64,000 bases of DNA. It comes from Syntrophales bacterium. GTDB lineage: Bacteria > Desulfobacterota > Syntrophia > Syntrophales > PHBD01. A program made the translations under genes and the position numbers. The stretch spans positions 3,744,001-3,808,000 of the forward strand of contig OY764159.1 in NCBI GenBank assembly GCA_963668175.1, in the 5' to 3' direction. This document shows positions 1 to 64,000 of the stretch, piece after piece (position 1 is the first letter of the stretch; the number at the start of each line of letters is the position of its first letter). The notes below the pieces were generated by a model that made no database searches, was not told the origin of the DNA, and saw only the letters and a program-made list of their open reading frames with translations.

Positions 1-1377
1 GGGGCGGGCAAGGATGATGCCGTGGCCGATTCCATAATGCCCGATATCGTTCATTTCGTACTGGTGGGCCACCGGAAAGACGATGTCCGCCATGGCGGCG
101 GTCGGTGTCATAAACAGGTCGGCCACAGCCACGAAATCCAGGCTCTTGAAGGCTTCGTAAGTGAGTTTGCTGTCCGCCCACGCCACGAGGGGGTTGGTGC
201 ACATACCGTAATACCCCCGCACGGGATACGGTTTGCCGGTGAGGACAGCCTGGCGGAAATAGGTCGGGGGGATGGTCATCAATCTCGGGATGATGCCGTA
301 ACCGGCACTGATCATGTCTTTGCGCTTGTCCGGGATCAAGTCGGCACGGACAAAAGGCGCTAATCCCATGATCTTGGGGTCGCGGGCGTTCACATTGCCG
401 CCGGGGACTTCCAGGTTGCCGCAGATGGCCATCAGACAGGCCAGCGACCGGACGGCATCAAACGCATTGTTATCATGTTCGATGGCGTTGCCCCATTGCA
501 GGGCCGCCGGCTTCGCTTCGGCGTACATCCGGGCCGCCTGACGTATCTTCTCGGCGGGAACCCAGGTTATCTCCGCGACCTTCTCCGGAGAATACTGCTT
601 GACGTGCGCCGACAGTTCGGGGAAGCCATAGGCGTATTTTTCCACGAAATCCTTGTCGTACAGTCCCTCCTCGCAGATGACATGGATGATTCCCAGCGCC
701 AGGGCCTGGGCCGTGCCGGGACGGAGCTGAAGCCAGAGATCGGCTTTTTTTGCCAGTTCAATCCTGCGGGGATCGACGACAATGAGCTTGGCCCCGCCTT
801 TCAACTGATCCTGAATGAGGCTCGATATCTGCCCTTCTTCATTGGTTGATGTGATATTGCTTGCCCACAGGAAGATCAACTTCGTCTGGTGATGCATATC
901 GGCCACGGGATAGAAACCGCACGTGTGGACACCGGTAACCTCGCGGGGGGCATGACAAACGTCCTGGGAGGCGATCACGTTGGGCGATCCGAAGATATTG
1001 GCCAGACGGATGAGAACGAAGTGCTCCAGCCCCTTGGGCATGCCGACGCCGAAGCCGACGGCCCGCGCGCCATACTTCTCTCTGATGTTGTTCAGGTTCT
1101 CCGCCGTTTCACTCAGGGCCTGTTCCCAGGTTATTCGCTGCCACTTGCCTTCGCCCCGCTCTCCGGCGCGCTTCACGGGATACCGGAGCCGATCCGGGTG
1201 ACTCAAACGGTCCGCGGAAACTCTCCCCTTGAAGCATGTGTAGCCTCTGTTAAGATAACCGTCGGGATCACCCTTTATCTGAACGATGGTGTTGTCTTTC
1301 ACGCCGACGAGCAGACTGCAGCCCCCGTGATCCATTCTTGCACAGTGCGTTTTGACCCAGCGTATATCCTCCGCCAT
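1..1377 (-). CDS. Molybdopterin (Mo/W-bisPGD, DMSO reductase family) oxidoreductase, acetylene-hydratase-like; 3' end runs off the window
   Basis: Not in the ORF track (no stop in the window). Manual translation from ATG 1377 (RBS AAGGAG): MAEDIRWVKTHCARMDHGGCSLLVGVKDNTIVQIKGDPDGYLNRGYTCFKG...HPDRLRYPVKRAGERGEGKWQRITWEQAL...FGSPNVIASQDVCHAP. Confidence 0.88.
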   Translation of the reverse strand, partial: MAEDIRWVKTHCARMDHGGCSLLVGVKDNTIVQIKGDPDGYLNRGYTCFKGRVSADRLSHPDRLRYPVKRAGERGEGKWQRITWEQALSETAENLNNIREKYGARAVGFGVGMPKGLEHFVLIRLANIFGSPNVIASQDVCHAPREVTGVHTCGFYPVADMHHQTKLIFLWASNITSTNEEGQISSLIQDQLKGGAKLIVVDPRRIELAKKADLWLQLRPGTAQALALGIIHVICEEGLYDKDFVEKYAYGFPELSAHVKQYSPEKVAEITWVPAEKIRQAARMYAEAKPAALQWGNAIEHDNNAFDAVRSLACLMAICGNLEVPGGNVNARDPKIMGLAPFVRADLIPDKRKDMISAGYGIIPRLMTIPPTYFRQAVLTGKPYPVRGYYGMCTNPLVAWADSKLTYEAFKSLDFVAVADLFMTPTAAMADIVFPVAHQYEMNDIGHYGIGHGIILARP

Positions 1378-1623
1378 CACCCCATCTCCTTTGGTTTCTG
1401 ATTTTTTACAGAAATTTTTCCCAGATTTATCGTGACTATAGTAAACATGCGCCGAGATGTCAAGAATACCGTCATTTTAGCCGCGCGTCTGCCTGGCGGA
1501 GACCGATAGGATTGACGGCAAGTCCGGCGTGGGAAACCGAACCGCTTCGTCACGGCAAGGCAAAGGGTAAGATACGGAAGGATATCTTCAGCGCAAATCC
1601 AAGGAAAATGTTTCTCTGTTCTT

Positions 1624-3024
1624 TCAGCAGACGGGAAAGGACATCTCGACGAGGAGGCCGCCCTCGGCCGCGTTAGCCGCCCGAATCGTTCCCCCATGGA
1701 TGCGTACGGCGGCTTCCGCAATGGTCAGGCCCAGCCCTGCCCCACACGTCTTATCGGTTCCGCCGTTGTCGAAGCGATAGAAAGGCTTGAATAGATGGAC
1801 GATTTCACTTTCCGGAACCCCCGGACCATGATCGGCGACACTCACAATGATAGAGCCGCTGTCGCCATCCCCTGCACGCCGGAGGGAAATCACCACTTCG
1901 CTGCCTTCGGCGGTATAACGTACGGCGTTGCGGACTACATTCTCGATAGCGCTTTGAAGAAGCATGCTGTTGCCCATGATGATGCATTCTTCACCCGGCA
2001 AGATCCTGACCACCCGATTCATTTTCTTTCCTTCGAAATTGGCATCGTCGACGATTCCCTTGATCAGGAGGCGCAGGTCTTCTCTTTTCTTTTCCAACCC
2101 CGCCACACCCGAATCGACGCGATTCAAATTCAGTATCTGTCCGATCAGTTCGCTCAATTTGTCCGCTTCCCGGGTGATTCGCTCCAGCGATTTCGCATCT
2201 TCGGGGCTCAGCCTCTGCTGGCAAAGCTCCAGGGCGACATAGAGCCTTGTCAGCGGCGAACGGAGTTCATGGGATACGTCCCTGAGCAGACTGCGCTGGG
2301 ATGTCATGAGGGATTCGACACGCTCGGCCATCATATCGAAATCTTCGGCCAGCTGCGAAATCTCGTCTTTCCTCTTGCCGATTACGGATTTGACCCGGAC
2401 GGAGAGATTGCCTCCCGCCAGCAGGCGGGCGGCTCGGCTGAGCTCAACAATAGGCGAAACCACATAACGGGTCAGGATGTAACAGACGATCCCCGACACA
2501 ACCAGCGCCGTCATGATCTTTATGGGCAGAGAATAAGGATTCTCGGAAAATGGCGGCGGATGCGGTGCCAGCGGCGGAGGCGGGCGGCGATGTTCCTTCT
2601 TTTCGGAAATAAGATACTCCTTGCCTGTCTGGCTGATAAAGCGCTGAACGGCAATACCCATGTCCCCGAAGAGAGGAAACCTATCCGGAGGGGTCTTGGT
2701 AACCCGGGCAACGAGGTTGAGGACTTCATCCGGAGGCTTTCTACCCGTCAGTTCTTTTCCGGTGTGATCGAAGATAAAGTACTTCGTGTCCGTTGCCTCT
2801 TCAAGAGGAACGAGGAAAGCCCGCATGGATGCCGTGTTTTCCCGCTCGAGAATATTGATGGCGAATTGGCCGTATGCGGACAGTTCCTGTCCGACTCGCT
2901 TGCGAAAGTGTTCGCCCGGTCCGGACTCCGTCGCCCGGTCGACGATCATACCCGTCATGAACAGGATAATCGTGGCCGACCAGAACCACAGGTAGATTTT
3001 CAAGAAGAGTCCGCGCTTAATCAT
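1624..3024 (-). CDS. HAMP-domain sensor histidine kinase, CpxA-like
   Basis: Two TM segments, HAMP, H-box SHELRSPL, N-box ENVVRNA, G boxes DHGPG and GAGLGL. Start moved to MIKRGLFLKIYLWFW, overlapping the regulator's stop. Confidence 0.9.
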   Translation of the reverse strand: MIKRGLFLKIYLWFWSATIILFMTGMIVDRATESGPGEHFRKRVGQELSAYGQFAINILERENTASMRAFLVPLEEATDTKYFIFDHTGKELTGRKPPDEVLNLVARVTKTPPDRFPLFGDMGIAVQRFISQTGKEYLISEKKEHRRPPPPLAPHPPPFSENPYSLPIKIMTALVVSGIVCYILTRYVVSPIVELSRAARLLAGGNLSVRVKSVIGKRKDEISQLAEDFDMMAERVESLMTSQRSLLRDVSHELRSPLTRLYVALELCQQRLSPEDAKSLERITREADKLSELIGQILNLNRVDSGVAGLEKKREDLRLLIKGIVDDANFEGKKMNRVVRILPGEECIIMGNSMLLQSAIENVVRNAVRYTAEGSEVVISLRRAGDGDSGSIIVSVADHGPGVPESEIVHLFKPFYRFDNGGTDKTCGAGLGLTIAEAAVRIHGGTIRAANAAEGGLLVEMSFPVC

Positions 3025-3796
3025 CTGTGCTGCTCGCCTCTTCCGTCGGCGTCCCGGTATCGGCGTCTTCGTCTCCCGAAGACAAAGGATATACATAGAT
3101 GTAACCGGTGCCTCTAATCGACTTGATTCTTTCCGGACAGGAATTCTCGCGGCCGAGCTTCTTCCGGAGTTTACTCACATGGACATCGATACTCCGGTCA
3201 TAAGCGGAGAACGGCCGATCAAGGGCCTCGCGGGACAATTCTTCCCGGGTGACGACAGTTCCTACATTCCGGAGCAGTATCTCCAGGATGTTGAATTCAA
3301 CCGACGTTAACTCCACGGGCTGGTCTGCACATATAACCGCGCGCGTACCCGGATCAAGCATGACGTCGCCGACCCTGTATCTTACGGCGTCCCTGCCCGC
3401 CGACACGCTGCGATGGCCCTGACCGAATCGGCGAAGGATCGCCCGGATACGGGCGACCAGTTCCCGGGGGTTGAAAGGTTTGGGGAGATAATCGTCTGCA
3501 CCCATTTCCAGCCCTACGATCCGGTCCACATCCTCACCCCTGGCCGTGAGCATCAATACCGGCAAATCGGACCGGGCACGGATCTGTTGAAGCACGGAAA
3601 ACCCGCTGAATCCTTTGGGAAGCATGACATCAAGCACGACGAGATTGTAGGGCGTTCCGGAGATCATCTCCAATCCCTTGTTGCCTTCATGGGCTACATC
3701 TATTTCAAATCCTTCCGTACGAAGGTATTCGACCAAAAGATCGCATAACGACTTGTCATCATCGATGACCAGTATTCTTTCCTGATACATATCCAT
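3017..3796 (-). CDS. OmpR/CpxR-family response regulator
   Basis: IDDD, LDVMLP, GADDYLPKPF receiver; winged helix DRSIDVHVSKLRKKL...IRGTGY. Confidence 0.93.
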   Translation of the reverse strand: MDMYQERILVIDDDKSLCDLLVEYLRTEGFEIDVAHEGNKGLEMISGTPYNLVVLDVMLPKGFSGFSVLQQIRARSDLPVLMLTARGEDVDRIVGLEMGADDYLPKPFNPRELVARIRAILRRFGQGHRSVSAGRDAVRYRVGDVMLDPGTRAVICADQPVELTSVEFNILEILLRNVGTVVTREELSREALDRPFSAYDRSIDVHVSKLRKKLGRENSCPERIKSIRGTGYIYVYPLSSGDEDADTGTPTEEASSTDD

Positions 3797-3908
3797 AGTT
3801 CAATTTCCTGGGGGAATAATTTACATCCTGTTGTCCCCCGGCCGGGCAATTCTTGCCCTCGCTCGATGTATTTCATTGTTTTATACCACAAATAGACGGC
3901 ATATCGCC

Positions 3909-4037
3909 GTTAAGATTTGTAAACGCGCCGCGACAAATGTTAACGGGAAGATCGCTATGTCCGCCAGAAACTATTTATGTTCAATATTATCAATGGTTAC
4001 GCACACACAAGCCGGCAGCGACGTTAATATTTGTTAA
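3909..4037. promoter_or_regulatory. Three CpxR-box-like direct-repeat sites
   Basis: GTTAA-GATTT-GTAAA (3909-3923), GTTAA-CATTT-GTCGC (minus strand, 3944-3930), GTTAA-TATTT-GTTAA (4023-4037). The CpxR consensus is GTAAA-N5-GTAAA. Confidence 0.55.
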
Positions 4038-4337
4038 GAACAGATACACTGCCCATTCCAGCCTGCCGCCGGTATACCCGTTGCAATATTCCGTTCAATA
4101 TAACGATCTTCGGTGGAACCTCCGAAGGACTGGGCCATTGAAAATCGACGGATGCCGGACCGGGCAAAAGCGGGCTGGCGCAAGGCATCAATGGCGCAAA
4201 ATACCGGCCATAAACCTGTTTTGACCTCCGTGATGAGAGAATCTCCCCAACAAGGTCAAGAGGTGGGGCGTTACTAGCCAATTAAAAGGATTGAGACTTT
4301 AATCTTAACATCTTTTTCGTAGAAAGGGGGCCCTCCT

Positions 4338-4991
4338 ATGACGAGTACGATAGGGAGCGTACTATCAGCGCTCACGTCATCATCCACCACGTCGACCAGT
4401 ACGTCCAGCACTATCGATGAATCCGAATTTCTGGAACTGCTGGTCGCCCAGATGCAGAATCAGGACCCGTTGAATCCCATGAGCGATACGGACTATACGG
4501 CTGTTCTTGCTCAATTTTCCAGCCTGTCTCTGTTAACCAGCCTGAGTACAAAAATCGATTCTATCGCGGAAGACATTGAAGCGACCAATATCTCCCAGGC
4601 CGCATCCCTGGTCGGCAGTAAAATAACCGCCGAGGGTTCCGTTGTTGAGGCTGACGGTTCATCCTGCAACATCGTCTACGATCTCTCGGACGATATCGCG
4701 AGCGGCACGATTAACATTTACAATGCGAGCGGAACCCTGACGGACTCCATCGACTTGGGCGCACAAACGTCCGGTCAGCATACCGTGAGCTGGGACTGTT
4801 CAGATGTAACTAACGGTAATTATACGATAGAAATATCCGCTTACGACAGCAGCGGGACCGCTGTTACGACAAGCACATACACCTCCGGAACGGCAACGGG
4901 CGTTACCGTCGAGGACGGTACCCTGTGCTTTATCGTGAACGGACAGAATATCCCTTACGAAGACGTCGTTTCCATCGAGCAGGCATCCTGA
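4338..4991 (+). CDS. flgD: Flagellar hook capping protein FlgD
   Basis: FLELLVAQMQNQDPLNPM...AQFSSL; A(S)LVG; Ig-like region G-x-H-x-V-x-WD. Confidence 0.9.
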   Translation: MTSTIGSVLSALTSSSTTSTSTSSTIDESEFLELLVAQMQNQDPLNPMSDTDYTAVLAQFSSLSLLTSLSTKIDSIAEDIEATNISQAASLVGSKITAEGSVVEADGSSCNIVYDLSDDIASGTINIYNASGTLTDSIDLGAQTSGQHTVSWDCSDVTNGNYTIEISAYDSSGTAVTTSTYTSGTATGVTVEDGTLCFIVNGQNIPYEDVVSIEQAS

Positions 4992-5204
4992 AATCCTCCG
5001 GGGAGTTGCCGGCATCATGATTGAAGCCGGCAACCCCGCAGGTTATGCTTTAAGCGATTCTGCCGAATTCTCTCAAAACCATTCAAATTAACAGTCGTTA
5101 TCCTTTCTTAACATTACTTAACTTCACACCCGCCCATGCCATCCATAATATAGATGTCGGGGTGATGGTGCCTCAAGCACACGGAAAGGGAGGAGCAGAG
5201 CGAT

Positions 5205-6404
5205 ATGGCGTCGGTAGTCGATATGCTGTCGTCCGGATGCGATAGTCTGTCATCCGTTCTCCTCGGTCAGCAGGACACAAAGACCCAGCTCGCGAATAAC
5301 GCCCTGAGCACGGGGATATCCCTGCTGCAGGATGGAAAGACGGAGAAAGCCATCGAGGCGCTTAAAACCGCCGCGGCTTACGATCCGACACTGTCCAACG
5401 CCTATAAATACATGGGAATGGCCTATGCCAAGCTGGGAGATTACGAATCGGCCATTGAAGCGTACAAGAAACCCGTCCAGCTTGATCCCACATCGGCCGA
5501 TGCCAGGACAGACCTCGCCAACGCCTACATCGACAACGGGCAATACGACGAAGCGAAAGACCAACTAGAGGAGGAAATCAAGTGGAACCCAAGATCCTCC
5601 TCGGCGTATTATGCGCTGGGTCAACTCGATATACAAATGGAGGAATACGACGATGCGGCCGACGCCTTTCAAAAGGTCATCAGCCTGGAACCCGATCAAT
5701 ACAACGGCTACTACGGGCTGGGACTCGCCTACAACAAGCAGGAGAAGTACGCCGAGGCCGTGGATCAATTACAGAAATGCATCTCCCTGAAGAGAGACTT
5801 TGCCTACGCCTACTGCGACCTTGGATACGCCTATGCCGGCCTGGGAGACACGGATACGGCCGAAGAGCAGGTCGAGATCCTCTACGATATGGATACAACG
5901 GAAAGCAATTCCCTTGCCGCCGAGTTGGAGCTTTCCCTCTATACCCCGAAGATTACCAACATTGATAGCGATTCATCCTTTCCCACTTCTTTCGGTGCAA
6001 ATACCCAAGTCTATTTTCTCGACCCGTCGCTGTGGACCGCAGGATCTTCCTGTACCTTTTCCGTGGTCATCCAGTTCAACCAGGCCATGGATACGTCGTC
6101 AATCCAGAACACCCTCAACTGGTCCATCAGCAAGGCGCAGGGCGGGACGGCCGGCTGGTACGACAACGGCCTTATCACCGATGCCGGCAAGGAAATCGCC
6201 ATTCCTGCAATACCGACCTGTGTTTCCTATAATGCTTCCACCTACCAGGCAACCCTGTATTTCACCATAACCCAGAATTCTACCGGAGATGGGGTCACGG
6301 ACCCGTCCCATTGGGTATTCAAATTCACGGGCAACGATATCAGCGGCAACAAGATAGATGTGAGCGGCGACGAGATTGACGGGGCAGCCGGAGAAGCGTT
6401 CTGA
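5205..6404 (+). CDS. Tetratricopeptide-repeat protein with a beta-rich (Ig-like) C-terminal domain
   Basis: About six TPR repeats (AYKYMGMAYAKLGDYESAIEAYKK, YYGLGLAYNKQEKYAEAV); RBS GGAGG. Confidence 0.85.
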   Translation: MASVVDMLSSGCDSLSSVLLGQQDTKTQLANNALSTGISLLQDGKTEKAIEALKTAAAYDPTLSNAYKYMGMAYAKLGDYESAIEAYKKPVQLDPTSADARTDLANAYIDNGQYDEAKDQLEEEIKWNPRSSSAYYALGQLDIQMEEYDDAADAFQKVISLEPDQYNGYYGLGLAYNKQEKYAEAVDQLQKCISLKRDFAYAYCDLGYAYAGLGDTDTAEEQVEILYDMDTTESNSLAAELELSLYTPKITNIDSDSSFPTSFGANTQVYFLDPSLWTAGSSCTFSVVIQFNQAMDTSSIQNTLNWSISKAQGGTAGWYDNGLITDAGKEIAIPAIPTCVSYNASTYQATLYFTITQNSTGDGVTDPSHWVFKFTGNDISGNKIDVSGDEIDGAAGEAF

Positions 6405-6479
6405 ATACCAGCCGATCCTCTCCTTACAGGATGTTATTTATTTCCCGCTTCCATAAAAAACCACACCATTGACGTCCCG

Positions 6480-7529
6480 TTACAGGCAGTAGCCTTCATG
6501 CGGCATGAGGCTATATTTCGAAAGCACGGCGCCTGTATCCCGGATCACCGCATCGGGAAGTCGCACGCGGCCGTACAGCATCGGACCCGGTTTGGCTGAG
6601 GCTTCAGGACCGAAGGCAAAGAAATGATCGATGGCCTTGTTGGCATTGGTGAACGGATTGCCGTACGGCAGGGACTGGACCAGGGCGAAGACCTCGTTGA
6701 CCGCGGAGGTCAACCGGCCGGATATGTCGTCGCTTCTCTTCCGGTCACCCTCGGCCAATCCCTCCATCATATCAGCGAGCTCCCTGGCAAAACAGTTAGC
6801 CGTGCTGAGGAGGAACCCGTCGTAGGGCCCTCCCGCCTCTTTCAGCCACCTGGCATATTCCCCCTCGGCGCCCCGTACCATAAACACGTCTCCCTTATCG
6901 AAGGGCGACATGGCAACACGATCCTGACCACTTGAATCCTTGAAAAAGACCACATTGGCGCACGTGGCGACGATATCGGCAAAAGTCGCTGCAGATATTT
7001 CATTTTCGGTTATCTGGGGAAGCTGATACAGGGCTGTCGGAAGCCCCGTACGGAGTATCTCAGCCAGTCCGGCTTCTATTTCGGTTTGACGAAGAGTCTT
7101 GCCGGAAGGCGGACAGACCGTGAATCCGCAGACATTCTTCTCTTTCAGTATGGCAAGAAGCGTCTCAGGTTCCGTTTTCCGGACATCCGTCCCCAGCATG
7201 GACGACATCGTCGAAAGCATGTGTCGGACATCGCCCTTCAATACGCCGAGCAACAGATGGATATCCCGATTGCGGGCAAGCTGAAAGGCGAAGTCGGCGA
7301 CTGCGAGGGTTTGTTCGTCGTCCAAAGCCCAACCGTCGCCGGTCGAACCCGGGACAAGAAAGCCTTTGACCCAGGGAACAATGCGATCGAAATGGCGCGT
7401 CATGCGCTCGTAATCGATTGTACCGTCGTCACGGTAATGCGTGAGAAGTGGGCACCATAGTCTGGGAATACCGCCCTTGAAATGCTCCGCAATCAATTGT
7501 TGTCGTTTTTCGATAATCGTCTTATCCAT
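6480..7529 (-). CDS. Dihydrodipicolinate synthase/N-acetylneuraminate lyase family protein
   Basis: GSTGDGW, LYQLPQ, Schiff-base FKDSSG. Confidence 0.8.
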   Translation of the reverse strand: MDKTIIEKRQQLIAEHFKGGIPRLWCPLLTHYRDDGTIDYERMTRHFDRIVPWVKGFLVPGSTGDGWALDDEQTLAVADFAFQLARNRDIHLLLGVLKGDVRHMLSTMSSMLGTDVRKTEPETLLAILKEKNVCGFTVCPPSGKTLRQTEIEAGLAEILRTGLPTALYQLPQITENEISAATFADIVATCANVVFFKDSSGQDRVAMSPFDKGDVFMVRGAEGEYARWLKEAGGPYDGFLLSTANCFARELADMMEGLAEGDRKRSDDISGRLTSAVNEVFALVQSLPYGNPFTNANKAIDHFFAFGPEASAKPGPMLYGRVRLPDAVIRDTGAVLSKYSLMPHEGYCL

Positions 7530-7710
7530 GGCCCGTCCTTTCGCCGGATCAACATCTGATTGTTATCAATAACAGCCGTCTTCTGCCCGATTTCTCGGAT
7601 GGACCGCGTTCCAAACCCATTCTCTTTGCCTCCTCTTTTATAACACAGTTACGATCGGCATGCCGCATTTTTAGTCCATACGGGCAAGATAACCCCAACC
7701 GCTTTGCATA

Positions 7711-7752
7711 AAAAACGGGGGCGCCGGAGTTTCGTCACTCCATCGCCCCCGC
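7711..7752 (-). terminator. Intrinsic terminator after the cytochrome gene
   Basis: CGGGGGCG...CGCCCCCG stem next to an A-run (U-run on the minus strand). Confidence 0.55.
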
Positions 7753-7785
7753 TAAAAGGAGTCTTTCCGAACTTAAGATCACGTA

Positions 7786-8517
7786 TCAGGGTTTCGCGGC
7801 AGCCGATCCTTTGATCTTCATATCGAACTTCTTGTGGCAGTCCAGACAGAAGACCTTGGATTCTGCGTGGGCCTTGTGACAGACCGTGCAGGCGATGTCG
7901 CCCAAATGAGATTTATGGGGATTGCGGTCCTTGAAATCTTTCGGTTCCGTCTTCTTGGCCAACTGGTCCATGGGTCCGTGACATGCGAGACACCGGTTGT
8001 TGTCGACGGTGTCGTCGGCCTTCGGAAGGGTCTTGCCGTGACATTGGGCACAACCCATGCCGGCTTTGGCATGGAGGTTGTCCGTAAAACTCGAACCCGC
8101 CCAGGAACCGAAAATCTGCTTGATCAAGGTCATGTCATCGTTCTTGGGAGCACCCCAGGAACCTTTCTGTCCGATCAATCCGAAAGACTTGCCGGGTGTC
8201 CAGGAATGGCAGGCCTGACATTCCAGGCTCCCCTTGGGGGGCGTATGGGCCAGGTGCATCCGGGCGGCAAACCCGTTTTTCTTTGTCGAACCGGTCATAT
8301 CCGGCGCATGACAGGACGTACAGGCAGCGAGGTCCTTACCCTTCACGGCAGGATGCCCTTTTGGAAGCACGGAAGAAAAATCGGCATGACAGGTTGCACA
8401 ATTCGCCTTGGCTGCCTTGGCAGGCTTGGCCGCCTCTACGGCGCTGTAATTGGACAACAGACAGACCAGCGCCACTACGGCGACGAGAGCTGTAACAGGT
8501 AACCAGGTTTTTTTCAT
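7786..8517 (-). CDS. Periplasmic heptaheme c-type cytochrome
   Basis: Sec signal; seven CxxCH motifs (CATCH, CTSCH, CQACH, CAQCH, CLACH, CTVCH, CLDCH). Confidence 0.92.
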   Translation of the reverse strand: MKKTWLPVTALVAVVALVCLLSNYSAVEAAKPAKAAKANCATCHADFSSVLPKGHPAVKGKDLAACTSCHAPDMTGSTKKNGFAARMHLAHTPPKGSLECQACHSWTPGKSFGLIGQKGSWGAPKNDDMTLIKQIFGSWAGSSFTDNLHAKAGMGCAQCHGKTLPKADDTVDNNRCLACHGPMDQLAKKTEPKDFKDRNPHKSHLGDIACTVCHKAHAESKVFCLDCHKKFDMKIKGSAAAKP

Positions 8518-8579
8518 GATCAGCCATCCTTATAAATAATGGGGGTCCGGGTGGCCCCGGACCCTCGTATGTTAGAAGG

Positions 8580-10148
8580 TTATGCCTTTTCCTTGACGGC
8601 ATTTCTTCCGGCGATCCGGCCGTGAACGACGCAATCGGGGATGGCGTTACTTCCCAGACGGTTGGAACCGTGGACACCGCCAGTGAATTCGCCGGCGGCA
8701 TAGAACTTGGGAATAACGGCACCGAACACGTCGATGACCTGGGCATTGGCATTGATCCTGATTCCGCCCATTGTGTGATGTACGGCGGGCCACTGGGCCA
8801 AACCATAGAACGGCCCCTTTACCAAGGGGATCATGACCTTCGTGATGGGTTTACCGAAATCAGGATCCTTGCCGCCCTCTATGTAGTTGTTGTGTTTATC
8901 AATAGTCGCAACCAACTCGCCGCTGGGTATGCCCAGCTTGGAGCCCAGTTCGGAAATGGAGTCGGCCTTGATGAAACGGCCCTTGGCAAGACCTGCCTCG
9001 ATTTCTTCGTTGGCACCGCCCATGGGCAGGACCATGGCATCATTGAAGATGGAATAGGTCGGTTTTGCGTTCGGGCCCAAATTGATCTGGGCAAAGGCGC
9101 AGACGTCGCGGCGCTCCAGTTCGTTCACGAACCGTTTACCCTGTTTGGTGACATACACGATGCCGTAGCCGGGACCGTTGAAGGGGTAAACAGCGGGCGT
9201 GTCCAGAATTCCCGTGTCCGGTTCGGCGAAGGGATAAAGCTGGATGAAGTTCATCTGCAGGGAGTCGGCGCCGATGGCTTCGGCGAAACGGATCGTCTCA
9301 CCGGTGGCTCCCGGATGGTTCGTGCAGTTGAATGACGGAACCAATCTGGGGTTATGAGCCATTCTCATCTTGATGTCTTGGCTGAAACCGCCCGACGCCA
9401 TGATGACGGCCTTTTTGGCCTTGATGTTAATCACTTTCCTGCCTCTCTTGACTTCCACGCCGAGAACGGGGCTCTTGGGATCGGCGTCTTTTCGCCAAAT
9501 CCAGGTGACTTCTGAATTCAGGGTCGGTTTCACGCCCCTCTTTTCGCAAATCTTGCGCAGGGCTTCCGTGTACTCGCGGCCGACACCGATCGACGCGGAA
9601 TGGGTCCGGTAAGCCGTATGGCCGCCGGCACGGGTTACGGTAGGACGAATCTTGGCCCCGCCTTCGTCGATCATCCAGTTGAGGGCTTCTGTAGCGCCGT
9701 TGGCGACATTGGCCGCCAATTCCGGCAGGCTGTAGTAGTCGCCGCCCTTGAGGGTGTCGTTCGTGTGCTGCTGGGGACTGTCGTCACCCAGGTTCAGTTT
9801 CTGCCGATAATGAAATTTGTCATCCCACGATGCATAGACGCCGCCGTTAATGATGGAATTTCCGCCATAGGTCGGCATTTTTTCGAGGACGACGACCGAG
9901 GAGCCGGCACCCGCCACTTCAGCCGCTGCCGCCAAACCTGCAAATCCCGACCCGACAACGACGACATCAAATGTTTCATCCCACTTCTTCGGAAGGGCCT
10001 TGATCATTGCATCGGCACTACCCGGAGCGGCCAGGTTGAGGGCCAAACCACCCGTCGCGGTCACGGCACCCAGTGCCAAAGCGCTTTTCAACATTGAACG
10101 ACGGCTTACCCCATTACCTGCTTGCTTCTCCTTCGCTTTTTTCTCCAT
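8580..10148 (-). CDS. Tat-exported flavocytochrome c flavin subunit (fumarate/urocanate/methacrylate reductase family)
   Basis: SRRSMLK Tat motif; VVVVGSGFAG FAD motif; GGNS; ERRD; VHHTMGG; NRLGSNA. Start at MEKKAK with GGAGG RBS. Confidence 0.9.
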   Translation of the reverse strand: MEKKAKEKQAGNGVSRRSMLKSALALGAVTATGGLALNLAAPGSADAMIKALPKKWDETFDVVVVGSGFAGLAAAAEVAGAGSSVVVLEKMPTYGGNSIINGGVYASWDDKFHYRQKLNLGDDSPQQHTNDTLKGGDYYSLPELAANVANGATEALNWMIDEGGAKIRPTVTRAGGHTAYRTHSASIGVGREYTEALRKICEKRGVKPTLNSEVTWIWRKDADPKSPVLGVEVKRGRKVINIKAKKAVIMASGGFSQDIKMRMAHNPRLVPSFNCTNHPGATGETIRFAEAIGADSLQMNFIQLYPFAEPDTGILDTPAVYPFNGPGYGIVYVTKQGKRFVNELERRDVCAFAQINLGPNAKPTYSIFNDAMVLPMGGANEEIEAGLAKGRFIKADSISELGSKLGIPSGELVATIDKHNNYIEGGKDPDFGKPITKVMIPLVKGPFYGLAQWPAVHHTMGGIRINANAQVIDVFGAVIPKFYAAGEFTGGVHGSNRLGSNAIPDCVVHGRIAGRNAVKEKA

Positions 10149-10359
10149 ATTGACCTCCAAAATATAAAAAATTAAACAATATATCTTCGGCGGACCGCCG
10201 AAGTCCTCTACCTCCAGTACAACTTCATTACCCCTTGGTATTTTAAATCATGAGAGAATTTATCCGATCTGTCAATAGGACAAAGGATGATAATTCCATA
10301 GGATTTTACGCGGACCCCTTCCGGCGAACAGCGGCTGGCAGGGTTTGAACAGTCTTCCT

Positions 10360-10902
10360 CTATTTTAAAAAAGGCTGCGGTATGTTGGCTAGTATATTTC
10401 TCGCCTTCCCGTAATAAGCATCCAGCTTACCGAGGACGCTGCCGGCAAATGCCTTGACATCCCCGTCCCTTCCCTTTTCAATCTCTTCCTTGTAAAGAAC
10501 GACGTTGCGCTGATGTTCGTCCATCATCAGACTCATGTACTGTCTGTCGAATGCGGCTCCGTATTCTTTAGATAAAAAGGAGGTCGTGTTCTGGCGGATA
10601 TGGTCCCGGTCGGCCTCAAGTTTGATACCCTTGCGGTCCGATATACGTTTCAGGTTTTGGTTGATTTTTTCCTGGTCTTCGATCATCTGCCGGCTGAATT
10701 CCTTAACATCTCCGCTTGCCGCTTGCTTGAGGGCCAGGTCCCCCAGGATCATCAACCAGGAACTGCTGGAGTACGCATCCTGCAGAAACTGCCGGTCGGC
10801 ATCCGTCTTTATCTGTCCCTCCGCGACTGCCGTCGGTACGGCCAAGGAAAGACACAGGATGATCATCACCGTTATCAGACAAATATTTCCTCTCCACTTC
10901 AT
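10360..10902 (-). CDS. DUF4142-family exported protein
   Basis: Signal peptide; D..FL..A, VKEF...MI.D, FDRQYM..M. Confidence 0.75.
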   Translation of the reverse strand: MKWRGNICLITVMIILCLSLAVPTAVAEGQIKTDADRQFLQDAYSSSSWLMILGDLALKQAASGDVKEFSRQMIEDQEKINQNLKRISDRKGIKLEADRDHIRQNTTSFLSKEYGAAFDRQYMSLMMDEHQRNVVLYKEEIEKGRDGDVKAFAGSVLGKLDAYYGKARNILANIPQPFLK

Positions 10903-10922
10903 GAACGCTTCTCCATTAATTG

Positions 10923-11462
10923 TCAGTGGGGCTCGGAATGCTTCCGGTGTTCGAACCAGTTATCCCGGTAAACGGCAGCGAGTTCCCTCGATTTCAGGAT
11001 CAGAAGATTCTCGGCGTTCAATTCCTCCGATGCCCTGTTAAAATTGAACGATCCGGTCACAACGACCTCCCGATCGATGACAATGACGCGATTGTTGGCA
11101 ATGGCATGGATACCGTCCAAAAAGACCGGGATACCGGCATTGGCCATAATGGCCGGAGGCGTAAGGCCTTCCTGGCGGTCTGATTTGTCGATGACAACCT
11201 GGACACGGACACCTCTTTTGTGAGCATCGACGAGGGCTTGGGTCAGGACCGGCGATCCGATGGTGTAAGCCTGAACAAGGATCTCCGATCGCGCTTTGAC
11301 AATCTGTTGACGGATGGCTTCGAGACATCCTCCCTGGGGGCTGAAACAGACCAGAACAGGTGTATTGCCGCGGAGGACAAGATCATGAGCGTGGACAGAG
11401 CGCATAGAGAAGAAGACTGCCAGGACAAAGATCAAACTGATGGTGAGGGCAAATTTTCTCAT
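10923..11462 (-). CDS. Phospholipase D/Nuc-like protein with a degenerate HKD motif
   Basis: FSPQGGC, ILVQAY, TGSFNF, NAENLLI; the catalytic HNK is replaced by NNR. Confidence 0.85.
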   Translation of the reverse strand: MRKFALTISLIFVLAVFFSMRSVHAHDLVLRGNTPVLVCFSPQGGCLEAIRQQIVKARSEILVQAYTIGSPVLTQALVDAHKRGVRVQVVIDKSDRQEGLTPPAIMANAGIPVFLDGIHAIANNRVIVIDREVVVTGSFNFNRASEELNAENLLILKSRELAAVYRDNWFEHRKHSEPH

Positions 11463-11622
11463 ATAACCAGCCCGTTAAGATGATATATATATAACCGGAC
11501 TTGTTTTTTCTGTCAAGCTATATGAATATGTACAAGAATTACATTGTCTGAACTCTTAAAGAGAAAAGGATTGCCTGACCCAATCGGGCATAAAACAGGA
11601 CAGCAGGAAGAATTGAAACAAT

Positions 11623-12036
11623 ATGAATAAAACAGACAGAGCGACGACCGTGGTTATCGCCGCGGCGGCCTTTTGGTTCTTCGCCGGCACGGCGCTTGCG
11701 GCACCATTCCAAGATATGGTCTGTAAAGGGAAATCTTCCCGGATGGCGGCGATATGCCGGGCGAAGCCCCTCGGCGAAGCCAAGGACGAAATCATCTGCC
11801 TGTCGGCAGGACAAGACGACTCCCCCCGCATATACCGCTGCGCGTACCAGATCAGGGATTGGGGAGCAACGTCGTCGCCGTATGCGCACACCTCGCGGGT
11901 ATGGACATGCCGGGGTGGAGAGGATTCCGTCTATCTATTCGAACAGGATTACCACATCGATGCCAACCGGTGCGATATCTTATGCGGGCGCTGCAATTCG
12001 GGTTGGCGCCCGGCCGGGGAAAAAACCGGGCCATAA
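11623..12036 (+). CDS. Hypothetical secreted Cys-rich protein
   Basis: Signal peptide ending TALA; eight Cys in the mature part; fills the gap between neighbouring genes. Confidence 0.55.
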   Translation: MNKTDRATTVVIAAAAFWFFAGTALAAPFQDMVCKGKSSRMAAICRAKPLGEAKDEIICLSAGQDDSPRIYRCAYQIRDWGATSSPYAHTSRVWTCRGGEDSVYLFEQDYHIDANRCDILCGRCNSGWRPAGEKTGP

Positions 12037-12079
12037 CTCCCGGTGTCTTCTCCCGGGTGCAGTCAAGAAGCAGAGGATA

Positions 12080-12868
12080 TTATCTGAGCAGCGCGACAGC
12101 TATCACGATAACGCCCAGGGCAAACCTGTACCAGACAAAAGGCAGGAAGGTTTTCGTCTGGACGTAGCGCAGCAGGAATCCGATACTGGCGACGCCTGTC
12201 AGACATGACACAACCATCCCCACGACAAAACTTCCCGTGACCATAGACGGATTCGCCGCAATTTGAGGCAGTTTGACCAAGGCGGCCCCAAGAATAATCG
12301 GTGCCGAAAGAAGGAAGGAGAAACGCGCCGCTCCTTCCCTTGTCAGTCCGAGGATCAATCCTACGGTCATGGTGATACCGGAACGCGAAACCCCGGGAAT
12401 AATAGCCAAAGCTTGGGAGATACCGATAAGAAGAGAGGTTTTGAAGGTAATGGCCCTGAGGTCGATGTTTTTGTGACTCTTCCTGTCCGCCAAATAAAGG
12501 ATAATGCCCAGGATGATGAGCATAAAGGCGATGAGCAAGGGATTTCTGAACGTGGTTTCCGCCTTGTGCTCCAAGAGCAGTCCGATCAAACCGCCGGGAA
12601 TCGTCGCCGCAACTAGATACCAGAAGAGGCGTCCCTCCACGCTCTTTCTGTCTGTAAATCCCTTAAGGAGAAGATTCAGCCAGTCCCTCCAGAAGTAAAG
12701 AACAACGGCGACTAGGGTCCCCAGATGCAGGGCGATATCGAACGTAAGCCCCGGGTCCGTCCAATTGAAAAGCCACGGGACGAGGACCAGATGGGCCGAA
12801 CTCGATATGGGCAGAAATTCCCCCAATCCCTGGACCAATCCCAGAATGACAGACTCAAACAGATTCAA
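12080..12868 (-). CDS. uppP: Undecaprenyl-diphosphate phosphatase
   Basis: QGLGEFLPISSSAH, HLGT, PGVSRSG; multiple TM helices. Confidence 0.95.
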   Translation of the reverse strand: MNLFESVILGLVQGLGEFLPISSSAHLVLVPWLFNWTDPGLTFDIALHLGTLVAVVLYFWRDWLNLLLKGFTDRKSVEGRLFWYLVAATIPGGLIGLLLEHKAETTFRNPLLIAFMLIILGIILYLADRKSHKNIDLRAITFKTSLLIGISQALAIIPGVSRSGITMTVGLILGLTREGAARFSFLLSAPIILGAALVKLPQIAANPSMVTGSFVVGMVVSCLTGVASIGFLLRYVQTKTFLPFVWYRFALGVIVIAVALLR

Positions 12869-13273
12869 CTCTCACCTCCGCATAGGTCATTTCTAACAAA
12901 AACAGATATCGCCCGTCTTCCCGGCAAACATACCGCCAGGAAATACCGCATCGACCGCAATATCAGGACATGCTTACACAGGATTGTCCCGAGAGATTCG
13001 GATAGGCTTTCTTCAGAGACCGATACAAAAACACGGCATTTTCGAGTCGCATCTATTACCTTACGAGTGTTGATTTGTCCATGGCATTATTCCCGCTTCC
13101 CCATGCTTCATCAAAAAGCCATTCCGCATCGCATTGGCTGCGGCCTGAAATTTTTCCATCTTCATTCCCGCAAGCTTCAATAATCTTCATATTCCTGACG
13201 CCGGTATCGAGCGCCATGCCGTCTTTCGAAGTAACCGGATGACAAGGCATAAGGCCCGTACGGTCTTTTCGTA

Positions 13274-13302
13274 TTGACACCTGATCCGTTTCCCAATATA
13301 TA
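13274..13302 (+). promoter_or_regulatory. Sigma70-type promoter upstream of the FapA-like gene
   Basis: TTGACA-N17-TATATA. Confidence 0.55.
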
Positions 13303-13391
13303 TATTCCTATACATCGTCTGATAGAATCATTGCCAGTAATTTCGTCAGGAGATTGAAGCCATTCCGGAACAGATTCTTTCGCCCGATTTC

Positions 13392-15710
13392 TTGGAAATA
13401 TCCGCCGAAGGCGCTTTTGTAAGTGTTCATAAACTAAACGAGAGCGGCCCGTTTTTAGCGTTTGCCCAGGAAGTGTTTTCGAAGGGCTATTATTTAAGCG
13501 AATTAAACTATCCGAATTTCTGCGGCATCCTTTACGACTTTAAGAGATTCAGAAGTAAGAACGAAAAAGCATTTCTGGCCAAAGCCTTAATCACCCTGCC
13601 TGCAGAAAAGAAACCTCTATACGAAAGATTCAAAATCAAAGACGACACGGCCTACTACGAATTCGGGCCGATTTTCCTGCCTGGCGAAGGGCGAAGGGAC
13701 ATCGAGATCAATATCAATTTCGATGAACTCGTTGCGGCCGCATGGAACAAGCAGATCTGCTTCGGCCTGAAAGAAGACGTCATCCGCCAGAAGCTTAAGA
13801 GCCGTTTCACGGGCCTGAACGTCATCGCCCAGGCGACCAAACCGAAAAACGGGGAAGACGCCCGTCTGGAACATATCGTTAAACTTGAAAAGGATTACTC
13901 TCCGGTGGAAGACCCGAGAACTGGCCGTCTCGATTTGAAACGCAACAAATGCACCTTCCCGCAAATCGCCGACAAACTCCAGAACAAGATCATCCGCAAG
14001 GTCCGGGCCACCGAGGGCTCACCCGGATACCACCTGAACGGCAAGATCATTCCTTCCAAACCGGGGCATGATGTCGAATTGAAAACCATGGCCGGAGAAG
14101 GAACGGAGGTCGTCACGGAGAGCGGTACGGAATACCTCGCCGCCAACCGCGTCGGGTATATCGTCTCCGATCCCAAGACCGGCAAGATTGGTGTGACTTC
14201 CGAAGCCCAGAATCATTCGCCGATCGGACCGGAAACAGGCAATCTGGAAATCAAGGCGGCGCAGATCGTCCAGTATAACGACATTCAGAACGGCTATTCC
14301 ATCAAATGCAAGAACATCACCGTGGAGAGCGGCGATGTCAGCGGTGAAATCATATCCGAAACGGGCCTGATCGAAATCAAGGGCAATGTGAGCAGCGGAC
14401 GGCTGATAGCGCAGGACGGAACCATCGTGGTCAAGGGCATCGTCATGATGAATGCCTACCTTGAATGCCTGCACGGCCGTATCGACTTGCAGACGGTGGA
14501 GAACTCGACGGTCATCGGCGAAAGCATCTCGATCCAGTCCGCCCTCAATTGCAATATCATCGGCGAAAGCGTCTCGATTGCCAATCTGCAATCATCCAAA
14601 ATCACAGGCGTTTCCGTCTTTGTTGAAAATGTGGCTGCCTCCGGCAAGAAAGGCGAAGTCACGGACATCGTTATCCCTATCCTCGACATGCAGGACAAGA
14701 GAATCCGCGTTATCAGCCATATCCTGGAGGAGAAGAAGGCACTGATTCCGGACCAGGAAGCCAGACTCAAGAACCTGAGAGAGAATAAGATTCTTTTAAC
14801 GTACCTGGAGGCGATGAAGGCCGAAGACGGGCCGACGATGAACGCCCTCCGCCGTCATGCCATGCCCATCATGAACGACATGAGCAAGATGACCAAGGAG
14901 GTTGACAGCGCCAAAGAGGAGATTGCCACGATAGAAGACAACCTCCGAAAACTGACGGCGGACCAGGACGGCAGGGTTGAAAACCTCCGGAAGACACAGC
15001 GGTGCATTATAGAAAATGCGCCGGGCGAAACGGTTAATTTGAAGCTTTACGGCGGGTTGGACTGGCCTCCGGATTTCAATCGAATCGGCCGTGCGGAAGA
15101 CGCCTCCCACAGAAATTTCATGTCTCTCGTCGACAGCCTGACAGGCGGCTTCAGCAATTACAAGAGGAAGGGTTACGTCCGGCTGTTGAAGGAAGCATGC
15201 CATTACGATCACTTTGACTTGGTCAAGATGTACGAGAACGCGGAAATCATCGATACGGCTCACGGCGGCGCCGGCAAGACGGAAACGCAAGGGCCCCAAA
15301 AAACGGAGCATCGGGAAAGCCGGGCGCATGTCATATCCGAAGAAGATTTCAAGCATTTTATAAAAGAGAAAAAGTGGCCGCCCAGAAAACAGAGCATCGA
15401 AATAGCCGTGGACGGGATTTTCAAAGGATACCTCAACGATTTCAGTACGACTGAAATGACTATGCTGATGGAAAAGAACCAGAAATGGAGGCCTGTCTTC
15501 GAAAAAGGCGAAAAATTGAAACTCGTCGCCCAGGTTTTCGGGAACGAATTGAAATATGACTACATCATCGCCTACATCACGGACAGGCATGATTATATCA
15601 GAGTGGGAGGCTATTTCATCAATATCAGCAACGAGGACGTGGACAAGCTCTATAAGCTGAAGAACCGGTTTGAGGTCCTGCAAAAATCTTCCGATACCGC
15701 CGGGAGGTGA
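13392..15710 (+). CDS. FapA/DUF342-family protein with a coiled coil and a degenerate PilZ-like C-terminus; start uncertain
   Basis: IAQATKPKNGEDA, GRLDLK, AT.G.PG..L.G; beta-helix repeats; coiled coil; C-terminal NDFSTTE and ...F.....DVDKL. Confidence 0.7.
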   Translation: MEISAEGAFVSVHKLNESGPFLAFAQEVFSKGYYLSELNYPNFCGILYDFKRFRSKNEKAFLAKALITLPAEKKPLYERFKIKDDTAYYEFGPIFLPGEGRRDIEININFDELVAAAWNKQICFGLKEDVIRQKLKSRFTGLNVIAQATKPKNGEDARLEHIVKLEKDYSPVEDPRTGRLDLKRNKCTFPQIADKLQNKIIRKVRATEGSPGYHLNGKIIPSKPGHDVELKTMAGEGTEVVTESGTEYLAANRVGYIVSDPKTGKIGVTSEAQNHSPIGPETGNLEIKAAQIVQYNDIQNGYSIKCKNITVESGDVSGEIISETGLIEIKGNVSSGRLIAQDGTIVVKGIVMMNAYLECLHGRIDLQTVENSTVIGESISIQSALNCNIIGESVSIANLQSSKITGVSVFVENVAASGKKGEVTDIVIPILDMQDKRIRVISHILEEKKALIPDQEARLKNLRENKILLTYLEAMKAEDGPTMNALRRHAMPIMNDMSKMTKEVDSAKEEIATIEDNLRKLTADQDGRVENLRKTQRCIIENAPGETVNLKLYGGLDWPPDFNRIGRAEDASHRNFMSLVDSLTGGFSNYKRKGYVRLLKEACHYDHFDLVKMYENAEIIDTAHGGAGKTETQGPQKTEHRESRAHVISEEDFKHFIKEKKWPPRKQSIEIAVDGIFKGYLNDFSTTEMTMLMEKNQKWRPVFEKGEKLKLVAQVFGNELKYDYIIAYITDRHDYIRVGGYFINISNEDVDKLYKLKNRFEVLQKSSDTAGR

Positions 15711-15803
15711 AGACAAAGCCGATCCCCGCATCATCGAAGGGACCGGTGAAAATCGGGGATGCCCCGGGAAAGGCGGCCGGATGGACAGATTATCCGGTTT
15801 CGA

Positions 15804-17969
15804 TCACTTTTTCCCCGCCTTGGCCAGTGCTTCCTTCACACGCTCTGGCGTCATGGGCATCTTATACAGCCTGACCCCGGTCGCATCGAAAATCGCATTG
15901 GCAATGACGGCACCGACGCACGTGATGGTCGGCTCGCCTCCTCCCTGCGGCGGAACGGCGTTATTTTCGACGAGTACCGTTTCGATTTCCGGCAGCCACG
16001 AAAAGCGAGGAATGGCATACGTTCCGAAGTTGGTATCCATGATCTTGCCGCCTTGGAACTGAATCTCCTCCCTCAGGGCATAGCCCAGCCCCATGGCGAG
16101 GCCTCCTTCCATTTGCAGCCGTGCACCTTCCGGATTGATCACGATGCCCATGTCCTGAGCACAGACCAGGCGTTTGACCCTCACGTCTCCGGTTTCCCGG
16201 TTGACATCCACTTCCGCCATGGCGGCAACGCATGTTCCGGCATCCATGGAACATGCCATACCCCAACCCCGGCCGCTGGGAGCGGGGACAGCCTGCCATC
16301 CAAATTTTTCGCTTACGGCCTTCAGGGTATTGCACATTCGCCCGCCGGCGAGATGGTCCATGCGGAAGGCCAGGGGGTCTCTCTTGATTGCCGCAGCCAT
16401 GGCATCTACCTGCGATTCCCGGGCGAAGGTATTGCTGTTGTTGCCCGGGGCACGCCACGGCCCCGTGGCAAAGGGATGTGCCCCTTCCTGTCCTGTGTAA
16501 TGCACATAAGCCGTTTCCCGGTGGTGCGGTATGTCATAGAATTGTTCCGCACCCCTTGGCCCGGCATAATAAACATCGTATTTCCAGAAGACGATCCTGC
16601 CTGCTTTATCCAGACCCGATTGGATTTTGACGATCGACGCCGGTCGGAAGGTGTCGTAGAAAAATTCCTCCTGCCTGCTCCACATGACCTGCACGGGTTT
16701 ACCCGTTGCTTTTGCCAGTCTCGCCGCTTCGATGGCCTGCAGGTGATAGCTCTTACCTCCGAAGCCCCCTCCTACAAAAGGCATGATGATATGCACATTC
16801 CGGGCGGGAATGCCGAGAGCCCTGGCAATGGAATCTTTTGCGGGAAACGGTGTCTGCGTCGACGGCCAGACGGTCGCTCTATTGCCATCCACTTTGGCAA
16901 GTGCGGCGTGGGTCTCCATGGCGGCATGGGCCACGTAATGGTCGTAATAGGTCCCGGCGATGGTCATAACCGCAAGTTTTCTCCCTGTGTCCAGATTCCC
17001 CGCTTCCGACACGGTCTCGCCTTCACCGGGCGCCTTGGCCAGAAGATGATCGTGGATGGTACCGTTGTTCAGCCTGCCTTCGGGCGTATCATATTCTGCT
17101 TTAATGAAGGCCAGCGCCTTTTCCGCCGCATCGGGAAGAGCATGAAGAACGGCGACAATATCCGCTTCCTCCACGACGACGGCGCCCGGATAATTTCTCG
17201 CAGCGGAGGTATCGACCTTAAGCAAACGGGCGCCGTGCACGGGCGGCCGCAGTATTCTCGCGTAAAGCATCCCCGGCAGCCGGATATCGGCGGCATAAAG
17301 GGCCGTACCGGTGACCTTTTTCAAGCCGTCCGTGCGGCGGTGAGGCTTGCCCATGACCTTGAACTCGGACGCCTTCTTGACAGCCGGCTTGGCCGGAAGG
17401 TGCCTGGCAATCGCTTTACCGCGGGCCAGTTGGGCATATGTGATTTTTTTCTCCGGGGCCTGGCGATCCGATATGACGCCGTCATTCACGACCAACCGGC
17501 TTCGCGGAACGCCCAGACGCTCGGACGCCATGGTGATGAGGACCATCCGTGCCTCGGCAGCGGCTTCCCGAAGCGGCGGTCCGAAAAACCTCGTGCTCCG
17601 TGAACCGAAAGTACCCATGTCCCAGGGACAGAGATCCGTATCGCCCATGACCATATCGACCCGCTCCACGGCCACATCCAGTTCGTCGGCCAACATCTGG
17701 GCCAGGGACGTGACGATACCCTGCCCCATTTCGATCTTTCCCGTATACAGACTCACCCGGCCGTCGGCAACGATCCGCAGAAAGGCATTGAAATCGGACG
17801 GCAGGTCTTTTCCCGGAACGCGCCGGGAAGCACTCTCCTGCGCGGGCAGGAGGCCGGCAGAGAAGAATACGATGACCCCTCCCCCCGCAGCCTTGAGAAA
17901 ATCACGGCGATTAAGGAAAAAACCCGCCCCGCTTTCAGTTTCCGCGTTTTGTGTCTTGCCTTCGCTCAT
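15804..17969 (-). CDS. Xanthine dehydrogenase-family molybdopterin subunit (IorB/isoquinoline 1-oxidoreductase beta-like), Tat signal
   Basis: NRRDFLK, KIEMGQG, GTFGSRS, GGGFGGK, WRAPG, QMEGG, GGGEP. Confidence 0.9.
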   Translation of the reverse strand: MSEGKTQNAETESGAGFFLNRRDFLKAAGGGVIVFFSAGLLPAQESASRRVPGKDLPSDFNAFLRIVADGRVSLYTGKIEMGQGIVTSLAQMLADELDVAVERVDMVMGDTDLCPWDMGTFGSRSTRFFGPPLREAAAEARMVLITMASERLGVPRSRLVVNDGVISDRQAPEKKITYAQLARGKAIARHLPAKPAVKKASEFKVMGKPHRRTDGLKKVTGTALYAADIRLPGMLYARILRPPVHGARLLKVDTSAARNYPGAVVVEEADIVAVLHALPDAAEKALAFIKAEYDTPEGRLNNGTIHDHLLAKAPGEGETVSEAGNLDTGRKLAVMTIAGTYYDHYVAHAAMETHAALAKVDGNRATVWPSTQTPFPAKDSIARALGIPARNVHIIMPFVGGGFGGKSYHLQAIEAARLAKATGKPVQVMWSRQEEFFYDTFRPASIVKIQSGLDKAGRIVFWKYDVYYAGPRGAEQFYDIPHHRETAYVHYTGQEGAHPFATGPWRAPGNNSNTFARESQVDAMAAAIKRDPLAFRMDHLAGGRMCNTLKAVSEKFGWQAVPAPSGRGWGMACSMDAGTCVAAMAEVDVNRETGDVRVKRLVCAQDMGIVINPEGARLQMEGGLAMGLGYALREEIQFQGGKIMDTNFGTYAIPRFSWLPEIETVLVENNAVPPQGGGEPTITCVGAVIANAIFDATGVRLYKMPMTPERVKEALAKAGKK

Positions 17970-17977
17970 GATTCCCC

Positions 17978-18442
17978 CTATCTCATGCGGCGGGCGGCGC
18001 TATCGACCGCCGCAACGACGCGTTCATAAGAAGTGCACCGGCACAAATTGCCCTCCATACCTCTGATGATGTCCGATTTTGTAGGGCGCGGGTTTTCCAT
18101 GAGCAGGCCGTATGCCGTCATAATCATCCCGGAAGTGCAAAAACCGCACTGGAGGGCGTCGTGCTCCAGGAAGGCCTCCTGCACCGGGTGGAGTGCGCCG
18201 TCCCGGGCAAGTCCCTCGATGGTCAACACTTCCATTCCTTTAACAGTCCGAACCTGGGTCAAGCAGGATCTTGCCGCCTTCCCGTTGATAAGCACCGTAC
18301 AGGCGCCGCAATGCCCTTCGCCGCATCCGTATTTGGTTCCGGTGAGCCCCAAATCCGTGCGCAGTACCCACAGCAGCGTCCGATCGCCATCGACGTGCAA
18401 ACGGACAGATTTACGGTTGATTCTTACGTCGATATCTTCCAT
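17978..18442 (-). CDS. (2Fe-2S)-binding small subunit (IorA/CoxS-like)
   Basis: GTKYGCGEGHCGACTV, QCGFC, NLCRC. Confidence 0.95.
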   Translation of the reverse strand: MEDIDVRINRKSVRLHVDGDRTLLWVLRTDLGLTGTKYGCGEGHCGACTVLINGKAARSCLTQVRTVKGMEVLTIEGLARDGALHPVQEAFLEHDALQCGFCTSGMIMTAYGLLMENPRPTKSDIIRGMEGNLCRCTSYERVVAAVDSAARRMR

Positions 18443-18621
18443 GAGCGGCCCTCCGTCGCTCCATCCTTATTGTTATTGTTCCATTACAGCCTTTTTTACA
18501 TCGTATGTCATGATCGAAAACATGGCCGCTTCAAAGGAATGAGATTCTGACTCAGTTCTTTATGAACCGTACCGATCATCGCTTTCTCGACTGCCGGATT
18601 TGCGCAGCGGCAAAATGAAAT

Positions 18622-18652
18622 AAATGGGGCCCGTGCCACACGCGCCCCATTT
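18622..18652. terminator. Hairpin downstream of Lys-rich paralog 1
   Basis: AAATGGGGCCCGTG-CCA-CACGCGCCCCATTT. Confidence 0.6.
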
Positions 18653-18694
18653 TTCAGAAACAAAGAAGCTCAAAAAATACCCGAGGTCATTTAC

Positions 18695-19069
18695 TCACGG
18701 ATTATCGGGTTTTTCCGCTTTCCCTTTCCTCTCGATCTCTGTTTCGGTCTGGACTTTCTTCGTCTTCTTCGGCTTAAGGCCCTGCTTCTTCGCAGGCCTC
18801 GGAACCCAATTCGGATCTTCCTGGTCCGATGGTGCGGTCTGTTCGACATCAGTCTGGACTTTTTTCTGTTTCTTAGGCTTGATGCCTTTCTTGGCCGGCG
18901 GCCGGCTGACCCAATTGGGATCCTCCTGATCGGACGGCGCAGTCTGTTCACGATCCGTCTTCACCTTGAGCTGTTTCTTCGGAGCAATGGGTTTTTCCTG
19001 GTCCTGGGCAAATGCCGGCAAAGCGAAAATAAATACCATTACTGCTGCCATCAAAATAAAACGTTTCAT
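18695..19069 (-). CDS. Secreted Lys-rich internal-repeat protein, paralog 1
   Basis: Signal peptide (ALPAFA); 35-aa repeats; AGGAGG RBS; paralog of 19260-19637. Confidence 0.8.
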   Translation of the reverse strand: MKRFILMAAVMVFIFALPAFAQDQEKPIAPKKQLKVKTDREQTAPSDQEDPNWVSRPPAKKGIKPKKQKKVQTDVEQTAPSDQEDPNWVPRPAKKQGLKPKKTKKVQTETEIERKGKAEKPDNP

Positions 19070-19187
19070 GAGACCACCTCCTTCTTTAGGATTTTATAGT
19101 ATAATGCGTTGAAGGTATGAATACGAACTTTTCCACTCATGCCGTCGGGCCGATTATCCCCGTGACTTCTGTAGTTATGAATCGAAA

Positions 19188-19218
19188 AAATAGGGCACGC
19201 GCCACACGTGCCCTATTT
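19188..19218. terminator. Hairpin downstream of Lys-rich paralog 2
   Basis: AAATAGGGCACG-CGCCACA-CGTGCCCTATTT. Confidence 0.6.
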
Positions 19219-19259
19219 GCAAATTCAAAGAAGCTCAAAAAATACCCGAGGTCATTTAC

Positions 19260-19637
19260 TCACGGATTATCGGGTTTTTCGGATTTACCTTTCCTTTCGA
19301 TTTCCGTTTCGGTCTGGACTTTTTTCGTCTTCTTCGGCTTCAGGCCTTTTTTCGCAGGTTCCCTGTACACGGCATCCTTATCTTCCTGGTCGGACGGTGC
19401 GGTCAGTTCGCGGTCCGTCTTTACATTTTTCTGCTTCTTCGGCTTGAGGCCCTTCTTCTTCACTGGCTGGGAGACATTCATGTTCTCCTCGCCGGATGGC
19501 GTTTCCTTCTGGATTTCCGTATCGGTCTTCACCTTGACCTGTTTCTTTGGAGCAATGGGTTTTGTCTGGTCCTGGGCAAACGCCGGTAAGGCGAACATGA
19601 ACACCATTGCTACAGCCATCAAAACGAAACGTTTCAT
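19260..19637 (-). CDS. Secreted Lys-rich internal-repeat protein, paralog 2
   Basis: Same signal peptide, PKKxKxVxT blocks and C-terminus as paralog 1; AGGAGG RBS. Confidence 0.8.
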   Translation of the reverse strand: MKRFVLMAVAMVFMFALPAFAQDQTKPIAPKKQVKVKTDTEIQKETPSGEENMNVSQPVKKKGLKPKKQKNVKTDRELTAPSDQEDKDAVYREPAKKGLKPKKTKKVQTETEIERKGKSEKPDNP

Positions 19638-19753
19638 GCGACTACCTCCTTCTCTATAGGGTTATATTAATTTCTGGCCATGCGTCATGATTCGCCAGTT
19701 GCCAGCTTTTAGTCTGTAACGGACCTCTGTTTCTCCGCGATGAGCATCTGCGT

Positions 19754-20035
19754 TCAATGATACATCGCATTGAACAAACCCTTCGGTTCGCGGTGTGTTC
19801 TTCCGGGTTTATAGACAGGATGGCAGGTTATAAAGGATTCATCAAGAAGCGCATCCTGAGGAGTTACTAACAGAACCATCCGGCACCGCGGGCACTCGTA
19901 ATGAAAATCCCCCGACTGGGGATTGCGGCCCCGTTGCTTGAAGAACTGAGATTGCTGAACCTCTTCCGGAAACCCGGGAATCTCCATTCTGCCTCCCTGA
20001 CCGCAATACGTACATGAGATTTCCCTCGTCATCAT
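19754..20035 (-). CDS. Small hypothetical Zn-ribbon protein
   Basis: CTYC...CPRC; GAAGGGG RBS. Confidence 0.6.
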   Translation of the reverse strand: MMTREISCTYCGQGGRMEIPGFPEEVQQSQFFKQRGRNPQSGDFHYECPRCRMVLLVTPQDALLDESFITCHPVYKPGRTHREPKGLFNAMYH

Positions 20036-20347
20036 ACCAACTGCCCCTTCCGCCTACTATGTGATGATAGTTTTATGCATACAGAATCAAGGGAATGTCA
20101 GCAATCGGGCATACCCTGATTTCTGGGTTCGAAAATCCTTATTTATCTTTTTCGATTGTTCGATAATGGGCGTCTTGTTTACTATTGACGGACTCTACGA
20201 TCTGACTTGCATTGCACAAGTCGGTCCCATGCTTCGGGGAATATCGCTCACGGAAGGAAATCTGCTCGGACGACCGGACTGTCGGAAATAGAAATTACCT
20301 GGAGAATAGAAGAACGGCACTTCACGATATGGGAAAGAAGGCGGCGT

Positions 20348-20707
20348 CTAGTATTTTATTGCCCTGCCGCTGATTTCAATACCACGTTCGTACCAACCCG
20401 AAACGACAGGTTCACGGATATCGATGATAATGCCGTTGGCGCCGAGTGTCTTGGCTTTTTCTATAAGTTTGGGAACGACATCGATGAACCTCATACGCTT
20501 ATATTCGCCGGGATCCATATAATAGATGTTTCCCAGCGTCGTGAAAGGTTTTTGAACCTCTTCCTCTTTTGAGAAAAATGTCACATCGCCGGAAGTCCAC
20601 GGCAGCGATTCAGGACTCCCGCCAGTCGGAACGGTCTTTGTTTTCGTGCAACCAAAAACGAGAGATAACGATAAAGCGACGATCAGTACCGGTACCATCC
20701 ATTTCAT
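20348..20707 (-). CDS. Hypothetical lipoprotein (YbjQ/heavy-metal-binding-like fold)
   Basis: Lipobox VFGC; KAKTLGANGIII...GRAIKY; GGAGG RBS before MKWMV. Confidence 0.65.
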   Translation of the reverse strand: MKWMVPVLIVALSLSLVFGCTKTKTVPTGGSPESLPWTSGDVTFFSKEEEVQKPFTTLGNIYYMDPGEYKRMRFIDVVPKLIEKAKTLGANGIIIDIREPVVSGWYERGIEISGRAIKY

Positions 20708-21147
20708 GCGCCTTTTATCCTCCCTGTCAAATATTCTGGACATCCGTCCCTTGTCCGGCGTCGATCCATCAAAATAGATATGCGATGAAAAATCAAGCAT
20801 ATTTTAACGATATTTGTCCCCGTCCGACTTCGCGGGAAATGAGATAACCTTAAAGTCATACCGCAGGATCGGCATTCAGGATCACGGACGGCAACCATTT
20901 TTCGTTTGTCAAAACCTTGAAAACCCTCCGTGGGTCTATCTCACAGCTATCATTTATGCAGAGTCCGGCGTCGATATATTTCATTGACAACCGTACCATT
21001 TTGTGGTCATTAGCTCCTCGCTTTGCCGATCCGCCAGATCAGGATATCGGTACCATATCTGCCGAAGAGTTCCAGACCGCGGCCTTGGGCAGAAGCTAAC
21101 GGATGCCCTTTTGAGCGGGCTCGGCCGGTTGACAAAAATGAGCCGGA

Positions 21148-21181
21148 GCCATAGGGCGCATGAGAAACCTATGGCTTTTTT
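21148..21181 (+). terminator. Terminator-like hairpin inside the lactate permease leader
   Basis: GCCATAGG...CCTATGGC followed by a T-run. Confidence 0.55.
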
Positions 21182-21304
21182 ACTGCCCGCGGAAACGCCG
21201 CAGTCGAGATTTAAAACCGAGAGCTATGATCTCAGGAACGGCGGCGGCAAGAGATGCCATAGCGCCTCGCCGGGAAACAGCGGCAGATCTCAGGAGGAAA
21301 CATC

Positions 21305-22867
21305 ATGTTGATACGGGTCGCTTTGATATTGCTCCCGATTGCCCTGATCCTCTATCTGATGATCAGGAAGAATTACGCGGCCGATACCAGCGGCGTCGCC
21401 GGATGGCTTTTGACGATGGTCATCTCCTTTCTGTTCTTCGGCACAACGCCGGAAGTCGGCCTGATATCTTCCCTTGCCGGCGTCGTCGCGTCCTTTCCCG
21501 TATCCCTGATGGTCGTCACCTCGATTCTGCAAATCACTTTCATGGAGACGACCGGTGCCCTGCAGCGGATCGCCGTCTTTGTAAAAACCTTCGGATCCAG
21601 TGACAGGGCCGTTCAGTTGATGTTGATCAATGTCGGCGCGGGAACGCTGCTGGTTGCGGTCGGTGCGACGCCGGTATCCATTCTGCCGCCGATTCTGGTC
21701 GCTCTCGGCTACTCGACTTTCGTGGCGGTCGCCCTTCCCGCCATCGGCTTCGACGCCCTTTGTACATTCGCTCTTCTCGGAGCGCCCCTCGTCGTATACT
21801 CCGATATGACGGGGACACCGCTGGTGCAATCCGCCCAGGTCTTCGCCAAATTTCTGCCCGTCATATCGACGCTTATCGGATTCGGGATGCTCTGGATCGT
21901 GGGCCGTTGGCGCCTCATAAAAGAAGGTTTCGTCCCCTGCATCATCGCCGGTACGACGAACGGCGGGGTCGCCGTCGCCGTAAGCCATATTCCGCTTCTT
22001 GCCGCCGGGGTGGTCCTGACAGGCGTCATGGCCGGCTTCTGTACGATGATCATTATGCTGCTCTATTTGAAACTGAAGGGATTGCCGATCATCGATCGCT
22101 CCGGTTTGACGGAGGCGGATTTGAAAACCGAACAGGATATGTCGCTCGCAACCGCCCTTTCGCCCTGGTTTATTCTGATAGCGGCCTCCTTCGCCATCAA
22201 TTTCTACCCCCCGTGGTTCGATCTGCTTTATAAAACAATCGCCATGCCCGTGTCGATCATCCCTGGCCAGGTCATGAAGACCAGGATGCTCTGGAATGCT
22301 TATACATGGGTATTGATCAGCACCATAGCATCCGGCCTTTTCATCAGGCCGTCCCGTCCGGCCGTCCGGACGACATTCGCGAAGTGGATCAAACGGGCTC
22401 CCAGGCCTGCCTTCTCCGCCGCCATTTTCTTTGCCATTGCTTTTCTGATGAACAATTCGGGCATGCAGGATCTGGGAACGGTATGGAAAATCGTCACACC
22501 GGACAACAACATGATCTGGGTCCTGTCGCAGGGCTCGGCCCTGGCCTTCGGCACGCTCTACCCGTTCATCAGCGGCTACCTGGGGCTTTTCGGGGGATTC
22601 TTGAGCGGAAGCGAAGCCTCCACCATCGCCATGTTCACCAAATACCACCTGCTGACATCTAAGCTCTTGAATGTCGACGCCCTGATCGTTACCGCCGTCA
22701 CAGCGATAGGCGGCGGGCTGGCAAGCGTCATCTCGCCGGCGAAGTTACAGAATGCCGCCGCGACCATCGACGCCATCGGCATCGAAAACCGCGTCATCAA
22801 AACGGCGTTTGTCATCTCCATCCTGATAACGCTGGTGGCCTCACTGATGGCCATGTTCTTCGCCTGA
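21305..22867 (+). CDS. L-lactate/glycolate permease (LctP family)
   Basis: About 14 hydrophobic helices; GGFLSGSEAS, GGGLASVISPAK. Confidence 0.8.
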   Translation: MLIRVALILLPIALILYLMIRKNYAADTSGVAGWLLTMVISFLFFGTTPEVGLISSLAGVVASFPVSLMVVTSILQITFMETTGALQRIAVFVKTFGSSDRAVQLMLINVGAGTLLVAVGATPVSILPPILVALGYSTFVAVALPAIGFDALCTFALLGAPLVVYSDMTGTPLVQSAQVFAKFLPVISTLIGFGMLWIVGRWRLIKEGFVPCIIAGTTNGGVAVAVSHIPLLAAGVVLTGVMAGFCTMIIMLLYLKLKGLPIIDRSGLTEADLKTEQDMSLATALSPWFILIAASFAINFYPPWFDLLYKTIAMPVSIIPGQVMKTRMLWNAYTWVLISTIASGLFIRPSRPAVRTTFAKWIKRAPRPAFSAAIFFAIAFLMNNSGMQDLGTVWKIVTPDNNMIWVLSQGSALAFGTLYPFISGYLGLFGGFLSGSEASTIAMFTKYHLLTSKLLNVDALIVTAVTAIGGGLASVISPAKLQNAAATIDAIGIENRVIKTAFVISILITLVASLMAMFFA

Positions 22868-22970
22868 CCGGTACGACGAAGACACGCAATTACCTGCGAA
22901 GAAAAAGCGGGAAGCCATAAAGACCTGCCCGCCGTTTCATGAACTTTTGTGAGGGGCCGTGCAGCCAAGC

Positions 22971-23711
22971 TCACGGCATCTTGCGGATGCGCACCTCGAT
23001 ATCCTTTTCGCCCTTAAGCAGCTTGACCAGGACCGACGTGTCCGTATTGCCGAAGTGGTAAGGATAAAGCACCTTCGGTCGGAAGGCCTTAGCTGCGTCC
23101 GCGACCATTTCCGGGGTCATCGTATAGGGAAGGTTCATCGGCAGGAAGGCGATGTCGATTCCTTTGAGGCTTTTCATTTCCGGTGTGTTCTCCGTGTCCC
23201 CGGCGATGTAGACCCGCTTGTCGCCGAATGTGATGACATAGCCGTTGCCGACGCCTTTCGGATGAAAGGGATTTCCCGGAGTCCTCATATGGACGAGGTT
23301 GTAGGCCGGCACCGCTTCGATTTTAAGACCGAGGAGCGTCGTCGTGTCGCCGTTTTTCATGACGGTGCTTCCTTTGAGCTGTTTTGCGACAGTCTCCGTA
23401 ACGACGAATGCCGTATCGGCCTTTTTGATCAGGTCGATCGCCTTGAGATCGAGATGATCGGAATGCTCGTGGGTCACGAGAACGAGATCCGCCTTCGGCA
23501 GCTTTGTATAATCGGCCGAAGCGGAAACGGGATCGATATGAATGACCTTCCCACCATAAGACATCATCAGGGTCCCGTGACCGATGAACGTGATGGCAAG
23601 TTCCCCCTTGGAGGTCTTAACCTTATCGGTTTCAAAAGGAACATTGGCTGCAATACCTGTCGTCGCCAATGTGAGCAAGAAACCTAAACCTAAAATCGAT
23701 ACCTTGTCCAT
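22971..23711 (-). CDS. Exported MBL-fold metallo-hydrolase
   Basis: THEHSDH, AGDT, PYHFG; signal peptide. Confidence 0.88.
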   Translation of the reverse strand: MDKVSILGLGFLLTLATTGIAANVPFETDKVKTSKGELAITFIGHGTLMMSYGGKVIHIDPVSASADYTKLPKADLVLVTHEHSDHLDLKAIDLIKKADTAFVVTETVAKQLKGSTVMKNGDTTTLLGLKIEAVPAYNLVHMRTPGNPFHPKGVGNGYVITFGDKRVYIAGDTENTPEMKSLKGIDIAFLPMNLPYTMTPEMVADAAKAFRPKVLYPYHFGNTDTSVLVKLLKGEKDIEVRIRKMP

Positions 23712-23914
23712 GATCCACCCTCCTTCTTCATGTACGGTTCGGAATCGTAAAAGTCATATCCTGCATTAACCGTTCCGGGCTGTAGCCGATAGCCCCGGCA
23801 CATCAGGGTCATATCCTGTTTAAAGAATCGCTGCGGCTAAGTCAATACGATATTCTTGGAAGATTTCTTGAGCGGAGAATTGCCGCCATCGAAACGGTCA
23901 TGACCTTCACTTTC

Positions 23915-23967
23915 CCATGCGCACAATTGCACATATGGGCAATTGTGCGCATGGCACAACTGCCCAT
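23915..23967. promoter_or_regulatory. Triple palindromic upstream activator sequence for a sigma54 activator
   Basis: Perfect 16-bp inverted repeat CCATGCGCACAATTGC-N8-GCAATTGTGCGCATGG plus a third related site, about 60-110 bp upstream of a -24/-12 promoter. Confidence 0.7.
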
Positions 23968-24025
23968 TTCACGCCGAAAAAAATATAATCATGCAATATC
24001 AAAGCGCTTTTTTCACAAGCCCTTA

Positions 24026-24040
24026 TGGCACGATTGTTGC
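24026..24040 (+). promoter_or_regulatory. Sigma54 (-24/-12) promoter
   Basis: TGGCACGATTGTTGC matches TGGCACG-N4-TTGC exactly. Confidence 0.85.
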
Positions 24041-24264
24041 CTTATAGTTTGTATCCATGACACATCATTACCAGTAAGACCGTCAGGGTTTCTGAAAAAC
24101 GCCTTATATTGACCTTTTTATGTACACTCGGGCGTAAGTGCACACATGTGAACAGCGAAGCCTCGCTGGAAAAAAGTCAAGTGTTGGTGTTTACAGCTAT
24201 TCCCATCTCTTAGGCTCACTTCCTTAAGGCTTTGCGGATCATTATAAAAAAGGGAGGTATGAGT

Positions 24265-25632
24265 ATGTCCAAGTACGGCAGCAAACTGGCAACACCGGAA
24301 CAAGTGGCTTCATTGGTCAGGGACGGTATGTGGGTTGACTACGGTACGGTACAGTCCCCCCGCGCCTTCGACAGGGCATTGGCCCTAAGGGCAGGCGAAC
24401 TCAAGAACGTTAAGATCCGGGCACTCGGTCATCTGACCCCGTTGGAAGTGATGGAGAAGGACCCGGATGCCAAGAGCTTCTGGATCGCAAACTGGCACAT
24501 TCTCGGTTTCACCCGCAAGTACATCGCCGAAAACCGCGGCACCCATATTCCTTACAACTTCGGCGAATCGGCCCGTATCTACAGGAACGACCTCGATGTC
24601 GACATTGCCGTTCAGACTGTCACTCCCATGGACAAGCACGGGTATTTCAATTTCGGCCCCCTCTGCAACTTCAAGAAAGCGGTCTTCGAGAAAGCCAAGA
24701 TCGTGGTGGTGGAAGTCGTGGAAGACATGCCCTGGTGCTACGGCGGCTACGACGAATGCATCCATATCTCGGAAGTCGATTATGTCATAGAGAACAAGAC
24801 CGATAAGCTGATCACCATCACGCCGCCCGCCGCTACGGAAACGGAGAAGAAGATCGCCGAGCATATCGCGGACATGATCCCGAAGGATGGCCCCTGCATC
24901 CAGATAGGTATCGGCGGCTTGCCGGATATGGTGTTGCGTCTCCTTGCCGACAGCGGTGTCCGCGATATCGGTATTCACACGGAGATGGTCACGGAGGCCA
25001 TCATGGAATTGCATACGGCCGGATTGATTACAGGCAAGAAGAAGACCTTCCTGCCGGAGAAAATCGTCTGGGCGTTCGCCATCGGCAGCCGGAAGCTTTA
25101 CGACTGGATAGATCATAATCCGGCCCTCGCCATGTATCCCGTGGAATTCACAAACGACCCCAACGTCATCGCCATGAACAAGGACCTCATCTCCATCAAC
25201 GCCTGCCTCGGCGTGGACCTTCAGGGCCAGGTAAGTTCGGAGTCGATCGGCTTCGCCGAGTACTCGGGAACGGGCGGGCAGCTGGCCTTTGTCCGCGGCG
25301 CGTATTACCGGGCCACTAAGGGGCAGCCGCCGCTGGGTTATCCGGAAAACAAATCCGTCCTTGCCTTCCAGTCGACTTACAAAGACAAGAACGGGAACTT
25401 AAAGTCGAAAATCACGCCCACGCTCCCCCCGGGCGAAATCGTAACCGTACCGCGCGTGGACGTCTCTTATCTGGTCACGGAATACGGCGTGGCATACCTA
25501 AAAGGGCTCTCCATACCAGAACGGGTTCTGGCCATCACCAAGCTGGCCCATCCCGATTTCCGGGACGGCCTTCTCGAAGAAGCCCGAAAAATGCATTGGC
25601 TCAACAAGCAGTGGTCCCTCGGGGCCATCTAA
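24265..25632 (+). CDS. Acetyl-CoA hydrolase/transferase family (butyrate/4-hydroxybutyrate CoA-transferase-like)
   Basis: [38 protein letters not shown]. Confidence 0.9.
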
Positions 25633-25714
25633 AGCTGCTAACATCGGAAACAAGGCTGCAGCTGCGCATCCTCGGGCGGCGCCTTCGATTAACTCAGGAG
25701 AAAGGAGTGTCAAG

Positions 25715-26563
25715 ATGGAAATCAAGAAGGTCTGCGTATTGGGAGCAGGATTGATGGGAAACGGCATAGCGCAGGTGTGCGCCCAGGCGGGATATACGGT
25801 GACGCTCAGGGACATCGAGCAGCGGTTCATCGACGGAGGCATGAAGACGATCACGAAGAACCTGAGCAAGGACGTGGAGAAAGGGAAACGGAGCCAGGAG
25901 GAGATGGACGCGATCCTCGGCCGGATCAAGCCGACGCTGGACATGAAGGAAGCGGCGACGGGAGCGGACATCGTCGTGGAAGTCGTGATCGAAGTGATGG
26001 ACGTGAAGAAGCAGGTTTACGCGGAACTGGAAAAGATCGTTCCGGACCACTGCCTCTTCTTCACGAACACGTCGGGACTGAGCATCACGGAAATGGCGGC
26101 GATCACGACGCGTCCGGACCGTTTCATCGGGACGCACTTCTTCAACCCGGTGCCGGTGATGCGCCTCCTTGAGCTCATCCGCGGCCACGAGACGTCGGAA
26201 GCGACGCTGGAGACGGCTAAGGCGTGGGGGAAGAAGATCGGCAAGGAAGTGATCGTGGTGAAGGAAGCGCCGGCGTTTGCGGTGAACCGGATTCTGTGCG
26301 TGATGTTGAACGAGGCGTTCTTTGCGCTGGACGAGGGGATAGCGACGGCGGAGGATATCGACAAGGGGATGGTGCTGGGCTGCAACCACCCGATCGGCCC
26401 GCTGGCCCTGGCGGACCTGGTGGGCAACGAGACGCTCCTGCGGGTGGTGGAAGGCCTGCACCGCGAGTTGGGCGACAAGTACCGTCCGGCGCCGCTGTTG
26501 AGGAAGCTGGTGCGGGCGGGACGCTACGGCAGGAAGACGGGCAAAGGGGTTTACAATTACTGA
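25715..26563 (+). CDS. hbd: 3-hydroxybutyryl-CoA/3-hydroxyacyl-CoA dehydrogenase
   Basis: [37 protein letters not shown]. Confidence 0.92.
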
Positions 26564-26652
26564 TCGATCTACGGACGCCATCCTGTCCGGGCTTGTTTGC
26601 CGGCGGGGATAGGCACTGAAGATTCACACTTACGCAAGGAGGCATGTACATT

Positions 26653-27795
26653 ATGGATTTCGAATTGACGGAAGAATTGAAGATGTTGAAGGACATGGCG
26701 TACAAGTTTGCCGTGGCGGAATTGACGCCGATATCCAAAGAATGCGACGAGCATGAGAAGTACACACCCGAGGTCCGGAAGAAGGGGGCGGAAAACGGCC
26801 TCGTCGGGGCCTGGGTCCCGGAGGCATACGGAGGCGCCGGCGCCGGCATCCTGGGCAATGCGATCATCACGGAAGAACTGTCGAAGGTCGATATGGGAAT
26901 CGGTCTCAACGTCGTGGCGGCGACCTTCGGTTGCGAATCGATCATCCAGTACGGAACGGAAGAGCAGAAGAAGACCTATCTGCCGCCGGTCTGCGCCGGG
27001 GACTGGGTCAGTGCGGGGGCATTCACGGAGCCGAACGCCGGCACGGACGTATCGGGCTACAAGACCCGCGCGGTGAAGGATGGATCGGACTATGTGATCA
27101 ACGGCAACAAGATGTTCATCACGAACGGGACGGTCTGCGACTTCATGGTAACGCAGTGCATCACGAACCCGGAAGAGAAGAAGCACAACAGTTTCTCCCT
27201 GATCATCATTCCGGCCGACGCCAAGGGCGTGACGCGGAACAAGATTCACGGGAAGATGGGTATCCGGTCGAGCGATACGGCGGAGATCGCCCTGGAGGAC
27301 GTGCGTGTTCCCCAGACGAACCTGGTCGGGAAGGAAGGCCGCGGCTTCATCCAGTTGATGCACTTCTTTGATACGACGCGCGTCATGGTGTCGGCGCAGG
27401 GCTTGGGCCTGTCGGAGGCCTGCCTGGAGACGAGCATCAAGTACGTGAAGGAGAGGACGGCATTCGGGACACCGCTGGGCGGCTTCCAGATGACGCAGAA
27501 GAAGCTGACGGAGATGGCGATCATGATCGAGGCGCTTCGCGGCCTCGTTTACAAGTCGGCATGGCTGATAGACATTGGCCGTCCGGACTACCACCTGGCG
27601 GCGATGGCGAAGTTCTACAGCGGCCAGACGGCGGTATTCTGCGCAAACGCCGGCGTGGAGCTGCACGGGGGTTACGGCTACATCGACGAGTATTCGGTGC
27701 AGAAGTGGTACCGGGATGCAAAGATCCTGGAGCTTTACGAGGGCACGAAAGAGGCGGAAATCATGACCATCGGCAGAACCCTCCAGGCCAAATAG
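26653..27795 (+). CDS. Acyl-CoA dehydrogenase
   Basis: FTEPNAGTD, NGNKMFITNG, KMGIRSSDT, HGGYGY, catalytic YEGT. Confidence 0.95.
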   Translation: MDFELTEELKMLKDMAYKFAVAELTPISKECDEHEKYTPEVRKKGAENGLVGAWVPEAYGGAGAGILGNAIITEELSKVDMGIGLNVVAATFGCESIIQYGTEEQKKTYLPPVCAGDWVSAGAFTEPNAGTDVSGYKTRAVKDGSDYVINGNKMFITNGTVCDFMVTQCITNPEEKKHNSFSLIIIPADAKGVTRNKIHGKMGIRSSDTAEIALEDVRVPQTNLVGKEGRGFIQLMHFFDTTRVMVSAQGLGLSEACLETSIKYVKERTAFGTPLGGFQMTQKKLTEMAIMIEALRGLVYKSAWLIDIGRPDYHLAAMAKFYSGQTAVFCANAGVELHGGYGYIDEYSVQKWYRDAKILELYEGTKEAEIMTIGRTLQAK

Positions 27796-27852
27796 ATCAT
27801 GTTTTCGGGAAGCTATTGATGGTGCGGTGATACTCCTGCGATACTTTTCCAA

Positions 27853-27879
27853 ACTTCCCCTGCTTGCGGCAGGGGAAGT
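27853..27879. repeat. Intergenic GC-rich palindrome (REP-like or mRNA-stabilising hairpin)
   Basis: ACTTCCCCTGC-TTGCG-GCAGGGGAAGT. Confidence 0.5.
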
Positions 27880-27960
27880 GCGGGAAAGGATTTTCAGCAC
27901 AGTCGGGCGATTCACCCGCAAAAAACATACGACAAGGACAATCTTAAAGGAGCCGGTAAT

Positions 27961-29211
27961 ATGGATGATGTAGTCATTGTTTCCGCCTGCCGTACGGCCA
28001 TCGGCGGATTTGGAGGCACGCTCAAGGACTTGAACTGTGCCTTACTGGGAAGTTACGTTATGAAGGAAGCCATAAAACGGGCAGGAATCAAACCGGACAT
28101 CATCGACGATGTCCGGTTCGGCAACTGTTTCGAGCCTGTCGACACCCTGAACGTCACCCGTGTCTCCGCTCTCATGGCGGACATCCCGGAAACCGTTACC
28201 GCCGTGACGGTCAACCGGGTCTGCATCTCGGGAATGGAAGCCGTTTTGTCCGGCATGGCCATGATCCAGGCCGGCATGGCGGACGTTATTCTCGCCGGGG
28301 GTATGGAGCATATGTCCGGCGTCGACTATTCCGTTCCTGCCGCCCGCTGGGGATGCCGTTTTCAGGACCAGAAGTTCGTGGACAACCTCGTTCACGGCCT
28401 TCATGCCGGATCGCATCTCCTGCCCGGCCCTGAAAAAGGACCGGTCAAGGACGGACCGATCATCGATATCTTTCGGGGAAAGCCTTACATCATGGGTATC
28501 ACGACCGAACTGATCGCCCACATGTACAACATCAGCAGGGAAGAGATGGATGAAGTTGCGCTCCGGAGCCACAACAATGTCGAGAGGGCAACGCTCCAGG
28601 GTGACTTCAAGGATGAGATCGTTCCCATCGAACTGCCCCAGAAAAAAGGCAAGCCCCCCAAGATTTTCGACAAGGACGAACACTTCCGGCCTAACCTGAC
28701 CATGGAAGAGCTGGCGAAACTGCCTTCGGCCTTTGTCCCCAAGATCGGGAAGGTAACGGCCGGCAATGCCTCGGGCATCAACGACGGCGCAAGCGCCATG
28801 GTGATCATGTCCGCCGGAAAGGCGAAAGAACTGGGCCTGAAGCCCCTGGCCCGGATCAAGGCCATCGGCAGGGGGGGATGCCATCCCTCCGTCATGGGCC
28901 TGAGTCCCACACCCGCCGTCAAGGACCTTCTCTCCCGCGGCAAGATGAAGCTGGACGATTTTGAACTCATTGAACTCAATGAAGCCTTTGCGGGACAGTA
29001 CATCGGCGTGGAGAAAGAACTGGGGATAAATCGAGAAATAACGAACGTCAACGGTTCGGGCGTCGGCCTGGGTCACCCGGTCGGCTCCACCGGATGCCGC
29101 ATCATGGTTTCGCTGCTTTACGCCATGAAGAAGAGAGGCAAGACGCTGGGGCTCGCCACCTTGTGCGGCGGCGGCGGCGTATCCATGGCATGCGCCCTGG
29201 AAATGATCTAG
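27961..29211 (+). CDS. Acetyl-CoA C-acyltransferase (thiolase)
   Basis: NRVCISG, NEAFA, GHPVGSTG, LCGGGG. Confidence 0.95.
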   Translation: MDDVVIVSACRTAIGGFGGTLKDLNCALLGSYVMKEAIKRAGIKPDIIDDVRFGNCFEPVDTLNVTRVSALMADIPETVTAVTVNRVCISGMEAVLSGMAMIQAGMADVILAGGMEHMSGVDYSVPAARWGCRFQDQKFVDNLVHGLHAGSHLLPGPEKGPVKDGPIIDIFRGKPYIMGITTELIAHMYNISREEMDEVALRSHNNVERATLQGDFKDEIVPIELPQKKGKPPKIFDKDEHFRPNLTMEELAKLPSAFVPKIGKVTAGNASGINDGASAMVIMSAGKAKELGLKPLARIKAIGRGGCHPSVMGLSPTPAVKDLLSRGKMKLDDFELIELNEAFAGQYIGVEKELGINREITNVNGSGVGLGHPVGSTGCRIMVSLLYAMKKRGKTLGLATLCGGGGVSMACALEMI

Positions 29212-29252
29212 CAGTGAACCTCCTTTTGTTCCCTCCTTTCAAGGAGGTTTCC

Positions 29253-29288
29253 GGCAGCCCCTCTTAGCGGAAAGAGGGGCTGCCCTTT
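29253..29288. terminator. Hairpin terminator between the convergent thiolase and activator genes
   Basis: GGCAGCCCCTCTT...AAGAGGGGCTGCC, 13-bp stem. Confidence 0.7.
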
Positions 29289-30717
29289 AGAGGATATCAT
29301 GCTTCCCGTTGGTCAGCCCGTATTTCCGCTTTTTACGCGTCAGGGTGGATATATCGATCTGCAGACGCTGTGCCGCATCCTCCAGGTTGGCCGACGAATC
29401 CAATGTTTGACGGATGAATTCCCTCTCAAAGGCCTCGACATTTTGCCTGAGGGGTCCTTCCAGACGCGGGGGGTGCCGGTGATGGACGTTAATAAAGTAG
29501 TTGACTTTGCTGAATTTTTTTATATCAGCCGGCAGATCGTGAAGCATGACCATGTCATCCGTACTTGTCACAACGATCCTTTCGATGGTATTGCGCACCT
29601 CCCGCACGTTTCCCGGCCAGTCATAATTCATCAGGGCGTTTAAGGCGTCAATCGAAAGAAACTTGTTCGTATTGTAATTCTGGTTGTAGATCTTTAGGAA
29701 ATGCTTGATCATGGGCAGGATATCCTCTTTCCTCTCTTTCAGAGGCGAAATGTGCATGGGAATCACATTGAGCCGGTAGTAGAGATCCTGTCTGAATTTC
29801 CGGTGCTTGACCATCTGTTCGAGATCCATATTCGTCGCGGCGATGATACGGACGTCGATCGGAATAGTTGCCAGGCTTCCCAGCCGCTTGATCATCCGGT
29901 CCTGAAGGACGTTGAGAAGCTTAGCCTGGAGTTCATAGGGGAACTCTCCGATCTCGTCGAGAAACAGCGTACCACCGTTGGCCAGCTCGAATGTTCCCTG
30001 TTTGCCGCCGGCTCTGGCATCAGTAAAGGCGCCGGTTTCGTAGCCGAATAATTCCGATTCGAGCAGATTCGCCGGCAGGGACGCGCAATCAACCTTGACG
30101 AAGGCGCCGACGCCCTGTCTCCGGCTCTGAAAATGGATGAACTGTGCGAGAACGTCTTTGCCGACGCCGGAAAGGCCCGTAATGAGCACCGTGGCATCGG
30201 AGCGGGCCACTTTTTTGGCCAGGGATAAAATCCGGCGGAATTCCGTGCTTTGCCCCACGAAAAATTTGTTGCTGCCGCCAAGCTGTTCCTCCAGGTAATC
30301 GATCCGCTGTTTGAATTTTTCGATCATCACCTGGGAATTCTTGAGCTGCCCGTTGATCCGGTTCAGTTCCGTGATATCCTTCAAGGTGCTGACGACTGCG
30401 GCCGGCCGGCCGTCGTCCCGCCAGAGCATGGCCGCGGTGACCAGAAGCTGCTTGCCGCTCGGATACTGAATAAGGCGGCTCCGGCTCTGGTGATCTTTCA
30501 GAACCTCCAGATTCACCGCTGTCGGCACCCAGTTGTTTTCAATCATATAGGTGGTGTGCCGGCCGATCATCTCTTCCCGGTTGATGCCGGAAATGTCTTC
30601 GAAGGCCTGATTGGCCATGATGTAATACCCTTCCGCATCCGCGATGAACATGCCGTCCTGCACGGACTCGATGAGAGCCCGGGCGATGCTGAGCGTTTTC
30701 GGAGAAAATCCGGCCAT
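29287..30717 (-). CDS. PAS-domain sigma54-dependent Fis-family activator
   Basis: PAS; GLSGVGKD; ESELFG..GAFTDA; FLDEIGE; WPGNVRE; C-terminal HTH. Confidence 0.93.
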   Translation of the reverse strand: MAGFSPKTLSIARALIESVQDGMFIADAEGYYIMANQAFEDISGINREEMIGRHTTYMIENNWVPTAVNLEVLKDHQSRSRLIQYPSGKQLLVTAAMLWRDDGRPAAVVSTLKDITELNRINGQLKNSQVMIEKFKQRIDYLEEQLGGSNKFFVGQSTEFRRILSLAKKVARSDATVLITGLSGVGKDVLAQFIHFQSRRQGVGAFVKVDCASLPANLLESELFGYETGAFTDARAGGKQGTFELANGGTLFLDEIGEFPYELQAKLLNVLQDRMIKRLGSLATIPIDVRIIAATNMDLEQMVKHRKFRQDLYYRLNVIPMHISPLKERKEDILPMIKHFLKIYNQNYNTNKFLSIDALNALMNYDWPGNVREVRNTIERIVVTSTDDMVMLHDLPADIKKFSKVNYFINVHHRHPPRLEGPLRQNVEAFEREFIRQTLDSSANLEDAAQRLQIDISTLTRKKRKYGLTNGKHDIL

Positions 30718-30831
30718 AACTGAGACTCCTTGCGAAACGGTTTGTATGTTTTGGGAGAACGAGGCAGATGCGACTCTATAGCATAAAGCCTCTTCGATGT
30801 GAACAGGATCGACATATGGACTTCCGCTTCG

Positions 30832-31707
30832 TTAGAAACGGATGTAATGTTCGCCTCCGTAGAATCCCGTTTTCTTCAATCCGCAAAGCCATATCATGAG
30901 ATGATAGATCGCGTAGACCTCCAGACCGAAGGGCAGGTAGCCGAGATAACCGAGGGCCGGCATCTCGAAGATGTTATAGCCGTCGAAATAGGGAAGCGTA
31001 TAGTACCATTTGGGAAGGGCGTAAAAGTTCCACATCTCCCAGAAGAAACCGCACGTGAGAGCCCCGGCAGCCAGACAAATCATGGGCCGAAGGTCGCCGC
31101 GCTCAAGGCGTTTCAGGAGAGAGGGGGCTCCGATCAGGACATTGAGCGAATCGCAGAAGAGATAGAGACATATCCATAACATGAAGAAACATATTTTCGG
31201 AAAAGATACAACCAGGACCATCATGACCACTGCGGCCAGAATCAGTATCGCCAGCCTCCGGTTCGTAACGGCGATCCGCCGGCCGTTTCTCAGGCCCGCA
31301 AAAAGGGGCATGGCTCCCCACAATTCCGCAGTGGACAGGACCGCCGGAATGACGACGCTGAAATGGACGGACGCCCGGATGGCGTATTCCATATGCCCCA
31401 GAGGCCTGACTTGCAGGTAGTGCCAGTTCTGAAGGGACAGATTGAAGAATTCGAAGATCCACCACAGGGGAACGGACAGGATGAACAGACCGATGTAAGC
31501 CTTTCCGTTTCTTGAGAGAAGCGACGTACCGCTATACCGAACATTGAGCGCGTCGACAAGGATGCAGTATCCGACCCAAAGGAAGAGGAACCCGTTTTCC
31601 CACAGCCATTGCCAATCTTCCGGCCTTACCCAGGCCAGGGGCCAGCCGAAAGCGATAAGGACAACGCCGATATAACCGTATCCAGGGCAACGAGACCGTA
31701 TACCCAT
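30832..31707 (-). CDS. Hypothetical polytopic membrane protein
   Basis: Multiple TM helices; WWIFE..N, FWEMWN, FEMP.LGY; GGAGG RBS. Confidence 0.75.
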   Translation of the reverse strand: MGIRSRCPGYGYIGVVLIAFGWPLAWVRPEDWQWLWENGFLFLWVGYCILVDALNVRYSGTSLLSRNGKAYIGLFILSVPLWWIFEFFNLSLQNWHYLQVRPLGHMEYAIRASVHFSVVIPAVLSTAELWGAMPLFAGLRNGRRIAVTNRRLAILILAAVVMMVLVVSFPKICFFMLWICLYLFCDSLNVLIGAPSLLKRLERGDLRPMICLAAGALTCGFFWEMWNFYALPKWYYTLPYFDGYNIFEMPALGYLGYLPFGLEVYAIYHLMIWLCGLKKTGFYGGEHYIRF

Positions 31708-31802
31708 GGCAAGACCTCCTCCGGCACCGGCTCTCTCCGTGTCGACAGCCCTCCTAGGTCAATAGCTTATCCGATCCCTTCACACGGACGCGGCCCTGAC
31801 TT

Positions 31803-31952
31803 TCACTTTCTCTTCTTGAGTTCGTCGATCCGCTCCCTGATGGAATCGGCCAGATCCTTAAGCTCGTCCTCGCTCAACTGGTGCAGGAAGAGCATCTCCA
31901 GGTCTGTTTTTAACAATTCTTTAATGATTTCAATCAATTTTCTTTTTGGCAT
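31803..31952 (-). CDS. Small 49-aa helical hypothetical protein (below the ORF-track cutoff)
   Basis: MPKRKLIEIIKELLKTDLEMLFLHQLSEDELKDLADSIRERIDELKKRK*; AGAGG RBS. Confidence 0.65.
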   Translation of the reverse strand: MPKRKLIEIIKELLKTDLEMLFLHQLSEDELKDLADSIRERIDELKKRK

Positions 31953-32050
31953 GTATAGTTATCCTCTGGTCGGGAAACGGCAACATTATCAATCTCCGGC
32001 AGTATTCCATTTCTCCTACAGTGTGGGATATCCCCTATGCAGCCGCCCCG

Positions 32051-32081
32051 AAAAACAAGGCCCGCCCCTGAAAGGCGGGCC
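32051..32081 (-). terminator. Intrinsic terminator
   Basis: GGCCCGCC stem followed by TTGTTTTT on the minus strand. Confidence 0.6.
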
Positions 32082-32119
32082 GCGTCATGAATATCCGGTC
32101 GGAGCCGCGAGACCCGCAA

Positions 32120-32383
32120 TCAACATTTAAAAGGATAGAAATGACTGTAGCAATACGCTTCCGGATCGCTCTGCTTCAGCTCCGCATCGATCATGCACTG
32201 ACCGATCATCTTCTTGGAAACTTCTTCGTAATCGGCCCGCGCTTCTTCCTCTTTCTTGCACGCCATACAGATAGCTTTATGGTCGTAGCTCGACAATATC
32301 CGTTGATCCTTCTGACCCAGACGGGCACGGCACCTCGGACATTCCGTCGCACAGTAGAGTTGCTCTTTCCAATCCTTCGCCAT
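32120..32383 (-). CDS. Small Cys-rich (Zn-binding) hypothetical protein
   Basis: CPRC, CMAC and further Cys; AGGAGG RBS. Confidence 0.75.
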   Translation of the reverse strand: MAKDWKEQLYCATECPRCRARLGQKDQRILSSYDHKAICMACKKEEEARADYEEVSKKMIGQCMIDAELKQSDPEAYCYSHFYPFKC

Positions 32384-32644
32384 ATTCCGATCCTCCTTTC
32401 CCTACCCTGATGAATAGCCTCTGTCCCGATATCGTCATGCAACCTGCAACCATGCCGGACCTCTACGCCGGAATAAATGGACTGACATTTCCCCCACTTC
32501 GAGTCCATTCATTAATGATATATGTATCGCCGGACGTGCTGTCAATAGCAGGAGGATTGAATCAAGGATGGTACGGATTCCCCTGTCCTGCGGATAGATT
32601 ATGTGCGGCGGGACGGGCAGAAAGTTCACGCCCGCCTTCGGGAA

Positions 32645-33070
32645 TCACTCGCCGATGATTTTGACGAGGACGCGTTTTCGCCTTCTGCCGTCGAATTCGC
32701 CGTAGAAAATCTGCTCCCAGGGGCCGAAATCGAGCCCGCCTCCCGTTACGGCCACCACGACTTCCCGACCCATGACCTGTCTCTTCAGATGGGCGTCGCC
32801 GTTGTCCTCCCCGGTGCGGTTGTGGCGGTACAGGGAGACAGGTTCGTGGGGCGCCAGCTTTTCCAGCCAGACTTCGTAGTCCTGGTGAAGCCCCCTTTCG
32901 TCGTCGTTGATGAAGACGGACGCCGTGATATGCATCGCGTTGACCAGCACCAATCCTTCCTTGATGCCGCTTTCCCTGAGGCACATTTCGACCTCCGGCG
33001 TAATATTCACAAATGCCCGGCGGGTCGGAATGTCAAACCATAATTCTTTGCGATAGGATTTCATTTTCAC
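32645..33070 (-). CDS. yjbQ: YjbQ/UPF0047 family protein
   Basis: HITASV.IN, Y.HN...[24 protein letters not shown]. Confidence 0.9.
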
Positions 33071-33073
33071 CCC

Positions 33074-33529
33074 TCAATAGATGCCCTCGACACAGCCCCC
33101 GGCCAGCACGCCGCCTAATTCCTGGCATTTCTCCAAAGTCTCTTCCGTGACTTTTCCCTTGCAGACAACCGGATTGTAGACCATTTTGAATTTATAGCCC
33201 AGGGCTATTCTTTCGATGGCTCGGAGGGCGCCCGTTCCGTCATTGCCCGCACAGACGAATACGACGTAAGGTTTCCGGAAAACCTTTTCGTGGGCGGGGT
33301 AGAAGGTCCGGTCGAAAAAGTCCTTGACCATGCCCGCCATGTATCCGAAATTTTCCGGCGTGCCGACGGCGAGCCCGTCGGCCGCGAGCAGGTCTTCGGT
33401 GGTCGTATCTCCGGCCCTTTTCAGCTCGACCGAGACGCCTTCAATCTGCCTGGCCCCTTCGGCCACCGCCTCGGCCATCTTTTGGGTATTGCCGGTCTGG
33501 GAATGATAGACGATGAGTATCTTGGCCAT
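33074..33529 (-). CDS. Flavodoxin/WrbA-like protein
   Basis: YHSQTGNTQKMAE, GTPENFG. Confidence 0.88.
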   Translation of the reverse strand: MAKILIVYHSQTGNTQKMAEAVAEGARQIEGVSVELKRAGDTTTEDLLAADGLAVGTPENFGYMAGMVKDFFDRTFYPAHEKVFRKPYVVFVCAGNDGTGALRAIERIALGYKFKMVYNPVVCKGKVTEETLEKCQELGGVLAGGCVEGIY

Positions 33530-33668
33530 TTGTTTATATTAAAAAAATGGTATTTATTCAACATGTTAGTGCATATCGAGGCGGAAATGGCATGCAAGCG
33601 ATCGAAACTTCCCCTATGGAAAAAAGCGCCCCACGGGAACCGTGCGGCAAGCTCATTCGGCCGCCGGA

Positions 33669-34286
33669 TCAGATGATGCCTAAAAGCTTCTTCTTTTCCT
33701 TGAAAGACTGGGCCATCTCGTCGATGATGTCGTCGAGGAGTTTCCCCGCCGAGGCGGCCTCGGATTCCCTGTCGATGATGTTGAGGATCTTCTTTTCGCC
33801 GACGTTCTTCGCCTTGTCGTTTTTCATGATCTCGCCGGACCACAGGACTTCGCCCGTTTCCACCTTCACCATCTTGGCCGTCAGGTAGACTTCCGAAAAG
33901 TGGATGAAGTTGTTTCTCCGGTCTTCCGTGTAGGTGTGGAGCGTCCCCGTCAGAATGGTATCGGCGCCGAGCTGTTTCAACTTCTGCTTCGTTGTCTCGT
34001 CCATGATCCCCGAATCGGTCTGCTGAAACTTGACCTCCTCCATCACCTTCTTGATGTCCGTCCGGTCGACGAGCTTAAACTTGGAATCCACGAGGGCAGC
34101 CGTGAATTTATCCGCGATGATATCCCGGTGGACGGAGACATGATCGCCCCGGTTGAATGTCAGAATGGCGATCCTGTTGATCTTAGCGGGACTGTAATCC
34201 TTGGAAAAATTGATCTTGTGAACGACCGCGGCCGAACAGGCCGTCAACAAAAACAGGCTGATTGTGACACAAAGCTTCGTTTTCAT
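33669..34286 (-). CDS. Lipoprotein with a CsgG/LpoB-like fold
   Basis: Lipobox LTAC; FKLVDR..I..V..E, LGADTILTG, VETGEVLW. Confidence 0.7.
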   Translation of the reverse strand: MKTKLCVTISLFLLTACSAAVVHKINFSKDYSPAKINRIAILTFNRGDHVSVHRDIIADKFTAALVDSKFKLVDRTDIKKVMEEVKFQQTDSGIMDETTKQKLKQLGADTILTGTLHTYTEDRRNNFIHFSEVYLTAKMVKVETGEVLWSGEIMKNDKAKNVGEKKILNIIDRESEAASAGKLLDDIIDEMAQSFKEKKKLLGII

Positions 34287-34501
34287 AGCTTGACACCTCC
34301 CCGTTTCTCCCCCCAAGTTTAAGGGCAAATTGCTATGATTAGGCGGACCTTGTCAATCGATTTTTTAATGATAATATAGATTATAGAAAACGCCGTCCAG
34401 GAACGGGTTCATGTTGTCGTCGTCTCGCGACGCAACACGAGAATTTCCGATATAATATTTGACATCCGGATTGGGTCTGTGGCAGATAAAATCACTTTTA
34501 A

Positions 34502-35419
34502 ATGCAGAGTTTAAGGATGACATCAACCGGCACGGTGAAAAAAAGCGACGAGACTTTTCCCGTAAGCCTGGCCCCCGGTCTCTGGATGCTGGGTCACGGC
34601 TTCTTTACGGTCTATCTCGTTCAGGGAAGCCGAAAGACGGCCCTGATCGAGTTGGGCGTCTCGGCCACGGTCGACGCCGTCGTCGCGCAATTGCAATCCC
34701 TGGGGATCGCCCCCGATTTTCTCGTCATGATGCATCCTCACGGCGACCATATCAACGGTCTTCCGGGGCTCCTCCGCGCTTATCCCGCTGCCCGGGTCGT
34801 TGCCGGGCCGGGCGCCGAAGCGTTTATCGCCCATCCCAAAACGGCCAAGGCACTGGTGGACGAAGACCGGTTCATTACCGATTTTATGGCCGCACAAGGG
34901 GTCGTTTCCGTATATTCGCCGCTCACGGAAGCCCCGACGCTGGCCGGTTCCCGTGCAGTCAACGACGGCGATACGATCGACCTGGGAGGCCGGACACTGC
35001 ATTTCCTTACCGTCAAGGGTCACGCACCCGGCGGTATCGCCGTTTCCATCCCGGAGATCGGGGCCCTCATGCCGTCCGACAGCCTCGGTTACCGCTTCTC
35101 CCGGGGCGGCTTCTTTCCCATATATTTTACCGGATACAACGACTATATGGCCACAATCGACCGCCTGGCGTCACTGCAACCGGAAATACTGTGTTTACCG
35201 CACCAGGGGGCCTTGTGCGGCGAAGGCCGGAACCGGGCCTTTGCCGATGCGCGCCGCGACGCCGCCGACATGCGGAACAGGATTCTGAACGATGCCCGCA
35301 GCGACGATGATATCGTGGCGGATATCTTCGCCGATTTCTACCGCGACGAATTGAAACTTTACACCAGGGAAAATATCGTCGGCTGCTGCCGCCTTCTGAT
35401 CAAGAGGAGCAGAGAGTAA
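34502..35419 (+). CDS. MBL-fold metallo-hydrolase
   Basis: HPHGDH, GHAPG, SDSLG, LPHQG. Confidence 0.85.
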   Translation: MQSLRMTSTGTVKKSDETFPVSLAPGLWMLGHGFFTVYLVQGSRKTALIELGVSATVDAVVAQLQSLGIAPDFLVMMHPHGDHINGLPGLLRAYPAARVVAGPGAEAFIAHPKTAKALVDEDRFITDFMAAQGVVSVYSPLTEAPTLAGSRAVNDGDTIDLGGRTLHFLTVKGHAPGGIAVSIPEIGALMPSDSLGYRFSRGGFFPIYFTGYNDYMATIDRLASLQPEILCLPHQGALCGEGRNRAFADARRDAADMRNRILNDARSDDDIVADIFADFYRDELKLYTRENIVGCCRLLIKRSRE

Positions 35420-35423
35420 TCCA

Positions 35424-36965
35424 TTGAAACAGCGATTGTTTATTCTTTTTACCGTCCTCGTCCTTTTGTTTCCTTCCGCCGGCCGGGCCAATTCCAATGG
35501 AACATTTTCGGATGCATCCGTCTTTCAGGGTAACGAGCTGATCAATCTGGAGCGTTTCCGGCAGATCGTCGAGGCAGCCCTCTCACGTTTTGAAATGCAG
35601 GGCACCCTGGCCGGCTTCAAAGTCGTCGACCTCAATACGGGCCTCATCATTTACGATTTTAACGGCAACGTCCTTTTCAACCCCGCCAGCAACATGAAGA
35701 TCGTGACAACATCGGCCGCCCTTTACGGCCTCGGCCCCGGATACCGTTTTACGACGTCGATCCGAACGGAAACCCCTCCGGACACCAGGGGAACGGTCAG
35801 GGGCGATCTCTACGTGATCGGTCGCGGCGACCCTTTGCTCAATCACGAAAACCTCCAGCGGCTGGCGGCGGACCTGTACCGTTCGGGGCTGCGGACCGTC
35901 AGGGGGGATATCGTGGTGGACGATTCCTTTTTCGATGCCGCCCGTCAGATTCCCGGATGGGACAACGATAACGACCAGAGCTGCTACTGCGCTCCCATGG
36001 GCGCCCTTTCCGTCCAGTTCAACACGGTCTGGGTGGCCGTCCAAGCGTCGCCCAAGGCCGGGCGAAGGGTCCTGGTCGGCCTCACGCCCCAATCGGACTA
36101 CTTCCGCATCCGGAATTCAGCCACAACGGTCCGCAAAGGACGCGCGAAATTGACCGTGAAGATATTGCCGGGAACTCAGCATCCCCAACTTATTATCCAG
36201 GGACGCCTCAACCGCCGGGACGGCAGCGTCACGGCATGCCGGAAAGTCGCCGATCCCGCGGCATATGCAGGGTGGACGCTACGCCGTTACCTGACGGCAC
36301 AGGGCATCCGGATTCGCGGCAAGGTTAAAGTCCGGAAGGCCGACGGCCTTGCGAAAAACGAGATTCTGAATTTCTACAGCCCTACCTTGGAAGAGCTGAT
36401 CTATCATCTGAACAAGGAATCGAACAACTTCATGGCGGAACAGATATTCAGGACTGTGGGCGCCGAAAAGAAGGGGGCGCCGGGTTCGTGGGAAAACGGC
36501 AGTGGCTTTACCGGCGAATTCCTTTCGCAGGTGGTCGGCGTCAAGGAGGGCAGTTACGAGATACAGAACGGTTCCGGCCTGGGCATGGACAACCGTCTTT
36601 CCCCGGACGCCCTGATCCGCGTCCTGCAATACATGTATACCAATCCGGCCCTGAAGAATGCATTCCTCGCGTCGCTCCCCGTCATGGGACTGGACGGTAC
36701 GCTTCGCAACCGCCACAAGAACAGCGACGCATCCAACCGGATCATCGCCAAGACGGGCCTCCTGAACAACGTCATGACCCTCTCGGGTTACGTGGAAACG
36801 AAGGGTTGCGACAGGCTTGCCTTCTCCCTTCTCTTAAACAGGATCGCAATGGAACCCAAAACTCCCCTACGGAAAATCCAGGATGAAATCATCCTGGCCA
36901 TGAGCAACCTGGTCCTCAATCCGGCCAACCAAAGCTGTCCGGCCCTGCGGCCGGCGGCGCAATAA
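35424..36965 (+). CDS. dacB: D-Ala-D-Ala carboxypeptidase/endopeptidase (PBP4, S13)
   Basis: PASNMK, G.GDP, SNN, GSGL...NRLS, AKTG. Confidence 0.92.
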   Translation: MKQRLFILFTVLVLLFPSAGRANSNGTFSDASVFQGNELINLERFRQIVEAALSRFEMQGTLAGFKVVDLNTGLIIYDFNGNVLFNPASNMKIVTTSAALYGLGPGYRFTTSIRTETPPDTRGTVRGDLYVIGRGDPLLNHENLQRLAADLYRSGLRTVRGDIVVDDSFFDAARQIPGWDNDNDQSCYCAPMGALSVQFNTVWVAVQASPKAGRRVLVGLTPQSDYFRIRNSATTVRKGRAKLTVKILPGTQHPQLIIQGRLNRRDGSVTACRKVADPAAYAGWTLRRYLTAQGIRIRGKVKVRKADGLAKNEILNFYSPTLEELIYHLNKESNNFMAEQIFRTVGAEKKGAPGSWENGSGFTGEFLSQVVGVKEGSYEIQNGSGLGMDNRLSPDALIRVLQYMYTNPALKNAFLASLPVMGLDGTLRNRHKNSDASNRIIAKTGLLNNVMTLSGYVETKGCDRLAFSLLLNRIAMEPKTPLRKIQDEIILAMSNLVLNPANQSCPALRPAAQ

Positions 36966-37002
36966 AGGGAAGGCCGCCCCGAGAGGATCGGCCGGACTTG
37001 CC

Positions 37003-38742
37003 ATGACCCATCATGCGACTAAAGAGGATATCGGCAAAATCTTCGACGAGATCGCCGTCTTTCTCGAACTGAAAGGCGACAATCCCTTCAAAATAAGGGC
37101 CTATCAGAACGCCGCCCGCCATATTGAATCCCTGGAGGATTTCGAAAGACTGGCGGCGGAAGGAAAACTCTCGACCATCAAGGGAATCGGCGAGGCCCTC
37201 AATACGAAGATCATGGAACTGATAACCACCGGACGCCTTGCCTTTTATGAAAACCTCAAGCGGGAGATTCCGCCCGGGCACCTGGAAATGTTGAAAATAC
37301 CGGGGCTGGGACCGCGAAAGATCAGGACGCTTCATGAACTCCTGAACGTGGCATCGATCGACGACCTCGAGAATGCCTGCAAAGAGAACAGGCTCATGCA
37401 GATTGCCGGATTCGGGAAGAAGACGCAGGACAAGATCCTTGCCGGCATCGAACACCTCAAGGTCTATCACCAGCGCCGACTCCATGCGGACGTTACGGCC
37501 GAGGCCGGGATTCTGCTCGATCAGGTTGTCAGGCACCCCGATACGGTCGAGGCGAGCATTGCCGGATCGCTCCGCCGCTGCAAAGAAACCGTCAAGGACA
37601 TCGACATCGTCGCCTCTTCCCGCAATCCGCTCGCTCTCGGTGGCCATTATGCCGGCCTGTCCATGGCAACGTCCGTCATCGCCCGGGGAGAAACGAAGGT
37701 CAGCATCACGACGGCCTCGGGGATCAATTCCGATCTCAGGATCGTCGCACCGGAAGCCTTTCCCTATGCCCTCCATCATTTCACCGGGAGCAGGGAGCAC
37801 AACACCGCCATGCGGGGCCGGGCGAAAAAGATGGGACTCAAAATGAACGAATACGGTCTCTTCAAGGGCGAAGCCAATATCGTCTGCCGAAGCGAGGAGG
37901 ACCTGTTCGAGGCCTTGGGGCTCCATTATATCCCGCCCGAGATGCGGGAGGATATGGGAGAAATCGAGGCCGCGGAGGCCGGTACGATCCCCGAGCTCAT
38001 CGAAGAAAAAGACATCCGGGGCCTCTTTCACATCCACACGTCGGCGAGCGACGGTACCAACACGCTGGATGCCCTGGTCAAAAAGGCCGTAGAAATGGGT
38101 CTTTCCTACATCGGCATCTCCGATCACAGCCAGGCGGCCTATTACGCCGGCGGCCTTTCACCGGAAGCGATCAGGCAGCAACACGAGGCGATTGATGCCC
38201 TCAACGCCGCAGCGGCTCCGTTTCATATTTTCAAGGGCATCGAGGCCGATATCCTGCCGGACGGAAGTCTCGACTACGACGAGGATATCCTGGGCCGGTT
38301 CGACTTCGTCATTGCGGCCGTTCACTCCCACTTCAACATGCCCGAAGCGGCCATGACGGAAAGGATCGCGAAAGCCCTCGCCAACCCGTTCACGACCATG
38401 CTGGCCCACCCCACGGGACGGCTGCTCCTGGCGAGAGAGCCCTATGCGGTCAACCTGACGGCGGTGATCGATTGCGCCGCCGAATACGGCAAGGTCATCG
38501 AGCTCAACAGCCATCCCCAGCGCCTCGACCTGGACTGGCGCCACTGTATTTACGCCAAGAAAAAGGGCGTCGCCGTGGCCATCAATCCCGACGCCCATCA
38601 TCTGGAGGACCTGACAACCGTCCGCTACGGCATCCACATAGCCAGGAAAGGCTGGCTGGAACGCCGGGACTGCATCAATTGCCTGGATACCGCCGGCATC
38701 AAGGCCCTTTTGAAGCGTACCCGGCATCAAGGTACTGGCTAG
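37003..38742 (+). CDS. polX: DNA polymerase X with PHP domain
   Basis: NPFKIRAY, GSLRR..ETVKDIDIV, HFTGS..HN; PHP motifs HIHT, DHS, HPTGR, DAH. Confidence 0.95.
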   Translation: MTHHATKEDIGKIFDEIAVFLELKGDNPFKIRAYQNAARHIESLEDFERLAAEGKLSTIKGIGEALNTKIMELITTGRLAFYENLKREIPPGHLEMLKIPGLGPRKIRTLHELLNVASIDDLENACKENRLMQIAGFGKKTQDKILAGIEHLKVYHQRRLHADVTAEAGILLDQVVRHPDTVEASIAGSLRRCKETVKDIDIVASSRNPLALGGHYAGLSMATSVIARGETKVSITTASGINSDLRIVAPEAFPYALHHFTGSREHNTAMRGRAKKMGLKMNEYGLFKGEANIVCRSEEDLFEALGLHYIPPEMREDMGEIEAAEAGTIPELIEEKDIRGLFHIHTSASDGTNTLDALVKKAVEMGLSYIGISDHSQAAYYAGGLSPEAIRQQHEAIDALNAAAAPFHIFKGIEADILPDGSLDYDEDILGRFDFVIAAVHSHFNMPEAAMTERIAKALANPFTTMLAHPTGRLLLAREPYAVNLTAVIDCAAEYGKVIELNSHPQRLDLDWRHCIYAKKKGVAVAINPDAHHLEDLTTVRYGIHIARKGWLERRDCINCLDTAGIKALLKRTRHQGTG

Positions 38743-38779
38743 AGCAGAAGTAACCGATCCTTGACCCGGTCGGGGAAGT

Positions 38780-39289
38780 ATGAGAAACGGAGATATGCGT
38801 AAAAGACCTTCCCAGCTCAAGCTCCAGCACGTCGGGGATCTCCTCCAGAAGATCCTCGGGAAGAATATCGATATCCATCCGCAAAACAAAGCCCTCACCG
38901 CCCTGTGGAATAAGGCCGTAGGCCCGGTCATCGCCGCCCAGACGAGACCGGAAAAGCTTGTCCGGGACGTCCTGACCGTCAAAGTGAACGGTTCGGTCTG
39001 GCTGCATCAGCTCCAGTTCCTGAAACAGGAAATCATGGATAAGGTAAACGGCGCAAGAGAAGGCAACCCCTTCAAACAGATCCGTTTTATCCTGGATACC
39101 AGCCCGCCGCCAGCGGCAGGAAAGGGGACGTTCGATTACACGGAACACCCGCTTCGCGCGAAGGACAGGAAGTACATCGAGAAAAGCACGGAGAACGTGG
39201 TCGACGGGGAATTGAAGGATTTACTGCAACGGGTGATGACCAAGGACATTATCCGCAGGCGTCTCATGGAGAAGAAAGGCGGCCGTTGA
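38780..39289 (+). CDS. DUF721/DciA-family protein
   Basis: W..AVG..IA..T.P, L.V.V..SVW..QL. Confidence 0.75.
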   Translation: MRNGDMRKRPSQLKLQHVGDLLQKILGKNIDIHPQNKALTALWNKAVGPVIAAQTRPEKLVRDVLTVKVNGSVWLHQLQFLKQEIMDKVNGAREGNPFKQIRFILDTSPPPAAGKGTFDYTEHPLRAKDRKYIEKSTENVVDGELKDLLQRVMTKDIIRRRLMEKKGGR

Positions 39290-40022
39290 GGAGCATGGCT
39301 GCCGTTTCGCTCGTATAAGCACCGTCATGCTCGTAAATGACGAGGGGTTTCAGAACCTCCAGTTCCTCCCTCCCTCCTTTGACACCCTCCAGGAGGACAA
39401 ACTCGCCCCCGGTATCACGGCGGGAATGGACCATCATGAGCCGTTTCGGCTCCAGCTGGTTGTCCCTCATCCTGGTGATGGCCTCCACAAGCCTTGTCGC
39501 CGGATAAATGAGCGACACCCTCCCGGCCGCCTTCAACGCATATCCGGCCGCCTTGAGGAAGTCGTCCAGCGTCCCGTTGATTTCGTGGCGCGCCGCCGCC
39601 TTCTGGCCGTCGGGATTGATGCGCCCGGAATGGAGCTTCCGGTAGGGGGGATTGAAAACGATCCCGTCGAACGAACCTTCGTCGACCAGCGAACTTATCG
39701 CCCTGATGTCGCCTTCGCAGATCCGGATCACGCCGTTGAGGCCGTTGAGCGTAACGGCCCTGCTCGCCATGTCCGCCAAATCGTGCTGAATCTCGATGCC
39801 GACGGCGCTTCGGCAATGACCGCAGGCAGCCAGGATCAGGCCTACAATCCCGCTTCCGCAGCCCAGATCGAGCAGACGGTCTTCCGGACGGGATCGGGTA
39901 AAAGAGGCCAGAAGGACGGCGTCGATGGAGAAACGGTACCCTTGCGCCTTCTGAAGGACCTTAAGCCGCCCCCCCAGTGCCGTATCGACAGTCTCCGCTT
40001 CCCCCGCATCCTTTTTTCCCAT
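39264..40022 (-). CDS. tRNA1(Val) A37 N6-methyltransferase-like (TrmN6/YfiC)
   Basis: GYRFSIDAVLL, LDLGCGSG, NPPY, ARHE. Confidence 0.85.
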   Translation of the reverse strand: MGKKDAGEAETVDTALGGRLKVLQKAQGYRFSIDAVLLASFTRSRPEDRLLDLGCGSGIVGLILAACGHCRSAVGIEIQHDLADMASRAVTLNGLNGVIRICEGDIRAISSLVDEGSFDGIVFNPPYRKLHSGRINPDGQKAAARHEINGTLDDFLKAAGYALKAAGRVSLIYPATRLVEAITRMRDNQLEPKRLMMVHSRRDTGGEFVLLEGVKGGREELEVLKPLVIYEHDGAYTSETAAMLLNGRLSSP

Positions 40023-40031
40023 ACCTTACCG

Positions 40032-41273
40032 TCAGTCCAAAAGATGAACAAAAAGACCGCTGCGCAGCTTCGGCTCAAACCAGGTCGATTTCGGGGGCAT
40101 GACCGCAGCCGCATCGGCCACCGACATCAACTCGTCAAGGGACGTCGGATAAAGGGAAAAGGCGACTGCAGCGAGTCCCGAATCGACCAGACGCTCCAAC
40201 TCAATCATTCCCCGGATGCCGCCGACGAAATCGATCCGGCGGTCCGCTCTCGGATCATGGATGCCGAGGATCGGCTCCAGAACGGTGTTCTGCAGGATGG
40301 AAACATCGAGCGAGGCCACGGCATCGTTGCCGCCCGCCGCGACATCTTTAAGAGCCAGTCTGTACCAGTTGCCGTTCAGATACATCCCGAACGTATGGCT
40401 CTCGGAAGGGGATTTTGCGGAAAATCCTTTTTCGACGGCGAAATTCCCGGCAAGGCGATCCAGGAAAGCGGCTTCCGTAAGGCCGTTCAAATCCTTGACC
40501 ACCCTGTTGTAATCCATGATCTTCAACTGGTCGTGGGGAAAGAGGACACTCAGGATGTAATTGTATGCCTCGTCGCCCCGGTGCTCAAGATTGCCCTCGC
40601 GCTTCATCCGGGCGACGGCGGCAGCCGCTGCGGCCCGGTGATGGCCGTCGGCGATATAGGCGACGCCCGCCGCAATAAATTCCCCGACCAGCAACTCGTT
40701 CAACGCTTTTCCATCGATGCGCCATGCGGCATGGGAGACACCGTCGTCCGCGGTAAAGGTATATAACGGTTCGCCCGCCGCTGTCTTCGCCACAACATCG
40801 TTGATGACGGGGGAAGACCGGTAGATGACAAAGACCGGTCCCGTCTGGGCGTTGATCCTGGCGATGTGCTTTGTTCTTTCCAGTTCCTTGTCCGCCCGGG
40901 TGAATTCATGTTTTTTGAGACGGCCCGCCTCATAGTCGGCGACGTGAATGCCGGCCACAAGGCCGTATTGCTCATGGGACCCCAGGCGCTGCCGGTAGAC
41001 GTAGAAACAGGGCTCTTCATCCCTGCAGAAAATGCCGTCCTTGACAAATTGATCGAGGTTTTTCCTTCCCCGGTCCAGAACGGCCTCGCTGTCCGTCGGC
41101 ATGTCTGGCGGCAGATCGATCTCCGACTTTTCAACCCGGAGGAAGCTCAAAGGATTGGCCTGGGCGATGGCCCTGGCCTCTTCATAATTGACGACGTCGT
41201 ACGGCTTTGCAGCTACATCCTTGGCATATGAATCGAGCGGTTTTAACAACCGTAATGTGCGAACCTGAACCAT
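40032..41273 (-). CDS. DUF1015 family protein
   Basis: PYDV, KKHEFT, YIADGHHR, MPPKSTWFEPKLRSGL. Confidence 0.9.
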   Translation of the reverse strand: MVQVRTLRLLKPLDSYAKDVAAKPYDVVNYEEARAIAQANPLSFLRVEKSEIDLPPDMPTDSEAVLDRGRKNLDQFVKDGIFCRDEEPCFYVYRQRLGSHEQYGLVAGIHVADYEAGRLKKHEFTRADKELERTKHIARINAQTGPVFVIYRSSPVINDVVAKTAAGEPLYTFTADDGVSHAAWRIDGKALNELLVGEFIAAGVAYIADGHHRAAAAAAVARMKREGNLEHRGDEAYNYILSVLFPHDQLKIMDYNRVVKDLNGLTEAAFLDRLAGNFAVEKGFSAKSPSESHTFGMYLNGNWYRLALKDVAAGGNDAVASLDVSILQNTVLEPILGIHDPRADRRIDFVGGIRGMIELERLVDSGLAAVAFSLYPTSLDELMSVADAAAVMPPKSTWFEPKLRSGLFVHLLD

Positions 41274-41388
41274 GACCGAAACTCTCCTTGCGATATTTCC
41301 TTAATGCTGACATATTGTGTCCTCATACCACATGAGCCGCCCGATGGACAGGGCAATCTTGATGCGGCAGGCCGCCGGAGGAGACCTT

Positions 41389-41901
41389 ATGGAATGGATA
41401 CGGGTATTCATTCATGGATTGGAAAGCACAAGCCGGGGAGCCAAGGGGCAGTACTTTCGAGCCCGATACCCGGACATGATGATCGGCGACTATGAAGGTC
41501 CCCTGGAAAACCGCATGGCGAAACTCGGGCGCGAGCTTGACGGAAAGAAAAATCTGATTCTGGTCGGTTCCAGCTTCGGGGGGCTGATGGCGGCCATCCA
41601 TACCTGCCAGTATCCGGAAAGCGTCCAGCGCCTGATCCTGTTGGCTCCGGCCCTGAGTTTGCCCGATTTCAAACCGTACGCCGCGCGCACGGTGAAGACA
41701 CCGGTGATCGTTTTTCACGGCCGCGGCGACGATGTCGTGCCCTTTCCCCCTGTCCGGACGATCGCCCGGAAAGTCTTTACAAACTTGGAATATCACCTCG
41801 TGGACGACGACCATTCCCTCCATGAAACCTTTCCGGACATGCCTTGGAATGAGCTCCTTCTCTTTCCCGACACAAAGAAACCTCAGGCGCATAAAGGCTG
41901 A
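41389..41901 (+). CDS. YqiA-like alpha/beta hydrolase
   Basis: FIHGLES, GSSFGG, LLAPA, HG..DDVV, DDHSL; GGAGGAG RBS. Confidence 0.85.
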   Translation: MEWIRVFIHGLESTSRGAKGQYFRARYPDMMIGDYEGPLENRMAKLGRELDGKKNLILVGSSFGGLMAAIHTCQYPESVQRLILLAPALSLPDFKPYAARTVKTPVIVFHGRGDDVVPFPPVRTIARKVFTNLEYHLVDDDHSLHETFPDMPWNELLLFPDTKKPQAHKG

Positions 41902-41927
41902 CAGGTGGACACTCCCTTATTTTAAGA

Positions 41928-41956
41928 TTGACTTTCGAATCATTTCGACTTAAAAT
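41928..41956 (+). promoter_or_regulatory. Sigma70-type promoter for the phaEC operon
   Basis: TTGACT-N17-TAAAAT. Confidence 0.55.
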
Positions 41957-42184
41957 TCAATCAGATTCTTGTGATTTAACATGCGGTGCGCGCAGCGGTT
42001 CCTTTTCGTCAGGACCTGTCTGCGGCTTCCCCACATCTTTCATCGTTAGGCGTCCCACGGGACGCATGCGGACATTCGGGATAACAAGGCCCGGCAAATG
42101 AACGTATCCGCTCAGCCCGAAGAAGACATTCACCGCCGGACAGCGATGAACACCATTTTTCTTTCACCCGTCAAGAGGTCGATC

Positions 42185-43087
42185 ATGAGTGATGAAACCC
42201 GGAAAGAAACACCCCTGGAATCGATGTTTTCCGAATGGACGAAGTCTCCGGCCAATTTCATGAATTTCTTTGCCCAGCTATCGAAACAGTCCGTACCGTC
42301 CGGCACATCTGCCGGACAGACATCGAGAAGCCGAACCGCCGAATCGTGGGAATCGATGATGAAAATGTGGCAACTCACGACATCTACGCTCAGCGACCCT
42401 GATTCAGCCGAACTCTTTCTCAAAGGTGCGGGCGCCCTCCCCGATATCGTCATGAAGGTCGCCCAGGCCGGATGGGATGCAAGCATTGAGATGCAGAGGA
42501 GAATCATCGAAAAGGCGGGCAAGATCGGCCAGAGGACGGAGGCTTACAACTTCGACCAGATCGACGAGGGCCTGTTCAAGGCCTGGAAAGAAATCTACGA
42601 GCAGGAGCTGAGCCAGTTCCTGAAGATACCCAACCTGGGCCTGGCACGGTATTACCAGGACCGTCTCTACCATCTTCTCGATAGGTATAACGTCTTTGAG
42701 GCGACTTTTTCCGAATTTCTCTATGTCGTCTATCAGCCGATCGAAAAATCGAAAAAAGTCCTGGAAGAGAGGCTGCAGCAGATGGCCGCGGAGGGAAAGA
42801 TTCCCGAGAAATCGAAGGAACTCTACAACATGTTCATCAAGATCCTGGAAGGCCATTACATGACCTTGTTCCAATCGCCGGAATATGAAAAGGTCCTGCG
42901 GGACATGCTCAGTCAGTTGAATGCCTTCTGGCTCGCGAAGGACGAAGTCATGCGCGACATGCTGCAGATCCTTCCCGTCCCGACCCACAAGGACATGGAT
43001 GAGCTTTACAAGGACATCTATCTTCTGAAAAAGAGGGTGAGATCTCTCGAAGATGAGTTGAAAAACGCCAAAGCAAAACAGGCTTAA
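42185..43087 (+). CDS. phaE: Class III PHA synthase subunit PhaE
   Basis: IPNLGLARYYQ, LY..FI...E..Y..LF.S.EY, LPVPT..DMDELYK.IY.LKK; directly upstream of phaC. Confidence 0.85.
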   Translation: MSDETRKETPLESMFSEWTKSPANFMNFFAQLSKQSVPSGTSAGQTSRSRTAESWESMMKMWQLTTSTLSDPDSAELFLKGAGALPDIVMKVAQAGWDASIEMQRRIIEKAGKIGQRTEAYNFDQIDEGLFKAWKEIYEQELSQFLKIPNLGLARYYQDRLYHLLDRYNVFEATFSEFLYVVYQPIEKSKKVLEERLQQMAAEGKIPEKSKELYNMFIKILEGHYMTLFQSPEYEKVLRDMLSQLNAFWLAKDEVMRDMLQILPVPTHKDMDELYKDIYLLKKRVRSLEDELKNAKAKQA

Positions 43088-43105
43088 AGCCGAAGGAGAC
43101 GAGCG

Positions 43106-44377
43106 ATGGCCCAGACGAAAATTCCACTCGATTTGATTTTGAACAATCTGGCCGAAGAGGCGGAAAAGGCCAAGGACAGGGTGAGCAAGGCGTCGGATGT
43201 TCTCCTCAGTCCCTTGAATACGGCCATTGCGTCCACACCGTACGATATCGTATGGGAGCAGGACAGGGTCAAGCTGAAACACTACCACACCCACGGCGAC
43301 ATCACCCTGAAGACTCCCTTGCTGGTCGTCTACGCCCTGATTAACCGGGAAACCATGCTTGACCTCCAGCCGGACAGGAGCGTCGTTCAGACTTTCCTCA
43401 ACAACGGCATCGATCTTTACATGATCGACTGGGGTTTTCCCACCCGCAAGGACCGCTACCTCACCATCGACGACCACGTCAACGGCTATATGAACGACGT
43501 CGTGGATTTCATCCTCGCCAGGCATCAGATTCCCCAGGTCAACCTCATGGGAATATGCATGGGGGGATCGTTCTGCGTCATGTACTCGGCACTCCATCCG
43601 GAAAAGATCAAGAACCTCATCACGACGGTTACGCCGAGCAGCTTCGACACGGACAAGGGGCTCCTGCATACATGGATGCGGGCCATCGACGTCGACAGAC
43701 TCATCGACGCCTACGGCAATCTGCCGGGGGACATCATGAACATGGGTTTTCTGCTTCTCAACCCGGCTCGCCTCATGATCGACAAATACGTCGGTTTTAT
43801 GGAACAGATGGACAACCAGGTATTTGTGGAAAACTTCATTCGCATGGAGAAATGGATATTCGACAGCCCCGACGTGCCGGGAGAGACTTTCCGGCAGTTC
43901 ATCAAAGACTGCTATCATAACAACCTCCTGATTCAGAGCAAAATGAAAATCGGGGGCAAACTCATCGACCTCAAAAAGATCACGATGCCGATGCTGAACT
44001 TCTACGGTCAGTACGACCACCTCGTTCCCCCGGAGGCCTGCAACCAGATCACCAGCCGGGTGGGCAGCAAGGACACGGAGGATATCTGCCTGGACACCGG
44101 CCATATCGGCATCTATGTCAGTTCCAAGACCCAGAGGGAATTCGCCCCCAAGATCGTTTCCTGGCTCAAAGAGCGGGACGGCAAGCCTGCGGCGGAGGAG
44201 GCGCCGAAGCGCAAAGCGGCGAGAAAGAAGCCCCTCCGGCCGCAGATGGTAGCCGTGGAAGCCGGCCGGGGTAAAGCGGTATCCGGCAACGCATCGTCCC
44301 GGCCTTTGGAACCGCCCGACGGGGCTCCGGATAAGTCACACTTACGCAGGGCCTCATCCAGGCCGGCAGTAGGTTAA
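43106..44377 (+). CDS. phaC: Class III PHA synthase subunit PhaC
   Basis: PLLVVYALIN, DLQPDRS, lipase-like box GICMGG, F.RME.WIFD.PD..GE, catalytic DHLVP and GHIG. Confidence 0.95.
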   Translation: MAQTKIPLDLILNNLAEEAEKAKDRVSKASDVLLSPLNTAIASTPYDIVWEQDRVKLKHYHTHGDITLKTPLLVVYALINRETMLDLQPDRSVVQTFLNNGIDLYMIDWGFPTRKDRYLTIDDHVNGYMNDVVDFILARHQIPQVNLMGICMGGSFCVMYSALHPEKIKNLITTVTPSSFDTDKGLLHTWMRAIDVDRLIDAYGNLPGDIMNMGFLLLNPARLMIDKYVGFMEQMDNQVFVENFIRMEKWIFDSPDVPGETFRQFIKDCYHNNLLIQSKMKIGGKLIDLKKITMPMLNFYGQYDHLVPPEACNQITSRVGSKDTEDICLDTGHIGIYVSSKTQREFAPKIVSWLKERDGKPAAEEAPKRKAARKKPLRPQMVAVEAGRGKAVSGNASSRPLEPPDGAPDKSHLRRASSRPAVG

Positions 44378-44407
44378 TACGTTTAAAATCCTGAGAGAGG
44401 TCCATCC

Positions 44408-45454
44408 ATGACGATAGAGAACGACTATTTCAGAGCAATATGCAAGGTGAGCAGGGCTTTCGGGACAACGTCCAGCAAGAAGGAAATTCTTGACCTGATC
44501 GTGGGGAGCGCCATCGATACCATGCAGGTCAAGGCGGCAAGCCTTTTTCTGCTTGACGCCGACAAGGACATTTTTTTAACGGCGGCCCAGAAAGGACTTT
44601 CCAAGAACTATCTCCACTCTCAACCTTTCAAGGCCAGAAAAATGGTGGACGATCTTGTGAAAAAGGGATATCTGGCCATTCCCGACGCCATGAAAGACCC
44701 CCGCGTAGAGAATCCGCAATCAAAGAAGAAGGAAGGTATCGTTTCGATTCTCGTCGTTCCGGTCCTGGTCAGAGGGAAGGCAATCGGCGTCCTGTCCCTC
44801 TATACGGCAAGCCCCAGGAAATTCGGCAAAGATGAGATCGAATTCCTGTCGGCCCTTGCAGAACAGGGCGGCATGGCAGTGGAACATGCCCGCCTGCTGG
44901 AGAAAATCAGGGAAAACATCAAGATTTTTCTCGATCTGTCGTCCAATATCAATTCAACCCTGGATCTGAAGACGATCCTCCAGGGCCTGACGAAAGACGT
45001 GGCCGTCGCTCTCGGCGTCAAGGCCGCCTCCATACGCCTGTTGAACGATAAAAAGACAACCCTTCAGTTGGCGGCCAGTTACGGACTCAGCGATAAATAC
45101 ATCAACAAGGGACCCATTTCCGCCGAAAAAAGCATCGCCGAAGCCCTTACAGGCAAGCCGGTCGTCGTCAATAACGCATCCACGGACAAGGGCGTCCAAT
45201 ACAAGAAAGAGAAGAAAGAGGAGGGCATTGTGTCCATCCTCTGCGTCCCCATCAAGGTCAAGGACGAAGTGATCGGAGTACTCAGGCTCTACAGCGCCGT
45301 CGCCAGGGAGTTCGCCGAAGATGAAATTATCCTCGTTACGGCCATAGCCAACCATGGCGGCCTCGCCATTCAGAACGCCGGCCAGTACCTCCTTCTGCAG
45401 AATGACGTCAAAGACCTCAAGGACGATACCTGGTCTCACAGGAGTTGGTTTTAA
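44408..45454 (+). CDS. Tandem GAF-GAF protein with no output domain
   Basis: Two internal repeats (VKAAS.., EGIVSIL.VP...IGVL.LY....R.F...EI). Confidence 0.85.
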   Translation: MTIENDYFRAICKVSRAFGTTSSKKEILDLIVGSAIDTMQVKAASLFLLDADKDIFLTAAQKGLSKNYLHSQPFKARKMVDDLVKKGYLAIPDAMKDPRVENPQSKKKEGIVSILVVPVLVRGKAIGVLSLYTASPRKFGKDEIEFLSALAEQGGMAVEHARLLEKIRENIKIFLDLSSNINSTLDLKTILQGLTKDVAVALGVKAASIRLLNDKKTTLQLAASYGLSDKYINKGPISAEKSIAEALTGKPVVVNNASTDKGVQYKKEKKEEGIVSILCVPIKVKDEVIGVLRLYSAVAREFAEDEIILVTAIANHGGLAIQNAGQYLLLQNDVKDLKDDTWSHRSWF

Positions 45455-45564
45455 CGGCCTAGACCCGCATCACGTCAGGAAAGGCAAACGGCAAGGAACA
45501 GGGGGAGGGATCGTTTGGATCCGCACGCAACAGAAACCGTGATCAGCGAATTCAAGGGGGATTC

Positions 45565-45993
45565 ATGATAGGAAAGACCATCACGCAAATCAGTGTCGGT
45601 TCGGCAGCCGAATTGGTCAAAACGGTATCGGAGACGGACATCTATCTGTATGCGGGCATTACCGGCGATTTTAACCCCGCCCATTTGAACGAGGTCTACG
45701 CCAAGACGACTTTTTTCAAAACAAGGATCGCCCACGGCATGCTGACGGCGGGATTCATTTCCGCCATTCTGGGTACCCAACTGCCGGGACCGGGAACGAT
45801 CTACCTGAAGCAGGAGCTGAATTTCCTGGCGCCCGTTTTGATCGGAGATACGATTACCGCCCGGGTGGAGGCGGTGGAAGTCATTGCGGAAAAGAATCGT
45901 GTCCGCTTCAAGACGACCTGCAGCAATCAGGACGGGAAAATCGTGCTGGACGGCGAAGCCCTGGTGATGCCGCCGAAAGCACCAAAGTCATGA
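45565..45993 (+). CDS. phaJ: MaoC-family (R)-specific enoyl-CoA hydratase
   Basis: YAGITGDFNPAH, IAHGML, LPGPGTIY..Q.L.F.APV; pha gene context. Confidence 0.85.
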   Translation: MIGKTITQISVGSAAELVKTVSETDIYLYAGITGDFNPAHLNEVYAKTTFFKTRIAHGMLTAGFISAILGTQLPGPGTIYLKQELNFLAPVLIGDTITARVEAVEVIAEKNRVRFKTTCSNQDGKIVLDGEALVMPPKAPKS

Positions 45994-46012
45994 CGGGAGC
46001 GGTTGTTCGTTT

Positions 46013-46044
46013 AAAGGGGCATGGTGACCATGCCCCTTTTTTTT
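46013..46044. terminator. Bidirectional intrinsic terminator
   Basis: AAAGGGGCATGG-TGA-CCATGCCCCTTTTTTTT between convergent operons. Confidence 0.8.
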
Positions 46045-46535
46045 CAAGCCTTCTTCTTGCCGAACGAGGAGAGATTGTTCATGAGTTTCTGGAATTCATT
46101 GGCCTGTTGCTCCAGAAGCTCTCGAAAACCTTCGGCGATGTTGTTATGTTCACCGCTTCCCGTTCCCATCAATTTCCGCAATTGTGCGATGGTCTCTTCC
46201 TGTTCGCTTAATTTCCCTTCGAGGTCGGCAACCTTCTTTTCCAGATCCAGATAATCGGCCTTGGGGACCATATCGAACATGGCCAGATACTCGCGAAACG
46301 ATTTCCGGAACATCTCGACAGACTGTTTGTAGATCCCCATGTAGTCCGCTGCGTCTTCTTCGCCTTCTTTCGGGACATCGGGTCGATATGGATTTTTGTA
46401 AAGCGGCGCCATCTGCTCAAAGCCCTTGAGCCCCTGGGTCATCCACTGGCCGAAATCCTCCATCTGCTGCTGGGTTTTGGCTGCATTCAGAAACAACTGT
46501 CCCCATATTTCGAAGAAGTTCTTATCCATGTTCAT
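46044..46535 (-). CDS. Hypothetical helical/coiled-coil protein, last gene of the phasin-like operon
   Basis: 13-bp gap from the upstream paralog; VPKADYLDLEKKVADLEGKLSEQEETI coiled coil. Confidence 0.75.
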   Translation of the reverse strand: MNMDKNFFEIWGQLFLNAAKTQQQMEDFGQWMTQGLKGFEQMAPLYKNPYRPDVPKEGEEDAADYMGIYKQSVEMFRKSFREYLAMFDMVPKADYLDLEKKVADLEGKLSEQEETIAQLRKLMGTGSGEHNNIAEGFRELLEQQANEFQKLMNNLSSFGKKKA

Positions 46536-46548
46536 GGCTTATAATTTT

Positions 46549-46827
46549 CTACTTGGATTTACCCTTTTCGATTCCGGCGAAGAGGGCGTCAACTTTCTTA
46601 TAGCTTTCGTCGACCGATTTTTTGAAGTCTTCGCGGCCTTTCTTGAAGGCCCGGCTCCAATCCCTTATAACCTTCCTACCATCTTCAGGCAGCCAGGGAG
46701 ACTGATCGATGAACATATTGATCATTCGTTCGGTCTGTTCCTGGAGAGCAGCCATGGCATTGAAAGAATTATCGAAGGCTGTCTTATTGAATTCAATCAT
46801 CTGCTTGGTCACCTGCTTAGGATCCAT
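46549..46827 (-). CDS. Putative phasin-like protein 4
   Basis: Shares QMI.F.K..F...F, Q.E.M...F..Q.PW.P.EG....W...Y..GR..FK...D..Y.K with three neighbours; GGAGG RBS. Confidence 0.75.
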   Translation of the reverse strand: MDPKQVTKQMIEFNKTAFDNSFNAMAALQEQTERMINMFIDQSPWLPEDGRKVIRDWSRAFKKGREDFKKSVDESYKKVDALFAGIEKGKSK

Positions 46828-46867
46828 TGTGTTCCTCCTTCAATGATGGGTTATCACAAACAAAAAT

Positions 46868-47152
46868 CTATTGCTGTCCCGCCTCTTTCTTCTCTTCCTG
46901 CAAGTAGTAATCGTCAATTTTCCTGAAGTTTTCGTCAATGGCGGCCTTGAAATCGCTGCGGCTTTTCCTGTAGGCCTTGATCCATTCGCCCACGATCTTC
47001 TTTCCTTCCTCAGGAAACCAGGGCGTATGCTCGAAAAACATACCGATCATCTTTTCCCGTTGCTCCAGAATCACAGTTACAGCGTTGAAGGCGTTTTCAA
47101 AAACGGATCTGTTGAAAGCGATCATCTGCTTCAGGATGTCATTGGGGTCCAT
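46868..47152 (-). CDS. Putative phasin-like protein 3
   Basis: MDPNDILKQMIAFNRSVFENAF...PWFPEEGKK. Confidence 0.75.
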   Translation of the reverse strand: MDPNDILKQMIAFNRSVFENAFNAVTVILEQREKMIGMFFEHTPWFPEEGKKIVGEWIKAYRKSRSDFKAAIDENFRKIDDYYLQEEKKEAGQQ

Positions 47153-47212
47153 CTCCCTGCCCTCCTTCCAAATGCTGTCCCGACGCAACCTCATTCTTTC
47201 CGGAGGCCTTCC

Positions 47213-47470
47213 CTATCCGGCAAAAAAATCCTCCACTTTCCTATAATGGGCATCAACGGCCGCTTTGAAGTCGTTGCGCCCTTTCTGATAGGCCCTGATC
47301 CATTCACCGACGACATTTTTCCCTTCTTGCGGAAACCACGGCGACTGCTCCAGAAACATGTGCATGACCCGTTCCGCCTGGTCCTGCAAAGCGGTCATGG
47401 CCTCGAATGTATTGTCGAACGCCTTCTTGTTGTACGCAATCACCTGCTTGGTCATCTCCTTGGGATACAT
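47213..47470 (-). CDS. Putative phasin-like protein 2
   Basis: MYPKEMTKQVIAYNKKAFDNTF...PWFPQEGKN; AAGGAGG RBS. Confidence 0.75.
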   Translation of the reverse strand: MYPKEMTKQVIAYNKKAFDNTFEAMTALQDQAERVMHMFLEQSPWFPQEGKNVVGEWIRAYQKGRNDFKAAVDAHYRKVEDFFAG

Positions 47471-47554
47471 GTCGTAAACCTCCTTGGTTGGGCATCTTCG
47501 GTCTCACGGATTTGTCCGGAGTTCGCAGACGAATCGCCGTTCGACCTTCGCATC

Positions 47555-47848
47555 CTATTTTCCGCCGCCCGCCGGCTTGTCTTCACTCTTGTAAATCTTG
47601 AAGTAGGATTCCACCTTCTTGTAGCTTTCATCGATTGTACTCTTGAATTCATCGCGTCCGGTCTTGTAAGTCGCAAGCCATTCTTCGACCGCCGCCTTCC
47701 CCTCTTCCGGCAACCAAGCAGCCTGGCCCAGCAACACCCTCACCATCTTCTCGGTCTGCTCCTGCAGAATCATCATCGCATTGAAACTGCTGTCGAACGT
47801 CGTTTTGTAAAAACCTATCATCTGCCTTACGATTTTTCCCTGATCCAT
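47555..47848 (-). CDS. Putative phasin-like protein 1
   Basis: MDQGKIVRQMIGFYKTTFDSSF...AWLPEEGKA; GGAGG RBS. Confidence 0.75.
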   Translation of the reverse strand: MDQGKIVRQMIGFYKTTFDSSFNAMMILQEQTEKMVRVLLGQAAWLPEEGKAAVEEWLATYKTGRDEFKSTIDESYKKVESYFKIYKSEDKPAGGGK

Positions 47849-47901
47849 CGCACGCCTCCATTTCATTATTTGATACGATATTGCTGACGTTATGTCGGAG
47901 A

Positions 47902-47930
47902 AATATAATATCAGGCGTTTCCCATGTCAA
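47902..47930 (-). promoter_or_regulatory. Sigma70-type promoter for the phasin-like operon
   Basis: Minus strand TTGACA-N17-TATATT. Confidence 0.65.
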
Positions 47931-47939
47931 GGAAAATGT

Positions 47940-47951
47940 TGCATCGCAGCA
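47940..47951. promoter_or_regulatory. Candidate PhaR operator
   Basis: TGCATCGCAGCA (TGC-N3-GCA core) about 10 bp from the -35 box, between the phasin-like genes and phaR. Confidence 0.6.
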
Positions 47952-48107
47952 ATATCCGTTCTATCCGGATCCTGTCTTTGATTTGTCTTCCATAGGTACT
48001 TCTTTGCAATTACTGATTATTTTACAATCATTAAAAATACCGCAATCAACGCTTGATTTATTTTTTGCATTGTGCCATTAATCTTCGCGCATCAGGAGAT
48101 GGGGATT

Positions 48108-48629
48108 ATGGCTGAACCGCTGCTTATCAAGAAATACGAAAACAGACGGCTGTACGATACGGAAAAGAGTACTTATATCCGGCTTGACGATATCGCCGGC
48201 TTCATCAAGCAGGGTCGTATCGTGAAGGTCGTGGACGCTAAGACCAACGCGGACGTCACGGCCTTCATCCTGACACAGATCGTCCTCGAACAATCGAAAG
48301 AAAACAGCCTTCTGCCCGTCTCCATGCTCCATATGATCATCCAGTACGGGGATAATGTCTTGAACGATTTTTTTGAAAACTACCTGCAACAAATACTGAA
48401 CAACTATCTCTCGTACCGGGCCATGGCCGATGACAGCTTCAGACAGTGGCTGGACCTGGGTATGGATTTCTCCCAGGCCGCTCAGGAAACCATCCACAAG
48501 ATGACACCCCTCAGGCGGTTTATGGATATGTTTCCGGACAAGCCGCCCGCGCCCTCGTCATCCGCTCCGCAGGATGAAGCCCCGGACAGGCAAAAGGCAA
48601 AAAGTCGCGGGAAGAAAATGGAGAAGTAA
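48108..48629 (+). CDS. phaR: PHA synthesis regulator PhaR
   Basis: IKKYENRRLYDTEKSTYI.L..I, VVDAKT..DVT..IL.QI; AGGAG RBS. Confidence 0.92.
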   Translation: MAEPLLIKKYENRRLYDTEKSTYIRLDDIAGFIKQGRIVKVVDAKTNADVTAFILTQIVLEQSKENSLLPVSMLHMIIQYGDNVLNDFFENYLQQILNNYLSYRAMADDSFRQWLDLGMDFSQAAQETIHKMTPLRRFMDMFPDKPPAPSSSAPQDEAPDRQKAKSRGKKMEK

Positions 48630-49134
48630 TCCCCTTCGCGTCTGCGTTATCTTCCTCCCACCCGAAATCGGACGCCGCTGCCGATATCCCTCCCTCACCG
48701 CAAGACCGTTACACCATCCTCAGATACCGGACAATGAAACCGCCGGCCTGCCCGGCTCGCATGGTTCGAGATATCTCTACGCCAATATCGCCGAAATCCG
48801 CCGATTATCTCATCCATGGCGATTTTGAACTCTAATTCCTCCGCTGTCAAGAAGAAACATAAGCACAATTTTAATCTTCCATAGGGGAAATACATTAAAG
48901 CATGCCTTCTGAGGATAGCCTGTAAGAGAGGGGCTTGTTCCTCCGATATGGACCCTCCACGATGAAATAAGGTCTTTTCTTCATTACAAATGGGGTATCC
49001 GACTGATTTACTCCTCCGGCCTTCCTGTTAATATGGCTCCCGAAAGAAAAGGTACGGCGCTTGGCAGTGATAGGCCGTATCCGCAACGACCCGGCCGGTC
49101 ATTCTTATTAAAAGCTTTCGTTCGAGGTGAAAAC

Positions 49135-49740
49135 ATGGCGCAGAAAAAATCAACGGAAAAGACAGATGACGGTTTCAAAATCGGCGATAAACTCAAGACT
49201 TTAAGGGAGAAGAAGAAGCTGACCATCCATGACCTCGCGGCCAAGTCCGGAGTGGTAAAGACTGTCCTGGCCGATATCGAAGAGAACAAGATCATCCCCC
49301 CCGTGGCTACCCTTTTGACCATCGCCTCCGCGTTGGACGTCGGTATGGCTGACTTCTTCAGCGACGATCTCACCGACGAGACGATCTCTCTGACCAGGGC
49401 CGGCGAAAGGACCAAGATCAAACGGAGGCCACACCACATCCTCGAAGGCGAAGTCAGCTACATTTACGAGTCCCTGGAAACAAAGAAACCCAAGAAACAC
49501 ATGGAACCCCTCTTCGTGGAATTCCTCCCGGCTGAAACGAGCGACATGGTCTTCACCAGCCACAGGGGCGAAGAGTTTGTCTTCCTCGTGGAAGGCAGTC
49601 TGGAATTCAGAACCGACGACCGCGTCGAGGTTCTGAAACCCGGCGACAGTCTCTACTTTGAATCACACATCAACCACAGTTTTCGGGGTTTAAAAAACAA
49701 ATCGGCCAAGGCGATCGTCGTCGTCTGGAGCAGACTGTAA
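49135..49740 (+). CDS. XRE-family regulator with a cupin domain
   Basis: HTH N-terminus; H.GEEFVFL.EG, L.PGDSLYF.S...H. Confidence 0.9.
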   Translation: MAQKKSTEKTDDGFKIGDKLKTLREKKKLTIHDLAAKSGVVKTVLADIEENKIIPPVATLLTIASALDVGMADFFSDDLTDETISLTRAGERTKIKRRPHHILEGEVSYIYESLETKKPKKHMEPLFVEFLPAETSDMVFTSHRGEEFVFLVEGSLEFRTDDRVEVLKPGDSLYFESHINHSFRGLKNKSAKAIVVVWSRL

Positions 49741-49752
49741 TCTGGAGGTATT

Positions 49753-50331
49753 ATGCTGGAGATACGCTTTCACGGACGCGGCGGCCAGGGGACGGTCGTA
49801 TTGTCCATCCTGCTCGCCAAGGCCTTTTTTCAGGCAGGATTTCAGGTCCAGAGTTTCCCCTTTTTCGGCGTCGAGCGCAGGGGAGCCCCGGTCGAAGCCT
49901 ACCTGCGCCTGGACCAGAAAAAGATTCTTGCCAGAACCAATGTAACGACGCCGGACCACGTCGTCGTTCAGGACCAGACATTGCTTAACAGTATCGATCT
50001 TACAAAGGGCTTGCGTCCCGGCGGCTGGGTGTTGCTCAACGGCACAGCCCAATCGGTCGACGTAGACCGTTTTCCTCACCAAAGGATAGCTGTCGTCGAC
50101 GCCGGCAAGATCGCCCTGAAGCACGAACTGGGGAGCCGCACGCATCCCATCGTCAATACGGCCATGATGGGCGCATTCGCCCGCATGATGGAAATGCCGC
50201 CGATGGACGCCATCGTCGCGGCCATCCGTGAGGAAGTGCCCGCCGAACCGGACAGGAATATCGCCGCGGCTGAAGAGGCCTATCGCGAAGTCCAGTTCAT
50301 CAGAAATATCATCAGCGAGGATCGAAAATGA
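49753..50331 (+). CDS. porC: 2-oxoacid:acceptor oxidoreductase gamma subunit
   Basis: EIRFHGRGGQG, FG.ERRGAPV, IVNTAM.GA. Confidence 0.92.
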   Translation: MLEIRFHGRGGQGTVVLSILLAKAFFQAGFQVQSFPFFGVERRGAPVEAYLRLDQKKILARTNVTTPDHVVVQDQTLLNSIDLTKGLRPGGWVLLNGTAQSVDVDRFPHQRIAVVDAGKIALKHELGSRTHPIVNTAMMGAFARMMEMPPMDAIVAAIREEVPAEPDRNIAAAEEAYREVQFIRNIISEDRK

Positions 50332-52076
50332 ACACAGCGACCCAAGATACCAAAGCTTTATACATGCCTCGTTCCCACGAAACGACGGAAAGCAACAAGA
50401 CCGGATCATGGCGCTACCTCCGCCCCCGGTATGAGGAAAAGACATCTCCGTGCAGCAACGCCTGCCCGGCGGGGGAAGATATCGCCAGGATCGAGATGCT
50501 TACCACCCAGGCATCGTTCAAGGAAGCATGGGAAACCATTCTCATGGAGAATCCGTTTCCCGGGGTGTGCGGATGTGTCTGCTTTCATCCCTGCGAGAAT
50601 AACTGCAACCGGCAGCATTTCGACTCCGCCATCGCGATCAATAAAATAGAACGTTTCCTCGCCGATACCGCTCTTCGCAACGAACTCAAGCCCTTCCTGA
50701 CAAAACGCTCCGGCCAGCCCGAGAAGATCGCCGTCATCGGCGCCGGTCCCGCGGGCCTTTCCGCCGCCTGGTTTCTCAACATGCTGGGATACGCCTGCGA
50801 TGTCTTCGAATCCCAGGACGAACCGGGAGGCATCCTGCGGTGGGGCATTCCCGAATATCGCCTGCCGCTGGCCGTTCTGAAAACCGAAATCTCCAGGATC
50901 GAGGACCAGGGGATTAATATCCTCACCGGACAGAAGGTGTCGGAAAAGCGCCTGGAGGAGATTCGCAAGCAATACAAGGCCGTCTTCCTCGGTTGCGGTT
51001 ATTCCCTGAGCACGCCCCTCGGGATTTCCGGGGAGACGGAAGAAACCGTTCTGGACGGTCTGGCCTTTCTCCATAAAGTCAGAAACGGCGAGAAACCATC
51101 ATGTGATGGCGTCTCGGCCGTCATCGGCGGCGGCAACACCGCCATCGATGTGGCCCGTACGATCGTAAGGCTGGGAGGAAAGGCCGTAATCCTCTACCGG
51201 CGGAGAAGAGCGGACATGCCCGCCTTCGAGGACGAAGTGATCATGGCCCTGGACGAGGGCGTGGAATTGAACGAGCTGCTGGCTCCCGCCGGTATCGACA
51301 CACAAGGCGGTAAGAAGCTTCTGACCATGAAGAGAATGAAGGTCGAAGGCCAGGACAAAGACGGGCGGGGGCGGATCGTTCCCGCCGGCGACCAAACCGT
51401 CACGGTCACCGTCGACAGGGTCTTCACGGCGACGGGCGCCGGTGCGGACGAAACCTGGTACAATCCTCCCACGGCTGAGAAGGGCGTCAAGCCGTTCAGT
51501 CACTGTACGCTCGTAACCCGCGACGGAGCCCCGTTCCTTTACGGAGGCGATCTGACCAACGGCATCAAAAACGTCACGCAGGCCATTGCCTCGGGAAAAC
51601 AGGCGGCCATGATCCTGGATACATACTTCCGGGAAGGCATGGACCGCATCGTCCCCAGGCTCGAAGAATGCACGGTGGGCAGCGGCCCGTCCCTATCCAT
51701 GGAAATCTACATGGGCGGCCCCCGCAGCAAGCGCAGCCCCCACGTTGTCCAGTACAGCGAGATCAATACCGATTATTTTCAATTCGAACCCCGGATCTCC
51801 CAACCGCGTCTGCTGGCGGAGGAACGGGTAAAGACCTTTGCCGAGATCGATCTGAAGATATCGGCAAACCTGGCCATTCGCGAGGCGGAACGGTGTTTCA
51901 ACTGCGGCGTCTGCAACCAGTGCGACAATTGTTACCTCTTTTGCCCCGATGTCGCCGCACTCAGGGAAAGCAACAAGGAAAACCGCCATATCGACTACGA
52001 TTATTGCAAAGGCTGCGGCCTCTGTGCGGCGGAATGCCCCCGCAACGCAATGACGCTTGGAGAGGAGGGGATATAA
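50328..52076 (+). CDS. GltD/NfnB-like FAD-FeS protein fused to a PorD-type 2x[4Fe-4S] domain
   Basis: TGSWR..RP, PC..ACPAG, C.HPCE..CNR, GAGPAG, GGGNTA.D, YRR; C-terminal CNQCDNC...CP and CKGCGLC...CP. Confidence 0.88.
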   Translation: MNTATQDTKALYMPRSHETTESNKTGSWRYLRPRYEEKTSPCSNACPAGEDIARIEMLTTQASFKEAWETILMENPFPGVCGCVCFHPCENNCNRQHFDSAIAINKIERFLADTALRNELKPFLTKRSGQPEKIAVIGAGPAGLSAAWFLNMLGYACDVFESQDEPGGILRWGIPEYRLPLAVLKTEISRIEDQGINILTGQKVSEKRLEEIRKQYKAVFLGCGYSLSTPLGISGETEETVLDGLAFLHKVRNGEKPSCDGVSAVIGGGNTAIDVARTIVRLGGKAVILYRRRRADMPAFEDEVIMALDEGVELNELLAPAGIDTQGGKKLLTMKRMKVEGQDKDGRGRIVPAGDQTVTVTVDRVFTATGAGADETWYNPPTAEKGVKPFSHCTLVTRDGAPFLYGGDLTNGIKNVTQAIASGKQAAMILDTYFREGMDRIVPRLEECTVGSGPSLSMEIYMGGPRSKRSPHVVQYSEINTDYFQFEPRISQPRLLAEERVKTFAEIDLKISANLAIREAERCFNCGVCNQCDNCYLFCPDVAALRESNKENRHIDYDYCKGCGLCAAECPRNAMTLGEEGI

Positions 52077-52077
52077 T

Positions 52078-53247
52078 ATGAAACGGGTACTTGAAGGAAG
52101 CCAGTCCGTCGCCGAAGCCGTGCGGATGGCCAAGGTTCAGGTCGTATCGGCCTATCCGATCACGCCGCAGACGCACATCGTGGAGATCATCTCCGATTAC
52201 TGCGCTACCGGCAAGATGGACGCGCGGTTCCTGCGCGTAGAGAGCGAGCACTCCTGCCTGGCCGCCCTGATCGGCGCCGAAAGCATGGGCGTGCGCACCT
52301 TTACGGCGACATCCTCCCAGGGTCTGGCTCTGATGCACGAGCTCCTGCACTGGGCATCCGGCGCCCGCCTTCCTATTGTCATGGCCGAGGTCAACCGGGC
52401 CCTCGCCCCCGGCTGGAACATCTGGACGGACCAGAGCGACAGCCTATCCCAGCGCGATACGGGATGGCTCCAATTCTACTGCGAAGACGGCCAGGAAGTC
52501 TACGACACGACGCTCCAGTCTTTCCGCCTGGCCGAGACGATCAACCTTCCGGTCATGGTGGTACTGGATGCCTTTCTCCTTTCCCACACGTACGAACCGG
52601 TGGACGTCCCCGAACAGGAGGCCGTCGACCGCTTCCTGCCCCCGTATAAGCCGGAGTTTCGTCTGGATACGCGGGACCCCTTCGCCTTGAGCCCGCTGGT
52701 AACGCCGGTCAACTACATGGAGATGCGATACGATATCGCCACGGCCATGGACGAGGCGAGGGTGCGTTTCAACGATATCGAGAATGAATTTGCAGGCATC
52801 TTCGACCGCCGTTACGGACCGATCGAGGCCATTGCCTGCGACGATGCGGAGATTGTCCTCGTAACATCGGGAACCATGACCAGCACGGCCCGCCAGCTTC
52901 TCGAGGAACTGCGGGCCAAGGGCGAGCGGATCGGCGTCCTGAAGATCAAAATGTTCCGGCCGTTCCCCGTTGAGGAGGTCCGCAGGGCCTTAAAGAGTGC
53001 CCGGAAAGTGGCCGTGATCGACCGGAATTTCTCTTTCGGCGCGAGCGGCATCTTCGCCCAGGAAATCAGGGCCGCCCTTTGCAACGTACCCGGTCATCCG
53101 CCCGTATTCGGATACATCGCCGGGCTCGGAGGCCGGGATGTAACGACATCCGTGCTGTCGGATATCTACAACCGGACCAAAACCAGCAACGTCCCTGCAA
53201 CGGAAAGCATCTGGGTGGGGCTTCAGGAGGTGAAACGTGCAAATTGA
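52078..53247 (+). CDS. porA: 2-oxoacid:ferredoxin oxidoreductase alpha subunit
   Basis: AYPITPQT, VESEHS, TATSSQGL, FRPFP, GLGGRD. Confidence 0.93.
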   Translation: MKRVLEGSQSVAEAVRMAKVQVVSAYPITPQTHIVEIISDYCATGKMDARFLRVESEHSCLAALIGAESMGVRTFTATSSQGLALMHELLHWASGARLPIVMAEVNRALAPGWNIWTDQSDSLSQRDTGWLQFYCEDGQEVYDTTLQSFRLAETINLPVMVVLDAFLLSHTYEPVDVPEQEAVDRFLPPYKPEFRLDTRDPFALSPLVTPVNYMEMRYDIATAMDEARVRFNDIENEFAGIFDRRYGPIEAIACDDAEIVLVTSGTMTSTARQLLEELRAKGERIGVLKIKMFRPFPVEEVRRALKSARKVAVIDRNFSFGASGIFAQEIRAALCNVPGHPPVFGYIAGLGGRDVTTSVLSDIYNRTKTSNVPATESIWVGLQEVKRAN

Positions 53248-54118
53248 CGCTTTCGATCGTGAATATATGTGCTCGGGCCATGTCGGATGCCCGGGCTGCG
53301 GTGCAACCATCGCCATGCGCTTTGTGATGAAAGCCTTGGGCGAAAAAACGGTCATGGTCCTTCCCGCCTGCTGCTGGTCGGTTATTTCCGGGCCGTATCC
53401 CCAGTCGACCATGAAGATTCCGGTTCTCCACACGGCCTTTGAAACAGGCGGCGCGGCGGCCAGCGGCGTCCGGGCGGCCCTCGACATGAAGGGCGATACC
53501 GATACGACCGTCATCACCTGGGCCGGCGACGGCGGGACATTCGACATCGGCTTCCAGGCCTTAAGCGGGGCCGTCGAGCGGAACGAAGACTTCATCTATA
53601 TCTGCTACGACAACGAGGCTTACATGAACACGGGCATCCAGCGAAGCTCGTCCACGCCTTACGGAGCCTGGACGACGACGACGCCGGGACAGGATTGGAA
53701 GAAGATGCGGAAAAAGAACATCGTGGAATCCCTTGTCGCCCACCGCATCCCCTATGCGGCCACGGCCAATATCGCTTTTCCGGAAGATCTGGTCCGCAAG
53801 GCGAGGAAAGCCCGTGAAGTGAAAGGCTCCCGGTTCCTGCATATCTACGCAAGCTGCCCGACCGGCTGGAAGATTCCCTCCGAGTTGTCCGTAAAGATCG
53901 CCCGGATGGCCGTGCAAACCAATATTTTTCCCCTCTACGAAGTTGAAGACGGCGTCCGCTATACGATCAATTACCGGCCGAAGGAGTATCTCGTCCGGGA
54001 ATACTTCAAACTTCAGGGACGTTTCCGGCACCTGACCGACCAGGACCTCGACCATATCCAGCAGATGGTGGACGAAGACTGGGCGCTTCTCTTGAGAAAG
54101 GCGGGCGAACGTTTGTAA
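53237..54118 (+). CDS. porB: 2-oxoacid:ferredoxin oxidoreductase beta subunit (TPP-binding)
   Basis: GH..CPGCG, GDGG, DNEAYMNTG.Q, CPTGW. Confidence 0.93.
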   Translation: MQIDAFDREYMCSGHVGCPGCGATIAMRFVMKALGEKTVMVLPACCWSVISGPYPQSTMKIPVLHTAFETGGAAASGVRAALDMKGDTDTTVITWAGDGGTFDIGFQALSGAVERNEDFIYICYDNEAYMNTGIQRSSSTPYGAWTTTTPGQDWKKMRKKNIVESLVAHRIPYAATANIAFPEDLVRKARKAREVKGSRFLHIYASCPTGWKIPSELSVKIARMAVQTNIFPLYEVEDGVRYTINYRPKEYLVREYFKLQGRFRHLTDQDLDHIQQMVDEDWALLLRKAGERL

Positions 54119-54152
54119 CTGCTCAGACGGACCAATCATCCGGATAAAAGAA

Positions 54153-54191
54153 GAGGCACAGGCGGTTCCAAAGCCTGTGCCTCACTTTTTT
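54153..54191. terminator. Bidirectional intrinsic terminator
   Basis: GAGGCACAGGC...GCCTGTGCCTC flanked by A-rich and T-rich tracts. Confidence 0.8.
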
Positions 54192-54274
54192 CAAACAGTC
54201 TGATCTCGGCCGGAACGTTGTTACGGACCTTCTCTTTCGCTTTTTCCAGACAGGTCCCTGCACCTGATAGATAT

Positions 54275-55534
54275 CTACTGGGCCTTCTGTACTTTCTTCG
54301 CTTTCTTGCCCTTTTTCTTCACAACCTTCTTGGCGGCCTTCTTCTCAGGCTTCGCTTCCATGACGCCGTCGTCAACCTTGCCGGACGAATCGAAGACGGC
54401 CTGGACCCTGCGGTTTTTCTGCCGTCCCTCCGCCGTGCCGTTATCCGCAATGGGTTTGTCCGGACCGAAACCGACCGCTTTCAGGCGGGCGGGAGCGATT
54501 TTGAACTTTTTCACGAGGTAATTCTTGATGCTGTTGGCCCTGTCCTGGGACAGCCTCATATTCTTGGCATGCTTGCCGACGTTGTCCGTATGGCCTTCGA
54601 TCACGGCCGTCGTTTCGGGATACTGGTTCATGTAATCGGCCACTCTCTTGATCTCGTCGTGATACTTGGCCTTGACATTCGACTTGCCCGTATCGAATTC
54701 CACCGCCAGCTCGATGGTGGGCTTCGCTTCCGCTTCCGCCGGAGCGGCTGCCGCCTGCTTACGTTCTTCGACCACCGGGGGAGGAGGCTCCGGTTTTGCC
54801 TTTACTTCCGGTTTTGGAGCAGCCTTGCTGAGAAACACTTTTTCCACGTAATCGCCCATGGCGGCGCTGGCGGCGATATCATCCCCGCTCGTATAGAAGC
54901 CGCACCCTCCCGCCTCGGCGACCCGCTGGAGCAGTTTCTTGCCGCTGGGATGATCGCCCATCTGGATCGTATAGATGCAGACCCTGCTGCCGTACTGTCC
55001 TTTCATCCTTTCAGCCGCCTGGACGGGGCCGTCATCCTGATCCTGGCCGTCGCTTACGATGATTACGGCCATCTGCCCCTTCGCCGTTTTCAGATCGCCC
55101 GTCGCGCCGTCGATGGCTGCCGCCAGAGGCGTCTGGCCGCCATCACGGCCCAGATTGCCCAGAGCTTCTGTCAAACCTCCTTTTGTATATGGAGTCAGGC
55201 CCCAAACGAGCTTTGAATTTTCAAGGCTCATACCCTCGAGGTAACCGAATGACCGCAGGCCGGCATCGAGCTTCAGGTCAGGAATGGTCTGGTTCATCCG
55301 CTTGATCGTCTCGGCTCCCTGGATCAATTTTGTTGCCCCGCCGTAATTTTCCGACATGGATAAAGAGACATCGTCCAGGATGAGAAAAGTGTCCACCTTC
55401 TGGGCAAGCTGCCCGCTTTGCAGCTTCGGGTTGAGATCAACCGGTGTGAAGACGGTCTGCGGCATCTGGGCCGCACATCCTGTAAAAACGGCACAAATAA
55501 AAACGATAAGCAACTTGAACGATCGTTTCTTCAT
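54275..55534 (-). CDS. OmpA-family lipoprotein with a vWA domain and a Lys-rich tail
   Basis: Lipobox FTGC; MIDAS-like D.S.SM, TPL, SDG; EGHTD, LSQDRA, NRRV. Confidence 0.88.
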   Translation of the reverse strand: MKKRSFKLLIVFICAVFTGCAAQMPQTVFTPVDLNPKLQSGQLAQKVDTFLILDDVSLSMSENYGGATKLIQGAETIKRMNQTIPDLKLDAGLRSFGYLEGMSLENSKLVWGLTPYTKGGLTEALGNLGRDGGQTPLAAAIDGATGDLKTAKGQMAVIIVSDGQDQDDGPVQAAERMKGQYGSRVCIYTIQMGDHPSGKKLLQRVAEAGGCGFYTSGDDIAASAAMGDYVEKVFLSKAAPKPEVKAKPEPPPPVVEERKQAAAAPAEAEAKPTIELAVEFDTGKSNVKAKYHDEIKRVADYMNQYPETTAVIEGHTDNVGKHAKNMRLSQDRANSIKNYLVKKFKIAPARLKAVGFGPDKPIADNGTAEGRQKNRRVQAVFDSSGKVDDGVMEAKPEKKAAKKVVKKKGKKAKKVQKAQ

Positions 55535-55562
55535 GGCGTAGCCTCCTTACTTTCCGGTTTGG

Positions 55563-56492
55563 TTAAGGATTGGACTTCTTGGCCTTAAGTCTATCATAGA
55601 CTTCATCGTGCAGAGGGGTCGGTATGCCGAGGGCCTTGCCGGCTTTTACGATATATCCGGTGAAAGTTTCCAGTTCCGTCGGCTTCCCTTTTTCAAAATC
55701 GAGTTGAAGGGACGTCTTGGTCTCATACGGAAAAGCGCCGACCTTGCCGAGCGTCGCTTCGATGATATCCGGCGGCAGCTTGACACCTTTGGCCTTGGAA
55801 ATAAGCAAGGTCTCCTTGATCAATCCCATCAGCAGATCCCGCGAACCTTCGTCGGCCATAATGGCGCCGAAGGGCTTCATGAGCATCGACGTAATGCCCG
55901 CAGCCGGACTGATAAACACGAATTTCGTCCAGAGCGGCACCAAAGGATCGTTCGTCAATTCCGATTTAATGCCGGCTTTAAGGAAAAGTTCCTGGATAGG
56001 CTGGTAGGCCGAAACACTCCCGTTTTCCGGTCCGAAGATGAGCTGACAGGAACCGCCCACCTGCTTGACGGCCCCCGGCCCCTCAATGAATGCCGAAATG
56101 TAGACGCAGCCGCCCAAAACGTCGGCCTTAGGAAGCACCGTCCGCAGCCGCTCCGAAATGTCGACGCCGTTTAGAAGGGGAATGATAACCGTCTTTTCGT
56201 GAACGTTGCCGGCAATCTGGGATGCAGCCTGTTCCAGACCGTAACTCTTGACCGCGAACAGGACGATGTCGAAAGGCCCTGCTGCAGCCGGATTATCCGT
56301 CGCCATCGTCGGTACGGCCTTGAATGCACCGTCCTGCGTAACCAGCTGAAGTCCCTTCTGCTTAATCGCCTGGAGATGCTCCCCCCGCGCGATGAAAATC
56401 ACCTCATGCTCACTGGAAGCCCCGTAAGCAAGCGCCAGTTTACCTCCATAGAAACCTCCCACGCCTCCGATGCCGACACAAGCAATTCTCAT
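55563..56492 (-). CDS. panE: 2-dehydropantoate 2-reductase
   Basis: GIGGVGG, AVKSY, LNG, W.KF, SLQ.D...G..TE. Confidence 0.88.
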   Translation of the reverse strand: MRIACVGIGGVGGFYGGKLALAYGASSEHEVIFIARGEHLQAIKQKGLQLVTQDGAFKAVPTMATDNPAAAGPFDIVLFAVKSYGLEQAASQIAGNVHEKTVIIPLLNGVDISERLRTVLPKADVLGGCVYISAFIEGPGAVKQVGGSCQLIFGPENGSVSAYQPIQELFLKAGIKSELTNDPLVPLWTKFVFISPAAGITSMLMKPFGAIMADEGSRDLLMGLIKETLLISKAKGVKLPPDIIEATLGKVGAFPYETKTSLQLDFEKGKPTELETFTGYIVKAGKALGIPTPLHDEVYDRLKAKKSNP

Positions 56493-56617
56493 CTATCTGT
56501 TCCTCCTTCATTTGATCAATAGGTTTATGAACTTCTTGACAGGATTACCAATTTGCCATATGAAAATATTGAAAGACAAGGGTTGTCGTACTTAAAATCA
56601 TAACCGACGGATCAATC

Positions 56618-57037
56618 ATGGAATCAAGCTATTCAAAAAAGGTCGTCATTCGTTATTCGGCCGATAACGTGGATCAACCCATTATCTGTCAGCTTGTTAA
56701 GAAATTCGACCTACAGTTTAATATCCTGAAGGCCCGGATATTCCCGCGCAGGGAAGGCGTCATCGTCCTCGAACTCGGCGGCTCCCAGGAAGCCTTTGAC
56801 AGCGGAATCAGATTTCTCAAAGAGAAGGGATTGCGGGTCGAGCCGCTCTCCAAGAGCGTATTTCAGAACATAACCAAATGTGTTCACTGCGGTGCATGTA
56901 CGGCCTTCTGCCCCACGGACGCCCTTTCCATCGAGAGGCCGTCCATGCGGATCGTCTTCGATGCGGAGAAATGTAACGGCTGTGAGCATTGCGTAACGGC
57001 CTGCCCGGTCCGGGCGATGGAAGTCAACCTTTTCTGA
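56618..57037 (+). CDS. NIL-domain 2x[4Fe-4S] ferredoxin
   Basis: PII..LV..F.L.FNIL.A; CVHCGAC...CP and CNGCEHC...CP. Confidence 0.9.
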   Translation: MESSYSKKVVIRYSADNVDQPIICQLVKKFDLQFNILKARIFPRREGVIVLELGGSQEAFDSGIRFLKEKGLRVEPLSKSVFQNITKCVHCGACTAFCPTDALSIERPSMRIVFDAEKCNGCEHCVTACPVRAMEVNLF

Positions 57038-57098
57038 AGGGCGTCCACCCCGGCTCCAGCCTCTATTTCGAAGTGCGTGTCTCCGATCGATGTGAGTC

Positions 57099-57383
57099 CT
57101 ATTTACCCTTCTCGATCATGTCCTTGCCCTTCTCGTAGACGCCTTTTCCCTTCTGGTAAAGCTCTTTGGTCTGCGTCGTTCCCTTTTCAAGGGCCTCGCG
57201 GAAACCGGATGTCCCTTTATAATAAAAATACCCCGCAAGTCCCAGCAGTATAATCGTCGCATAGATGGCCATCTTGAAGAATTGCTTGGCGATAAAGAAA
57301 AGGAGCAAGGCGCCGACGATGATCAAACCGACGACGGCCGGGGGATGAGTCGATAAGTAATGGATCAGGCCTTCCACGAGCAA
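57099..57383 (-). CDS. Small two-TM hypothetical protein
   Basis: Two hydrophobic helices and an amphipathic tail; AAGGAG RBS. Confidence 0.6.
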   Translation of the reverse strand: MLVEGLIHYLSTHPPAVVGLIIVGALLLFFIAKQFFKMAIYATIILLGLAGYFYYKGTSGFREALEKGTTQTKELYQKGKGVYEKGKDMIEKGK

Positions 57384-57509
57384 ACTCCTTCGGTCTGTTC
57401 TTATTTAAAAATACTCTTTTCTCCGGTGAAAATCCAGAATTTCTTTAACCTTGACAAATCCTAAATGCGACGTCTAAGTATAGAACCGACCCGGAAAGGA
57501 CAGGCATTT

Positions 57510-58814
57510 ATGAAAATAGCGGTCGCGACGCTGGGCTGCAAGGTCAATCAATACGAATCGGCGGCCATGATGGAGGCCCTCGATGGATTTACGGTCGTCC
57601 CTTTCGAAGCTGTTGCCGACTGTTATCTCATCAACACATGCACGGTCACGGGAAAGACCGATTACCAGTCCCGGCAGCTGATTCGCCGGGCGCTCAGGAA
57701 CAATCCGGGAGCGACCGTCATCGTGACCGGTTGCTATGCCCAGAGGGCCCCGGAAGAGATAGCCCGTATTCCCGGCGTAACCCTTGTCGCCGGGAATGAA
57801 GAAAAGGCCGATATCGGCCGCATCCTGAAAAGCCTGTCCCGAACGCAAACCCGCATTCTGGTCGAGGACATCCGGAACCGAAAGCGGATATCGAATCTCG
57901 CCGCCACGTCCTTCGCGGGACATACGCGCGCTTTTCTGAAAATCCAGGACGGCTGCAACGCCCATTGCAGCTACTGTATCGTCCCCCTGACGAGAGGGCC
58001 GGCCCGAAGCCTCCCCATGCCGGAAGTCCTGTCGCAAATCGAGCAACTCTCCGGCAAGGGCTACCGTGAGGTCGTACTCACGGGCATCCATCTCGGAGAA
58101 TACGGCCGCGATCTCGATCCTTCCGCCTCTCTGGCCGGCCTTGTGGCCCGCATCCTGGCGGCCGGTAAAATCGAAAGGCTCCGTCTGAGCTCCATAGAAC
58201 CCGGTGAGATCACCGATGAATTGCTGGATATTTTCAGGCAGTCCCCGATCCTTTGCCGCCATCTCCACATCCCCCTCCAGAGCGGAGACGACCGCATCTT
58301 GAGGGCGATGGGGCGGGACTACGATACGGCCTTTTACCGGAACCTGCTCGACAGAATCGTCTCCGCCGTTCCCGACATCGCCGTCGGTATCGACGTCATG
58401 GCCGGCTTTCCGGGCGAAGACGAAGAGGCATTCGCCAATACCGGGCAATTCGTTGCATCGCTTCCTGCGGCCTACTTCCATGTCTTCCCTTATTCAAGAC
58501 GTCCGGGCACGAAGGCGTCTGCCATGGCGGCGCAGGTCGGGGAAAACGACAAAAAGCGGCGGGCGGAGATTCTGAGGGGTATCGGCAGGGACAAAAAAAA
58601 GGCCTTCATGGAAAAGCTCATAGGAAAACGTCTGGCCGTTCTCATAGAGAACGGGAAAAAAGTAAATTCGGGCCAGGTCAAGGGCCTGTCCGAACATTAC
58701 ATGCCGGTCATCATTACCAACGGAGAACAGTACCATGGGAACCAAATTGTCTGTGTGGTTGCAGAGCATCTTCAAAACGGATTCCTCGTCGGATCTGCCG
58801 CTGACCCTGACTGA
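57510..58814 (+). CDS. mtaB: tRNA t6A37 methylthiotransferase
   Basis: TLGCKVNQYES, INTC.VT, QDGC...CSYC, RLSSIEP, HVFPYS.R.GT. Confidence 0.92.
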   Translation: MKIAVATLGCKVNQYESAAMMEALDGFTVVPFEAVADCYLINTCTVTGKTDYQSRQLIRRALRNNPGATVIVTGCYAQRAPEEIARIPGVTLVAGNEEKADIGRILKSLSRTQTRILVEDIRNRKRISNLAATSFAGHTRAFLKIQDGCNAHCSYCIVPLTRGPARSLPMPEVLSQIEQLSGKGYREVVLTGIHLGEYGRDLDPSASLAGLVARILAAGKIERLRLSSIEPGEITDELLDIFRQSPILCRHLHIPLQSGDDRILRAMGRDYDTAFYRNLLDRIVSAVPDIAVGIDVMAGFPGEDEEAFANTGQFVASLPAAYFHVFPYSRRPGTKASAMAAQVGENDKKRRAEILRGIGRDKKKAFMEKLIGKRLAVLIENGKKVNSGQVKGLSEHYMPVIITNGEQYHGNQIVCVVAEHLQNGFLVGSAADPD

Positions 58815-59538
58815 GGACAGGCTTTCCCTTCTCAGGATTCTGGAAGATAATCTTTCATACCGTTTCAACGACATAAGGCTTCTGGACCATGCCTTAACGC
58901 ACCGTTCCTTCGTCCATGAAAACCTCGCCCTCTGCTGCCGGGACAACGAGCGCCTGGAATTCCTCGGAGACGCCGTGCTGCAGTTGTGCATCAGCGATAT
59001 TCTCATGAAAAAATATCCGGGACATACGGAAGGCGTCCTCTCCAAATTGCGGGCATCATTCGTCAACGAAAGACCCCTGGCCGATCTGGCCCGGCAATAT
59101 CGTATCGGCGAGGCACTGCTTCTGGGCAAAGGGGAGGAGAACTCCGGAGGAAGAAAAAAATCTTCTCTCCTGTCCAATGCCTTTGAAGCCGTCATGGCGG
59201 CCATCTATCTGGACGGCGGCTTTTATAAGGCTTATGTCTTCATCGAAGCGTTATTTACGCGCTTCATTGCCGAACAAGGTTCTTCCCAGGGTTATGCGGA
59301 CTACAAAACGGCCCTGCAGGAACTCAGCCAGGAATATTTCAAGGAGGTGCCGAAGTATTCCCTGATCGGGGAAGAAGGACCGGATCACGATAAGACCTTC
59401 GAAATGCAGCTATCCCTGGCAGGAGTCATCACGACAGCCGGCAGAGGCAAGACGAAGAAGATGGCCGAACAGGATGCCGCCAGAAAAGCCCTGGAACAGA
59501 TGCGGGACCTGGAAAAAGAGGAAAAGACGGATGACTGA
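58735..59538 (+). CDS. rnc: Ribonuclease III; start uncertain
   Basis: ALTH.S, NERLEFLGDAVL, dsRBD DYKT.LQE...GP.H...F. Confidence 0.95.
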   Translation: MGTKLSVWLQSIFKTDSSSDLPLTLTEDRLSLLRILEDNLSYRFNDIRLLDHALTHRSFVHENLALCCRDNERLEFLGDAVLQLCISDILMKKYPGHTEGVLSKLRASFVNERPLADLARQYRIGEALLLGKGEENSGGRKKSSLLSNAFEAVMAAIYLDGGFYKAYVFIEALFTRFIAEQGSSQGYADYKTALQELSQEYFKEVPKYSLIGEEGPDHDKTFEMQLSLAGVITTAGRGKTKKMAEQDAARKALEQMRDLEKEEKTDD

Positions 59539-59601
59539 AAGGCGCCGCCCGCCGGGACGGGAAAGCAGCCGAATGTCACTCGCGGAGAGAACAATAGGGT
59601 C

Positions 59602-60663
59602 ATGCCCCTGATTATTCCGATCTTCATCAAAAACCGCGGCTGCCCGCATCGCTGCATTTTCTGCAACGAGAGCATGATTGCCGGGGAGCATCCCGATGAT
59701 ATCACGGAGGCTTCCGTACGCTCTATCGTGGAACAATACCTGGCGGGGACGGCGAAGAAACGGGGGGGTATCCAAATTGCCTTTTACGGCGGCAATTTCA
59801 CCGGGCTGGATGAAGACGAGCAAACAAGGCTTCTGGGACTGACAGAGCCTTATCTCGAAACGGGCCGGGTCCAATCCCTCAGGATATCCACACGGCCGGA
59901 CGCCATTGACAGAAGAATCCTCGACAGACTGTGCACATACCGGGTCCGTACCGTTGAAATCGGCGTCCAGTCCATGAACGACGAGGTTTTAACGCTTTCG
60001 GAAAGAGGGCACACGGCCCGGGAAGCTGTGGAGGCGGTCCGCCTCCTGAAGGAAGGGGGGTTGGAAGCGGGTGTACACCTGATGGCCGGTCTCCCGGGTG
60101 ACAATCCGGAAAGGTTCTCGGAAACGGTGGATGCGGTGATCGCCATGAAACCGGCAATGATCAGGATTCACCCGGCGATTGTTTTTCGAGGCACCGCGTT
60201 GGGCCTGCTGTACAGCACCGGCGGCTACCGGCCCCTGTCTCTGGACGAAGCCGTATCGCTCTGCAAAACGGCCGTCGCAAGATTTGCCGCCCGCAACATC
60301 CCGGTCGTCCGCCTCGGCCTGCAGACCACGAAAGAGATGGAAGCCCCGGGCAGCATCCTGGCCGGTCCTTTCCACCCGGCCTTCGGAGCCCTCGTCTATG
60401 AGTCCCTCTTCTGCGACATGGCCAAGGCGCTTCTCTCCCGCCGGTCGCAGCCTGAAGAAAAGGTTGCGTTTCGCGTGTCTCCGGCCGATGTTTCGCATCT
60501 GCGGGGCCGCGGCCAATCCAATCTGAAGGCCTTGAAAGAAGCCTTCGGGCTTTCGGAAATCACTGTCGCATCCGATGAAAACCTCAGGCGCGGCATGCTG
60601 TCCATGCAGGCAGAAGCACTTGGTGCCCCTCCCCTATCCACGTCCCTGTCCGACCTGGTATAG
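59602..60663 (+). CDS. Radical SAM protein (Elp3/HemN-like, rnc-associated)
   Basis: GCPHRCIFC, AFYGG.FT, ISTRPD, E.GVQS, AGPFHP. Confidence 0.88.
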   Translation: MPLIIPIFIKNRGCPHRCIFCNESMIAGEHPDDITEASVRSIVEQYLAGTAKKRGGIQIAFYGGNFTGLDEDEQTRLLGLTEPYLETGRVQSLRISTRPDAIDRRILDRLCTYRVRTVEIGVQSMNDEVLTLSERGHTAREAVEAVRLLKEGGLEAGVHLMAGLPGDNPERFSETVDAVIAMKPAMIRIHPAIVFRGTALGLLYSTGGYRPLSLDEAVSLCKTAVARFAARNIPVVRLGLQTTKEMEAPGSILAGPFHPAFGALVYESLFCDMAKALLSRRSQPEEKVAFRVSPADVSHLRGRGQSNLKALKEAFGLSEITVASDENLRRGMLSMQAEALGAPPLSTSLSDLV

Positions 60664-61197
60664 GTCCGAATGCTGGCGGTGCTTCTGCCAGTTATCGAGA
60701 TACTTCGCGGCCAGATCCCGGTTCTTAATGATCAGGAGATTTTCCGCGTTGTTTTCCTCGGCTGCGCGGGAGAAATTGAAGCTTCCCGTGATGACCGTCT
60801 CCTGATCGATGATCATGATCTTGTTGTGGGCGATGTTGTGCCTGTCGTCGATATAAGTGGGAATCCCCTTATGGGCCGTAAAATCCGCAGCGCTGTACCG
60901 GTCGGAACGGTTCGATTTGTCAAGAATGATCTCTACCTTCACATTGCGGCCTGCTGCCTCCGCAACGGCCTGGGCGATGGGTTTGGACGTAAAGGAATAA
61001 GCCTGTATCTTGATCTCCGATTTGGCTTTGCCGATTTCGGCTACGATCGCTTCGGTACAGCCCCCATGAGGACTGAAATAGACCCTGACCTGGGAAGTAT
61101 CAATCTTCTGCTCCTTTTCCTGGGCACAGGAAAAGAGGCCCCCGATCAGTATTAATACGGCTATAAGAACAGCGGCTTTATTCGTGCCATGATGCAT
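60634..61197 (-). CDS. Phospholipase D/Nuc-like endonuclease lipoprotein with an intact HKD motif
   Basis: Lipobox LFSC; FSPHGGC, QAYSFTS, HNKIMIID, TGSFNFS, NAENLL; AAGGAG RBS. Confidence 0.88.
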   Translation of the reverse strand: MHHGTNKAAVLIAVLILIGGLFSCAQEKEQKIDTSQVRVYFSPHGGCTEAIVAEIGKAKSEIKIQAYSFTSKPIAQAVAEAAGRNVKVEIILDKSNRSDRYSAADFTAHKGIPTYIDDRHNIAHNKIMIIDQETVITGSFNFSRAAEENNAENLLIIKNRDLAAKYLDNWQKHRQHSDLYQVGQGRG

Positions 61198-61354
61198 ACG
61201 ATATATCTCCTTCTTTCGATTGTCGGCCATGTCTATAAGATACGGGCCGTTTTCGTCAAGTGTCGACTTTGCGTGTCGTCGCCGGCCCTTCGCGACAACC
61301 GTTGCATAGATACGTATGAGGTGGTATAGAGTTTTTTTTACCAAGGGGAGCGAT

Positions 61355-62248
61355 ATGTTCAAATCCGGTTTCATCGGTATCATTGGCAGGCCTAATGTAG
61401 GAAAGTCGACCCTGCTCAACGCCGTTGTCGGCGAGAAGATCGCCATCGCCACCCACAAGCCGCAAACGACCCGCAACCGCATCACGGGCATCCTGAACAC
61501 CGAACAGGGGCAGTTGGTCTTCGTGGACACGCCGGGCATACACAGGCCCGAAACCATGCTTAACAGGCAGATGGTCGCGTCGGCCAACGAAACCTTCAAG
61601 AATACCGATATTCTTTGCCTTCTCGTGGATGCCGTTGCCGGATTTCACCGGGACGACCGCCCGGTCATCGATTCCGCAGGCCTTGCGGGCCTGCCCCTCG
61701 TTCTCGTCATCAACAAGACGGACCTCATCGTGAAGACGAAGCTCCTGCCGCTCATGGATGAGATACGGCGATATCGCGATTTCGAGGCGATCATACCCGT
61801 TTCGGCCTTGACCGGCGAAGGCATCGCAGACCTTATCGGCGTGCTCTGGAAGATGCTTCCGGAAGGCCCTCCCTACTTTCCCGAAGAGATGATGACCGAC
61901 CGGTCGGAACGTTTCATTGCCGCGGAGATGATCCGGAAACAGATTATCGTCCTGACCCACCAGGAGGTTCCCTACGCCACGGCCGTTATGGTGGACGCCT
62001 TCAAAGAAATCGAATCGAAGAATCTGATCCGCATCCAGGCGACCATTCATGTGGAGAAGGAATCCCAGAAAGGCATCCTGATAGGACGGAAAGGGGCGAT
62101 GCTGAAAAAAATCGGCACCCGGGCCAGGGAAGAGATGGAATCCTTCTTCGGGGCGAAGGTCTTTCTGGAGCTGTTCGTGCGGGTCCAGAAGGATTGGACC
62201 GAGGACGAGCGCATGCTTCGCGAATTCGGCTATTCGGGAAAGACGTGA
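61355..62248 (+). CDS. era: GTPase Era
   Basis: GRPNVGKS, PQTTR, DTPG, NKTD, KH domain GILIG..G. Confidence 0.96.
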   Translation: MFKSGFIGIIGRPNVGKSTLLNAVVGEKIAIATHKPQTTRNRITGILNTEQGQLVFVDTPGIHRPETMLNRQMVASANETFKNTDILCLLVDAVAGFHRDDRPVIDSAGLAGLPLVLVINKTDLIVKTKLLPLMDEIRRYRDFEAIIPVSALTGEGIADLIGVLWKMLPEGPPYFPEEMMTDRSERFIAAEMIRKQIIVLTHQEVPYATAVMVDAFKEIESKNLIRIQATIHVEKESQKGILIGRKGAMLKKIGTRAREEMESFFGAKVFLELFVRVQKDWTEDERMLREFGYSGKT

Positions 62249-62349
62249 TCCCCATCGACTCGCTCTCCCCAACCGTATAAGCCAGGCCGATTGCCCCATT
62301 AACAGCTTGTTGAAAACCTCGATATTGATCGGGCCGCGCCCCCTGCATA

Positions 62350-62529
62350 GGGGGTGTTCAAAAATGTCCAGATGTAAGGCGCGCAAAAGCCGAGGAATAA
62401 GGCATACATAGAAGTATGACGATTGACGAGGCTTACCCCCTCAGAGGGGGCGCGGCAGCGCAACGTCACCTGAAGGTGATAAACCCCCTGAAGGGGACAA
62501 GCAACAGATGGGCGTTTTTCAACAGCCTG
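62350..62529. mobile_element. Non-autonomous MITE-like element (about 180 bp) with imperfect terminal inverted repeats
   Basis: Left end GGGGTGTTCAAAAATGTCCA vs right end (reverse complement) AGGCTGTTGAAAAACGCCCA, 15/20 identical; several internal hairpins; no coding capacity. Confidence 0.7.
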
Positions 62530-63999
62530 TCAAACGGGCAGGTGCTGGGGACGAAGGAGATCGTTAACCGTCTTCACGGGATTGAACGTTTCGATGGGGA
62601 CTTCGATAAAGACCGTATTCCACAGGGACATGGAGCCGTTCCACAACCCAGGAAGTTCGAGGGCTTTCAATTTCCGGCCCTTTTCCGTCTTTTCGGAAAT
62701 AGAGACCGCTTTTTCGTCGACATACCGGCCCAGATCGAACTTCTCCCCTTTATAATCCTTGACCCCGCAAACGATATCCACGGGATTGAAATGTGTCGCC
62801 GACTGCCAGGCCGCCCGCTGCTCTTCCGACGTTTGATCGACCTGGAAGGATTCGACGATCTGGAGAGTCTGGCCGCCGTCATTCTCGTCCACCCAGAAGG
62901 GACCGCCGCCCGGTTCCCCTTCGTTCCTGACCATCCCGCAAACCCTGACAGGACGGTTCAGCTGTCTCCACAAGACATCTTTCCTTTCGCTCGCGGAGAG
63001 GTTGTCGAAGTGGGGGGGCAGGGCCGCCGGAAGCCGCCTCTTGCAGAAGGCCGCCACATCCCGCAGGACGGACGCGCTCGCTTTCGCATTGTCCAATCGC
63101 CGCAGGTTATGAAAAATCTCGTCCTGGAGGCGCACCAGGTATCCGCCCAGGACTTTCTTGTAGAGGACCGTCGCGCCTTTGATCCGGTCGGGAACGATAT
63201 TGTCGATATTCTTGATAATGACGATATCGGCGTCGATACGGCCCAGGTTTTCAAGAAGCGCTCCGTGACCGCCCGGCCTGAATACCAGGTTCCCTTCCTC
63301 ATCCCGGAAGGGCCTGTTTTCGAGATCGACGGCGATGGTGTTCGTCGATGATTGCTGCGTGGAGATGCCGACGTCGAAACTCACGCCGTAACGGTGGCCG
63401 TAGCCGTCGAGTATCCGGGAGAGGCAATCCCTCACCAGGGTTTCATGCTCCTCGGAAACGGTGAAGTGGATGCGGCAGACCTGGCTGGCGTCGCGGGCAT
63501 AGAGGGCCGCTTCCGTAAGGTGCTCCTCCAGGGCCGTCCTGCTTCCGTCGGCATAGTCGTGGAATTTCAACAGGGCCTTGGGCAGCATCCCGTAGTCGAG
63601 CCCCCTGGAGGTCAGGACATACGAGAGGACATCGCCATATCTCCCGGCCTTCATCAACTCGGCAAGGTCATCACCGGCCTTGGATGCAGCGGCCTCCAAA
63701 TCCCTATAGAAGGCGTAACGGCCGAGGGCCGCGGCAAACTCGCCTTCAGCTTCTGGCGTTGGGAAAGACCCCTGCTCCATAACCTGAAACCAGCTCTGAA
63801 ACATGCGGCTGGCCGCACCGGAGGCCGGCACAAACTTGACGACGCGGCCTTTTTTTACCTCGTCATCGTATGCCCGGACCAGTCTGGCCTCTTCCTTTGC
63901 CGGGATAACGATAAGACCGTCAGCGATCCGGCAGGGCCGGTTCAGCCTTATAGGAACAGCTCCGCGGCTCAGGCAGTTTACCTGCGCTTCAAGCTTCTC
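62530..63999 (-). CDS. DUF4301 family protein; 5' end outside the window
   Basis: KFVPASGAASRMF, FRPGGHGAL, KNIDN, GEPGGGPFW, LELPGLWNG, FNPVKTVNDLL; frame open to the window edge. Confidence 0.9.
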   Translation of the reverse strand, partial: EKLEAQVNCLSRGAVPIRLNRPCRIADGLIVIPAKEEARLVRAYDDEVKKGRVVKFVPASGAASRMFQSWFQVMEQGSFPTPEAEGEFAAALGRYAFYRDLEAAASKAGDDLAELMKAGRYGDVLSYVLTSRGLDYGMLPKALLKFHDYADGSRTALEEHLTEAALYARDASQVCRIHFTVSEEHETLVRDCLSRILDGYGHRYGVSFDVGISTQQSSTNTIAVDLENRPFRDEEGNLVFRPGGHGALLENLGRIDADIVIIKNIDNIVPDRIKGATVLYKKVLGGYLVRLQDEIFHNLRRLDNAKASASVLRDVAAFCKRRLPAALPPHFDNLSASERKDVLWRQLNRPVRVCGMVRNEGEPGGGPFWVDENDGGQTLQIVESFQVDQTSEEQRAAWQSATHFNPVDIVCGVKDYKGEKFDLGRYVDEKAVSISEKTEKGRKLKALELPGLWNGSMSLWNTVFIEVPIETFNPVKTVNDLLRPQHLPV

Positions 64000-64000
64000 A

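What the first reader, a model, noticed from the sequence alone, without database searches (positions are those of the whole stretch)
41389..48629. Complete PHA (carbonosome) island in an anaerobic deltaproteobacterium, with unusual architecture and several unannotated parts
Seen: phaE-phaC-GAF/GAF-phaJ on the plus strand, converging at one terminator with an operon of four small paralogs and a coiled-coil gene, which is divergent from phaR. Known: class III PhaEC occurs in sulfate reducers, PhaJ makes (R)-3-hydroxyacyl-CoA from enoyl-CoA, and PhaR represses phasins. Inferred: a phaB-independent route feeding beta-oxidation enoyl-CoA (see the 24-29 kb operon) into PHA as a carbon store, with six uncharacterised granule-associated or regulatory proteins.
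Basis: partly seen in the sequence, partly recalled or inferred. Interest (0 to 1): 0.82.

Follow-up and report, generated by a model that had tools for sequence, protein, structure and literature searches.

The report
Anaerobe PHA island with unnamed phasins
This is a gene cluster shared by many sulfate-reducing and syntrophic bacteria that likely makes granules of the storage polyester PHA: it pairs known enzymes with an unnamed family of likely granule-coat proteins behind a conserved repressor-type DNA site, and with a predicted sensor protein whose target is untested.

Summary
The island is real: phaE-phaC(class III)-GAF/GAF-phaJ face four small paralogs plus a coiled-coil gene, divergent from phaR. 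It is conserved rather than unusual: the GAF gene follows phaC in 76 of 80 related loci and in 15 of 15 orthologue-bearing genomes of a 300-genome phylum sample. The small genes are most likely a phasin family missing from Pfam: amphipathic hairpins, class III phaC in 21 of 25 carrier genomes, and the footprinted PhaR consensus just upstream of their -35 in 47 of 47 intergenic regions. The island is not complete. It has no recognised depolymerase, and a PhaC-fold Cys-Asp-His enzyme that lies inside the island in 46 of 80 relatives sits 0.7 Mb away here, still behind the same PhaR box. No canonical phaB was found, so PhaJ supply is likely, but PhaJ may also run backwards, a second synthase operon with its own reductase exists, and the 24-29 kb operon is 1 of 29 acyl-CoA dehydrogenase loci. 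The GAF protein's function is untested. The scan noted similar modules before in other genomes. Verdict: new variant of a known kind.

The parts
41389..41901 (+). Small serine alpha/beta hydrolase (170 aa); a lineage-limited neighbour, probably not part of the core island
   Evidence: PF12146/PF00561; best PHA depolymerase model 25 bits against cut-off 300; near phaC in 4 of 80 loci
41928..41956 (+). Predicted sigma-70 promoter of the phaE operon; no PhaR box nearby
   Evidence: 10 of 12 consensus match; best PhaR-matrix score -8.8 in 41850-42200; TGCRNYGCA upstream of phaE in 2 of 79 regions, shuffle mean 1.1
42185..43087 (+). phaE, class III synthase subunit (300 aa)
   Evidence: PF09712 E 1e-22, above cut-off; TIGR01834 78 bits, under cut-off 155; with phaC in 79 of 80 loci
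43106..44377 (+). phaC, class III PHA synthase (423 aa, with a variable basic tail)
   Evidence: TIGR01836 428 bits over cut-off 365; C151, D304, H333 invariant in 59 aligned relatives
44408..45454 (+). Stand-alone tandem GAF protein (348 aa) with a conserved aromatic C-terminal tail; predicted metabolite sensor acting on the synthase
   Evidence: Two GAF domains; next to phaC in 76 of 80 loci and 15 of 15 orthologue-bearing genomes; W342, W347, F348 invariant in 59 sequences
45565..45993 (+). phaJ, MaoC-type (R)-enoyl-CoA hydratase (142 aa)
   Evidence: PF01575; D35 and H40 at the spacing of the Asp31/His36 dyad given in PMC4823750; in 41 of 80 loci
46013..46039 (+). Terminator hairpin between the converging operons
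   Evidence: 12 bp plus a T run on the plus strand; z -4.3 on both strands
46044..46535 (-). Amphipathic coiled-coil protein (163 aa), weakly related to the PhaE C-terminus and PhaF/PhaI phasins; likely granule-associated
   Evidence: hhalign to PhaE C-terminus E 6e-4, probability 29%; 6 of 37 family members hit PF05597, best E 0.001; a distant relative is the subunit gene before a phaC and hits PF09712 above cut-off; hydrophobic moment above 1000 of 1000 shuffles
46549..46827 (-). Small phasin-like paralog 4 (92 aa)
   Evidence: Two-helix hairpin model, pLDDT 92.8; moment 0.47, 0 of 1000 shuffles as high
46868..47152 (-). Small phasin-like paralog 3 (94 aa)
   Evidence: 43% identical to paralog 4; 4 of 1000 shuffles as amphipathic
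47213..47470 (-). Small phasin-like paralog 2 (85 aa)
   Evidence: 56% identical to paralog 4; 0 of 1000 shuffles as amphipathic
47555..47848 (-). Small phasin-like paralog 1 (97 aa; start chosen by its ribosome-binding site)
   Evidence: 48% identical to paralog 4; 5 of 1000 shuffles as amphipathic; GGAGG before the ATG
47902..47930 (-). Predicted sigma-70 promoter of the small-gene operon
   Evidence: TTGACA-17-TATATT, 11 of 12, best in the region; TTGAC[AT] 9-12 nt from the PhaR box in 47 of 47 regions
47936..47952 (.). Predicted PhaR operator (core TGCATCGCA at 47940-47948; with its flank it matches TGCRNYGCASMA exactly)
   Evidence: TGCRNYGCA in 47 of 47 phaR/small-gene intergenic regions, shuffle mean 0.8, max 5; consensus from footprinting in PMC6201568; third-best site in the genome for a matrix trained on 46 other genomes
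48108..48629 (+). phaR, PHA-sensing repressor (173 aa)
   Evidence: PF07879 E 7e-26; TIGR01848 95 bits, cut-off 109; in 43 of 80 loci

Best explanation
The locus is a conserved class III PHA gene island in which PhaJ likely diverts enoyl-CoA from beta-oxidation to (R)-3-hydroxyacyl-CoA, PhaE-PhaC likely polymerises it, and PhaR is predicted to switch on the four small genes, which likely encode granule-coat phasins of an unnamed family. Shown: gene identities, catalytic residues, conserved gene order, the operator and its position next to the small-gene promoter, and no phaB above cut-off. Inferred steps: (1) the phaE-phaC-GAF-phaJ operon has no PhaR box and would be expressed independently of PhaR; (2) new polymer would pull PhaR off its box and induce the phasins, the coiled-coil protein, a fifth phasin copy elsewhere and a PhaC-fold Cys-Asp-His enzyme now 0.7 Mb away; (3) the coiled-coil protein would act as a PhaF/PhaI-like granule organiser or a short PhaE-like subunit; (4) the tandem GAF protein, having no output domain, would sense a small metabolite and tune the synthase through its aromatic tail, the weakest step (about 40%); (5) branching at enoyl-CoA needs no reductant and skips the NADH-forming step, so it would store carbon when electron disposal is limiting, and PhaJ could also run backwards when the store is used.
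For: Family hits and catalytic residues. In the 45 of 80 loci with at least 7 kb downstream: GAF 42, small genes 37, phaR 34, coiled-coil 33, phaJ 28. In 300 sampled genomes of the phylum: class III phaC in 30; small family in 25 (one marginal hit dropped), 21 of them with class III phaC, against 9 of the other 275; coiled-coil relatives at E below 1e-7 in 20, 17 with class III phaC. Distant small-gene and coiled-coil relatives flank phaEC of a second phaC clade in three fetched loci (L105-L107). PhaR box in 47 of 47 regions at fixed spacing from the -35. The three best matrix hits in 4.57 Mb lie before a scattered small paralog, the relocated enzyme and this operon, all with the same box/-35 geometry. 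The hairpin model ties for top among 48,161 chains with the solved phasin PhaP 5IP0 (Z 10.0, rmsd 2.8, 88 aligned). phaB over cut-off in 0 of 1 (own) and 1 of 34 pha-positive genomes. A pha-linked short-chain reductase is found in 6 of 10 genomes lacking phaJ and 2 of 24 with it, as expected of alternative monomer suppliers. Precedent: PHA in sulfate reducers and class III PhaEC in D. multivorans (cited in PMC6566015 and PMC8831227); synthase, dehydratase and PhaR more abundant in syntrophic S. wolfei (PMC4324140).
Against: [quoted passage not shown] Z 10 is within the range of unrelated helical hairpins, and Foldseek found nothing at E 0.001. The coiled-coil link to PhaE is weak (probability 29%). 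The island GAF gene is absent from 15 of 30 class III genomes, and weaker GAF relatives occur in 71 more genomes; the two I fetched are not near phaC. phaJ is in only 28 of 45 well-covered loci. The genome has two more close phaJ paralogs (69-72%) and a class I-like phaC operon with its own reductase, so PhaJ is not the only possible monomer source. In H. mediterranei the granule-bound PhaJ1 serves mobilisation, not synthesis (PMC4823750). The phaJ/reductase pattern rests on related genomes (3 of the 6 are one family). The 80 loci were chosen by likeness to this phaC. The window site's matrix score (20.2) is matched by the best sites of shuffled genomes (19.9-22.4), so it stands on position and conservation, not score alone.
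Confidence: 0.66

Rival explanations
1. Same granule system, but PhaJ mainly serves mobilisation: it dehydrates (R)-3-hydroxyacyl-CoA released from the granule into beta-oxidation, while monomers come from an (R)-specific short-chain reductase such as the one in the fabH-acp-phaC-fabG-fabD operon elsewhere in the genome.
For: H. mediterranei precedent (PMC4823750 abstract). The genome's PRK08217-family reductase passes its cut-off and is 52% identical to the reductase directly after phaC in another class III cluster. S. wolfei has an acetoacetyl-CoA reductase as well as hydratases. 2 of 24 phaJ genomes also carry the island reductase.
Against: phaJ lies in the synthase operon, not in the PhaR-induced operon. 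The island reductase has no orthologue in this genome (best 36-37%). phaJ and that reductase mostly exclude each other.
Confidence: 0.17
2. The PhaR-controlled operon is a second synthesis module: the PhaC-fold enzyme is a synthase of an unnamed class, the coiled-coil protein is its small subunit, and the small proteins coat its product; here the enzyme gene moved out but kept its PhaR box.
For: The predicted fold's best matches are full-length PhaC (Foldseek E 2e-12). Cys, Asp and His are invariant in 35 aligned members. All 12 sampled genomes with a close coiled-coil relative have the enzyme. G142 and G228 (99% complete) carry phaR, small genes, the enzyme, the coiled-coil gene, a reductase and a thiolase, with no class I or III phaC or phaE found. 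The enzyme coexists with a separate PhaZ-like gene in 17 of 18 loci that have one.
Against: PhaR also binds phaZ promoters in B. diazoefficiens. This genome has no TIGR01849 phaZ, leaving the depolymerase role open. An unfinished quick tree placed the enzyme beside PhaZ-like groups, on a very short branch. G142 and G228 are drafts in 40 and 240 contigs. Distant coiled-coil relatives sit before phaE without this enzyme. This rival is compatible with most of the best explanation.
Confidence: 0.1
3. The small proteins are not granule coats but some other helical-hairpin family (for example WXG100-like) that rides with the cluster, and the GAF gene is a passenger.
For: No phasin Pfam match; ESAT-6-like hairpins also appear among fold matches; five of the six scattered copies in this genome have no TGCRNYGCA box in 350 nt upstream.
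Against: PhaR box in 47 of 47 regions; 21 of 25 carriers have class III phaC against 9 of 275 non-carriers; linkage holds in two phaC clades; nearest Pfam-bearing clusters in the Atlas are Phasin_2, PHB_acc, PhaP_Bmeg and PhaE, though only at 0.79-0.80; GAF orthologues were never found away from phaC (15 of 15).
Confidence: 0.07

Closest known systems
Class III PhaEC of Desulfococcus multivorans and PHA in sulfate reducers (Hai et al. 2004; seen only as cited in PMC6566015 and PMC8831227)
   Same: Two-subunit class III synthase, phaE before phaC, in an anaerobic Desulfobacterota. Desulfonema magnum, a reported PHA accumulator, has a three-GAF relative of the GAF protein (P0339, 56%).
   Different: I found no description of the GAF gene, the small-gene family, the coiled-coil gene or PhaR control in these organisms in the searches run; the original paper could not be read, so it may mention neighbours.
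PhaR-phasin circuit (Cupriavidus necator, Paracoccus denitrificans, Bradyrhizobium diazoefficiens)
   Same: PhaR with PF07879; operator matching TGCRNYGCASMA close to the -35 of the phasin promoter; several phasin paralogs; synthase operon not under the box.
   Different: The target proteins are 85-97 aa and outside the four Pfam phasin families; they form a tandem operon with a coiled-coil gene and, in most relatives, a PhaC-fold enzyme.
Aeromonas caviae phaP-phaC-phaJ
   Same: phaJ clustered with the synthase and a phasin; monomers taken from beta-oxidation enoyl-CoA (PMC4823750 introduction).
   Different: Class I synthase in a facultative anaerobe; no PhaE, no GAF protein.
Haloferax mediterranei PhaJ1 / class III PhaEC
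   Same: Class III synthase and a granule-linked (R)-hydratase joined to beta-oxidation.
   Different: There PhaJ1 acts in mobilisation and contributes little to synthesis; archaeal phasin and regulator.
Syntrophomonas wolfei PHA cluster (Swol_1241-1244)
   Same: Synthase, acyl-CoA dehydratase and PhaR clustered in an anaerobic fatty-acid oxidiser and more abundant in coculture (PMC4324140).
   Different: A Bacillota syntroph that also has an acetoacetyl-CoA reductase; sequence relations to this island were not tested.

Membership tests
Class III PHA synthase (PhaEC) | PhaC above the TIGR01836 cut-off | tested here: met
   428 bits against 365
Class III PHA synthase (PhaEC) | Lipase-box Cys with Asp and His | tested here: met
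   C151, D304, H333; invariant in 59 relatives
Class III PHA synthase (PhaEC) | Adjacent phaE subunit gene | tested here: met
   PF09712 81 bits against 25.7; TIGR01834 is under its cut-off, 78 against 155
Class III PHA synthase (PhaEC) | Polymerises (R)-3-hydroxyacyl-CoA | not testable with these tools
   Needs an assay
PhaJ (R)-enoyl-CoA hydratase | Single MaoC domain with the Asp-x4-His dyad | tested here: met
   PF01575; D35/H40
PhaJ (R)-enoyl-CoA hydratase | Supplies monomers in vivo rather than removing them | tested here: inconclusive
   Operon position and near-exclusion with a pha-linked reductase favour supply; kin are not independent
PhaR repressor | PF07879 DNA-binding domain | tested here: met
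   E 7e-26
PhaR repressor | TIGR01848 equivalog cut-off | tested here: not met
   95 bits against 109, though the match spans model positions 2-99 of 107
PhaR repressor | Cognate operator at a target promoter | tested here: met
   47 of 47 regions; matches the footprinted consensus; binding itself not tested
Known phasin families (PF05597, PF09361, PF09602, PF09650) | Small proteins match a family model above cut-off | tested here: not met
   No window paralog hits; of 89 members only 2 hit PF09602 (best E 0.012) and 2 hit PF05597 (0.059)
Known phasin families (PF05597, PF09361, PF09602, PF09650) | Small, all-helical, amphipathic | tested here: met
   Model with two long helices; 0-5 of 1000 shuffles as amphipathic; criterion from PMC5658603
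Known phasin families (PF05597, PF09361, PF09602, PF09650) | Fold like the solved PhaP | tested here: inconclusive
   5IP0 Z 10.0, rmsd 2.8, 88 aligned, tied with unrelated hairpins
Known phasin families (PF05597, PF09361, PF09602, PF09650) | Binds the granule surface | not testable with these tools
   Needs granule proteomics or a binding assay
PhaF/PhaI-type phasin or PhaE/class IV PhaR-type subunit (coiled-coil gene) | Sequence relation to PF05597 or the PhaE C-terminus | tested here: inconclusive
   Weak hits only; a distant relative bridges to both
Canonical PhaA/PhaB route | phaB above the TIGR01829 cut-off in the genome | tested here: not met
   Best 243 bits against 302, a FabG-like gene
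Complete carbonosome locus | Intracellular depolymerase (TIGR01849) in the locus or genome | tested here: not met
   Only phaC itself scores, 22 bits; candidates outside the window are the PhaR-boxed enzyme and three DUF3141 proteins

The most novel reading that the evidence does not exclude
Desulfobacterota run a two-module PHA system: a class III synthase gated by a dedicated GAF-only sensor subunit, and a PhaR-induced operon of a fifth phasin family plus an unnamed PhaC-fold enzyme (mislabelled 'metal transporter') that with the coiled-coil protein forms a new synthase class or a CoA-conserving depolymerase. This would give energy-limited anaerobes a reversible, reductant-free carbon buffer at enoyl-CoA.
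Probability: 0.22. Interest if true: 0.78.

Novelty: new variant of a known kind. Interest (0 to 1): 0.52.

Why it matters
PHA storage in sulfate reducers and syntrophs is reported, but its granule proteins and control are barely described. This island names the likely players: a phasin family of about 900 clusters at 50% identity (888 at E below 1e-10) that databases mostly call hypothetical, a PhaR regulon defined by a near-invariant site, and two unannotated proteins tied to the synthase. No direct small-molecule sensor for a PHA synthase turned up in the papers searched, so the GAF protein would be of real interest if it binds PhaEC. Cultured carriers exist (Desulforhabdus sp. TSK has the full island, L056; Desulfonema magnum has the GAF relative), so the claims are testable.

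Tried and rejected
Complex prediction of the GAF protein with PhaC and part of PhaE gave no answer (score 0.01, mark 0.32); it is no evidence either way. An apparent PhaC-GAF fusion in L100 was rejected: another frame of the linker gives an ordinary Lys/Ala-rich PhaC tail ending in a stop, so a one-base indel explains it. No RNA holder was listed for the region, so expression is unchecked. Sequence search of solved structures found no natural relative of the small family or of the relocated enzyme; Foldseek gave no match at E 0.001 for the small protein. Profile comparisons of the small family with PhaE and with the coiled-coil family were not significant. Repeat search showed only the paralogous coding sequence and chance pairs. 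A PhaR box upstream of phaE was looked for and not found. The careful tree did not finish; only the quick tree was seen, and DUF3141 rows and one class IV-like row were not in it. The link to the 24-29 kb operon and the upstream esterase as a core part were rejected on co-occurrence. An eleventh weak match to the small family in this genome is the N-terminus of an HDOD protein and was not counted as a phasin. Hai et al. 2004 is not held.

Full report
Observation. The genes are as described. On the plus strand lie phaE, a class III phaC above the TIGR01836 cut-off with C151/D304/H333, a 348-aa protein of two GAF domains only, and a MaoC-type phaJ with the Asp-x4-His dyad. On the minus strand lie four paralogs of 85-97 aa and a 163-aa helical protein; phaR is divergent. 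A stable hairpin separates the converging operons, with a full T run only on the plus strand. The genome is one contig of 4.57 Mb, 100% complete, has dsrA, and its nearest phaC and small-protein relatives are named Syntrophaceae or Syntrophales.

Conservation. A scan with phaC confirmed 482 relatives and returned the best 80 loci. The GAF gene follows phaC in 76 of 80 (one miss ends at a contig edge). In the 45 loci with at least 7 kb downstream, GAF is in 42, small genes in 37 (1-5 copies), phaR in 34, the coiled-coil gene in 33 and phaJ in 28. Because these loci were chosen by likeness to this phaC, I also searched one sample of 300 other genomes of the phylum (tallied in 112). Class III phaC passes the cut-off in 30. 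The small family is in 26; I dropped one marginal hit (E 6e-4). Of the 25, 21 have class III phaC, one has class I phaC, one has a contig that ends inside the GAF gene, and two have none found. Of the other 275 genomes, 9 have class III phaC. Full-length GAF orthologues (50% identity or more) are in 15 genomes, and by their coordinates all 15 lie directly after phaC. Weaker GAF matches in 71 more genomes were not all examined; the two fetched are not near phaC and lack the aromatic tail. Related genomes are not independent, so these are counts, not tests.

The small genes. They match no Pfam or NCBIfam family above cut-off. The model is a two-helix hairpin (pLDDT 92.8), and all four are more amphipathic than at least 995 of 1000 shuffles. 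The solved phasin PhaP ties for first place in a wide fold search, but so do unrelated hairpins. The strongest evidence is regulatory. The core TGCRNYGCA occurs in 47 of 47 distinct phaR/small-gene intergenic regions (shuffle mean 0.8, max 5; spacings of 2 or 4 are not enriched), always 9-12 nt from a TTGAC[AT] that points at the small genes. It is the consensus footprinted for B. diazoefficiens PhaR next to the -35 of phaP genes (PMC6201568, passages); I recalled the motif first and then confirmed it there. A matrix trained on the 46 other regions ranks three sites first in this genome: before one scattered small paralog (25.9), before a PhaC-fold enzyme (25.9) and the window site (20.2); shuffled genomes reached 19.9-22.4 at best. 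All three share the box/-35 geometry. The genome has six further small-gene copies; five lack the box. I read the family as unnamed phasins (about 85%).

The missing gene. In 46 of 80 related loci a 530-aa gene lies with the small genes, mostly between them and the coiled-coil gene. It has invariant Cys, Asp and His, its predicted fold matches full-length PhaC best, and sources call it hypothetical or 'metal transporter'. Here it is at G000:C1:3076484-3078277, outside the island, behind its own PhaR box. It could be a depolymerase: this genome has no TIGR01849 phaZ, and PhaR binds phaZ promoters in B. diazoefficiens. It could be a synthase: G142 and G228 have it with phaR, small genes, a reductase and a thiolase but no other synthase found, and it coexists with a PhaZ-like gene in 17 of 18 loci that have one. 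I cannot choose between these. Five sampled genomes of one family in the same order lack both this enzyme and the coiled-coil gene yet keep phaC, GAF and small genes, so neither is universal.

The coiled-coil and GAF proteins. The coiled-coil family shows only weak links to the PhaE C-terminus and to PF05597. Distant relatives sit directly before phaE in a second phaC clade, and one is the only subunit gene before a phaC and hits PF09712 above cut-off. A PhaF/PhaI-like or short-subunit role is the likeliest. The GAF protein has no output domain, its last residues W342, W347 and F348 are invariant in 59 sequences, and three-GAF versions exist. Its nearest models include the GAF domains of PtsP and NifA; the PtsP domain binds glutamine or 2-oxoglutarate (PMC7204398, passages), while tandem PDE5 GAFs score as well among solved structures. 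The ligand and the partner are therefore open; control of the synthase by protein contact is an inference from gene position.

Monomer supply. No phaB reaches the cut-off here or in 33 of 34 pha-positive genomes. A conserved reductase lies in the island of some relatives; it is in 6 of 10 genomes without phaJ and 2 of 24 with it, and this genome lacks it. That favours PhaJ as supplier. Against exclusivity: two further phaJ paralogs, a fabH-acp-phaC-fabG-fabD operon, and the H. mediterranei case in which PhaJ1 mobilises PHA (PMC4823750, abstract and start of the introduction). The 24-29 kb operon encodes a CoA transferase, a 3-hydroxyacyl-CoA dehydrogenase, an acyl-CoA dehydrogenase and a thiolase, but it is 1 of 29 acyl-CoA dehydrogenase loci and does not travel with the island. 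The idea that diverting crotonyl-CoA to PHB avoids NADH build-up is already voiced as speculation for S. wolfei (PMC9676460, passage).

What is known. PHA in sulfate reducers and class III PhaEC in D. multivorans are published (Hai et al. 2004, not read; seen as cited in passages of PMC6566015 and PMC8831227). PhaJ supply, PhaR control of phasins and phasin heterogeneity are established (PMC4823750; passages of PMC5658603 and PMC7204398). Searches (listings, with the passages named above) showed no account of the GAF gene, the small family or the coiled-coil gene in Desulfobacterota; the library lacks most subscription journals and I read no supplements, where such genes may be listed. Earlier notes of this scan describe a like module in another Syntrophales genome, the PhaC-fold enzyme in a Desulfomonilia genome, and the FAS-like operon of this genome; they are unchecked AI notes, not support. 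The few lines shown of them do not mention the PhaR operator or the relocated boxed gene.

Verdict. A real, widely conserved PHA island: known enzymes and a known regulatory logic, with an unnamed phasin family, a defined PhaR regulon, and two proteins of open function. New variant of a known kind; interest 0.52.

Noticed in passing
   Followed up: partly
G000:C1:3076484-3078277 (L124): PhaC-fold Cys-Asp-His enzyme of the island family, relocated but behind a PhaR box with the same promoter geometry.
   Followed up: yes
G000:C1:4063579-4065459 (L007): A further 626-aa PhaC-like protein with a Cys lipase box; orthologues lie next to phaEC in L042, L113 and L114.
   Followed up: partly
L008:3825-6041, L009:4154-6322, L010:4264-6459: Three DUF3141 proteins in this genome; one lies about 2 kb from a gene above the cut-off for extracellular type 2 PHA depolymerase (L009:1338-2342).
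   Followed up: no
L013-L018 (G000): Six scattered copies of the small family; only the one at about G000:C1:3210800 has a PhaR box. A weak match also covers the N-terminus of an HDOD protein (L019:4010-5176).
   Followed up: partly
L101, L103, L129, L130: phaR followed by GNAT and thiolase genes, divergent from small genes-enzyme-coiled-coil-reductase; in G142 and G228 no known synthase was found.
   Followed up: partly
L023, L026, L028, L030, L031, L037, L052, L082, L084, L086, L092, L093 and others: A conserved short-chain reductase (about 75-82% identical among loci, PRK08217-like but under cut-off) in or beside the island; candidate PhaB substitute.
   Followed up: partly
L044, L046: Two phaE-phaC pairs in tandem, one of the GAF-linked type and one more distant.
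   Followed up: no
window 24232-30717: CoA transferase, 3-hydroxyacyl-CoA dehydrogenase, acyl-CoA dehydrogenase and thiolase genes facing a PAS sigma-54 activator; no enoyl-CoA hydratase among them.
   Followed up: partly
window 49135-54118: XRE-cupin regulator followed by a 2-oxoacid:ferredoxin oxidoreductase operon in which one gene joins a GltD-like flavoprotein with a 4Fe-4S domain.
   Followed up: no
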